In this document: piece by piece, positions 1-64,000 of the stretch
How the letters are laid out: each line of letters opens with the position of its first letter
Position numbering within the stretch: position 1 is the first letter of the stretch
Source of the DNA: Eledone cirrhosa
Taxonomy: Eukaryota
NCBI GenBank assembly: GCA_964016885.1
Contig: OZ024740.1
Location: forward strand, 195,424,001 to 195,488,000
Direction: 5' to 3'
Length of the DNA: 64,000 nt
Made by a program: the position numbers and the translations under genes
Notes under the pieces: generated by a model
Databases searched by the model: none
What the model saw: the letters and a program-made list of their open reading frames with translations, nothing else
What the model was told of the DNA's origin: nothing

Positions 1-3000
1 TACATCAACATAATATCACACTGTATGTAGTGGCTACCTATTACATCAACATAATATCACACTGTATGTAGTGGCTACCTATTACATCAACATAATATCA
101 CACTGTATGTAGTGGCTACCTATTACATCAACATAATATCACACTGTATGTAGTGGCTACCTATTACATCAACATAATATCACACTGTATGTAGTGGCTA
201 CCTATTACATCAACATAATATCACAATGTATGTAGAGGCTACCTATTACATCAACATAATATCACACTGTATGTAGTGGCTACCTATTACATCAACATAA
301 TATCACACTGTATGTAGAGGCTACCTATTACATCAACATAATATCACACTGTATGTAGTACCTACCTATTACATCAACATAATATCACACTGTATGTAGT
401 GGCTACCTATTACATCAACATAATATCACAATGTATGTAGAGGCTACCTATTACATCAACATAATATCACACTGTATGTAGTGGCTACCTATTACAACAA
501 CACAATATCACACTGCATGTAGTACCTACCTATTACAACATAATATCACACTGTATGCAGTGGCTACCTATTACATCAACATAATATCACACTGTATGTA
601 GTGGCTACCTATTACATCAACATAATATCACACTGTATGTAGAGGCTACCTATTACATCAACATAATATCACACTGTATGTAGTACCTACCTATTACATC
701 AACATAATATCACACTGTATGTAGTGGCTACCTATTACATCAACATAATATCACACTGTATGTAGTGGCTACCTATTACATCAACATAATATCACACTGT
801 ATGTAGTGGCTACCTATTACATCAACATAATATCACACTGTATGTAGTGGCTACCTATTACATCAACATAATATCACACTGTATGTAGTGGCTACCTATT
901 ACAACAACACAATATCACACTGTATGTAGTACCTACCTATTACAACATAATATCACACTGTATGTAGTGGCTACCTATTACATCAACATAATATCACACT
1001 GTATGTAGTGGCTACCTATTACATCAACATAATATCACACTGTATGTAGTGGCTACCTATTACATCAACATAATATCACACTGTATGTAGTGGCTACCTA
1101 TTACATCAACATAATATCACACTGTATGTAGTGGCTACCTATTACATCAACATAATATCACACTGTATGTAGTGGCTACCTATTACATCAACATAATATG
1201 ACACTGTATGTAGTGGCTACCTATTACAACAACATAATATCACACTGTATGTAGTGGCTACCTATTACATCAACATAATATCACACTGTATGTAGTACCT
1301 ACCTATTACATCAACATAATATCACACTGTATGTAGTGGCTACCTATTACATCAACATAATATCACACTGTATGTAGAGGCTACCTATTACATCAACATA
1401 ATATCACACTGTATGTAGTGGCTACCTATTACATCAACATAATATCACACTGTATGTAGTGGCTACCTATTACATCAACATAATATCACACTGTATGTAG
1501 TGGCTACCTATTACATCAACATAATATCACACTGTATGTAGTGGCTACCTATTACAACAACACAATATCACACTGTATGTAGTACCTACCTATTACAACA
1601 TAATATCACACTGTATGTAGTGGCTACCTATTACATCAACATAATATCACACTGTATGTAGTGGCTACCTATTACATCAACATAATATCACACTGTATGT
1701 AGTGGCTACCTATTACATCAACATAATATCACACTGTATGTAGTGGCTACCTATTACATCAACATAATATCACACTGTATGTAGTGGCTACCTATTACAT
1801 CAACATAATATCACACTGTATGTAGTGGCTACCTATTACATCAACATAATATGACACTGTATGTAGTGGCTACCTATTACAACAACATAATATCACACTG
1901 TATGTAGTGGCTACCTATTACATCAACATAATATCACACTGTATGTAGTACCTACCTATTACATCAACATAATATCACACTGTATGTAGTGGCTACCTAT
2001 TACATCAACATAATATCACACTGTATGTAGAGGCTACCTATTACATCAACATAATATCACACTGTATGTAGTACCTACCTATTACATCAACATAATATCA
2101 CACTGTATGTAGTGGCTACCTATTACATCAACATAATATCACACTGTATGTAGTGGCTACCTATTACATCAACATAATATCACACTGTATGTAGTGGCTA
2201 CCTATTACATCAACATAATATCACACTGTATGTAGTGGCTACCTATTACATCAACATAATATGACACTGTATGTAGTGGCTACCTATTACAACAACATAA
2301 TATCACACTGTATGTAGTGGCTACCTATTACATCAACATAATATCACACTGTATGTAGTACCTACCTATTACATCAACATAATATCACACTGTATGTAGT
2401 GGCTACCTATTACATCAACATAATATCACACTGTATGTAGTGGCTACCTATTACATCAACATAATATCACACTGTATGTAGTACCTACCTATTACAACAA
2501 CATAATATCACACTGTATGTAGTACCTACCTATTACAACATAATATCACACTGTATGTAGTGGCTACCTATTACAACATAATATCACACTGTATGTAGTA
2601 CCTACCTATTACAACAACATAATATCACACTGTATGTAGTACCTACCTATTACAACATAATATCACACTGTATGTAGTACCTACCTATTACATCAACATA
2701 ATATCACACTGTATGTAGTACCTACCTATTACAACATAATATCACACTGTATGTAGTACCTACCTATTACATCAACATAATATCACACTGTATGTAGTGG
2801 CTACCTATTACAACAACATAATATCACACTGTATGTAGTGGCTACCTATTACATCAACATAATATCACACTGTATGTAGTGGCTACCTATTACATCAACA
2901 AAATATCACACTGTATGTAGTGGCTACCTATTACAACAACATAATATCACACTGTATGTAGTGGCTACCTATTACATCAACATAATATCACACTGTATGT

Positions 3001-3525
3001 AGTGGCTACCTATTACATCAACATAATATCACACTGTATGTAGTGGCTACCTATTACATCAACATAATATCACACTGTATGTAGTGGCTACCTATTACAT
3101 CAACATAATATCACACTGTATGTAGTACCTACCTATTACATCAACATAATATCACACTGTATGTAGTGGCTACCTATTACATCAACATAATATCACACTG
3201 TATGTAGTGGCTACCTATTACATCAACATAATATCACACTGTATGTAGTGGCTACCTATTACATCAACATAATATCACACTGTATGTAGAGGCTACCTAT
3301 TACATCAACATAATATCACACTGTATGTAGTACCTACCTATTACATCAACATAATATCACACTGTATGTAGAGGCTACCTATTACATCAACATAATATCA
3401 CACTGTATGTAGTGGCTACCTATTACATCAACATAATATCACAATGTATGTAGAGGCTACCTATTACATCAACATAATATCACACTGTATGTAGTGGCTA
3501 CCTATTACATCAACATAATATCACT
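1..3525. repeat. 41-bp tandem minisatellite/satellite (TACATCAACATAATATCACACTGTATGTAGTGGCTACCTAT)n with 38-bp deletion variants
   Basis: Head-to-tail copies with no spacers. Variants GTAGTGGC/GTAGAGGC/GTAGTACC and loss of one TCA/CAA triplet. Runs off the left edge of the window. Confidence 0.97.
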
Positions 3526-4021
3526 AGAGGAGATACTGTTATATGAGAACCAAAGATAGAAATACACAGAGTTTCGATGTTGTAACAGGGGTACATCTGG
3601 CTATATGTATTGTCCCCCTTTTTCATACTGTGACAAAGCATCCAACCCATGCAAGTATGGAAAGCAGATATAAAATGAAACAGACAGATAGATAGATATT
3701 ATAACTGTAGAATGACATCAGTGATTCAATGGCCTAGAACCAAAATGTTTTTAAAATATCACTATATTTTATATGTGGAAAATTCAACTGAGAAAATTTT
3801 GGAAAAGGTATTAAACATATAATCAGATTATTATAAATTATTCATTGAGTACTGCAATAAAATGAACACATAACGATACATGTATATATGTACATGTATA
3901 CATATATACATAAGCTCAGAATGGACATGCATGAGACAGAATATTATTATTTAATAAACACATACATACAAGCAGACATATGTACACAGTGCAACATAAG
4001 TACTTAAAAACACTTTCAAAT

Positions 4022-4105
<84 letters not shown>

Positions 4106-4917
4106 TCAAATATAAGCTGATCCGAATATAAGCCAAGCCCCATATTTTATGCCTGAGAAATGGGCAAAAATCCAAACCACATTTATAAGCTGAGGCAGCT
4201 AATCAACACATGTTTAGATGGCATGGTTTTGAAATTCTCAGGGGCATAAAATATATTTATGAAGTTTTAATATTTTGATGTTTAAAATGCGTTAAGTGTC
4301 ATTTAGAATATAGTTTTTTGTTTCCCAACTCCATTACGTAATGAGTTTCCATGTGTCAAGTTTAGACAAATTTCTCAAGTTTTTGTTTACTTCCAGCCAC
4401 TCACATGCTAGGATTACTTTGAAAGGAGTGAATAAAAGAACTTTATATAAAGATTCATAGAGAAGAAAAGGGAGTGAGAGAGGGGAGAAGTAAGGCAAGA
4501 AAAGAGAGGGCAAGAGCAATAAAATAAAATCAGAAGAATTATATAAGATTGAAAGAAAAAGCATCAGACAAAATCATGTTTGTGTGCACATTTGCATGCG
4601 CACATATTCATGCATGTATATGTAGGCCTGTATCTATGTATTAAAACGTTCAAATTATGAAAATGTGTGCAAAATATTTTCAAGGGATTGTATAAATAAC
4701 ACCAATAATGTAAATGAAGAAAAATAATGTTTTGTTGTAAAATAACTTTAGAGATTTTAGGACCTTATTTATGTTGAATTTGAAGCTGGTAAAAATTGGC
4801 AAAATATTGGCCTCGAATATAAGATGATCTTCCATTTTACCATTGATTTTTTGTCACATTTCTCGGGTTATGTTCCAATACATATATATGTGTGTATATG
4901 TATATGTATATACATAT

Positions 4918-5502
4918 AAGTGCAGGGCGATCAAAATTGATGGTAGTTACGGAGTAGGTAGAACCAGAAAAACCTGGGACGATCTGATAAATTCCGACCT
5001 TACACACTTGCAGCTCTCTAAGACAATTTCACTGGACTGAGATCTTTGGCGCTACGCAGTAATACAGAAGACCCGCTTTGCCTATGTACAAAGCGAAACC
5101 TACAGTCAGTAGACACCTCTTAACCAAATATACACCCCAATTCACTACACCTACCCTATCCGCCCACTCCCACCAACACCACCCCCTCTCTATAAAGTTG
5201 GAACCACAACATCCAGTCCAAATAAATGAGATAAATGATATCGAGATCGTGTAGGTGTCACGAGAAAAAAACACACAGCCCACGCTGTAATGTGGCCGTG
5301 TCGGTAACACGGTAAAACGTTCCCAGTTCCACACTGTAAATGTGTTGGTGTTAGGAAGGGCATCCAGCCGTAGAAAACCTGCCAGATAGTCCTATATGAG
5401 CGAGACACGGTCACCCGACCAAACTTGCCTCAAGTGGGACAACTACCGTCTAACCCATTCCAGCGTGGAAAGTGGGTGTTAAACGAAGATGATGATGATG
5501 AT
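4918..5502 (+). mobile_element. RTE-clade LINE, 5'-truncated 3' fragment ending in a (GAT)n tail
   Basis: Encodes KCRAIKIDGSYGVGRTRKTW, matching the C-terminus of the RTE ORFs in this window. Shares their 3' UTR and GAT tail, and is flanked by TA repeats. Confidence 0.9.
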
Positions 5503-5534
5503 ATATGTAGATATGTACATATATATATATATAT

Positions 5535-6728
5535 ATGGAAGCATGGCCTAGAATCAAAAGGACTTAAAATTAACCTGTCTAAGACTAAAGTTCTAGTTTG
5601 TAGGAAGGAAAATAGGGCACCGGTCCCATCCGGGAAATGGCCATGCTCAGTGTGTAGGAAAGGAGTAGGCAGAAACTCCATTTTATGTCCCAAATGCAAA
5701 GTATGGGTGCATAAAAGATGTAGTGGGATCACAGGTAAGCTAACTAAGAACATAGATTTTACATGTGGCCGGTGCTCTGGTGCAATAAGTAGCAGCAAGT
5801 GCCCACAGAATACTAGCTCATTCCATTGCACAGATGGTTCTATAGAAATAGTGGACACTTTCCGTTACCTGTGTGACAAAATCAGCAGTGGGGGATGGTG
5901 CTCTGAAAGTACAGTAGCTAGAGTCAGAATGGATGGAAAAAGTTTAGAGAGCTTATACCACTATTAGCCGCTAAAGGGTTCTCTCTAAAAATGAAAGGCA
6001 GGCTGTATGATGCCTGCATACGAACAGCAATGTTACATGGCAGTGAGACCTGGGCATTGTGTGCAGAGGATATACGCAGACTGGAGAGGAACGAATCTTG
6101 CATGCTCCGCTGGATGTGTAATAGTAATATACGTGAATGGCAAAGCATAAACGAACTAAGGGAAAAATTAAAAATAAGAGGGATCAGATGTTGTTTACTC
6201 AAGAGAAGACTACGTTGGTACGGTCACGTGAGGCGCATGAAGGATGACAGCTGTATAAAAAAGTGCAGGGCAATAAAAATAGACGGTAGCCACGGAGTAG
6301 GCAGACCCAGAAAAACCTGGGACGACCTGATAAATTCCGACCTCACACACTTACACCTCTCCAAGACAATGTCACTGGACCGAGATCTTTGGCGCTACAC
6401 AGTAATACAGAAAACCCGCCTTACCTAAGTACAAAGTGAAACCTACTACAGTCAGTAGGCACCTCTAACAAAAATACACCCCTGTCCCACTACCCCCACC
6501 TTATCCACACCACCCCTTTCAATGTAAAGTTATGTTGGTACCACAACATCCAGTCCAAAACAAATGAGGTCGTGTAGGTGTCACGACAAAAAAACACATA
6601 GTCCACGCTGTAATGTGGCCATGTAGGTAACACGGTAAAAACCTCCCAGTCCACACTGTAAACGTGGTTGGTGTTACGAAGGGCATCCAGCCGTAGAAAA
6701 CACGCCAGACAGTCCTATGCGAGCAAGA
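5535..6728 (+). mobile_element. RTE-clade LINE fragment (PHD finger plus C-terminus, frameshifted; 3' tail missing)
   Basis: ORFs 5425-5967 and 5991-6428 match the C-terminal part of the 10071-11405 ORF. Both ends abut (TA)n. Confidence 0.92.
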
Positions 6729-6756
6729 TATATATATATATATATGAATATATATA

Positions 6757-6816
<60 letters not shown>

Positions 6817-6830
6817 TATATATATATATA

Positions 6831-7607
6831 TTTCGTTTCTGAATTTGTTTAGCAAGATTCTTTATCTGAAAACGTGTGTTGGAACCGATATTGTTATACT
6901 TTGGGAGGGTCATGTTGCCAATAAGAAACACACGCAGCAGTTGCTTTCACTTCAATTTATTATAATAAATTTATAAATTTAGGAATTTATAAATTTCTGG
7001 TTGGTTGGTTGGTTCCACAACCAGATAGTTGTATATATATTGTCAAAGTTCTTTCGTCACACATTCTGTGACCTCTTCAGTGACTGGGGATTCTTTTCTT
7101 TGTTTTTGTGCCTCTCCTTTGTTCTGTCCTACGCCATCTTGTTTCTGTGTGTGTGTGTTGTGTGCTCAGTCTGCGCATGCGCCACATCCGGGTGTCTGTG
7201 TGTGTTTATATTCGTTTATTTATTTGTTTATTTACATGTTACCGGTTGGTTGTTTGTTCTATGTGCGTGTGTGTTTTCATTTTGTCTTTAATTGTAAGTT
7301 GTGATGTTGCTGTTCCACTCATATTTTCTATTTAATTTTGGTTGTAATTCTTTTATGTTTATTTAATAAACATAAAAGAATTACAACCAAAATTAAAAAT
7401 TAAAATTTAAAAAAAAAATAAAAGTTAAAACAAAATTAAATAGAAAATATGAGTGGAACAGCAACATCACAACTTACAATTAAGGACAAAATGAAAACAC
7501 ACGCACATAGAACAAACAACCAACCGGTAACATGTAAATAAACAAATAAATAAACGAATATAAACACACACAGACACCCGGATGTGGCGCATGCGCAGAC
7601 TGAGCAC
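6831..7607 (-). mobile_element. Penelope-like (Neptune-type) pseudo-LTR fragment with 5' fold-back inversion
   Basis: 6831-7363 is a near-identical copy of 27528-28045. 7365-7607 is the reverse complement of 7162-7363 with a ~45-nt A-rich insert. Confidence 0.85.
7042..7084 (-). ncRNA. Minimal type-I hammerhead ribozyme
   Basis: Minus strand reads GTCA-CTGAAGA-G-GTCACA gaatg TGTGAC-GAAA-GAAC-TT-TGAC: stem I GTCA/TGAC, intact core, 6-bp stem II, minimal stem III. Confidence 0.75.
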
Positions 7608-8684
7608 TTGCACAAAACTTTCCTGTATTACAGCCCCACGTTATACCCTAATGGATAGTACGATCTATACGTGGATATTTTACGTCTTGATGTGGGAGCT
7701 AAGTATATGTTTTGTTTATACCATTACTTATTTGCATAGGTAAGTATATATTACCCGTATGTTTCGTGAAGGTACGTATACCTTCTCGTACGTATATTTG
7801 ATTGTTTATGTTATGCCGTATAAACTTTTTTTATTTTTTTTATTCTGGTACATATGGTTTGGCTATGTGTATACGGGAATTTTGCGTCTGTGTGAGTATG
7901 CAGGTTTGTACGTATGTAGGGTGTGTGTATATGTGTACTTCATGTTTTGGTTGACTTACGTCTCCGAACATTCGTGTATTTACATGTAGGTATGTGTGTG
8001 CACTTGTTATTTACGTATTTATTTTTTTATTTATTTATATACGTTTATATAATTATTTATTTATTTATTTGTATACACGCATACACACACACACATATTT
8101 ATATGTGCGTGGTTTTGCATACCTATGGTAAGTGTTTTGCGTATGCTTGTGTATGTACGTATATGTTTGCGTGTATGTATTTATTTATTTCTATTAATTC
8201 TGTATTGTATTTATTGACTTTGTTCTTAACTCTGTAGCTGAGATTCATTCGGTTTCCTAGTTAGAATTTTAGTCTACGACTTCTGCTATACCATTTACGT
8301 GGTTTTGTCTTTGCGGGCTATTGTTCTCCACGCTCCACATATGACTTATTATCTTCGTTTTTTTCGTTCATTGCCAGAGAACGTCTCTATGCACCACCTA
8401 AGAGAACATTAGTCTACGACCTCTTTTATACCATAAACGTGGTTCTGTCTTTGCGCGTAATTGTTTTTCACCGCTCCTATTAATGACGTATCTTATTCGT
8501 TTTTTCCCGTTCTTTGCCAGCGAACGTTACCACGAATCAAAGTATCGTCTTCCTGTCTTCCTCCGGTTGCAACGTTTTTTGAAATATCCACTTCTGCGTT
8601 TACAGATTGACTTTGTTAGTTTCAGAAGATCCCGTTAAGGGTGAAAGCAGCGATTCTTTGCTTAAACTTTAATCTGTTATTTTA

Positions 8685-8690
<6 letters not shown>
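7608..8690 (+). mobile_element. Probable decayed Penelope-like 3' end/pseudo-LTR
   Basis: Starts with a TLYPNG-like GIY-YIG C-terminal remnant. Followed by TG/TA-rich UTR, a ~140-bp tandem duplication (TTAGTCTACGAC at ~8269 and ~8409), a hammerhead-like motif and AATAAA before (TA)n. Confidence 0.45.
8602..8678 (+). ncRNA. Degenerate type-I hammerhead ribozyme (core CAGAAGA)
   Basis: AGTTT-CAGAAGA-T-CCC gttaa GGG-T-GAAA-GCA...TGC-TT-AAACT. Outer stem ACAGATT/AATCTGT. The U4->A change is probably inactivating. Confidence 0.55.
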
Positions 8691-8719
<29 letters not shown>

Positions 8720-8744
8720 TATATATATATATATATGAATATAC

Positions 8745-11700
8745 TGCCTGGCGCTATAAAAGACACTTTCTATGAGACACTGATGCTCACTACCTCCCAA
8801 ATAACCGACAGTGACTATATTATTATTGCTGGCGACCTAAATGGTCACGTTGGACAACATTGTGACGGCTATGATGGAATCCACGGAGGCTATGGGTTTG
8901 GTACTAGAAATGAGGAAGGCTCCAGAATCCTGGAATTCTGTGACGCAAATAACCTAACAATTTGTAACACTAACTTCAAAAAACGAGACAATCAGTTGAT
9001 CACCTACAGATCAGGGGAACACGCCAGCCAGGTAGATTATATCCTTACCAGAAGACGTGACAGAGTGTCTGTTGTAAACACCAAATCCCTCCCCCATGAA
9101 GAATGCACCTCCCAACATAGACTGATAATTAGCGACCTCATAGTCAGGACGAGACGTACCCGACAGCAGAAGAGGAGGACTATCCTCAGGAGAAAAGTAT
9201 GGAAGCTAAAGGACCCTACAGCCAGAAATAAATTTCAAAGCATATTACATGATGCTTTCGACAGTAAGGAAGAGCATTTAGAGTCGTACAATATAGAGGA
9301 ACAGTGGGAATTCCTGAAAGCAAACCTGCTGATGACGGCAGATGAAGTCTGTGGCCGGAGCAGGCCTATAGGCAGGAGGAGAGTAACATGGTGGTGGAAC
9401 AGTAAGGTGGAGGAGTCGATTAAGGCCAAAAAGCAGGCTTGGAAAGTATGGCGGGATGGGGGAAGTAGAGAAGACTATCAAGAGGCCAGGAGGGAAGCTA
9501 GGAGACAAGTGTACTTCGCAAGAAGGGAAGCAGAGGAAAGAAAGTTCAAGCATGTTCTACAACGCGAGGACCAGAAACGTAAGGTGTTCAGGATTGCTAG
9601 GCAATGTGTCAAGGAAAACCGTGATATTGTCGGGGAGAAGTGTGTACTAAATGATGATGGCGTACTTACCATCACTGACGCTGATAAGAAGGTAGCTTGG
9701 AAGTGTCACTACGAAAGGCTACTAAATGAGGAGAATAAATGGGAGAAGGATAGTCTCCCCCAGATAGATCCAATAAAGGGACCAGCAGTGTTAGTTGAAG
9801 GTAGTAAAATAAGTAAGGCAATCAAAGATATGAAGACGGGTAAGGCGGCTGGGCCTTCGGAAATAGTTGCTGAGATGCTGAAAGCCTCTGGAACGGTGGG
9901 ACACACCATGGTCACCCGGATAGTAAACCAAGTCATACAGAATGGGGTTGTTCCGAAGGACTGGCGTAGCAGCATCATCATTAACTGTTACAAGGGTAAA
10001 GGAGACGCCCTAGATAGGAGTAACTATAGAGACATTAAATTCTCTCAGAGAGAGAATTGATCTAGATGAAATGCAGTTCAGGTTTTTGTCAGGCAAAAGT
10101 ACCACAGACGCTCTTTTCATTGTACGACAACTACAGGAGAAGTACCTAGCTAAAAGTAAACCCCTATACTTAGCCTTTGTCGATTTGGAGAAAGCGTTCG
10201 ACAGAGTCCCCCGTTCCATTATCTGGTGGGCTCTTAGAAAACTAGGTGTTGATGAATGGCTTGCGAGAGCTATACAAGCCATGTTTAAAGAAACAGTCAG
10301 CAAGGTTAGAATTAACAACGAATATAGTGAAGAGTTTAGCATAAAAGTTGGTGTTCATCAGGGCTCTGTTCTTAGCCCCCTACTATTTATTATTGCCCTA
10401 CAGGCTATAACAGTGGAGTTCAAGACCGGCTGCCCATGGGAACTCCTATACGCAGACGACCTGACACTCATAGCTGAATCAATGGCCGAGCTAGAGAAGA
10501 AATTCCAAACATGGAAGCACGGCCTAGAATCAAAAGGACTTAAAATTAACCTGGCTAAGACTAAAGTTCTAGTTTGTAGGAAAGAAAATAAGGCGGCGGT
10601 CCCTTTTGGGAAATGGTCATGCTCAGTGTGTAGGAAAGGCGTAGGTAGAAACTCCATTTTATGTCCTAAATGCAAAGTATGGGTGCATAAAAGATGTAGT
10701 GGGATCACAGGTAAGCTAACTAAGAACATAGATTTTACATGTGGCCGGTGCTCTGGTGCAATAAGTAGCAGCAAGTGCCCACAAAATACTAGCTCTTTCA
10801 ATTGCGCAGAGGGTTCTATAGAAATAGTGGACAGCTTCCGTTACCTGGGCGATAAAATCAGCAGTGGGGGAGGGTGCTCTGAAAGTACAGTAGCTAGAGT
10901 CAGAACAGGTTGGAAAAAGTTCAGAGAGCTTATACCACTATTAGCCGCTAAAGGGTTCTCACTAAAAATGAAAGGCAGGTTGTACGATGCCTGCATACGA
11001 ACAGCAATGTTGCATGGCAGTGAGACCTGGGCATTGTGTGCAGAGGATATACGCAGACTAGAGAGGAACAAAGCTTGCATGCTCCGCTGGATGTGTAACA
11101 GTAATATACGTGAACGGCAAAGCATAAACGAACTAAGGAAAAAATTAGAAATAAGAGGGATCAGATGTTGTTTACTCGAGAGAAGGCTACGTTGGTATGG
11201 ACACGTGATGTGCATGAAAGTTGATAGCTGTATAACAAAGTGCAGGGCAATAAAGATAGACGGTAGCCACGGAATAGGCAGACCTAGAAAAACCTGGGAC
11301 GAGCTGATAAACTCCGACCTCACACACTTACACCTCTCCAAGACAATGTCACTGGACCGAGACCTTTGGCGGTACTCAGTAACAGAGAAGACCCGCCTTA
11401 CCTAAATACATAGTAAAACCTACTACAGCGAGTAGGCATCTCTAACAAAATACACCCCGTCCCACCAACCCCACCCCATCCACACCACCCCGTTCTATGT
11501 AAAGTTATGTTGGTGCCGCGCCATCCAGGCCGAAACAAATGAGATCGTGTAGGTGTCACGACAAAAAAACACACAGTCCACGCTGTAATGTGGCCGTGTA
11601 GGCAATACGGTAAAAACCTCCCAGACCCACACTGTAAATGTGGTTGGTGTTAGGAAGGGCATCCAACTGTAGAAAACCTGCCAGACAGTCCTATGCGAGC

Positions 11701-11804
11701 AAGACAATCACTCTTGCCTCAAGTGGGACTACCCCCGTCCAAACCCATGCAAGCGTGGAACACGGACGTTAAACGTTGATGATGATGATGATGATGATGA
11801 TGAT
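8745..11804 (+). mobile_element. RTE-clade LINE, 5'-truncated, with ~44-nt frameshifting deletion in RT
   Basis: ORF 8735-10060 carries APE motifs GDLNGH, VDYIL and SQHRL. ORF 10071-11405 carries RT motifs FVDLEKAFD, GVHQGSVLSPLLF and YADD plus a PHD finger. Segment LMDQVMKVTERVIAQ of the intact copy is missing near 10040. (GAT)n tail. Confidence 0.95.
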
Positions 11805-11824
11805 ATATATATATATATATTCAT

Positions 11825-12424
11825 ATCATCATCAACGTTTAATGTCCGTGTTCCACGCTTGCATGGGTTTGGACGGGGGTAGTCCCACTTGAGGCAAGAG
11901 TGATTGTCTTGCTCGCATAGGACTGTCTGGCAGGTTTTCTACAGTTGGATGCCCTTCCTAACACCAACCACATTTACAGTGTGATGTCTGGGAGGTTTTT
12001 ACCGTGTTGCCTACACGGCCACATTACAGCGTGGACTGTGTGTTTTTTTTTTACGTGACACCTACACGATCTCATTTGTTTCGGCCTGGATGGCGCGGCA
12101 CCAACATAACTTTACATAGAACGGGGTGGTGTGGAAGGGGTGGGGGTGGGGGTGGTGGGACGGGGTGTATTTTGTTAGAGATGCCTACTGGCTGGAGTAG
12201 GTTTTACTATATATTTAGGTAAGGCGGGTCTTCTCTGTTACTGAGTACCGCCAAAGGTCTCGGTCCAGTGACATTGTCTTGGAGAGGTGTAAGTGTGTGA
12301 TGTCGGAGTTTATCAGCTCGTCCCAGGTTTTTCTAGGTCTGCCTATTCCGTGACTACCGTCTATCTTTATTGCCCTGCACTTTGTTATACAGCTATCGAC
12401 TTTCATGCGCATCACGTGTCCATA
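11825..12424 (-). mobile_element. RTE-clade LINE 3' fragment, tail-to-tail with the preceding copy
   Basis: Reverse complement of ~11196-11790. ORF 12215-12415 encodes the same C-terminus. Begins with (ATC)n. Confidence 0.93.
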
Positions 12425-12705
12425 TATATATATTCATATATATATATATATATATATATATTCATATATATATATATATTCAACAATTAAGTTAAAAGTG
12501 TACATCCACATATGTATACTGAAATACTAGTATGCATATAAATACACACACGTATACATATGTACATGTACCGAGTTTTTCACTGGACACTTTACTGTGA
12601 GTGTCCAGCTAGTCTGTATGTAACCAAACAGACAAACCGGTTTTTAGAGTCATACGGGTTTTCAAGGAAACACCTTTCCTCTATTCTCCAGAGAGCCAGA
12701 CAGGA

Positions 12706-12748
12706 ATATTGGACTAGTTTCGATGTTATTACATCTCATCAGCAATAT
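12706..12748 (-). ncRNA. Minimal type-I hammerhead ribozyme (GUC site)
   Basis: Reverse complement of the 13300-13342 motif, identical sequence. Confidence 0.92.
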
Positions 12749-13299
12749 ATACCCGTCTTCCGGCTTCTCGAGAGAATTGTAAAAGCATATATCGTTATAT
12801 GCTTTTTCTATGAAAATTAGTAGTGGGCAGACTAATTTGCATAGAACGTGAGTACGCACCGGTTCAGCGGAAACGATAAAAACGATAAAAACAAGAGAAT
12901 AGAGGAAAGGTGTTTCCTTGAAAACCCGTATGACTCTAAAAACCGGTTTGTCTGTTTGGTTACATACAGACTAGCTGGACACTCACAGTAAAGTGTCCAG
13001 TGAAAAACTCGGTACATGTACATATGTATACGTGTGTGTATTTATATGCATACTAGTATTTCAGTATACATATGTGGATGTACACTTTTAACTTAATTGT
13101 TTAAGCGTCAGTCATACAAAAGTGAGTTACAAACGAAACGAAATTTAATTTCGTTTCGTTATTTGTTTTTATCGTTTCCGCTGAACCGGTGCGTACTCAC
13201 GTTCTATGCAAATTAGTCTGCCCACTACTAATTTTCATAGAAAAAGCATATAACGATATATGCTTTTACGATTCTCTAGAGAAGCCGGAAGATGGGTAT

Positions 13300-13342
13300 A
13301 TATTGCTGATGAGATGTAATAACATCGAAACTAGTCCAATAT
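13300..13342 (+). ncRNA. Minimal type-I hammerhead ribozyme (GUC site)
   Basis: ATATTG-CTGATGA-GATGT aata ACATC-GAAA-CTAG-TC-CAATAT: perfect core, G-C closing pair, palindromic stem III ACTAGT. Predicted cleavage after C13336. Confidence 0.93.
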
Positions 13343-13635
13343 TCCTGTCTGGCTCTCTGGAGAATAGAGGAAAGGTGTTTCCTTGAAAACCCGTATGACT
13401 CTAAAAACCGGTTTGTCTGTTTGGTTACATACAGACTAGCTGGACACTCACAGTAAAGTGTCCATGAAAAACTCGATACATGTACATATGTATACGTGTG
13501 TGTATTTATATGCATACTAGTATTTCAGTATACATATGTGGATGTACACTTTTAACTTAATTGTTTCAGCGTCAGTCATACAAAAGTGAGTTACAAACGA
13601 AACAAAATTTAATTTCGTTTCGTTATTTGTTTTTA

Positions 13636-14531
13636 TATATATTCATATATATATATATATTCATATATATATATATATATTCATATATATATATATATAT
13701 TCATATATATATATATATTCATATATATATATATATATATATTCATATATATATATATATATTCATATATATATATATATATATATTCATATATATTCAT
13801 ATATATATATATATTCATATATATATATATATATATATTCATATATATATATATATATTCATATATATATATATATATATATTCATATATATATATATAT
13901 ATATATATTCATATATATATATATATATTCATATATATATATATTCATATATATATATATTCATATATATATATATATATATATATTCATATATATATAT
14001 ATTCATATATATATATATATATATATATATTCATATATATATATTCATATATATATATATTCATATATATATATATATATATATATTCATATATATATAT
14101 ATATATATATTCATATATATATATATTCATATATATATATATTCATATATATATATATTCATATATATATATATTCATATATATATATATTCATATATAT
14201 ATATTCATATATATATATATATTCATATATATATATATATTCATATATATATATATTCATATATATATATATATTCATATATATATATATATTCATATAT
14301 ATATATATTCATATATATATATATTCATATATATATATATTCATATATATATATATTCATATATATATATATATTCATATATATATATATATATTCATAT
14401 ATATATATATATTCATATATATATATATATTCATATATATATATATATTCATATGTATATATATATTCATATGTATATATATATTCATATATATATATAT
14501 ATTCATATATATATATATTCATATATATATA

Positions 14532-14599
<68 letters not shown>

Positions 14600-14852
14600 T
14601 ATATATATATATATATATATTCATATATATATATATATATATATTCATATATATATATATATATATATTCATATATATATATATATTCATATATATATAT
14701 ATTCATATATATATATATTCATATATATATATATATATTCATATATATATATATATTCATATATATATATATTCATTTATATATATTCATATATATATTC
14801 ATATATATATATTCATTTATATATATTCATTTATATATATATGTTCATATAT
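13636..14852. repeat. Compound microsatellite, (TA)n periodically interrupted by TTCA
   Basis: Direct reading. The long YI-rich ORFs here are artefacts of it. Confidence 0.97.
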
Positions 14853-15048
14853 GTAGATAAATCTACCAAGAGTTTACGGTAGTGTCCAATCCGTATGAAG
14901 AACTCAATGTATTCCGGATATCATGGAAAGAAGAGATGTAATGAAAAATCACTTTCGGTGAAAGATAAACGGTATACAGAGTCAAGATAAAATATTAAAC
15001 AAATAATGAATAAACAATGAAACAGTTCCTTATATTAAACAAAAAAAG

Positions 15049-15202
15049 TTCATTATTTAACGATCGTTTCTAGGATATATATGTGTTAGAATTGGCATGC
15101 ATATTCAACAGATCTATGTACAAAATTATACAAAATTATACAAACTATCAAGATTAAATATACATACCAACACATATATACGCCGTCTTCAGAAATAATG
15201 AA
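15049..15202 (-). ncRNA. Type-I hammerhead ribozyme with long rod-like stem II
   Basis: Mirror copy of 23779-23932. Confidence 0.8.
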
Positions 15203-15838
15203 ATATATTTATTGATAATAACAACAATTCAAAATTTCAGGTCCGTTTGGGAACAAAATTGACCAATGAAAATACAAAAGGTTTAATGCAGTTCGGTGTG
15301 TGTATATACATGTAACTACCCTTACACATATTTTACAAAAATGTATGCTCAACTTGTATACGCATACCACAAGGATGGATGCAAATACAAAATTTCAAGG
15401 TTAATGTCTCTGTAAGTTTATAATGCACAGATAAGATGCGTATAGACACATAAATATGAAATAAGTGTATACACATATTCTCATACTCACACATATCCGT
15501 ACAATCACACACACACGCGCGTATATGCATAAACATACACATAACTACGAACATACAAACACACACACACCCCCACTCACATATATATATGTGGATATAA
15601 AATCCTAAGCACATGGATATTAATTCACTCACATAAACACTGGCACACACATTTAGATCAAGATACAGAAATTAGGTGGGAGGGGGGGAGAGGTCAGTAT
15701 TCAACGGTTTGGGCAGACTGCTTAATATAGATGTATCTATAAACTAAGAAAATAAAAAAATAAAAAAATAAAAAATAATAAATAATAAATAAACATTAAA
15801 AAGAAAAGAAAAGAAAAAGAAAAAAGAAATATATCAAG

Positions 15839-15902
<64 letters not shown>

Positions 15903-16046
15903 CATATATATACACATATATATATATATATATATACAAACACATACATACATATACACACATCCACACTTAGAACATACATACACACACATATATAAAC
16001 ATATACATATACACACATACATACATATACACACATACATATAAAT

Positions 16047-16091
<45 letters not shown>

Positions 16092-16382
16092 TATACACAC
16101 ATACATACACATATAATCACACATACTATATAGACACACATATATATACACACATACACGCACATATACATACACTTACATACTTATATACATACAGATA
16201 TACACATACATACCTATATATACACACAAATACATACAGACATACATACATACATACAGACAAATACTTACGCATCCATATATCGGTATATACATACAAA
16301 CACCACTACACTCTCACACAACTCAGACATACAAAGAAAAAGGTATATACCTATACACATATACATATACAAATAGAGAAAC

Positions 16383-16443
<61 letters not shown>

Positions 16444-16637
16444 CACATATACACACATACACATACATACACATACATACATGTACACACACATAGATAT
16501 ATATACACACATACACACATACATATATAGTCATACACACACATACACCTACACGAACATACACATACACATATATAAAGATATATATACACACACACAC
16601 ACACATACACACACACACACACATATATATAAAATAA

Positions 16638-16674
<37 letters not shown>

Positions 16675-17005
16675 CATATACATACACACATACATAGACA
16701 TATATGTACATACATACACATACATACATACATACACACACATACATACATATATATATACACACATAGACATATACATACATACACACACAACATACAT
16801 ACACACATATATACTCATACATAGAATTAGATATATATTCATACATACATACGCACTTACATATACTCATATATACAAATACATACGCATCCATATATGC
16901 GTATATACATAGAAACACCACTACACCCTCACCCAACTCAGACATACAAAGAAAAAGGCATATACATATACATATATACACGCATTAATAGAGATATATA
17001 TACAC

Positions 17006-17036
<31 letters not shown>

Positions 17037-17245
17037 CACTTATATATATATACCCACACACACATACAACCATAAATACACATACAAACACCCACATATA
17101 CATATATATACACATATATATATATACACACACATAAAAAACAGACATGCACATATATATTTTTTTACACATATATATACACATATATATACATATACAC
17201 ACCCTCACATATACACACATACACATAAGTTATATTATAATAATA

Positions 17246-17298
<53 letters not shown>

Positions 17299-17547
17299 CG
17301 AATATAGACATATATACACACATAGATATATATATATATATATACACATACATATACACACACACATACACACACTCACATATATATGTGTGTGTACACA
17401 CACATATATACACATACACACATATACACATAAACACATATATGTGTATACATGCACACACACACATATATCCACATAGATACGAAGATAGACATATAAA
17501 TAGAGAGACATACATATATATACACACACACATATACATACATACAT

Positions 17548-17612
<65 letters not shown>

Positions 17613-18389
17613 TACACATACACATATATATACACATGCATATATACACATATATATATATACATACACACATATATATACACACACAATCTTACATTCT
17701 TATTTGCATGCGCATATATGTATTTTTATATTCAGATATAAATACCCAAACATATATACACCTACCTACATATATATTCATACATACACGCTTACAAACA
17801 CAGATGATAATAGTATGGGGGAAAGGGGGGGGTGGAGAAGGGGATTATAGTAAATATATGTTTCAAGAAACATAGAATATTATCCGTATCTGGATCCAAT
17901 GTATGTTTTTACATAGTTTCAGTGTTAGGAAATACAATAAACAAGAAATAAGGCAAAATTTATGCATTTCAAAATAAATAAGTATACCATTAATTATATG
18001 TTAACTAAACTAAAGATAGTTAACATATTGATTTCTAAGGTGTAAATTAGTTAGGTTTATAATATTTGAAGCAGAATTTTGAAGTTAAATAGTAGTAGAG
18101 TATTAATTATAGTATAACTAAATTAAAGTTAATAACGTTATGGTATCAATATTAGGAAATGAATTTAGTAATAGGGAAAAAACAAATAAAGTATTACATC
18201 GGTAGTAGAATATAAATTATAGGTTAACTAAATTAAAAATTATATATTTATTTCTATAGTATATGTTAATTAGGTATATAATAAATAAAACAGATATTGT
18301 ATTTTATCAATAGCAGAATATAATTATATGCAAATAGAAATCAAAATTAATACATATACATATACATATACATACACATACATATATAC

Positions 18390-18436
<47 letters not shown>

Positions 18437-18924
18437 TACACATACACATACATATATACATATACATATTTTTTCAAAAATTGCAAAGAATATATTAACT
18501 AGGTTTATATCCAAAACACATCCCATTCTATGATTACATGACATTCTGCAATTCGTCTGTATAAGGATACTAATTTTAAGCCAATTAAATTAAATTTTTA
18601 GGTTGACTAAATTTAAAACCAAATTATAAATATATTTCTAAAATGTATATTAATTAGGTCTATAATACTAAAAATTATTTCTCTGTCATTGGATACACGA
18701 TATTTTGTTATATTTTATCTGTAAAGGAATTATAATAAAAGGTTTAAATAAATTAAAATTAATCTATAAATTAAATTACTAAGTATATATTAGTAATATT
18801 TAAAGGTTTTTCACCATTTATGATTACATAATATTTTATATTCTCATCTGTAATAGAATTTTAATTAAATTAAATTTATAGGTTAACTAACATTTAAATT
18901 AAATTAATTTCTAAAATAATGTTA

Positions 18925-19892
18925 TTAATTAGGTTTATAATATTTAAATGTTTTTTTTAGTTTATGATTACACGATATAATTAATTCCTGTCGTTTATTT
19001 AATAGGATATCCTTAGATTTCATTATTTCAAATAGTTCTTGGGAACATAATCTACATTCATTTCTATTATTTTGATAAGGGGTGGCTCTTTTGAGCACAC
19101 TCCAGGTCAAATCATATTCTATATTCTTATTTTTATAACTATTGATTTTTTCTGCTAGAGATGTTGTATTAGCCAGTGCGGCATTTTTAAAACTATGCTT
19201 GTGGGTATTAAACCTTGTCTTAAAATTGTTAGAGGTAGCTCCTATATATGAGCAAATAGAATCTTTAGTTTTAACATTACATTTATAGACTATGTTGTTA
19301 ACAAGACAATTCCCTTTTAATGGGCAGTTTGCTTTGTTTCTACAGTTACAACCTTTCGTTAATTCTGTATTTGAGGAGATATTATGGTTAATTTGATGTA
19401 CTGGTGGTATACTTATGGTTTTCTTACATTTATATGCATTATAGGCACTTATATTTTGTTTTATGTTATTTGTTGTAGAGTATGAGAATTTAACTGTAGA
19501 CCTATTTAAGATTTGATGGTATTTGTGGTTTGGCGGGAAGTTTTTCTCTAGGATATAAAAAAATTTTTTAGCAATATTATCCTTAATTTGTAAATTAAAT
19601 GGAGCATTATACCAAGTAACCCGTCTATTACGGTTTCTATGTTGTTTATTATTTTTATTATTTTTATAGGTTGTATCGTGATTTTTACTAGGAGGATTAA
19701 TGTTAATGATCTCACCACAACCATTTTTAGTTATATTTGTAGATTTAGGTGTTTTATCCTTTTTATTAGGAGTTTTATTATTAATATTTATTAGAGTTGT
19801 ATGATGAGTAGTTTTTTGAGAGTTACTATACTTTATATTAGAAGATTTGGTATTTTGGGGTATAGTGTGGGTGGCATTTAGGTGTGTACTTT
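18925..19892 (-). pseudogene. 5'-truncated Penelope-like ORF: linker, CxC-x5-C-x5-C motif and GIY-YIG endonuclease
   Basis: RNRRVTWYNAPF, FPPNHKY..ILNR.TVKFSYS, GCNCRNKANCPLKGNCL, NIVY...YIG.T..FK.R..H, CRLC..E, LLNKRQE..SCNH. Open to the stop codon; the RT domain has been lost. Confidence 0.9.
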
Positions 19893-20531
19893 TCAAAATA
19901 ATAGAAATGAATGTAGATTATGTTCCCAAGAACTATTTGAAATAATGAAATCTAAGGATATCCTATTAAATAAACGACAGGAATTAATTATATCGTGTAA
20001 TCATAAACTAAAAAAAACATTTAAATATTATAAACCTAATTAATAACATTATTTTAGAAATTAATTTAATTTAAATGTTAGTTAACCTATAAATTTAATT
20101 TAATTAAAATTCTATTACAGATGAGAATATAAAATATTATGTAATCATAAATGGTGAAAAACCTTTAAATATTACTAATATATACTTAGTAATTTAATTT
20201 ATAGATTAATTTTAATTTATTTAAACCTTTTATTATAATTCCTTTACAGATAAAATATAACAAAATATCGTGTATCCAATGACAGAGAAATAATTTTTAG
20301 TATTATAGACCTAATTAATATACATTTTAGAAATATATTTATAATTTGGTTTTAAATTTAGTCAACCTAAAAATTTAATTTAATTGGCTTAAAATTAGTA
20401 TCCTTATACAGACGAATTGCAGAATGTCATGTAATCATAGAATGGGATGTGTTTTGGATATAAACCTAGTTAATATATTCTTTGCAATTTTTGAAAAAAT
20501 ATGTATATGTATATATGTATGTGTATGTGTA

Positions 20532-20582
<51 letters not shown>

Positions 20583-21356
20583 GTATATATGTATGTGTAT
20601 GTATATGTATATGTATATGTATTAATTTTGATTTCTATTTGCATATAATTATATTCTGCTATTGATAAAATACAATATCTGTTTTATTTATTATATACCT
20701 AATTAACATATACTATAGAAATAAATATATAATTTTTAATTTAGTTAACCTATAATTTATATTCTACTACCGATGTAATACTTTATTTGTTTTTTCCCTA
20801 TTACTAAATTCATTTCCTAATATTGATACCATAACGTTATTAACTTTAATTTAGTTATACTATAATTAATACTCTACTACTATTTAACTTCAAAATTCTG
20901 CTTCAAATATTATAAACCTAACTAATTTACACCTTAGAAATCAATATGTTAACTATCTTTAGTTTAGTTAACATATAATTAATGGTATACTTATTTATTT
21001 TGAAATGCATAAATTTTGCCTTATTTCTTGTTTATTGTATTTCCTAACACTGAAACTATGTAAAAACATACATTGGATCCAGATACGGATAATATTCTAT
21101 GTTTCTTGAAACATATATTTACTATAATCCCCTTCTCCAACCCCCCCCCCTTTCCCCCATACTATTATCATCTGTGTTTGTAAGCGTGTATGTATGAATA
21201 TATATGTAGGTAGGTGTATATATGTTTGGGTATTTATATCTGAATATAAAAATACATATATGCGCATGCAAATAAGAATGTAAGATTGTGTGTGTATATA
21301 TATGTGTGTATGTATATATATATATGTGTATATATGCATGTGTATATATATGTGTA

Positions 21357-21415
<59 letters not shown>

Positions 21416-21660
21416 ATGTATGTATGTATATGTGTGTGTGTATATATATGTATGTCTCTCTATTTATATGTCTATCTTCGTATCTATGTGGATATATGTG
21501 TGTGTGTGCATGTATACACATATATGTGTTTATGTGTATATGTGTGTATGTGTATATATGTGTGTGTGCACACACATATATATGTGTGTGTATGTGTGTG
21601 TGTATATGTATGTGTATATATATATATATATATCTATGTGTGTATATATGTCTATATTCG

Positions 21661-21727
<67 letters not shown>

Positions 21728-22292
21728 TATTATTATAATATAACTTATGTGTATGTGTGTATATGTGAGGGTGTGTATATGTATATATATGTGTATATAT
21801 ATGTGTAAAAAAATATATATGTGCATGTCTGTTTTTTATGTGTGTGTATATATATATATGTGTATATATATGTATATGTGGGTGTTTGTATGTGTATTTA
21901 TGGTTGTATGTGTGTGTGGGTATATATATATAAGTGTATGTGTATATATATATATATATATGTGTATATATATCTCTATTAATGCGTGTATATATGTATA
22001 TGTATATGCCTTTTTCTTTGTATGTCTGAGTTGGGTGAGGGTGTAGTGGTGTTTCTATGTATATACGCATATATGGATGCGTATGTATTTGTATATATGA
22101 GTATATGTAAGTGCGTATGTATGTATGAATATATATCTAATTCTATGTATGAGTATATATGTGTGTATGTATGTTGTGTGTGTATGTATGTATATGTCTA
22201 TGTGTGTATATATATATGTATGTATGTGTGTGTATGTATGTATGTATGTGTATGTATGTACATATATGTCTATGTATGTGTGTATGTATATG

Positions 22293-22335
<43 letters not shown>

Positions 22336-22529
22336 TTATTTTATATATATGTGTGTGTGTGTATGTGTGTGTGTGTGTATATATATCTTTATATATGTGT
22401 ATGTGTATGTTCGTGTAGGTGTATGTGTGTGTATGACTATATATGTATGTGTGTATGTGTGTATGTGTATATATATCTATGTGTGTGTACATGTATGTAT
22501 GTGTATGTATGTGTATGTGTGTATATGTG

Positions 22530-22592
<63 letters not shown>

Positions 22593-22883
22593 GTTTCTCT
22601 ATTTGTATATGTATATGTGTATAGGTATATACCTTTTTCTTTGTATGTCTGAGTTGTGTGAGAGTGTAGTGGTGTTTGTATGTATATACCGATATATGGA
22701 TGCGTAAGTATTTGTCTGTATGTATGTATGTATGTCTGTATGTATTTGTGTGTATATATAGGTATGTATGTGTATATCTGTATGTATATAAGTATGTAAG
22801 TGTATGTATATGTGCGTGTATGTGTGTATATATATGTGTGTCTATATAGTATGTGTGATTATATGTGTATGTATGAGTGTATA

Positions 22884-22938
<55 letters not shown>

Positions 22939-23088
22939 ATTTATATGTATGTGTGTATATGTATGTATGTGTGTATATGTATATGTTTATATATGTGTGT
23001 GTATGTATGTTCTAAGTGTGGATGTGTGTATATGTATGTATGTGTTTGTATATATATATATATATATATGTGTATATATATATATATA

Positions 23089-23142
<54 letters not shown>

Positions 23143-23778
23143 CTTGATATATTTCTTTTTTCTTTTTCTTTTCTTTTCTTTTTAATGTTTATTTATTATT
23201 TATTATTTTTTATTTTTTTATTTTTTTATTTTCTTAGTTTATAGATACATCTATATTAAGCAGTCTGCCCAAACCGTTGAATACTGACCTCTCCCCCCCT
23301 CCCACCTAATTTCTGTATCTTGATCTAAATGTGTGTGCCAGTGTTTATGTGAGTGAATTAATATCCATGTGCTTAGGATTTTATATCCACATATATATAT
23401 GTGAGTGGGGGTGTGTGTGTGTTTGTATGTTCGTAGTTATGTGTATGTTTATGCATATACGCGCGTGTGTGTGTGATTGTACGGATATGTGTGAGTATGA
23501 GAATATGTGTATACACTTATTTCATATTTATGTGTCTATACGCATCTTATCTGTGCATTATAAACTTACAGAGACATTAACCTTGAAATTTTGTATTTGC
23601 ATCCATCCTTTTGGTATGCGTATACAAGTTGAGCATACATTTTTGTAAAATATGTGTAAGGGTAGTTACATGTATATACACACACCGAACTGCATTAAAC
23701 CTTTTGTATTTTCATTGGTCAATTTTGTTCCCAAACGGACCTGAAATTTTGAATTGTTGTTATTATCAATAAATATAT

Positions 23779-23932
23779 TTCATTATTTCTGAAGACGGCG
23801 TATATATGTGTTGGTATGTATATTTAATCTTGATAGTTTGTATAATTTTGTATAATTTTGTACATAGATCTGTTGAATATGCATGCCAATTCTAACACAT
23901 ATATATCCTAGAAACGATCGTTAAATAATGAA
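23779..23932 (+). ncRNA. Type-I hammerhead ribozyme with long rod-like stem II
   Basis: TTCATTATTT-CTGAAGA-[~115-nt stem II: TATATATGTGTT/AACACATATATA and TTGGTATGTATATT/AATATGCATGCCAA]-GAAA-CGATCG-TT-AAATAATGAA. 10-bp stem I, palindromic stem III ACGATCGT, GUU site. Confidence 0.8.
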
Positions 23933-24073
23933 CTTTTTTTGTTTAATATAAGGAACTGTTTCATTGTTTATTCATTATTTGTTTAATATTTTATGTTCAT
24001 ATATATATATATATTCATATATGAGAGACGTAAAATAAGAAAATTATAAAATTAACTTACTTACTAAAAAATC

Positions 24074-24156
24074 ACTTCCAACTAATTAGTTTCTGGAATG
24101 GAATAAATATATTTTCCGAAGAAACATATAGAAAATCATTCCGTCATCAGGAAAGT
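24074..24156 (-). ncRNA. Type-I hammerhead ribozyme
   Basis: Minus strand: ACTTTC-CTGATGA-C-GGAATG...CATTCC-A-GAAA-CTAATTAG-TT-GGAAGT. Palindromic stem III ACTAATTAGT. Confidence 0.85.
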
Positions 24157-24341
24157 CTTTTGACTGATTGACCTCGATGTCACGTGATTGATTCTTTTTG
24201 AATTTGCCACAGACGTAGAGGCAGTGATTTTCTCAATGGCTAGGAATCGAGTCCACGCTTCGCTATTTCCTTTCCACTGAATTATTTTTTTTAATAAGTT
24301 TCCAGAGTCCTCGCTATGCCTGGAGACTTACACGGAAAAAG

Positions 24342-24470
24342 ACTTTCCTGATGACGGAATGATTTTATATATGTTTCTTCGGAAAATATATCTGATGACG
24401 GAATGATTTTATATATGTTCTTCTTCGGAAAATATATTTACTCCATTCCAGAAACTAATTAGTTGGAAGT
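24342..24470 (+). ncRNA. Type-I hammerhead ribozyme with internal ~44-nt duplication (two CTGATGA boxes)
   Basis: CTGATGA at 24348 and 24392, GAAA at 24451, ACTAATTAGT stem III, stem I ACTTTC/GGAAGT. Confidence 0.8.
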
Positions 24471-24619
24471 GATTTTTTAGTAAGTAAGTTAATTTTATAA
24501 TTTTCTTATTTTATTGTTCTGCAACCCCATGCATTGAACCACAATGTTAATAAGACAAACCTATATATTTGCTAGCATTGGTATGCATCTGTGTGTATAT
24601 AAATGTTACTAGATATAAA

Positions 24620-27410
<2,791 letters not shown>

Positions 27411-27490
27411 ATAAACAACATAAATTATCGAGATTCGCATTCGGCCCACAAAATAACGAAAAACAACCCCCGAGATGTGCAGCAAGTGCT

Positions 27491-27527
<37 letters not shown>

Positions 27528-27530
<3 letters not shown>

Positions 27531-28999
27531 CGTTTCTGAATTTGTTTAGCAAGATTCTTTATCTGAAAACGTGTGTTGAAACCGATATTGTTATACTTTG
27601 GGAGGGTCATGTTGCCAATAAGAAACACACACACCAGTTGCTTTCACTTCAATTTATTATAATAAATTTATAAATTTAGGAATTTATAAATTTCCGGTTG
27701 GTTGGTTGGTTCCACAACCAGATGGTTGTTTATATATTGTCAAAGTTCTTTCGTCACACATTCTGTGACCTCTTCAGTGACTGGGGATTCTTTTCTTTGT
27801 TTTTTGTACCTCTCCTTTTTTCTGTCCTATGCCATCTTGTTTGTGTGTGTGTGTTGTGTGCTTAGTTTGTGCATGTGTTACATCCGGGTGTCTGTGTGTG
27901 TTTATATTCGTTTATTTACATGCTACTGGTTGGTTGTTTGTTCTATATGCGTGTGTTTCCATTTTCTCCTTAATTGTAAGTTGTGATGTTGCTGTTCCAC
28001 TCATGTTTTCTATTTAATTTTGGTTGTAATTCATTTATGTTTATTGCCTCTGTGATTTGATTGTCTAAAGATTGCGCCTTTTCTGTGTGTAGATTCTATT
28101 TTTATTTCTATGTTCTCTAATTTACCTTTATGTTCTATTTTAGCATGTTGGTAGAGTACACCAGTGTTCATTTATCCGTTCCCCTATACTACAAGCTGTC
28201 TCACCTATGTACACTATATTTATATCTCTACATTGTCCTTCAGTACATCTTATGCTATATACAACATTTCTAGTTTTACAGTTAATATGTGGGCTTAATT
28301 TACAGATTATACATTTCTTATCTATACAGGGAGGTCTTTGAAAAGGGTATGTCTTGCTAATAAGTGTTTTTATGGAGGTACCTGGTCTTTCTACTATCTT
28401 AATATTGAGTTTATGTTTATCTAGGGCCCTTCTAAATTTGTAAGCTAATTCACCTCTAGGGGTTGTATCGATGAACATTACACTCTGGTATTTATTGCTA
28501 TCATACCAGGAGTTTATTCTATTAGCCTTATTCCTAGTTCTTTCTATTCTATTCCAAAATTTGCTCCTATACAAGGGCAGGTCCCATTTGTGTCATTATT
28601 TACCATTTTTTCCCATTTGGTTCTGGCTCCTCTATACACTCTGATTTTATCTCTCTGATTGTAACCAGAGAACTGCATACGGTGGATGAAGTGTTGTATG
28701 TGTCTCTCTAGTTCTTCGGGGTTACACATGCGGGACACGTTTCTCATCACCCGTACCAAATCCGCAATCAGTATGTTGATTTTGGTATGGTCCGAAACAG
28801 GTGAGTTTCGGTGGATCAGATATTTAGAAGTCATGGGTTTGGCATAATGGGAATAGAGGATTTGTTTTTTGTTATTAATGGTATCTAACCAGAGCTCTGT
28901 GTCTAGTACAGGTAATCGATGGTTGGGGTGTTTGCTTGGGTAGTCTATAGTAACTCTAATACTCTGGTGGATGGAGTTAGCTATTTGCTGGATGCTTTC

Positions 29000-29004
<5 letters not shown>
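27528..29004 (-). mobile_element. Penelope-like retroelement (Neptune-type), 5'-truncated and frameshifted: RT thumb, GIY-YIG and pseudo-LTR
   Basis: ANSIH..IRVT.D.P......LPVLD, YAKPM, CxxxxCxxC..C..NVVY.I.C...YIGET..SIGER..EH. Continues in shifted frames to ITEA.NI..LQPKLNRKHEW, with stop at ~27970. Confidence 0.88.
27739..27781 (-). ncRNA. Minimal type-I hammerhead ribozyme in the pseudo-LTR
   Basis: Identical to 7042-7084 and lies ~190 nt downstream of the GIY-YIG stop on the coding strand. Confidence 0.78.
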
Positions 29005-29094
<90 letters not shown>

Positions 29095-29130
29095 TATATA
29101 TATGCATATGCATATATATATATATATGCA

Positions 29131-30388
29131 TAGAATCAAAAGGACTTAAAATTAACCTGGCTAAGACTAAAGTTCTAGTTTGTAGGAAAGAAAATAAGGC
29201 GGCGGTCCCTTCTGGGAAATGGTCGTGTTCGGTGTGTAGGAAAGGCGTAGGTAGAAACTCCATTTTATGTCCTAAATGCAAAGTATGGGTGCATAAAAGA
29301 TGTAGTGGGATCACAGGTAAGCTAACTAAGAACATAGATTTTACATGTGGCCGGTGCTCTGGGGCAATAAGTAGCAGCAAGTGCCCACAAAATACTAGCT
29401 CTTTCAACTGCGCAGAGGGTTCTATAGAAATAGTGGACAGCTTCCGTTACCTGGGCGATAAAATCAGCAGTGGGGGAGAGTGCTCTGAAAGTACAGTAGC
29501 TAGAGTCAGAACTGGGTGGAAAAAGTTCAGAGAGCTTATACCACTATTAGCCGCTAAAGGGTTCTCCCTAAAAATGAAAGGCAGGTTGTACGATGCCTGC
29601 ATACGAACAGCAATGTTGCATGGCAGTGAGACCTGGGCATTGTGTGCAGAGGATATACGCAGACTAGAGAGGAACGAAGCTTGCATGCTCCGCTGGATGT
29701 GTAACAGTAATATACGTGAACGGCAAAGCATAAACAAACTAAGGAAAAAATTAGAAATAAGAGGGATCAGATGTTGTTTACTCGAGAGAAGGCTACGTTG
29801 GTATGGACACGTGATGCGCATGAAAGTCGATAGCTGTATAACAAAGTGCTGGGCAATAAAGATAGACGGTAGCCACGGAATAGGCAGACCTAGAAAAACC
29901 TGGGACGAGCTGATAAACTCCGACATCACACACTTACACCTCACCAAGACAATGTCACTGGACCGAGACCTTTGGCGGTACTCAGTAACAGAGAAGACCC
30001 GCCTTACCTAAATACATAGTAAAACCTACTACAGCCAGTAGGCATCTCTCAAAATACACCCCGTCCCACCACCACCACCCCGTTCTATGTAAAGTTATGT
30101 TGGTGCCGCGCCATCCGGGCCGAAACAAATGAGATCGTGTAGGTGTCACGACAAAAAAACACACAGTCCACGCTGTAATGTGGCAGTGTAGGCAACACGG
30201 TAAAAACCTCCCAGACCCACACTGTAAATGTGGTTGGTGTTAGGAAGGGCATCCAACTGTAGAAAACCTGCCAGATAGTCCTATGCGAGCAAGACAATCA
30301 CTCTTGCCTCAAGTGGGACTACCCCCGTCCAAACCCATGCAAGCGTGGAACACGGACATTAAACGTTGATGATGATGATGATGATGAT
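29131..30388 (+). mobile_element. RTE-clade LINE, 5'-truncated (PHD finger, C-terminus, 3' UTR, (GAT)n)
   Basis: ORF 28971-30011 from ESKGLKIN onward is nearly identical to 10071-11405. Confidence 0.95.
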
Positions 30389-30483
30389 GCATATATATAT
30401 ATATGCATATGCATATATATATATATGCATATGCATATATATATATATGCATATGCATATATATATATATGCATATATATATA

Positions 30484-30545
<62 letters not shown>

Positions 30546-30876
30546 TATATATATATATATATAGAAATGGCTTCTACAGGACTAGAACTATTTCATTCGG
30601 AGGATATCATCAGAAAGCGACTGCCAATGTCGTATTGAGTACCCTACTTACTGTGGTTATCCCCGATTTAACCCCGGATCTACATATATATAGATATATA
30701 TATGCATATATATATTCATATATATATATATATATATGCATAAATATATATATATTCATATAGGCATATATATATACATATATATGTATGTAAAAGGTAA
30801 ACAGAAATAACAACACAATCGGTACAGTATATGGAAGGTATATATTAGGTTAACGCTTGATATAGCAGGAAGAGGG

Positions 30877-30912
30877 TCTTAACGTTTCGGACGCTAGTCC
30901 TTCATCAGAAGA
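30877..30912 (-). ncRNA. Minimal type-I hammerhead ribozyme (orphan)
   Basis: Minus strand: TCTT-CTGATGA-A-GGAC tagc GTCC-GAAA-CG-TT-AAGA. Palindromic AACGTT stem III, typical of Penelope-associated minimal hammerheads. Confidence 0.8.
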
Positions 30913-32117
30913 AAGAATGTGAAATAAAATAGATTAAGGGGACGGGCGGGATGGAATTGGTAAAAAAGTCTTTAGATAAAAATAATAGGTCCATTCATGT
31001 TGACATCTCTTGCAAATATATGCATATATATAGGTGTGTGTGTATATATCTTGGTGGTAAGAAACTCTCAACAAAGCTGGACAACAGAAGGTCTTCATAT
31101 ATATATATATATATGCCTCTGAAATACAGCATAATAGGAAATAAAATGGAGTTGAAAAATAAAAGCTTCTTCTTCCCTTATTATATATATATACACACAC
31201 GCATCGTTTTCTAGTACCCAACATATACATGGTTCGATTCCCATAAATGATTCTGTTCACTTTTTTTCCTTCTTATTATGAGGCTGTAAATGTGTTATTG
31301 AAGTATATCTCACATAACTTAATTTTCTTCCTTGCTACTTGGGTTTCACGGCAATGCAATCTGAAGAATGCAGTGATGTGAGACTCTAGTTGCAAGTAAA
31401 TTCAGTTTATATAAAACACACACATGCATACATACATATATGTACACAGATATACATGTACACAAGCAAATGTATAAATATACACATGCATACATACTTC
31501 CATACATATATTTACACAGATATACATGTACACAAGCAAATGTATAAATATACACATGCATACATACATACTTCCATACATACAGGCATCTATATATATG
31601 TACACAGATAAAGAGATAGATATGTATTCCACATGTACACATGCAAATGTATAAATATATGCATACACACAGACACACACACATGTACCTGTATGAATAC
31701 ACATTCACTAGTATATAGGCATATGTATGCACATGTAGTATATATATGCATGACTATGTTTATGCACATGCATCTTTCTACTCGCTCTTTCAAGATGCAA
31801 GTTCTTACTCATCCAGTTGTGTAGGTGAATCCTTACTTGAAAGCTAGCAAAGGAATTTTTAATGGCTGCAAAGTAAACAATGACTGGCATCTAGAAGTGG
31901 CTTTGAGCGACAGTAGAAGAACTAAATGCTATCTCAAAAAGCTTTCTTTCCTCCAACTTTGAATACAAAATAAAAAAAATAGTGAGTGGCTTTCTAAAAG
32001 TTGTCATGCTGGTTTCAAGCTGCATGATCACTATTTTCTCATCAGAGACAGACATGTCACAAGAGAAATATTCCATTATTATTAATATTATTATTATTAT
32101 TAATAATAATAATAATA

Positions 32118-32156
<39 letters not shown>

Positions 32157-32354
32157 GTATTTTCTGCTTTCACATCTTTTTTTTTTTCCTTTACATTTTT
32201 GTGTCTTTCTCATTTAAATTGTTTGATTTTTTTTTTATTTTTGACCAATCTGACAGTAACAACAATAACAACTTTTTTAATGTAGAAAAAAACATGAAAT
32301 TAAAATATGCTCCCTTCTCCATCACCCTCTCCCCAATGCACACACACACACACA

Positions 32355-32389
<35 letters not shown>

Positions 32390-33009
32390 CAATAATGAGA
32401 GAATGATTTTGAATGAAATCAGAAGTAAAATATTGAGTGGAAATAAACACAAAACACACACCATCTCACTTACATACACACAAATATACCACATAACACA
32501 GAGACATAGACACACACACCACACCACAAATCTTACATATATACATTATAGATCTGTTATACACACCCCACATCACAGATCTAAGACATATACACACAGA
32601 CATACACATACACACCACACAAATAAAAAAAATATCAAACCAAACAACACTAACATGCAAAAGTGAATATATAAGATACTAGTGAGCATTGAGAATAGAA
32701 TCTGAATGTCCCCTTATATTCATACACAGACACATATATAGATGCATGCATAGATACATACACAGACTCATACACATAGATGCACGTACACATATACACA
32801 TTCATACACCCATACATACTGCCATATATTTATATATGTACACATACATACAACCATATATATATACATACACACATACATACACATAGACACCTATATA
32901 TATAGATATACACAACTATATATATAGATATACAGGTACAATCATATATATATATATACACAAACATATACACATAACTATATATATACACACGCACAGA
33001 CACGTACAA

Positions 33010-33050
<41 letters not shown>

Positions 33051-33261
33051 TTATATACATATATATATACATTATATTTATATACATATATATATACACA
33101 CACATATACACACACCACTTTATACATTCATAAATACATACATGCATGCATGCATGCAATCAAAATACTTTTTGTAACATAGATGGGGAGTGCACTGTGT
33201 TAACATGGACAACATACAAGTTATTTGCATGGCTTCAAAAGAAAAATATACATACATAGAA

Positions 33262-33316
<55 letters not shown>

Positions 33317-33449
33317 GGGGAATATTGGCAAAAATTGAATTGGCAGTGATGATGCAATCTAAACAAATATACAGCACCACCCCACACATCTACTACCTCA
33401 CCACAAGACCCCCATTTCATTTTTCGTTTACTTCTTAATTTTCCATTAT

Positions 33450-33686
33450 TGTTGTTGTTGTTGTGGTGGTGGTGGTGGTGGTGGTAGTGCTGTGGTGGTG
33501 GTGGTTATGTGGTGTTGGTGGTGGTGGTGGTGGTGGTGGTGGCATGGTGTGGTGATGGTGGCATGGCGTGGTAGTGGTGGTGGTGGTCCTGGTGGTGGTG
33601 GTGGTGGTTAGCAGTGGTGGTGGTGACATGGCTTGGTGGTGGTGGTGGTTGTCGTGTGGTGGTGTGGTGTAGTGGCAGTGGTGGTA
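33450..33686. repeat. Degenerate (GGT)n microsatellite
   Basis: Direct reading. A similar tract lies at 62350-62530. Confidence 0.9.
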
Positions 33687-36600
33687 AGTAAATATAAGGT
33701 CTACAATGTATTGAAAGAAAGACAACAACAAAAAAAAAACAACAGGAAGTAAGAAATTGAAATAGGATGACAATGACAATGATGATGATAATGATGACAG
33801 TGATGATGATGATGATGACAAACACAATACTGATGATGATGATGATGAATAAATGAATAAATAAATGAAATAGCTCTTAAAAGTATGTAAAAAAAAATGT
33901 CTTAAATGTGTGTGTACACATGTATGTGCTCATGTGTGAGTGCATACGTGTGTGTATGAATACATGTGTATCTATGTATGTTCACTCATGTATGTGTATG
34001 TATGCACTCATATGTATGTATGCACACGTTTGTGTATGTGTGTGTGTGTGTGCGCGCGCATGTGTGTATGTATGTGTATGTGTCCAGTTAGGAAAGAAGC
34101 AGGAATTTACAATGCAAAATGCATTTATTGCTACTGTCTTCAATGAAATGTATTTTGTTTGCAGAAGCAATTCCTTGGGGTGATGATGTCTTGGAGGATA
34201 AATGGGTTGAAGAGAGTGGGGAGTATAAAAACAAAATATTTTACAAAAAGGAGGAAGAAAACAGTAAAATTTAGAAGGAGTAGTTAAAAATTTCCCCAAG
34301 GATGAACTGGGACAAGTAAAGAATTGTTAAAAAGATGAGCAATGGAAGCATATATTTGTAAATACAAAATTTATTTCAAATATATTTTTTTTAAATTATA
34401 AATCAAATATTAGAATAGAAAAATATATGAAACATTTTATAGGCAGCAATTTGACAGGATCATTAGAATATCAGAGAAAATGGCTTCAGGGACTTATTTC
34501 AGCTCCTGACAATCTGAGGTCAAATTCCTTTGTTGTCAGCTTTGCCCTTCATCTTCTGGGGGTCAACAAATAAGGTAACAATCTTGACAAGTGGACTGCC
34601 AAGACCAGAGAGGTTCTGGCTCTTTGTATTCTGAGTTTAAATTCTGCCATAGCTTATATGGGTAGTAAACTTAATCCATCATTCAGTTTAACACCACCAC
34701 ATGCCTCTTGAGTACCTTTAGCAGAGTTTGCTTTGCTGCAAGCATCTACACCAGGTCTTTGGTTTGAGGATACTTTCCTCCCTCCCACCAGTATTAGAGC
34801 CTGTAAAAGGGTCATAGGACAGCCCTTCTTGCTGGCTGATAAAATATGTAATGGTGCTGGAGTAGCAAAGTGGTATAGTGAATATGGTGTTTCACAATGA
34901 ACTCATAGATTGGTAAGTTCAAAATCTCTTGTAGCTCTTATATTGTCTTCATATGTGGAATACTTTAATGATCCACTGGTTCTATTCACCTAGCCTGCTG
35001 TGGTTGCTGATGTGTGTGGTTTAGCCCCAGGATATCTCTCTTCAAGCAGACCTATAGTCAAAAGCACTCTAAGAGCCTTGACGTGTGTTTAGAACAATAT
35101 TATCCAATATGTTGTTTTTTTTAATGAAAACTGTAGAATTATGGTTAAACAGGATATTGGCTATTATTTCTAGTCTATGTAGGAACCAACTCATAGGCGA
35201 CCCTAGAGAAAGACCTGTTCAAATATTTACCAATCAACTCGCAGACAATACAAACCTCAGAAAGGAGAAATGGAAAATTGTGAATTATGTAAAAGACTTT
35301 GTCAGGAATGTTTGACTGTGGTTGCAATGAAGATGGTGAGGAGCAGGCTATTGTGAGCAGCGGTGGTAGTGAGGGCAGCTGTGTTAGTCTATGTTGTTGT
35401 TGTAGTTGTGACAATGTTTGCAACCTTTCTGATAACAGCGATGATAATGATCTTGATAATGATGGTAATAGTAACAATAGTGATGCCCCCCAACACCTAA
35501 GAATCAACAACATCAATAACAACAACCTTCAAGTAAAGTCTATAGTTATCATAGAACTTAGCTCATGTAAGATGCCAGGCAGCTACTTAAACCCTTTTGG
35601 ATCCCTATTTATAATGAAATACTTTGTACAAGATCAATAAATTTTTTAAATAATCAGTAATTTAGAAAATAAATAAAATCTTCATTATTAAGTTATTATT
35701 TGGAACAAATCTTAAAAGATAAATATAAACACTATACAATTAAGAGTTTTATAGTATAAAATCCAGAAGTAATTTCAGGTGTGTTGATATAAAAAAATGT
35801 TAATTAACTTGCCCTAGACCTTATAATCCTATAAATTATTTGCCTGAAGAATCTATGAATACTAAAAAAAGAAAATAAGAAGAAAAAAACATTTTATAAC
35901 CATGAAAAAAACAATAAAAAAAGGTCTAGAAAAAAAAATTGAAAAAAAAAATGTTTAATCGATAGTGTTGTTGTTTAGTCCTTAATTGAACAGTCTTATT
36001 TTCCACGCTTGCATAGCTTAGACAGATTGACAAGAACTGAGGTTAGTCAGATGACCATGTCTTCCTCGTATGTGCCATTTTTGGCTTGGATGACCTTAAC
36101 AGCAACCACTTTATAGTATGCAACCATGGCAAATGGACATTAAACGACGATGATGATGAACTGGGAGCATAATTTCTATGACTGGATGCCTTTCCACACA
36201 CCAACCACTTTACAGTGTGTACTAGGAACATTTTATTGTGACTCTGGCACTACCGCCTTACAGTGTAACACTGGGGAGAAGCATTGATGGGAAAAGAAGC
36301 ATTGGATCATGAAGGTCTAGCAGTATATTGTGATGCATTCCTGGCTTTTCATGCTGGCATGGGCTGGACAAGGGAAGAGAATCAGGGATGTGGATAGAAG
36401 TATGGAGTATATCTTTCTTTCTTCCATGTTGACATTAGAAAACTTTGGGAGTGATGACTCGACACAAATACAATGAGAAAATAAAATATGAAAATTATTA
36501 TTCATCCCCAGGTTCAAGCATACACTTTCCTATCTTATAATTTTATTATTTTTGTTTTAGATTACATAATCCTATGTGTTCTTCCAGTTTTAAAACAGTA

Positions 36601-37419
36601 CAGCGAGATTTGAAGAAGATCTAGTTTCTATTTCTAGCAGGTTGAAGAACAACAGAAGTTCTCTGACATAAAATGTAAGGTTAAAAGGGTATGTGTGATT
36701 GGGAATGGAATGTTTTAAATGGAATTATGAAATATCGATTTTTTTTCTTCATTTGTTTAATTACTAATGTTAATTAACTAAACACAAGATTCATTTTGTA
36801 AGGAGACTTAATTTCATGGTAATGTAGTTTATGCTCGTAAAATAAACTTACATGTTTAAAATGTAAACAGGAGAAAGACAGAGTGGAATGATGAAGAGTG
36901 TCTGCTGAGAGTTCATAGCCAAATAGATATATAGACTATATAAAGCTGCTGAAGCAAACGAAAAGAGAAGTACAGATATGTGTGAAATGTTGGTGAAATA
37001 AAGAATTGCTGATGCTAACAACATGTATACTTGATAAACTAGAGCGCAAAGATTCAAGGAATTGAGTACTAGGCATTGATAATGTCAGAGAACAAGTACA
37101 TGTCAGGGAGGAATATATAACCATCATCATCATCATTTTACGTTTGCTTTCCATGCTGGCATGGGTTAAAGACTGGATGAGTTGGAGAACCTCATCTCAC
37201 TCATACATTCTATATTCAGTGCAGTTAACCTGCTCACATTACCACCTCCTCTTTCAAGTAAGACTGCAGGTTTCAATAAAATGCACATTTTTTTAACTGA
37301 ATACAGGTCTATGAAAGCTTAAAAATGGTCAATAAATTCACATATTTTGCTTCTTACAGAAATGTCACTGAGAAAGTGAAGGAAAATTCCAGTTGCATAC
37401 AGTTTCAACTGAAAGGCAA

Positions 37420-37950
37420 ATTCAACTCTGTGATAGGAATTATCTAACACAATGCTAGAAAAATACTTTAAAACAACAAAAGGTTTCTCCCTACACATAA
37501 AGGGGCTGGCTGTATGATGCCTGTGTGTGAAACATGGGCAGTGACAGCAGAGGACATGAGTAGACTGGAGAGAAATGAAGCAACCAAACTTTGTTGAATA
37601 TGCAACATAAATGTGAGAGAAAGGCAAATCTTGCATGAACTAAGGGAGAAACTGTGTTTAAGAGGAATCTGAAGTAGTGTGCAGGAGAGAAGATGGTGTT
37701 GGTATGGACATGTGATGCACATGGATGATGATCGCTGGGTGAAGTGGCAGGAAATCCCAGAGAAAGGAAGCTACAATAGAGGTAGACCAAGGAAAACCTG
37801 GGCAGAGGTGGTGAAAGCTGATCTCAAATCACTGAGACGCACAGAGATGACAAAGGAATGTGGCAAGTGGAGAGATGTTGTGATGAAAAAGACCCATCCA
37901 ACCTATTCAAGTTTGGAAAAACAGATGTAAACATGAGGATGATGATGATA
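37420..37950 (+). mobile_element. Old degenerate RTE 3' fragment
   Basis: QERRWCWYGHVMHMDDD...RGRPRKTWAEVVKADL, followed by a GAT-rich tail. Confidence 0.8.
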
Positions 37951-38424
37951 AGAATTCATTATATTTTAGAGTTAACTTTGCCTTTCATCCTTATGGGGTC
38001 GATAAAATAAAGTACCAGTAATGTACTGGTTAATTACTGGTCTTGTGCCAAAAGTAGAAACAATTATATTTTAGATATGTGGCAAATATTTTGTCCTTAA
38101 CAATGGCTTATCATCATCATCTGACATCTGTTTTCCCCGTTAACAAGGGAAATAAAAAACAAAAGAGTGTACATGAGAGGAGAGTTTTCTTAACTATGAA
38201 ATGCGAGAAATTCTTTTCTAACAATTCTAAACTTTTAGCGAAATTGTTTCAAAAAGCTGATAATCTTCAGTTCATCTAAAAATGTTGATTTGTTCAGAAT
38301 TGTTGCTCAACAAGCAAACTAGATGGTGGTCTGGTCGAGTTTGATTAAGTAATTACCCAAAATTAATTAGTTTTGTAATCAGTAACTTTTTGCAGTGTCA
38401 ATTGAAGTGTTTGGGAGTAAACAT

Positions 38425-38610
38425 GTGGATTGGCAGTATCAGTAGAGGGTCGGATGCCATGCTTTCCAGCATAGTTACGTCCCTTTATGATCTGAGTTCA
38501 AATCCCGCCGAGGTTGACTTTGCCTTTCATCCTTACAGGGTCGATAAAATAAAGTACCAGTAATGCACTGGGTAATTGCTGGCCTTGTGCCTAAAGTAGA
38601 GACAATTATT
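38425..38610 (+). mobile_element. tRNA-derived SINE (GCCGAGGTTGACTTTGCCTTTCATCC family)
   Basis: B-box-like GAGTTCAAATCC, then a body repeated at ~37968-38070, 53330-53835 and 57700-57845. Confidence 0.75.
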
Positions 38611-38774
38611 CTTAATTTTTCTGTCTGGATTCTAAAATGAACAAATTGCAGAAATAAGTCATTTATCCTATGACCTTCTTGAGAAAATGTGCCTCTATGC
38701 AAAACTTCAGCAACCTTAGTATAAAACTGTGCTCTACAAATTGGAACATACATAAATACATTTACTTTTATATA

Positions 38775-39217
38775 TTAACCCTTTAGCATTTAAACCAGCC
38801 GTATCTGGCCAGAATTCTCTCACCTCTTTCTGTTCAAACTGTCTGTAACTGGCCACCCATACTGATATTAACTCTTTAGCATTCAAACCGGCTGTATCCG
38901 GCCAGATCTCTCTCACTTCTTTCTGTTAAAACCAGCTGTAACTGGCTGCTCACACCTACATTAAGGTATTGTTCTCAAAATAAATAACATCAAAATCTCA
39001 TAGATTCGATTTTACGTGAGATAATTATGTAAGATAACGCCTTTACTGTGAAAATACAATAGTAGATATAAAATAATGTAAATGCTAAAGGGTTAAGGTA
39101 TGGTTCACAAAATATGGTTCATAGATTCGATATTATGTGAGATAATTATGTACGATAACGCCTTTATCATGAAAATACAATAGTAAATATTGAGTAATGT
39201 AAATGCTAAAGGGTTAA
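38775..39217. mobile_element. piggyBac-like TTAA MITE containing a nested copy of the same family (38868-39096)
   Basis: Termini TTAA-CCCTTTAGCATTTA ... TAAATGCTAAAGGG-TTAA. Two left ends and two right ends. Confidence 0.8.
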
Positions 39218-41692
39218 GATCTCATCAGTATGTCAAATGTCAATGGAGTAGCAAAAATAGTAGAACAACAGACTTCATGCTTTACAGAATTCAATTTTGT
39301 TTTCTATATATATTCCAAATTTAAATCTCACTAATGTAGAATTTGCTTTTTAATCATCTGGGGTTTATGAAAGAAGTATCAGGTATCAACTAGGACTAAA
39401 ATTCAATTAACTGCGCCAGTGTGCCCTTTATAAAATGTGACCTTCTGCCAAACCTGAAAAATCAATATGTAATAGGCTGATGGCTTAGTGAATAGTTTTA
39501 ATATCCAAACTGACATGCTGTCAATTACTTTCTGAAGAAATATTTGTAGTATTTTATTTTGAGGAGAACTGAAACTGTTTCAATGCAACACTTTCAACTT
39601 GATTTGACAATGATTCTACTAGATATGTACAAACCTTAACAGATATCATACAATAGCTTATAATTATCAAAAAGTGTGGGTTAAGGAAGATTTCTTCTTT
39701 TTTCTTCTTCTTTTTTTTCAGCCTTTCTATTTTCCAAAGTAGTAGTTGACAGCACTTATAATGGCTACAACATTTTAATGTTCTAGCTTTGACCCCTCAG
39801 AATTTATCTTAAACCTGCTATATCTGTCACAAAATTTATATTATTTGTTCAAACCAGCCAGTTCTGACCTTGGTGAGATATGACCTTTCATCAAAGAAAT
39901 TCCACACTATCAAATCAAACACCAAGACAGCCACTACATGGTTGTACAACCTGCAAGAAAAAGTAACTAAATCTCACTCAAATCCACTTTCAAAAATGAA
40001 AGACATATTCAATAGTATAGTCTGAAATATACTATAGAAGCAGCAAATTGTCAGATTTAAGAGTACGTCACATAGAATATTTAATGGTGCTGGTTCTGAC
40101 TCTCTACACTCTGAATTCAAATCCCTCTAGAATCAACTTTTCTTGTCAACCTTTCAGGGTCAATAAATAAAGTATTAATCTAATACTGAAACAATTCTTC
40201 TTTCTTTCTACTTCACTGTCTTGGGACAAAATTGGTTGGGATAAGATTGGAAAAAAGATAGGTTCCACAATGTCTGAGGCACACAGCATGTCAAGGCACC
40301 ACCCCAACAACAGTATCAAGAGTTGAAGGGTCAAGGAAAGAAAGGAAGAAAAAGGTTGTTGTTGTTCAAAAGTTTTATGACTGAAGTTAAACAACATCAA
40401 TGACAACAATACAAGAAATCATGTTTGATCATGCTGCTACCACGATAAAAAGCACCCAGTTCATGCTGTAATGTGGTTGGCATTAGGAAGAGGATCTAGC
40501 CATAGAAACCAAGATAGAAACAGTTCCATGTGAGCAAAACACAGTCACTTGATGTGACTTGTCTCACAACTTGATAACCCATCTAACCCATGAAAGCATG
40601 GAAAATAGACATTAAATGATGATGATAATGATGGTGATGATATATTCATCGATGCAGGGTTGTTCAATTCTTTGAGAACATGTCTTTTGATAGCTCTAAC
40701 TTTTTTCTAATGTGTTCTGATTATCAATTCTTTTCAAATAAATGATGACAGGCATCAAACTAACTCAGCAAACACTGTAATCATTGCCTTAATGAAAGAG
40801 TATAGCAATTTAGAGACTGCTTGCTTCCTGAGAGTTGTGCAGTAATTTTTTGTTTGAGTTTGAAGAGAGCCGGAAGTTTCTGACAGGGACTCTACAACAA
40901 CAGCCTCACTTGGTCTGTATAGGTAGACCTGTCCAATCCTTGCTAGCAGGGAAAGTGGACATTAAAATGATGATGATGATGATATATGTATTGATGATAT
41001 ATATGTGTTAGTGTCTGTGTTTATATTAGTGGTTCAAGAAAAATAAGTACCAAACTTGAAAAAGTAAGTAGTGGGGTCGATATGATCGACTAAATCAAGG
41101 CAGTGCCCCAGCATGGTCGCAGTCTACTGAAATAAGTAAAAGAATAAAATAATTGTCCAGAGCAGAGTTGTAAGAGAAAAGTCTTCTAAGAGTAAATCTT
41201 TTTAATGAGTTGAAATCATCAAAGGGAAGATTACTTTTATTTTTCCCCTTAATTATATAAATGTACAAAAACATTAATTCGATATTTGCAGCTGTTTCTA
41301 CTTGTAGTCAGAGATTGTCAAGCTGTGAGGTGTGCCGGACATGAAAGAGTTAATCACATCAGTACATGCAATGAAACCAAAGACAGTCTATATTGAAATA
41401 AGTTACATCAATCAATAACAGAAAATGGAGATGAAATATAACAAGTTAAAAACAGATTTTTCTTATTATTTCATAATCATCAACATCATTTGTGTCTGTG
41501 TGTGTGTGTGAATGTGCATGTGTACGCATATGTGTTTGTGTCTGTGAGTGTATGTGTATGCATATGTATGTGTTTGAGTCTGTATATCTTTGTGTCTATG
41601 TATGTGTTTGTGTCTTTGTATGTGTTTGTGTGTTTGTATGTGTATGTGGTTGTGTCTGTATGTGTTTATGTATTTGTATATCTGTATATATG

Positions 41693-42420
41693 TACAAGGT
41701 CTGTAGAAAGAGTATCAGACTTTATTTTTTTTCCCATGGGGATCAATGGCATTAGGAAGACAAAAGTGTGTAGAGTGGAGCCAGCTACATTCATGTACAT
41801 GCATGGCATGGTGTTTAGCAAGCTTACTAAATTATCAGTTGGTTCTAGGTAGCTAGTATGTGAGGTGCTACATTAATTACTCATCACATTTTCATTTCAG
41901 TCATATTGCCAACGTGAAGGTACATGGCCTAGTGGTATGGGTGTTAGACTTATGGTCACAATATCGTGGGTTCGATTCCTGGGCTGGGTTGTGTTCTTGA
42001 GTAAAAACATTTCATTTCACGTTGCAGCAGTATACTCAGCTGAAAATGAGTCCAGCAATAGCTGGAGGGTTAACCCTGTGATGGACTGGCAACATGCTGC
42101 TTCAGTGCATGAGGGCACACATACATATAGCTAACAAGATTCCTAACTCCCTGAATACTATGATAGCTGAAGACAAGACATGGGTGTACAGGTATGACCC
42201 AGAAACCAAAACTCACTCCTCACAATGGAAACATCCAACATCATCAAGGCCCAAAAAAGCACGCCGGGTGTTTACTTTGACTACTAGTTACAAATAGTTA
42301 CAAAAGATTACTTTCAGGAAGTCCTCTGATATTTTTGTGGTAAAGGATGGAGCAAGAGACCAGATCGATGGGCCTCACAGAACTGGCAGCTGCATCATGA
42401 CAACCGATTTATCATTGCTG
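41693..42420 (+). mobile_element. Decayed mariner transposon, interrupted by a SINE
   Basis: AEDKTWVYRYDPETKTHSSQW....RPKKAR matches the mariner TGDETWV.YDPE motif, and WQLHHDN follows at ~42385. Confidence 0.75.
41917..42095 (+). mobile_element. tRNA-derived CORE-type SINE (old)
   Basis: A box TGGCCTAGTGG, B box GGTTCGATTCC, core-like TTCTTGAGTAA...CTCAGCTG.AAATGAGT. Confidence 0.65.
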
Positions 42421-42701
42421 ATCTAAAGTTTTTTGACAAAGAAAGGTATGCTGCAGTTGCATTGAAGTGGAGAGCTTGACTTCTGCTAACTTATGTATTT
42501 TGTTATTAATTCTAGCTATGGAGGTGCGAACGTTTTCCATGTAACTGTTTATAAATGAATTGTTACAGCATAAGGAAGAAAGGACCCCTTGCCAATTGCT
42601 CTAATGGTGGGACCAAAATAATATACACCCAGTACACTCTGTAAAGAGGATAGTGTTTGGAAAGGCATTCAGCCATAGAAACCATTCCAAAATAAAAAAC
42701 T

Positions 42702-42733
<32 letters not shown>

Positions 42734-42737
<4 letters not shown>

Positions 42738-43129
42738 TCATCATCATCATCATTTCATTTTACGTCCGCTTTTCCCTGCTTGCAAGGGTGGGACGGGAAC
42801 TGATTCTGGCTTGATTTCTACAGCTGGATGCCCTTCCTAACACCAACCTCATTTACAGTGAGTGCTGGGTGGTTTTTTTCCGTGGCGCCTACACGTCCAC
42901 TTTACAGTGTGGGCTGGGTGCTTTTTTGCCGTGGCACCTCTACGACCACTTTGCAGTGGAATGATAGGGACCCCAGTCCCTATCATCTCATTTCTACAGC
43001 TGAGTAAACTGGAGCAATGTGAAATAAAGTGTCTTGCTCAAGGAAACAACACATCACCCGGTCTGAAAATTGAACTCACAACCTTTCGATTGCAAGGCCA
43101 ATGCTCTAACCACTAAGCCATGTGCCTCC
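42734..43129 (-). mobile_element. Full-length tRNA-derived CORE-type SINE with RTE-derived 3' end
   Basis: A box TGGCTTAGTGG, B box GAGTTCAATT, core CCTTGAGCAAGACACTT. The 3' part matches RTE 3' UTR 46730-46887. (GAT)n tail. Confidence 0.88.
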
Positions 43130-43137
43130 ATATATAT

Positions 43138-43424
43138 AGTTCAATTCTCAGACCGGGTGATGTGTTGTTTCCTTGAGCAAGACACTTTATTTCACATTGC
43201 TCCAGTTTACTCAGCTGTAGAAATGAGATGATAGGGACTGGGGTCCCTATCATTCCACTGCAAAGTGGTCGTGGAGGTGCCACGGCAAAAAAGCACCCAG
43301 CACTCACTGTAAATGAGGTTGGTGTTAGGAAGGGCATCCAGCTGTAGAAATCAAGCCAGAATCAGTTCCCGTCCCATCCTTGCAAGCAGGGAAAAAGCAG
43401 ACGTAAAATGAAATGATGATGAAA

Positions 43425-43427
<3 letters not shown>
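43138..43427 (+). mobile_element. 5'-truncated copy of the same SINE, head-to-head with the previous one
   Basis: Reverse complement of 42734-43078, lacking one ~45-nt internal repeat module. Confidence 0.88.
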
Positions 43428-43474
<47 letters not shown>

Positions 43475-43513
43475 TATAATTTTTCCATAATATATATATA
43501 ATATATATATAAT

Positions 43514-46500
43514 TTTCCCACCGTTATGGATGGATGAGCTGGGAATACACGAGCAACTCTGAATCAATAGATGAAATATGAATCTGCGAGCTACCAAGCA
43601 CCCACGTGAAGCGCCAACCCAGAGACCCTCCCCTACGAGTGTCGACAAATGCCCAAAACTCCGAGTTGGTACCATCAATGTAGGCTCAATGAAAGGAAGA
43701 GCAGGAGAAATCGTAGAAATGCTAGAGCGAAAGGAAGTTGATGTATGCTGTGTGCAAGAGACTAGATGGAGAGGAGGGTCTGCTAGAGTCCTTGTAGGAA
43801 AAGGCCAGTGCTACAAATTTTTCTGGGTGGGAAATGACGATGGGATGGGTGGTGTAGGTATACTATTAGCTGACAAGTGGGTAGATAAAGTAATCTCAGT
43901 GTACAGGGTAAATGCAAGAATCATTAAACTCAGACTAGTCCTGAATAAGACAATTACCACAATAATATCAGCTTACGCACCCCAATCGGGGCTGCCAGAC
44001 GAACTTAAGGATAGGTTTTACGAGTCCCTAATACACACTACTGCTCTAACAGACGACAAGGACTTCCTAATCATTGCAGGAGATTTTAACGGACACGTAG
44101 GTAAACACTGCGACGGCTTCAATAGAGTACATGGAGGCCATGGAGTTGGCACAAGGAATGAGGAAGGATTCAGACTTCTAGAATTCTGCGACGCCAATGA
44201 CATGTCGATATGTAACACAAACTTTAAAAAACCCGACAACCACCTGATCACCTATAGATCAGGGGAGCACTCTAGTCAGTTAGATTTTATCCTCATCAGA
44301 GGACGTGACAGATGGACGGTCGTAAACACAAAAGCCTTCCCTAGTGAGGAATGTACATCCCAACATAGCTTAGTTGTCAGCGACCTCACGGTCAGAACTA
44401 GACGAGCCCTGAAACAGAGGCCAACCTGGAGAAGAAAGATCTGGAAGCTGAAAGTCCCCTCAACCAGTAACAGATTTAAAGATATTTTACTCAACGCCTA
44501 CGACAGTAAAGAAGAACAGATAGAGACATTTAACGTAGAAGAGAACTGGGAGTTCCTAAAAAATAACTTACTAGAGGCGACGGATGAGGTTTGTGGCTGG
44601 AGTAAGACCTCAAGCAGGAGGAGAGTGACTTGGTGGTGGAACAATAAGGTAGATGAAGCAGTCAAGGCCAAGAGACAGGCATGGAAAGAATGGAAGAACG
44701 GGGGGAGCAGGGTACATTACATAGAGACCAAGAGGGAAGCTAGGCGACAAGTATACTTAGCTAGGAGGGAAGCAGAGGATAGAAAATTCAAGCATGTTTT
44801 ACAACGTGAGGACCAGAAACAGGAGGTATTCAAGATTGCGAGGCAGTGTGTCAGAGATAGTTGTGATGTCATTGGAGAGAAGTGTATCCGGAATGATAAA
44901 GGTGAGCTTGCCCTCACAAGTGCTGAGAAGAAAGATGCATGGAAGAGTCATTATGATAGATTACTAAATGAGGAGAATGCATGGGAAGAAGAGACCCTAC
45001 CCCACGTAGACCCTATAGAGGGACCAGCAGTACAAGTCAGCGGCAGCGTAGTAAGTAAGGCAATCAGAGATATGAAGATAGGGAAGGCAACCGGTCCATC
45101 GGGTATAGCTGCCGAGATGCTGAAGGCATCTGGGTCTGTAGGTCACACTATAACCACACGTATCGTTAACCAGGTAATACTAGAGGGGGCCATACCAAAA
45201 GATTGGTGCAGTAGCATCATTGTCAACTGCTACAAAGGTAAAGGCGATGCACTAGATAGAGGAAACTATAGAGGTATAAAGTTGATGGACCAGGTCATGA
45301 AAGTAACAGAAAGAGTTATAGCACAGCTGATTAGGGACCGGGTGAATATAGACGAGATGCAATTTGGGTTTGTTCCAGGGAAAGGCACCACTGATGCGCT
45401 CTTCCTTGTGAGGCAATTACAGGAAAAGTACCTAGCTAAAAGTAAGCCACTCTACTTGGCATTTGTCGACCTTGAGAAAGCCTTTGACAGAGTTCCACGT
45501 GCAGTAATCTGGTGGGCTCTTAGAAAACTAGGAGTAGATGAATGGCTTGTGAAAGCGGTACAAGCCATGTATAGGGGAGCAGTCAGCAAAGTTAGGATTG
45601 GCAATGAGTATAGCGAGGAATTTAGCGTACAGGTTGGGGTCCACCAGGGCTCTGTTCTTAGCCCTCTCCTGTTCATCATAGTCCTGCAGGCAATAACGGA
45701 GGAGTTTAAGACCGGATGCCCATGGGAACTCCTGTATGCTGATGACCTCGCACTCATAGCTGAATCTATGGTAGAACTAGAGAATAAATTCCAAACCTGG
45801 AAGCAGGGACTAGAGAGAAAGGGCCTCAAAGTCAACATGACAAAGACTAAGGTCCTTATAAGTAGACGAGAAAACAGAACCCAGATCCCCTCAGGGAAAT
45901 GGCCTTGCTCAGTATGTAGGAAAGGTGTAGGTAGGAACTCCATTCTCTGCCCCAAATGCAAACAATGGGTACACAAGAGATGTAGCGGGATCTCAGGAAG
46001 CTTAATTAAGAATGTAGGATTCACATGCAGCAGCTGTGCTGAAACAGCAAGCAAACAGCCACAGGAAACAAGTACCACCAATCTCTGGGAGGGCCCTGTA
46101 GAAACAGTAGACAGCTTCTGCTACCTAGGTGACCGAATTAGCAACGGAGGTGGGTGCTCAGAAAGTACAATAACTAGGGTAAGAACGGGATGGAAGAAGT
46201 TTAGGGAACTACTACCACTGCTAGCTGCAAAAGGCTTCTCCCTCAGAATGAAAGGCAGACTGTATGATGCGTGTATCCGAACAGCGATGTTGCATGGTAG
46301 TGAGACCTGGGCGCTGAAGGTGGAAGACTTACGTAGATTAGAGAGAAACGAAGCCTGCATGCTCCGATGGATGTGTAACAGTAATATACGTGAACGACAA
46401 AGCATAAATGAATTGAGAGAGAGACTGAGCATAAGAGGAATCAAATGCTGCGTGCAGGAGAGGCGGTTACGCTGGTATGGACATGTGATGCGTATGAAGG

Positions 46501-47001
46501 ATGACAGCTGCATAAAAAGGTGCAGAGCACTAGAAGTTGATGGAAACCGCGGAGTGGGGAGACCCAAGATGACTTGGGATGAGGTGATAAAAGCCGACCT
46601 TACCCAACTACACCTCTCAAAGTCAATGACACACGACCGTGACTTCTGGCGTCACGCAGTAATACAGGGTACCCGACCTCCCATGGGTACATGCTGAAGC
46701 ATATAAACAATATGCCCCCCCCCCCCCACCGCAAGGTGGTCGTGGAGGTGCCACGGCAAAAAAGCACCCAGCCCACACTGTAAAGTGGACGTGTAGGCGC
46801 CACGAAAAAGCACCCAGCACTCACTGTAAATGAGGTTGGTGTTAGGAAGGGCATCCAGCTGTAGAAATCAAGCCAGATCAGTTCCTGTATGAGCAAGGCA
46901 TGGTCAGCCGACCAGACACTGCCCACAACAGGACAACCCGTCTAACCCATGCTAGCGTGGAAGAACGGACGTAAAACGGTGATGATGATGATGATGATGA
47001 T
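43514..47001 (+). mobile_element. Near full-length RTE-clade LINE
   Basis: Single long ORF, ~300-nt 3' UTR, (GAT)n tail, (TA)n on both sides. Confidence 0.96.
43578..46697 (+). CDS. RTE polyprotein: APE endonuclease, reverse transcriptase, PHD-type zinc finger, C-terminal domain (1039 aa, uninterrupted)
   Basis: APE motifs TINV, VQETRW, SAYAPQ, GDFNGH, LDFIL, SQH. RT motifs NYRGIKL, QFGF, DLEKAFD, QGSVLSP, YADD. C-x2-C...C-x2-C-x4-H-x2-C...C-x2-C. RRLRWYGHV and GRPK.TW. Confidence 0.97.
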   Translation: MNLRATKHPREAPTQRPSPTSVDKCPKLRVGTINVGSMKGRAGEIVEMLERKEVDVCCVQETRWRGGSARVLVGKGQCYKFFWVGNDDGMGGVGILLADKWVDKVISVYRVNARIIKLRLVLNKTITTIISAYAPQSGLPDELKDRFYESLIHTTALTDDKDFLIIAGDFNGHVGKHCDGFNRVHGGHGVGTRNEEGFRLLEFCDANDMSICNTNFKKPDNHLITYRSGEHSSQLDFILIRGRDRWTVVNTKAFPSEECTSQHSLVVSDLTVRTRRALKQRPTWRRKIWKLKVPSTSNRFKDILLNAYDSKEEQIETFNVEENWEFLKNNLLEATDEVCGWSKTSSRRRVTWWWNNKVDEAVKAKRQAWKEWKNGGSRVHYIETKREARRQVYLARREAEDRKFKHVLQREDQKQEVFKIARQCVRDSCDVIGEKCIRNDKGELALTSAEKKDAWKSHYDRLLNEENAWEEETLPHVDPIEGPAVQVSGSVVSKAIRDMKIGKATGPSGIAAEMLKASGSVGHTITTRIVNQVILEGAIPKDWCSSIIVNCYKGKGDALDRGNYRGIKLMDQVMKVTERVIAQLIRDRVNIDEMQFGFVPGKGTTDALFLVRQLQEKYLAKSKPLYLAFVDLEKAFDRVPRAVIWWALRKLGVDEWLVKAVQAMYRGAVSKVRIGNEYSEEFSVQVGVHQGSVLSPLLFIIVLQAITEEFKTGCPWELLYADDLALIAESMVELENKFQTWKQGLERKGLKVNMTKTKVLISRRENRTQIPSGKWPCSVCRKGVGRNSILCPKCKQWVHKRCSGISGSLIKNVGFTCSSCAETASKQPQETSTTNLWEGPVETVDSFCYLGDRISNGGGCSESTITRVRTGWKKFRELLPLLAAKGFSLRMKGRLYDACIRTAMLHGSETWALKVEDLRRLERNEACMLRWMCNSNIRERQSINELRERLSIRGIKCCVQERRLRWYGHVMRMKDDSCIKRCRALEVDGNRGVGRPKMTWDEVIKADLTQLHLSKSMTHDRDFWRHAVIQGTRPPMGTC

Positions 47002-47012
47002 ATATATATATA

Positions 47013-47057
<45 letters not shown>

Positions 47058-47292
47058 CTATACTTGTATCTATACTAATGTAGAGATATATGTACTTCTT
47101 TGTTTAATTTATAATACACTTCCTTATGGTAGCCGAATCGAACTACTTTCTCATAGCATGTAGCCTGCCATTGTCCACATTTACTACCCTCTTGTTGGTC
47201 ACTTGTCACGTGACAGTTATTTCATTTGAAATTTTCACTGACAGGAAACAGCTGGGAATTCTTGTCTTGAATTTTATTTCTGGACTGAGAAA

Positions 47293-47370
47293 GTCTCCTG
47301 ATGATTTGGGATTTCTCGCAATACTCTACTTGGAGTATCATTATTTTCCCAATGAAACTGCCGTAGGGAC
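47293..47370 (+). ncRNA. Type-I hammerhead ribozyme (orphan, GUA site)
   Basis: GTCTC-CTGATGA-T-TTGGGA...TCCCAA-T-GAAA-CTGCCG-TA-GGGAC. Stem I GTCTC/GGGAC, with an inner hairpin TACTC/GAGTA. Confidence 0.78.
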
Positions 47371-48707
47371 ATTAAAGTGAGTAAGTAAAGATTTTTTTCT
47401 CAACTTGTTTGCTTTTCCCATATTTGATTATATATATATGATGGCTGCAACTCGATTTTGAGTAATGCCATAGCTTGATACTTAAGCATGAGCATCACAG
47501 ACATGGCTTTTTAGTCCTGCCAGGAACTTGTCTATGGCCAGCAATACCATGCATCGCAAATAATGTCACACATCAACTGATGCCTGTGCTTTGAAGCCTT
47601 TTTAAGTGAGGAAAGGATTTGCATGAAGCTAATCCCACTCTATGAACATTGAGTGCATTTACCCAAAAAGAAGAACTGGTCTACATCATTGGATGCAAGC
47701 AAAGTCATAGGGTTTATATCAGAGTGACCTTCTCCTAGAGAGATGTCTTAATGAAGACTAGGAATCTCTAGCTCCACAAAAAAAAATATATATATATACA
47801 TATATGTATATATACATATGCATGAGTGTGTGCATGTGTGTGTGTGATCTATGTTTATGTATGTCAAACAAGAAAAACAAAGAATTTTAAGAAAAAATTG
47901 AAAGGAATAAATGCAATTATGCTAATTTACTTTTAAAATGTCTGCTCCAAAGAAGCTGATCTGAGGCTTCACAACAACTAAAACTGTTTCTTTATCTTTC
48001 TTACCAAAATTCTAATAATTTCCTCTCCCTCCATATTTTTTTGATTTCCTACCTATTGTCCAAGAAGAAAAATGCTTAAATTTCATGCCACAGCTCCCAA
48101 ATGGAGCACTTTTCAAACAAAATTTGCTTCAAAAAATGTTCGGTGTATGTGTCTATCTTCTTTAAATGATTATATTAGGATTTATGATAAACGTTTACAG
48201 GAAAATAACAATGACAACAACATTATTATTATTGTTGTTATTATTAATAATAATAATAAAAATAATAATAATAATACTTTCTTATAATAATAATAATGAT
48301 AATAATAATGGGCATCAGGAATACACTCGGCAAGAAATGGAAACAAAGCTAAAGGAAGAGGAAAAATGCAAACTATAGTAATAATGATGTTAATGATGAT
48401 GGTGGTGGTGGTAATGATGATGATAATATAATAACAATAGCTTACTCTATAAAGATTTTGCTATATCAGCAAAAGAAATAAGTTACAAAATACAGCAAAT
48501 TCTAATGTAACACATCATTTATTCATTACCAAAGTCTTCCATTCTATTGCAGTGATTCTGTTTTATCCTCAAGCAAAGTACAATGCCTCCCTCTCTCTTT
48601 CTATGTGCGTGTTTGAGTATATATATTAGTATAGTTAATACAAAGCTTTGTGAGATATGTAACAAAAATCTGCATTGTACCAGCTTTTTGAAACTTATCG
48701 GTCTTTC

Positions 48708-48745
<38 letters not shown>

Positions 48746-49109
48746 ATCTGACTATATATGTATCTATCTCTCTATCGCTCACTCTTTCTCTTTCCATAAA
48801 ATAGGCATTACTTTGACTAGATGGCTGATTTGTTAAAACGAGCATTTGTTTTTAATCAGCTACTGAGAAGATTTATGTAAATTTGACTCTACTTGGTTTC
48901 AGTCTATCAAACATTGTTAGATAGTAGTGTATCGACAAAAATGAGAAAAACATTCCAAGGAAATTTGATGCATAAGAAATATGTTCATCAACCTAGCAGC
49001 TCTCATTTGGTAAATGGTATCAACATATTTATCGTGGCTCTATTGGATCACATGTACAGGTAAATCAAAGATTTACCTATATCTTCTTCTTCTTTACCCA
49101 TTCCATCTC

Positions 49110-49390
49110 CAATTGATCCAGCTGGATCCCCAAGAAAGACCAGCCAAGCTCATAGATGTTATCCAACCATCATGCATGGAGTCTAGCCCTGGGTCTCCTG
49201 CTGGTTAGTTTTGCCCATGAAATCTATCCAGAAATTCTTTCCTGGGACATTTTATCCCCATGCCCATAGTCTCAGAACAGTGATCTCTCAATTTGGAGAA
49301 GTAGTGGCTCTACATGGAGCAACTCTCTGAGATTTGAGCTATGCACTCTATGGAGTAACATTACTCCAAAGACCCTTGAGAGGAACACCA
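49110..49390 (-). mobile_element. Decayed fragment of a second RTE family
   Basis: Reverse complement resembles 60950-61200 (GGGTCTTTGGA.TAA..TTACTC, GTGCATAGCTC, CTACTTCTCC..ATTGAGAGATCAC). Confidence 0.65.
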
Positions 49391-50545
49391 TTTTGGCCTA
49401 TATTGATTTTGATATTTTATCCTAATTATTAATTTGAGTATATTCATTTTTACTTATATAACAGAATATGGAGGTACCTATTCCTATAGAAACACTGTGT
49501 CTATCATGGGTTTTAGAATAAGTACACTGTATGCGTGTATGTTGTAAGAGACATCTTAAAAGGTTGGCATCAGAAAGGACATCCAGCTTTAAAACACTGC
49601 AACAGAAAGATCCACCCCCAACTCACACCAGTATGGTAAAGGAGGTGTAAAAGTGATGGTGATGATCATCATGATTATGAAGCTCTATGAATATTATTTA
49701 TATAGATGTATAAGCATACAACATATTCAATAGTTGTAGCTGTGTTGTGTACACACTATGAGAAAAACCCACAGTGATATGGTGTTTTTCCTTCTATAAT
49801 GAGCAACCTTTTTCCAACAGCATGTGTGCATGTGCATGTGTGTGTGTGTGCATATGTGTGTGTGTGTGCATGTGTAACAAATTAGCAAAATCATTAAAGT
49901 GTAAGACAAAATGCCTTCATCTCTTTGCACTCCAAGTTCAAATTCCACAAAAGTCAACTTTACTTTTCATCATTTGGGGTTGATAATATAAAATACAGGA
50001 TGGCTGATAGCTGGAATTGTGAGAGCATTGGATGTATTTGTTCTGGCTTTTTCTGTTCGGAATTCTAAAGTGGTAGGCATAATCCATGGCCTAATTTAAT
50101 ACCACCACTTAGTCTTTGGGGATTTTTAGCGGAGTTTATTCTTTGCAAGCATTCAGGCTAAGTCTCCTGTTTAAAGATAACTGCCTCCCTTCCTCCCAAA
50201 CTAAGGCTCAGAGAAAAAAATATAGGGCCATGTGCATTGTCCTTCTTCTCCTAATTAAACAGTTAAGAAAAAAGAATACAGGCACAAAACTACCACCAGC
50301 CCTTCACTCATTAAAAACACTGTATTTTGATTCTTATTTTGTGAAGGCATGTGGCGTAGTGGTCAGGATAAACATGAGCCTAAAGAGCCTCCAGGCTTGA
50401 GACAGACTTAGTTATTATTTTGGGTGAATTATTTTTACTTGCATGATAAAATCATCATCATTTCACATCAGCTTTTCCATGTTTCTATGAGTTGAAAAAG
50501 TATTCTCCAACACAGCATCCTTTCACAGCATCCATCATCATCATC

Positions 50546-50800
50546 AATAGAAAAAACGAGGAAGTTTTGTTTACATATGAAAAATATTTATTGCGTATCG
50601 ACCTTTTACACGCATTTTGCAGAGGATTGGCTCAAGGTGACCCATAGGAGTTATGGACCCGACTCCAGTGTCAATCTGCTTCTATAGGTCCATAACTCCT
50701 ATGGGTCACCTTGAGCCAATCCTCTGCGAATCGTAGGTAAGAGGTCGATACGCAATAAATATTTTTCATACGTCAACGAAACTTCCTCATTTTTTCTATT
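50546..50800. repeat. 255-bp palindromic MITE-like element
   Basis: Arms 50546-50659 and 50687-50800 are reverse complementary around a 27-nt loop. Confidence 0.85.
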
Positions 50801-50915
50801 ATATACTCTCTGCCTGTGCAGAGAGTACTTGATTTGGTACCAACACCAGTACTTCACTGTACTACCCACACTATATATATATATATATATAAGTGGTTAC
50901 ACAACAGTTAGTTCA

Positions 50916-50962
50916 CCATACCGAGAACAATTGTTTCACCTTAGATCCTCAGCTCGTAATGG
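50916..50962 (-). ncRNA. Hammerhead ribozyme, inverted copy with 3-nt deletion in stem II
   Basis: Reverse complement of 52414-52463, with stem II reduced to TCTAAGGT. Confidence 0.65.
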
Positions 50963-51264
50963 ACATGGTTATACAAAACAGGAAGGACAACCGTCTGAAC
51001 GCGCATGCGAAGAAATGATCGCTTCACAGGCAATACTAAAATGTGTGCGAGAGGTGTAAGGGAGATAACTGCGAAAGTCCAAAAAGTTTCCAGTTGATAA
51101 GAAAATTAGGATGTTGTTGTTATTCAATCCGGAGCTTTGTTGTTATGTAAGAGGTGTTTCGAGACGTGTGGACAACGTGTGAAGAATTCATTTCTCGTGT
51201 TTAGGCAATCGCTATTGCATAATTTCTTTCGAATATTTATTCGTTCATCAATACATAGTTCACA

Positions 51265-52252
51265 GGACTTAGGATAACAGTAGCTACCAACCTCCCTAGC
51301 ATAGATTTCTTAGACATTAATTTAGACCTTCGCACACACATCTACAGACCCTTCCATAAGCTAAACGAAAAACTCAATTACATTCACAAGGACTCATACC
51401 ACCCTCCCACTGTTTTTAGAAACTTTGTAAAGAATATCAGTACTAGAATCTCAAACCTCTCTTCTAATAAGGCTATCTTTGACAGGGCAGCACCCTACTA
51501 TAACACGCCATTAGCTAACAGCGGCTTCTCGCAACCTATCACTTACTCTCCCACTATCAACAACAGCAATAAGAAAAGAAAGCGTTACAATAGACAAACT
51601 ATCTGGTTCTCTCCTCCCTTCTCACTCATCATTAAAACCAATGTAGGCAAAAGATTTCTAGCCCTCTTAGATAGACACTTTCCCATAGGTCATAAATACT
51701 GCTCCATCTTTAACCGACACAAAGTAAAGATAGGATACTCCTGCGCTAAGAACATGAAGGCCCACATCACCAACAGCCCTAAGAGCAACACCCCACGAGG
51801 GTGCTCTTGCCGTAAGCCCGAAGATTGTCCCCTTCAACAGCAATGCAACACACCCGCTGTAGTTTATGAAGTTGTGGTCACTTCCAACCGACCAAATCAA
51901 CCACAGGAGGTCAAATCCTATGTGGGTATGGCGGAGGGCCGATTTAAGGAACACTTCCTGAACCACCAGTCAGTCAAACTTTAGATACCCGGACAGACGT
52001 TCAACCATGAAACTCGCGAGCCACGTTTGGTCCCTCAAGGACTTAAGTATAGACTACTCCATTCAATGGAAAGCCATCACTAAGTCCAAGCTATACGCAA
52101 GGGGAAATCCGTGTGGACTATGTATTGATGAACAAATAAATATTCGAAAGAGATTATGCAATAGCGATTGCCTAAATATGAGAAATGAATTCTTCACATG
52201 TTGTCCACACGTCTCGAAACACCTCTTACGTAACTACAAAGCTCCGGATTGA
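51265..52252 (+). pseudogene. Penelope-like RT C-terminus and GIY-YIG remnant
   Basis: GLRIT...NL..IDFLDINLDL...YRPF, DS.HPP, RISNLSS, IWFSPPFS..KTNVG..FL, GCSCRKPEDCPLQQQC, VVY...YVG, CGLC..E, LN.RNE..CPH. Stop and frameshift near 51984. Confidence 0.88.
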
Positions 52253-52413
52253 ATAACAACAACATCCTAATTTTATTATCAACTGGAAACTTTTCGGACT
52301 TTTGCAGTTATCTCCCTTACACCTCTCGCACGCATTTTAGTATTGCCTGTGAAGTGATCGTTTCTGCGCATGCGCGTTCGTACGGTTGTCCTTCCTGTTT
52401 CATATAACCATGT

Positions 52414-52463
52414 CCATTACGAGCTGAGGATCCGCTAAGGTGAAACAATTGTTCTCGGTATGG
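52414..52463 (+). ncRNA. Minimal type-I hammerhead ribozyme in the pseudo-LTR
   Basis: CCATTACGAG-CTGAGGA-T-CC gctaa GG-T-GAAA-CAATTG-TT-CTCGGTATGG. Palindromic stem III ACAATTGT, GUU site. Confidence 0.82.
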
Positions 52464-52552
52464 TGAACTAACTGTTGTGTAACCACTTCTACCTAACTCG
52501 TGTCATGGACTGAGTGCTCTACCACTACGGATATTACCTTCCAGTGTTCTAC

Positions 52553-52622
<70 letters not shown>

Positions 52623-53329
52623 TAAATATAACAACGCAACCAGGAGCTGGACATATCAGAGTATTGACGGAGTAAAACACACTTCAACAACATGTGTACC
52701 TGTCTCTACCACACCAATTTGGACTCTCTGGAGAGGTCACAGACAATGATGGCTGTCACCGAAATATAAATAGCAGTATATCTATAACTTATAATAAACA
52801 AAGCCAAATTTTACATATTTGATTTAATTATTTTACATTACTCCGGAGTAAACATACCAACCTGCGTACTTCGTCGAGTGCGCCAATCTGCATACTGAGC
52901 TGTCGGTAAACAACCAACATACACTCAAAATTTATATATAAATATATATATGTGTGTGTATTATATATGCATGTGAGTATGAGTGTGAAAAGTCAACAAG
53001 GACAAAACCAACATCAGAGGACAATGCATCATCATCATCATCGTTTAACGTATATCTTCCACGCTAGCATGGGTTTAGATGGGGCAATGATTATATATAT
53101 ATTATACAGTGCAATGATTATATATATATTAGTTTAACACTTGATATAGTTGGAAAAAAATCTTAACATTAATTCTTAAACATTAATTAACATTTCGGCT
53201 ATTAGCTCTTCATCAGAAGCTAGAAAGAGAGATAGAAGAAATAGATAGATGAGAGGAAGAAGAGAAAGAAATGGAAAAAATATATATTTTTACCATGTCT
53301 GTTTAGTTATTTACATAATACTAAATAAT

Positions 53330-53835
53330 TAAATAATGATTTCTAGTATAGGCACAAGGCCAGTAATTTGGGGGAGGGGAAAGTCGATAAATCGACCCCA
53401 GTACGTTACTGGTACTTTATTTTATCAACCCCATAAGGATGAAAGGCAAAGTTAACCTCGGCGGGATTTGAACTCAGACCGTAAAGGGCCGTAACTCTAA
53501 GCTGCAAAGCATTGTATCCGACGCTCTACCGATACTACCAATCCACCACTAAATAATTGTTTCTACATTTGGCACAAGGCCAACAATTACCCAGCGCATT
53601 ACTGGTACTTTATTTAATCGACCCCGTACGGATGACAGGCAAAATAATTAAATAATTGTTTCTACTTTAGGCACAAGGCCAGCAATTACCCAGTACATTA
53701 CTGGTACTTTATTTTATCGACCCCGTAAGGATGAAAGGCAAAGTTAACCTCGGCGGGATTTGAACTCAGACTGTAAAGGGACGTAACTATGCTAGAAAGC
53801 ATGGCGTCCAACCCTCTACCAATACTGCCAATTCA
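53330..53835 (-). mobile_element. Three adjacent copies (one partial) of the 38425-type SINE
   Basis: Repeated GGATGAAAGGCAAAGTTAACCTCGGCGGGATTTGAACTCAG and CTGGTACTTTATTTTATCGACCCC blocks. Confidence 0.8.
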
Positions 53836-54137
53836 CAATGCGTGCCATTTAACATTGGTGTCCTACCATTTTTGCCATTCTACCACCTTTCTCTCAAAAA
53901 AACAATTTAAAATAATAAGGAAACGATTTTAAAAAATAAGGAAAAAAGAAAAAAAACATTACACACATGTTACTCATTTTTATCTGGAAGTAGCTGTGTG
54001 ATAACCTAGATGAATGATTAATAATTCATGTGGCTTAGTTATCACACAAGTTATGTTATCACACAAGCTCTGTTATCGCATAGTGTTTTTTCTCGATAAA
54101 AATTATTACAACAAACACACCTGATGAGTTTTGTTTA

Positions 54138-54482
54138 AGGCATATGGCTTAGTGGTTAGAGCATTGGCCTTGCAAGCGAAAGGTTGTGAGTTCAATTCTC
54201 AGACCGGGTGATGTGTTGTTTCCTTGAGCAAGACACTTTATTTCACATTGCTCCAGTTTACTCAGCTGTAGAAATGAGATGATAGGGACTAGGGTCCATA
54301 TCATTCCACTGCAAAGTGGTCGTGGAGGTGCCACGGCAAAAAAGCACCCAGCACTCACTGTAAATGAGGTTGGTGTTAGGAAGGGCATCCAGCTGTAGAA
54401 ATCAAGCCAGTATCAGTTCCCGTCCCACCCTTGCAAGCAGGGAAAAGCGGACGTAAAATGATGATGATGATGATGATGATGA
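54138..54482 (+). mobile_element. Full-length tRNA-derived CORE-type SINE with RTE-derived 3' end
   Basis: Near-identical to the 42734-43427 copies. (GAT)n tail. Confidence 0.9.
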
Positions 54483-54720
54483 AAACAAAACAATTCAAAT
54501 TTGTTTGTTATATTAATGACTATAGGGAATGCCAAGTGCAACGTATGTTGCACTTGGCAAACAAACAAAGATAACATTGGAGTTTCAATTCCTGTTTAAA
54601 TCCAGGCAAGCAGGCAGACAGATATATAAATAGGCCCTATGGTGAAGTTTAAACAATTTTGAAATGGCATAAGCTTGATCAGAGGGGTTATATGTCTGAT
54701 AATATATACACTCCACTTCC

Positions 54721-54936
54721 TTAACCCTTTAGCATTTAAACCGGCCATATCCAGCCAGTATTCTCTCACCTCTTTCTGTTCAAACCAGCCATAACTGGCT
54801 GCTTATACGGATATTAAGGTATTGTTCTCAAAATGAATAATATCAAAATCTCATAGATTCGATATTATGTGAGATAAAGTATTTACCATGAAAATACAAT
54901 AGTAAATATAGAGTAATGTAAATGCTAAAGGGTTAA
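54721..54936. mobile_element. piggyBac-like TTAA MITE
   Basis: TTAA, 14-bp TIR CCCTTTAGCATTTA, its inverse, then TTAA. Confidence 0.85.
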
Positions 54937-55883
54937 AGTACAGAGCACTATATTGAATAATTGATTTACTAGTCACCATTAGTAGCATCTTATCCATAGA
55001 TAGAGAAATATGGATACATGTGTGTGTGTGTATAATTATCTATATGTGTGGGAGACTGGACATTTGTGTTCAGTTTATCTGCATGCATTTAAGTGTACAT
55101 ATGTATGTTTGTGTGCATATCTGTATGAGTCTGTGTATGATTGGATGTGTGTGTGTGTATATGACTAGATTATGTGGAGGTGGTGACAGAGTAAGAGGAG
55201 CAAGAGGGGTGAGGATTAGAAGAAGAGGAGGAAAAAGAAAAAAGAAAAAGAAGAAAAGAAGAAAAAGAAGGAGGAGGAGGGAAATATGTAAATACTTGTG
55301 ATAAAGTGACAGTATAGAGATAAGATGTAGAAAAATTCCAGGTCAAAAGAAGAATTTCAAAAAAGTATTTACAATAGTTTTTTATGTTGTTAGCTTCATT
55401 CTTTTTAACCTTATTTTTCAATGAGATCAAACATAAGAACTTGAATGCAAACAAGTAGTTTTATATTTTCTAAATTTACATTCAGGAGACAGAAAGGAGG
55501 AGAATATGTTTGTTGTGTGTTGTTTTAGAAAAACAATAAAAATCTAGATGGTCTCCTTTTAAACTTAATACAAGTAATCTTTATAAATATGCAGACATTA
55601 TTCAGTACTGAAGTATAGCTAAGTAAGTAGCACATAGTGGACATATATGTGTAGATTTATATAATTTACATATGTACATGTGTGTTTGTGTGTGTGGGTG
55701 TGTGTGGGTGGGGGGGGGGGGGGGGTGACAGTGTATATACCCAGTTTAGATTAAGTACATTACACGGATGTACCTTGTATGTCAAAAGTGACTACTTAAG
55801 GGGTTGACACCAAGAAGGGGCCCAAGGTAACTTTAAAGCCCATAATGGAGTCCAGCAAGGATGTGAGTGTGTGTGTGTATATA

Positions 55884-56736
55884 CAGGGTGCGGACGATAT
55901 TTGTTCGATATTTGTGCTAATTTTATGCAAATTTTTTTTACTTCCGTTGTCACTCTTGTCTTCATAAAAACAGTGACTATATTTCCATTATTTATTTTCA
56001 GAATAATTGATTATGAATAATTTTGAACCTCCAAATTCGTGGAATCCGTGCCGGGAGGACAAATAAGACCAGAAGATCAACTCCCAGAACAACAGGTGGC
56101 TCGCTGTCTCATCCAAAGACGTGCCCAGAGTCATGCAGACAAAGTTTCCAGTGACAACATTGGTCTTAGGTGTCGTCAGCAGTCAAGGTGACGTCATGCC
56201 ACCTCACTTCTTCCCTGGGGGCCTCAAGCTGAACACCGATGACTAAATCCGCGTTCTGAGCGAGGTAGTAAAGCTCTGGATCGACCAGGTAGCTGCAGGT
56301 AGGCCATACGTGTGGCAGCAAGACTCAGCGCCCTGCCATACCAGCCGAAAGACCCAAGCCTGGCTGTCAGAGAACTTCGTCGACCTCACTTCACCTGACA
56401 TCTCGCCTCCCAGCTCACCTGACTGCAACCCCCTCGACTTCTTTGTGTGGGGCGCAGTGGAACGAGACACCAACAGATCTAGCTGCAATACGAAAGACGA
56501 TCTGAAGGCCAGGATCACAAGTGCCTTTAGGGGCCTAAGTCGGAGGACAGTGATGAAGGCCTGTAGCCGCCTTGAGGCCATCATCAAAGCCAATGGCGGG
56601 TTTATCAAGTGAGATCGAAAGAACAAGTCATGAAGACAAATTAACCGTAGTTTGATAAATAAATCTTAAAAAATAAAACTACTGTGTTATTTTTTCCTAG
56701 ACAGTAATCTTGCGAACAAATATCGTTCGCACCCTG
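55884..56736 (+). mobile_element. Internally deleted Tc1/mariner-superfamily DD37D (maT-type) transposon
   Basis: TA-flanked TIRs CAGGGTGCGGACGATATTTGTTCG / CGAACAAATATCGTTCGCACCCTG. Transposase remnant WQQDSAPCH...PPSSPDCNPLDFFVW has 37 residues between the catalytic aspartates. Confidence 0.9.
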
Positions 56737-56812
56737 TATATTGCCAGAGACAGAAAAACGGAAGAGCATAGTGGCCTGTTGCTGTGAGGCTAAAGAAACC
56801 AAACCAGAGATA

Positions 56813-56940
56813 TCTATATCCTTATAAAAAAGAAGTTTGTTTGTATGTTGACTGCTAATAACACTAAATAAAATTAATAATAATTAAGTAAGCTTAATGG
56901 AAGTCAGATTAGACCAGGGCGAAAGCCAGGAGGCTGCTAG
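56813..56940 (+). mobile_element. Tiny non-autonomous Helitron-like element
   Basis: A|TC start (TCTATATCCTTATAAAA..GTTTGTTTGTATG), subterminal GC hairpin CCAGGGCGAAAGCCAGG, and CTAG|T end. Confidence 0.55.
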
Positions 56941-57329
56941 TATATATATGTATGTGTGTGTAAACACACCCACATAAAATATATATAGTGTATATATTTA
57001 TAAGATTAAACTACAAACAATGTAAAAGAGTACCTAATACCAAGGGGAAACAGAAGTTTCTCTGCTCTATACATTTATCCGCATATAAGTACACACAAGT
57101 GTGTACCTGTGTGTCTGTGAGGAAAAACAGACAAGACATGATTAGAAAATCTTATTTAATTATACATTCTCAATTATAAATATTCAGAAACTATTTGTTA
57201 AGCTGCTTGTTCATTAATAGTTGTATAATCACTCTACAACTTCAATTATGCCAACATAAAACTACTTTATTTTCTTGTATATATATATATATATATATAG
57301 TAAGTATGTTTTGAAACAGTGAGCGAGTT

Positions 57330-57499
57330 TAAAATTAGAAATATAAGCTTTCACCGTATTTTTGAGTAAAGAAATTTTTAGCCTGATAGTGGGGTTTAGA
57401 ACCCTCAGAGAAATTTTTTTCCATTTCTCTGAGGGTTCTAAACCCCACTATCAGGCTAAAAATTTCTTTAGTCAAAAATACGGTGAAAGCTTATATTTC

Positions 57500-57507
<8 letters not shown>
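57330..57507. repeat. 178-bp near-perfect hairpin between (TA)n runs
   Basis: 85-bp arms with one mismatch and an 8-nt loop. Confidence 0.9.
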
Positions 57508-57540
<33 letters not shown>

Positions 57541-57699
57541 AACCCATAATTCTTGAGGGAGTTGTAGAGCTGCTGTATTGACATAGTTTTTCTAAGGCAC
57601 TTTTTTAACCTGGTGGAGCCCATCTCCTTTCCAGGTCTGAATTCAGCAGATTCCTTCCAGAGAGTGGGGATGGGATATAGAAGAAGAAACTACCCCAAT

Positions 57700-57845
57700 A
57701 CTAGACTGGTTCTTTTTTTTATCAAACATATATGGATGAAAGGAAAAGTTGACTTCGGTGAGATTTGAACACAGAGTAGAGAGCCGAAACGAATACCACA
57801 AAGCATTCTATCCAACATTCTAACGACCCTGCCAATTTGCCACCT
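57700..57845 (-). mobile_element. Degenerate copy of the 38425-type SINE
   Basis: GGATGAAAGGAAAAGTTGACTTCGGTGAGATTTGAAC block. Confidence 0.6.
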
Positions 57846-57865
57846 ATTTAAATTTATCCATGATT

Positions 57866-57914
<49 letters not shown>

Positions 57915-60589
57915 GACATACACACACACATTATACACATGTGCAACCACTCACACACACACATGCACCCTCACACAACCTTTGCATACAAAATTTGAAT
58001 GCAATTACATTTACTTATGCATACCCACAACTAGATACAATGACACAAGATACAATATGAAGAACAGCTACAAGTAAAAAGAAAACACCCTCATTCTCTG
58101 CACAACTATCTTACTATATATATATTTCATCTAATGTAAAAAAATAAATATAAATCATGAATTCCCCCATTGATAGAAGAAACGAAGAAAGAATATATAT
58201 ATATATATTTATACACACACACACACACACGCACACATGCTTCTTCTATAAAATAATATATCTTAATATTGTTCAATATAAGAACATAACTATATATCCT
58301 ACCTCTATATTTGAATAAATCTTCCTAGTCTTCTCTGTAACAAGATGATGGCTGTCTATTCCGTATCAAATATGACCACATGTTGTAGTCCCTTTTCTTC
58401 CCTTTTACCCTTTTGATATCCAACCACCTGAAACCATACCTGGTCCTACGATACAAAACTATTTATTCTAAAGTATATATTCATATATCTAAAACTAAAG
58501 AAAGACGTGTATAGAAACTGAATTCCATTCCAGGTGGCAGCAATCCAGGAAGAAATAACTGAGCATATTAGTTAGTGTGGCCAGAAAAAACAGCAGCCAC
58601 TCATCTTTTGATAGTGTTGCTAGCCAAAACAATGGTACTAAACATGAACTGGATTCGAGAAAAAGAAAAAGCATGGAAAAAATATATCACAAAAGAATGC
58701 CTCCTTGCCCAAGAAATTGAAATTTACCAAAGAAACGACAAGGAGGAAACTCACAAGCTTCTAATCTTCAAAAGATGGAGAGGCATTCCATATACACTAA
58801 AAAAGATAGTTGACATGCCCTGGATGATGTGTAGTGGGATGTATTCTCCTTCAACAGTAACAGACCATATGTAAATGTGCATCTATTATTAAAACTGAAA
58901 ATGAGACAAGAAGGCAGACAGGACTTATGTTCCCACATTTATCCATTAAGTTCTTGACATTTTTTATTTTCTAGTTCATACTCAACATGCATTGACTTCT
59001 CTCCTCGTGAATATTTAATGATTGTTCTTTTAATTAATAAAATGGTGGAAATGTTGTGCTGGCTTTAGATTAATGTTTGTATAAATAAAGATTTATGAAA
59101 CCAGGGATGATGTCAGTGAATCTGGATTCAAGATAAAAGCAAAATGACTGCCAGAAACAGGTCTACATAAAGACTGACATGGGACTAAACAACAAGAACT
59201 ACAACTATTGATACAATCATTAAATAGATATTATAAGTGCTGGCAGCTGTAGTAGGAGTTGAAAGGTTTAACTCAATGACAATATAATTTTGCTTTGGAA
59301 AATATATTAACAGTGCACTTTGAAAGAGACAACATAATTCAAATATCACATAGCTATATATAATAGTTATAATAGTTATTATGAATGTAGCCAGATGTTA
59401 TTCAGTTGAAACAGTGGAGCTGACTATCAAAAGAATTTACAGCAAGAATAGTCACAAGTAGCATTAACGAGAAGTAGTAAATGAAAATTGAATATTTTGG
59501 CGAAAGTAATATTTCATTGACAATCACATTTTGCCAGATCAATAGAATGTCAGACTAACACCCAAAGTGTCAGTAGTTCATATGCTGTCTACTAGTGATG
59601 CATTAGGTCCATGGTGAAGACACTTATCTCTCAACAATATGCCCACCAACACTAATGATACCAACCCATCTATGACTGCCTCTGGTTCTATGATACAAAA
59701 CTGTCTGTTTTAATATTGATATAAAATTGTGTATTGGAACAAATATTTTCTCAAAGATGGACTAAGAGTAGTTGAAGAAGAGACATAAAGGGCAATAGTC
59801 ATCAATAAGGTCACAGGCTATGACAAAAGGACTTTGACAATTAATTAATTAGTTGATTGATGGATTAATTATCTGATTAATAAAACTGAAGTAAAATTCT
59901 ATTGGTGTGTTCTGATTGGCAGTATGACGCTCTCAAAATACAAAAATGTATATTTACTATAGTTAATACAAAGCATTGAGAAACATGTAGTAAATGACTG
60001 ATAAGTTTCAGAAAGCTGGTATAATATGGTAGATATATATAAAGGGCAAAGGATGACAAATAAAACAAAAGTAAGTAATGCTTTACCCAGTGTATTTCAA
60101 CTTGATATTTCAGAGCTAATACCCTCTTTTCAAATGTGAAACAAAAACAGTTCAAAATAAAAATGAACAATCGATGCATTCTTCCATAGACAAAAATACT
60201 TTTTTTTTTCAATGTCTATATTTAAATCAGCATATATCTATTAGAATATGGCAGCAATTAAGAATTTTGAAAATACAATAACCTTTCGCTGTATTTTGAT
60301 CACAGAAAATAGTCTAACATATAAGCCACCATAATAGAAAACAAATAGGCATCAGCACACGTGGGAATCGAACACACACCTCTTATATTTTGGATAAGGG
60401 TAATAGCCAATTACATCAACCTCTCCACCCGATTTTTTTTATGCAGAATTTAGAAGCTATGAGTTGATAATCGTATATGTAAGTAATCACGTTTTAAAAT
60501 ATGATCGCAATTGAGAATTTTAAAAATAGAATTATAAGTATTCAACAGAAGGTGATCTCTGACTTGCACTTGATAGGTTTGATGCTAAG

Positions 60590-61230
60590 CGCTACCATGG
60601 CTGGTATGAAAATCAGTGCTGCGAAAACTGAGACACTCATCCTCTCAAGGAAGCATGCACAGTGCACCCTACATGTAATTGGAGTTCCACTGAAGCAGGT
60701 GAAGAAGTTCAAGTATCTCGGGACTGTGTTCATGAGTGATGGAAGGCGTGAGGCTGAATTAAGTGCAAAAATTGCAGGTGTTGGTGCAGTAATGCTCCAG
60801 CTTCAGCATGCAGTAATCAGAAGAAGGGAAGTAGGTGTAAAAGCCAAACTCGCTATCTTCAATTCAGTCTTCGTGCCAACACTTACCTATGGTCATGAAA
60901 CTTGGGTAATGACTGAAAGAATACAATTGCGAATACAAGCGGCCGAAATGAAATTCCTCCAAAGGGTCTTTGGAATAACATTACTCGACAGAGTGCATAG
61001 CTCAGAGATCAGCAAGTTGCTCCAGGTAGAGCAGCTACTTCTCCGGATTGAGAGATCACAGTTCCGATACTATGGGCATGTGGTTAGAATGTCTCAGGAA
61101 AGAATCGCTGGACAGATTTTACAGGAAAAACCAACTGACAGAAGACCCAGGAGCAGACCCCAAACAAGATGGTTGTATAACATCCTTGAGCCCTGGCTAC
61201 AACCATCTCAATAATAAGGAGGAGGAGGAG
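60590..61230 (+). pseudogene. Second RTE-family LINE fragment (RT end and C-terminal domain)
   Basis: GMKISAAKTE, LKQVKKFKYLG, PTLTYGHETW, QAAEMKFL, RYYGHVVRM, RPRSRPQTRW. Confidence 0.85.
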
Positions 61231-62056
61231 GGATTGTCTAGTAACAGGGCATATTAGCCCTCATAATAGAAAAAATGTCTATGTGATGCCCATTCTTTTT
61301 CCATTGTGGAGCCCTGTTATTAGACTATTTCCTGTAGTCAAAGTACAGCAAAAGCTTATAATTATATTTTCAAAGTTTATATATAAATTCTGCCCCTGAA
61401 GCCAGGACCTTGTTCTTGTAAAGCAAACTTCTGAACCATTCAACCATGTTTACTGAGGAATATGTAAATGTTTCCTAAGCTGGTCTGGTGCGGTTGAGGT
61501 CTTGTTAGAGCCAGTGGTTTCATGACAACAATACTAAAACAATACATAATTTTCCCCTCGATATGACACCAGTACATATCAGTTAATTTTCATTTCATGT
61601 AAAAAGCAATTACTGCCCAAATATGCAATGACTTTTGAGGTAGTAGTAATAGTAGGAGTAGTAGTAGTAGTAGCAGCAGTAGTAGTAGTAATAGTAGATT
61701 AATTTACCCATTCAACCATTTTATCTTTTATATCATTCCTAGGTTAATTTAAAATGTGAGAGAGAGAGAGAGGGGGGGGGGGTTAGAAAATCAGTAAAAT
61801 TTAACAGAACACTCCTCCCAGAACAAAGTTGAACCTTGTGTCTAGTCAAAAGAGCCTAATGTTGCAACAGACCTGCACAGTGGGATAATGCCAGAGGGGT
61901 CTTTTGGTTTTTGGCGGGAGGAGACATAATAAAATACAAAAATAAAACAGAGTAAAAAAAAAATAAAACATCAGAAAAGTGTAATTAAAATATAAAAGTA
62001 TTATTGCCCAAAGCTAAACAGAAAAATATTCTATAACACACACACACATCCATACA

Positions 62057-62089
<33 letters not shown>

Positions 62090-62956
62090 CCATACATACA
62101 TATACATACACAAACATTAAAAAAAAGAGCAACTTACAGACAACAATAATAATAACAAAAATATTTTTCTTCCTTTTCTAATGAGTTAAGAAAATATTCA
62201 AATTTAAATTACAGAAGAAAACTTTTTTTTATTTTTTGGATTCTATAAAATTTGTTTTATCATTTTTTTTTTGCTTTTTGCCATTATTTATTTTTCATTT
62301 TCCATATTTTTTTTAAAACTTTTATAGTATTGAAGATAATGATAGTGACTATGGTGGTGGTGGTGGTGGTGGTGACAGTGGTGGTGGGTGAGTAGTGGTG
62401 ATGGGTGAGTGGTGGTGGTAGTGGTTGATGGTGGGTGGAGGTGGTGAGTAGTGGTGATGGGTGAGTAGTGGTGGTGGGTGAGTAGTGATGGTGACAGTGG
62501 TGGTAGTGAGTGGTAGTGGTGGTGGTGATGACAATCATGATGATGATAAAGATGGCAGTAATAACAAAGATGGTATTATAATAATAATGATAATAATAAT
62601 AATTAATTTGAAATTATTCAACATAGGCTGCTAAAGAAGAAAATCTTATTAGTCAATTTTTTTTCAGGATACAGACTATAACATTATGATGATGAAAAAG
62701 AAAAACAGGAAGATATAAAGAAAATCTATTATCATTATAACTTTGCTATTATTTTTAGCAAGACCAATAACTACAGTGAGACCACCTGGGAATTAAAGAT
62801 CATGTGAATTAGAAAATCAATATATTATGCAAACATTGGATACTATTAGCATTACACTTTGTTTTCTTCTAGTTCTTCATTTATAGCAAAATCTACAAAA
62901 TTAGTAACTGCAGGAGTCTGAGGCTCCTTTATAAATCTTCTCATTGCTCATTCTTT

Positions 62957-63166
62957 TTAATCCTTTAGCATTTAAACCGGCTGTATCTGGCAAAAGTTCG
63001 TTCCCTTTTTTGAAACTGGTCATAACCAGCAACTCATACCAATGTTAAGATATTTTAAAATCAACATTAACAACATCAAAATCTCAACTCAAAATTATAT
63101 GAGATAAAGCCTTTACCATGAATATACAATAGTAAATATAGAGTAATGTAAATGCTAAAAGGTTAA
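62957..63166. mobile_element. piggyBac-like TTAA MITE (older copy)
   Basis: TTAA-TCCTTTAGCATTTAAACCGG ... TAAATGCTAAAAGG-TTAA. Same family as 54721-54936. Confidence 0.75.
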
Positions 63167-64000
63167 TGATGTTCAAAGAACCTATGGTTGTTTGTAGGTT
63201 GTTGTTAATTACATCAATGTCGATGTCACTGCCATACAGAGTTAAATCACATTTACAGAGCCAATGAGGGAGCCTCAGTGTGATCACTCAACCCCCAGAG
63301 AAACAGCATCTAGTTTCTTTCAAATACACCCCTACCATCTTAAAACAAAAAAGAAGAGACACACCAAAAGTCAAATGACTGGAAATAATTTGACCCTAAC
63401 CTATACTTTTCACCTAGTATTCTTTCTTTCTCTTTCATTTTCCATCAAGTCATTAAAAACACATCTTTCTTAACCTTTAGTAAGCTAGAAATGTTTATAA
63501 ATTGCTTCCTTGAAACTGCATTATATATTAAGGGGAGACAACTCTATTGGTGCCTTATGTCACCTAGAGCATGCTAAAGGTTAACGGTGTGGAGTGGTTG
63601 GTGATAGGAATGGCATCCAATTGTAGGTATTCTGCCAAACAAAAGGTTGAAAAGAATCTTCAGCTATGCCAAAAATATGACATCTTCACTAGTGTTGATT
63701 CCCTGATAAAATAAATGTACTCAGCAGAGAATAAGATTATATGTCACTGGCAGTCTGAGGCTCCACATAAGTACTGACCAGTCGGTGATGGCATGTCCAA
63801 CCCTTGCTAGCAGGGAAAACTAATATTAAAAGATGATGATTGTTATTGTATATTATGCTATTGTTGTGATCATAAAGATATGCCATTGACAAATGGAGAG
63901 ATTATGTCCTGAAGAGGACCCATCCCACCCTTGCAAGCAGGGAAAAGCGGATGTAAAATGATCATATATATAACTTTGATAGGTTTTGGGTAGTATTGGC

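Follow-up and report, generated by a model that had tools for sequence, protein, structure and literature searches.

The window analysed here, a stretch of 64,000 nucleotides from Eledone cirrhosa, harbours a protein-free 465-nt hammerhead repeat which, judged from its sequence and that of its sister copies, a Penelope-like reverse transcriptase/endonuclease likely inserted at a TA repeat by copying one, probably circular, RNA. The repeat is a further animal non-LTR retrozyme, thus of a known kind. Its copy in the window, an unremarkable one among very many, is laid out as follows.

12473..12481, plus strand: left copy of the target-site duplication, 9 bp, TATATATTC, within a (TA)n/TTCA microsatellite
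12482..12894, minus strand: inverted arm, 413 nt, 5′-truncated near unit position 268-271 and ending at the “short” 3′ end (unit 204-210)
12884..12895, strandless: 5′-to-5′ joint of both arms with a 10-nt slipped duplication
12895..13635, plus strand: tandem arm of 1.6 units, one complete (1-465) and one stopping at unit position 277/278, the “long” 3′ end
13132..13160, plus strand: perfect 29-nt hairpin inside the tail sequence, where the arm joint lies in 6 of 71 two-arm sister insertions
13206..13213, plus strand: octamer-like ATGCAAAT, kept in both lineages of the family, within one side of a predicted hairpin
13563..13635, plus strand: “tail” of about 70 nt separating the short from the long 3′ end
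13636..13644, plus strand: right copy of the target-site duplication, opening a 1.2-kb TA-rich microsatellite (13634-14852)

Self-comparison of the locus confirmed what a sequence-only reading had proposed, namely an ORF-less unit repeated head-to-tail with a period of 464-465 over about 1.6 copies at 12895-13635: the first full unit spans 12895-13359 (465 nt), the second, partial copy reaches 13635, and the first 278 nt recur within the plus arm at 98.6% identity (period 465/464). The inverted copy of about 410 nt described in the same reading was likewise found, as the 413-nt arm, 99% identical to the plus-arm unit. No ORF of note is present in the circularised unit, the longest ATG frames encoding 26 aa (plus strand) and 70 aa (minus strand), and its GC content of 0.36 lies below the 45% characteristic of non-LTR retrozymes. 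The target duplication at the window locus is weaker evidence, its two copies standing in the same phase within a repeat; informative sister loci give 8-10 bp. Directly left of the retrozyme, a LINE (8666-11405) is followed by an inverted copy of its own 3′ end (11196-12424). Elsewhere in the window, a 41-bp satellite occupies positions 1-3524 (86 copies, 95% matches), and a tRNA-like match (Rfam, 34 bits) at 54145-54202 lies inside a dispersed repeat and is probably a SINE head.

The family to which the locus belongs is large. A DNA search of the own genome gave at least 177 matches of approximately 90-100% identity when 40 of 1,047 candidates were scored; the exact 25-nt hammerhead core occurs 1,515 times genome-wide, and a looser hammerhead pattern of the clade 40,646 times vs 17 for the control. 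Two lineages, colinear and about 65% alike, are distinguished by their tandem units, which measure 465, 466 and 469 nt in lineage A and 418-432 or about 500 nt in lineage B; over the first 14 Mb of C1 the latter outnumbers lineage A at dispersed sites, and it has the same two-arm footprint (L052:4469-5912, L178, L155-L158) and carries compensatory changes in its hammerhead. A type I hammerhead is present in each repeat unit of the family, as expected for retrozymes. Long arrays, comprising 15, 31 and >55 units (G000:C1:14.04 Mb, 5.74 Mb and 95.62 Mb) contain higher-order variant blocks of 2-7 units, with between-unit divergence of 0.7% and 1.9%, and retain Penelope-type ends where these are seen. 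Since such blocks repeat, the long arrays grew later in DNA and are mixed in content; retrozyme insertions are thus turning into satellites, and the arrays are poor candidates for the uniform templates of dispersed insertions.

Termini of the dispersed copies are strictly defined. Arms end at unit position 277-278 or 201-210 in 36 of 37 cases among the 21 best-scoring loci and in 54 of 58 among 34 position-ordered loci (one segmental duplicate and two stray hits being left out of these sets); one long end is paired with one short end in 15 of 16 and 19 of 21 two-arm loci, respectively, and all 37 two-arm loci of both sets are joined 5′-to-5′. Genome-wide, 1,875 exact junctions of the long end with a TA repeat were counted (control, 0), next to 7,252 occurrences of the read-through form. 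From the first 100 listed long-end sites, 97 were retained as an end-selected set after exclusion of one long array, one duplicate and one unretrieved site, 17 of the loci being shared with the position-ordered set; an inverted arm accompanies 71 of them, terminating at the short end in 64, while 10 more possess a stub of it, 12 have neither and 6 extend beyond the stretch examined. Every arm keeps the same polarity relative to its own outer end, and lineage B has a homologous pair of 3′ ends with a tail of about 60 nt vs about 70 nt in lineage A. Thus, the random circular permutation that had been expected from the window, and for which genome-wide start and end points were to be tabulated, gave way to 3′ ends fixed at two sites throughout the family. 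Such ends imply internal priming at two sites of the RNA, and a circular template is not thereby refuted. An apparent hot spot of 5′ ends at unit 300-311 (8/57; 20/1000 simulations) was not repeated in the end-selected set (10 vs 7.6).

Short ends sit at AU positions of the RNA, which match the TA target. At flanks other than pure TA, duplications of 8-10 bp are seen (for example L039, L056, L059, L064, L134), a duplication match of at least 6 nt being present in 14 of 22 loci, several of them within repeats. Joints between arms show overlaps of 0-8 nt or small gaps, with seven exceptions of 25-37 nt, six of which fall in the 29-nt hairpin, and no terminal direct repeat besides the tandem unit was seen. 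A matching footprint is described for Penelope elements (PMC8557442), and a Penelope enzyme has two internal start sites in vitro (PMC11167929), a finding with which the tail agrees. The fixed ends, the tail, the paired arms and the AT-rich or microsatellite target, as is usual for Penelope-like elements, therefore support the assignment of the pattern to a Penelope footprint. The proposal that the retrozyme is moved by Penelope-type machinery gains from these ends, from the duplications and from the fact that none of the copies examined is joined to a Penelope ORF.

The last point bears on the view that the copies are merely truncated pseudo-LTR ends of an autonomous Penelope-like element and constitute no separate family. 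In favour of this view, the copies agree with Penelope insertions in their ends, tail, inverted arm, TA target and hammerhead; in contrast, none of the 97 end-selected loci and none of 35 larger hammerhead-selected stretches has a retrozyme arm continuing 5′ into a Penelope ORF, arms pass through up to 11 or more perfect units, and the unit is devoid of a long ORF. Constant attachment to such an ORF, named by the sequence-only reading as the observation that would count against it, is accordingly not what these loci display, and ORFs near retrozyme copies are set apart by their own ends or by a TA repeat. A rare ORF-bearing parent may exist among the at least 1,875 insertions, yet we consider the pseudo-LTR origin very improbable.

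Three Penelope-like families are represented in the window (ORFs 18925-19917, 51259-51984 and 28140-28592), among the following features.

6832-7144 and 27529-28592: third Penelope-like family, targeting TA, its hammerheads at 7080 and 27777 and its two 3′ ends separated by about 65-70 nt
about 14853-23997: two-arm insertion, inverted, from a Penelope-like family that is very young, whose unit measures 6.67 kb and whose 830-aa ORF is intact
24030-24515: small inverted pair with hammerhead motifs at 24150 (minus) and 24348/24392 (plus) and a long helix II

The neighbouring elements suggested earlier as candidate helpers are thus real, but similarity between any of the three families and the retrozyme unit was not detected, so a common TA target is the best explanation of their proximity. 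All three terminate in TA repeats and show two 3′ ends wherever these are visible. Autonomous Penelope-like elements co-occur with the retrozyme in the genome. The young family forms a tandem of four at G000:C1:183.73-183.76 Mb and retains intact 830-aa ORFs in many copies; the helix II region of its hammerhead is about 115 nt long and its two 3′ ends are about 140 nt apart. Direct Pfam or PDB matches were absent for the 830-aa ORF, which we take to be Penelope-like from its motifs; its Atlas neighbours carry GIY-YIG (26-50% of members) and RVT_1 (18-77%) in some clusters, which points to a putative reverse transcriptase plus GIY-YIG. The third family is a helper candidate by its retrozyme-like tail length, though without likeness in sequence. 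The small pair at 24030-24515 has the helix III palindrome ACTAATTAGT and a related motif occurs in L096; at least four more hammerhead-bearing repeat families end in TA repeats (L033, L043, L061, L067, L068, L108), in several of which two ends are separated by 85-95 nt. The large ORFs of the window at 8666-11405 and 43575-46697 are not Penelope but LINEs with APE endonuclease, reverse transcriptase and PHD finger.

The catalytic part of the repeat and its surroundings are arranged as given below.

12706..12748, minus strand: type I hammerhead of the inverted arm, core at 12742, predicted cut after 12712
13270..13365, plus strand: extended helix I surrounding the hammerhead in the predicted fold, which would clamp both ends of a cut monomer
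13300..13342, plus strand: type I hammerhead of the tandem arm, predicted cut after C13336, recognised by motif and by double-sided changes in helices I and II

In the plus arm, helix I (ATATTG/CAATAT), the core CTGATGA at 13306, helix II (GATGT/ACATC) and GAAA are accompanied by a helix III of the weak type, the palindrome ACUAGU (ACTAGT in DNA). One perfect hammerhead per unit had been claimed; the locus actually contains one per arm (13306 on the plus, 12742 on the minus strand), each with this weak palindromic helix III. With a single hammerhead per arm no cut-to-cut monomer can be released from the locus, and the window copy is likely a dead end. Two or more consecutive hammerhead units, by which the 2026 preprint (10.64898/2026.07.22.740005) recognises active retrozymes, are lacking here and occur elsewhere in the family. 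Hammerheads with weak palindromic helix III are reported to cleave as dimers (PMC4209133, PMC6765202, PMC7229834). The cut triplet varies across units among GUC, GUU and GUA only, and a search of Rfam at gathering score called neither a hammerhead nor any other ribozyme class.

In predicted folds the hammerhead region is more stable than any of 200 shuffles (z = -5.5); the whole window unit folded as a circle, as had been advised, is highly paired and branched (z = -10.9, 25 shuffles), and all seven hairpins named earlier are present in the predicted folds. Together with five representative units the circle folds range from -5.7 to -10.9 (25 shuffles each), the hammerhead strand giving the more stable fold in all six. 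Across 7 units, 28 of 98 consensus pairs are altered on both sides (helix I, 3 of 6; helix II, 3 of 4); this was matched by 0 of 500 shuffles, and slid controls gave 1-6. The 7 units are related, belong to two lineages and supplied the very alignment from which the structure was derived, so the covariation is supportive, short of proof, of selection that would act on the RNA form. As to the octamer-like motif, it prompted, as did a newt example, the idea of an snRNA-type promoter, for which no support was found. U2 snRNA genes occur in tandem arrays (L159-L174); the octamer is absent from the 320 nt upstream of the five examined, and where these upstream regions best match the retrozyme units the stretches are AT-rich.

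A small, branched, highly paired hammerhead RNA also recalls hammerhead viroids and viroid-like satellite RNAs (PMC7761336), and the repeat had been called viroid-like. Such a predicted circle would suit an RNA-replicating agent with occasional reverse transcription into the genome. On its minus strand, however, the unit has no hammerhead core, and a ribozyme in one polarity only means that the family is not viroid-like; moreover, all arms share one polarity relative to the outer end, and exact-match scans of viral and metagenome contigs did not find the pattern. In contrast to viroids, the family is genome-encoded and spreads by DNA insertions, and we regard a replicating RNA agent as the least probable of the explanations weighed.

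Whether the copied RNA was circular or linear is addressed by the arms themselves. Of 168 arms in the end-selected set, 130 run through at least one cut site and 58 through two or more, the 5′ stops occurring on average once per 850 nt. At 388 cut-site junctions the core is exact in 375, the other 13 being substitutions or two single-base deletions. The two arms agree in subfamily at all 32 informative loci (3 others were uninformative). Variants departing from the subfamily majority are present in every unit of both arms in 36 cases and in both arms but not all units in 5 (6,293 sites); for private variants in the end-selected set (85 of the 97 loci, long arrays dropped) the corresponding counts are 36 and 8 (11,391 sites). 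The exceptions, 8 of 44 and 5 of 41 both-arm variants, are what one would expect from a mixed linear multimer or from conversion at a later stage. Dispersed insertions are thus uniform between units, whereas long arrays are mixed. These data argue for one template per insertion, probably a circular RNA; the earlier idea of reverse transcription around a circle is upheld in so far as arms pass two or more cut sites with uniform variants, though the random ends it predicted are absent.

Some of the uniform variants have a directional character. On the hammerhead strand, private variants fixed in all units comprise 25 A>G vs 8 T>C, and singletons 28 vs 29 (Fisher p = 0.015), a test built on 33 variants, several from one locus and some clustered. 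At L044:3414-4707, 11 A>G changes are found in each unit covering those positions, and in L218 one A>G cluster is repeated in 4 of 4 units, three of one arm and one of the other. Clusters at these two loci and at L014 lie between unit positions 290 and 447, not over the whole unit, and may mark a stretch made double-stranded by the inverted arm in the source transcript. The simplest reading of the pattern would be A-to-I editing of one monomer followed by its repeated copying, and we infer ADAR to be its cause.

The same retrozyme and Penelope footprint could also result if the template were an uncut linear multimer of a tandem source whose units were homogenised by DNA duplication or conversion. 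Unprocessed linear RNA is the main template in vitro, where hammerhead cleavage is unneeded (PMC11167929), and 8 of 9 frog dimers stayed uncleaved (2026 preprint, 10.64898/2026.07.22.740005). The weak helix III may leave much RNA uncut, long arrays do exist and expand in DNA, and 8 of 44 shared variants are missing from some units. Against this stand the mixed content of long arrays as opposed to the uniformity of dispersed insertions, and the pattern of L044 and L218, for which an edited monomer, DNA duplication and then re-transposition would be needed at many loci. We hold a linear multimer to be rather unlikely, though the most serious of the alternatives.

Less likely again is copying of a cut linear monomer, its ends clamped by the extended helix I, with the enzyme jumping the nick around a non-covalent circle. 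Uniform units and repeated edits would be accounted for just as well, the ends are kept together in the predicted fold, and immediately 3′ of the cut stops are slightly, though not significantly, more frequent than expected (13 vs 8.9, p = 0.12); the accumulation of 5′ ends at this site suggested by the first 40 loci weakened once 97 were counted. Template jumps usually leave scars, yet no insertion was found at the cut site in any of the 13 deviating junctions among the 388. Covalent circles, besides, predominate in mussel and also occur in coral and axolotl (PMC7229834).

We consider Penelope-type copying of a probably circular monomer the likely explanation; its boldest form, slightly more probable than not, is one in which a dimeric enzyme primes from both ends of a staggered break, starting at two fixed sites of a single RNA that is covalently closed and sometimes ADAR-edited, circles this RNA in each arm and unites the two cDNAs head to head. 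In the general explanation a sister locus with at least two hammerheads would be transcribed, paired hammerheads would cut out a monomer and a host ligase would close it; some RNAs, to judge from the A>G marks, may be A-to-I edited before copying. As ends and duplications suggest, the Penelope enzyme would cut TA DNA with a stagger of 8-10 bp, and both DNA ends would then prime reverse transcription through 1-3 nt of AU microhomology, at two sites within the RNA that are separated by about 70 nt. Both enzymes would run around the same circle for about 850 nt on average, passing the cut site, and the two cDNAs, as the joints imply, would be joined 5′-to-5′ via short homology, sometimes through the 29-nt hairpin. 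A few insertions later expanded into long satellite arrays, as their shared variant blocks show.

Metazoan non-LTR retrozymes described in coral, mussel and axolotl (PMC7229834) and in vertebrates (10.64898/2026.07.22.740005) have the same tandem non-coding low-GC units, a type I hammerhead with weak palindromic helix III, tens of thousands of copies, Penelope-like co-occurrence and forms from monomers to long arrays. Units of the present family (418-500 nt) exceed the 170-400 nt given in PMC7229834, so the view that the repeat is larger than typical animal examples holds against that range, but not against the 51-972 bp of the 2026 preprint. Two fixed 3′ ends, paired inverted arms, target duplications and repeated editing marks are found here and are not described for retrozymes in the available text of these two sources. 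Homology to Penelope pseudo-LTR is stated for 21 frog retrozyme families (2026 preprint), whereas none was found here, and circular RNA was shown for the retrozymes of PMC7229834, whereas for the present family it is predicted from genomic sequence. Endonuclease-bearing Penelope-like elements (PMC8557442, PMC11167929, PMC4209133) have the same partial tandems, inverted 5′-truncated copy, one-ended tail, AT-rich or (TA)n targets and hammerhead, and a circular template has been proposed for them (PMC4209133). The present family differs by the absence of an ORF for reverse transcriptase/GIY-YIG, by strict pairing of one long and one short end and by a tail of about 70 nt vs 30-40 nt in published elements, one Penelope-like family of this genome having about 65-70 nt.

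A Penelope-mediated circular route has already been proposed for animal retrozymes. In the main-text literature searched, nothing was found on cephalopod retrozymes, two-armed retrozyme insertions or editing marks in retrozymes, details that supplements may hold. As far as PMC7229834, PMC8557442, PMC11167929 and the 2026 preprint indicate in the parts available, it is still open how animal retrozymes re-enter DNA and from where the Penelope tail and inverted arm originate. The family described here combines, in one genome, a defined RNA of small size with two mapped start sites, a defined target and candidate enzymes that are young and intact, which makes the question of circle vs linear template testable in vitro. 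Integration by a Penelope enzyme from one circle, if true, would settle how retrozymes move and would provide one mechanism for both the Penelope tail and the inverted arm; it would also mean that an edited RNA has been fixed in multiple copies in the germ-line genome.
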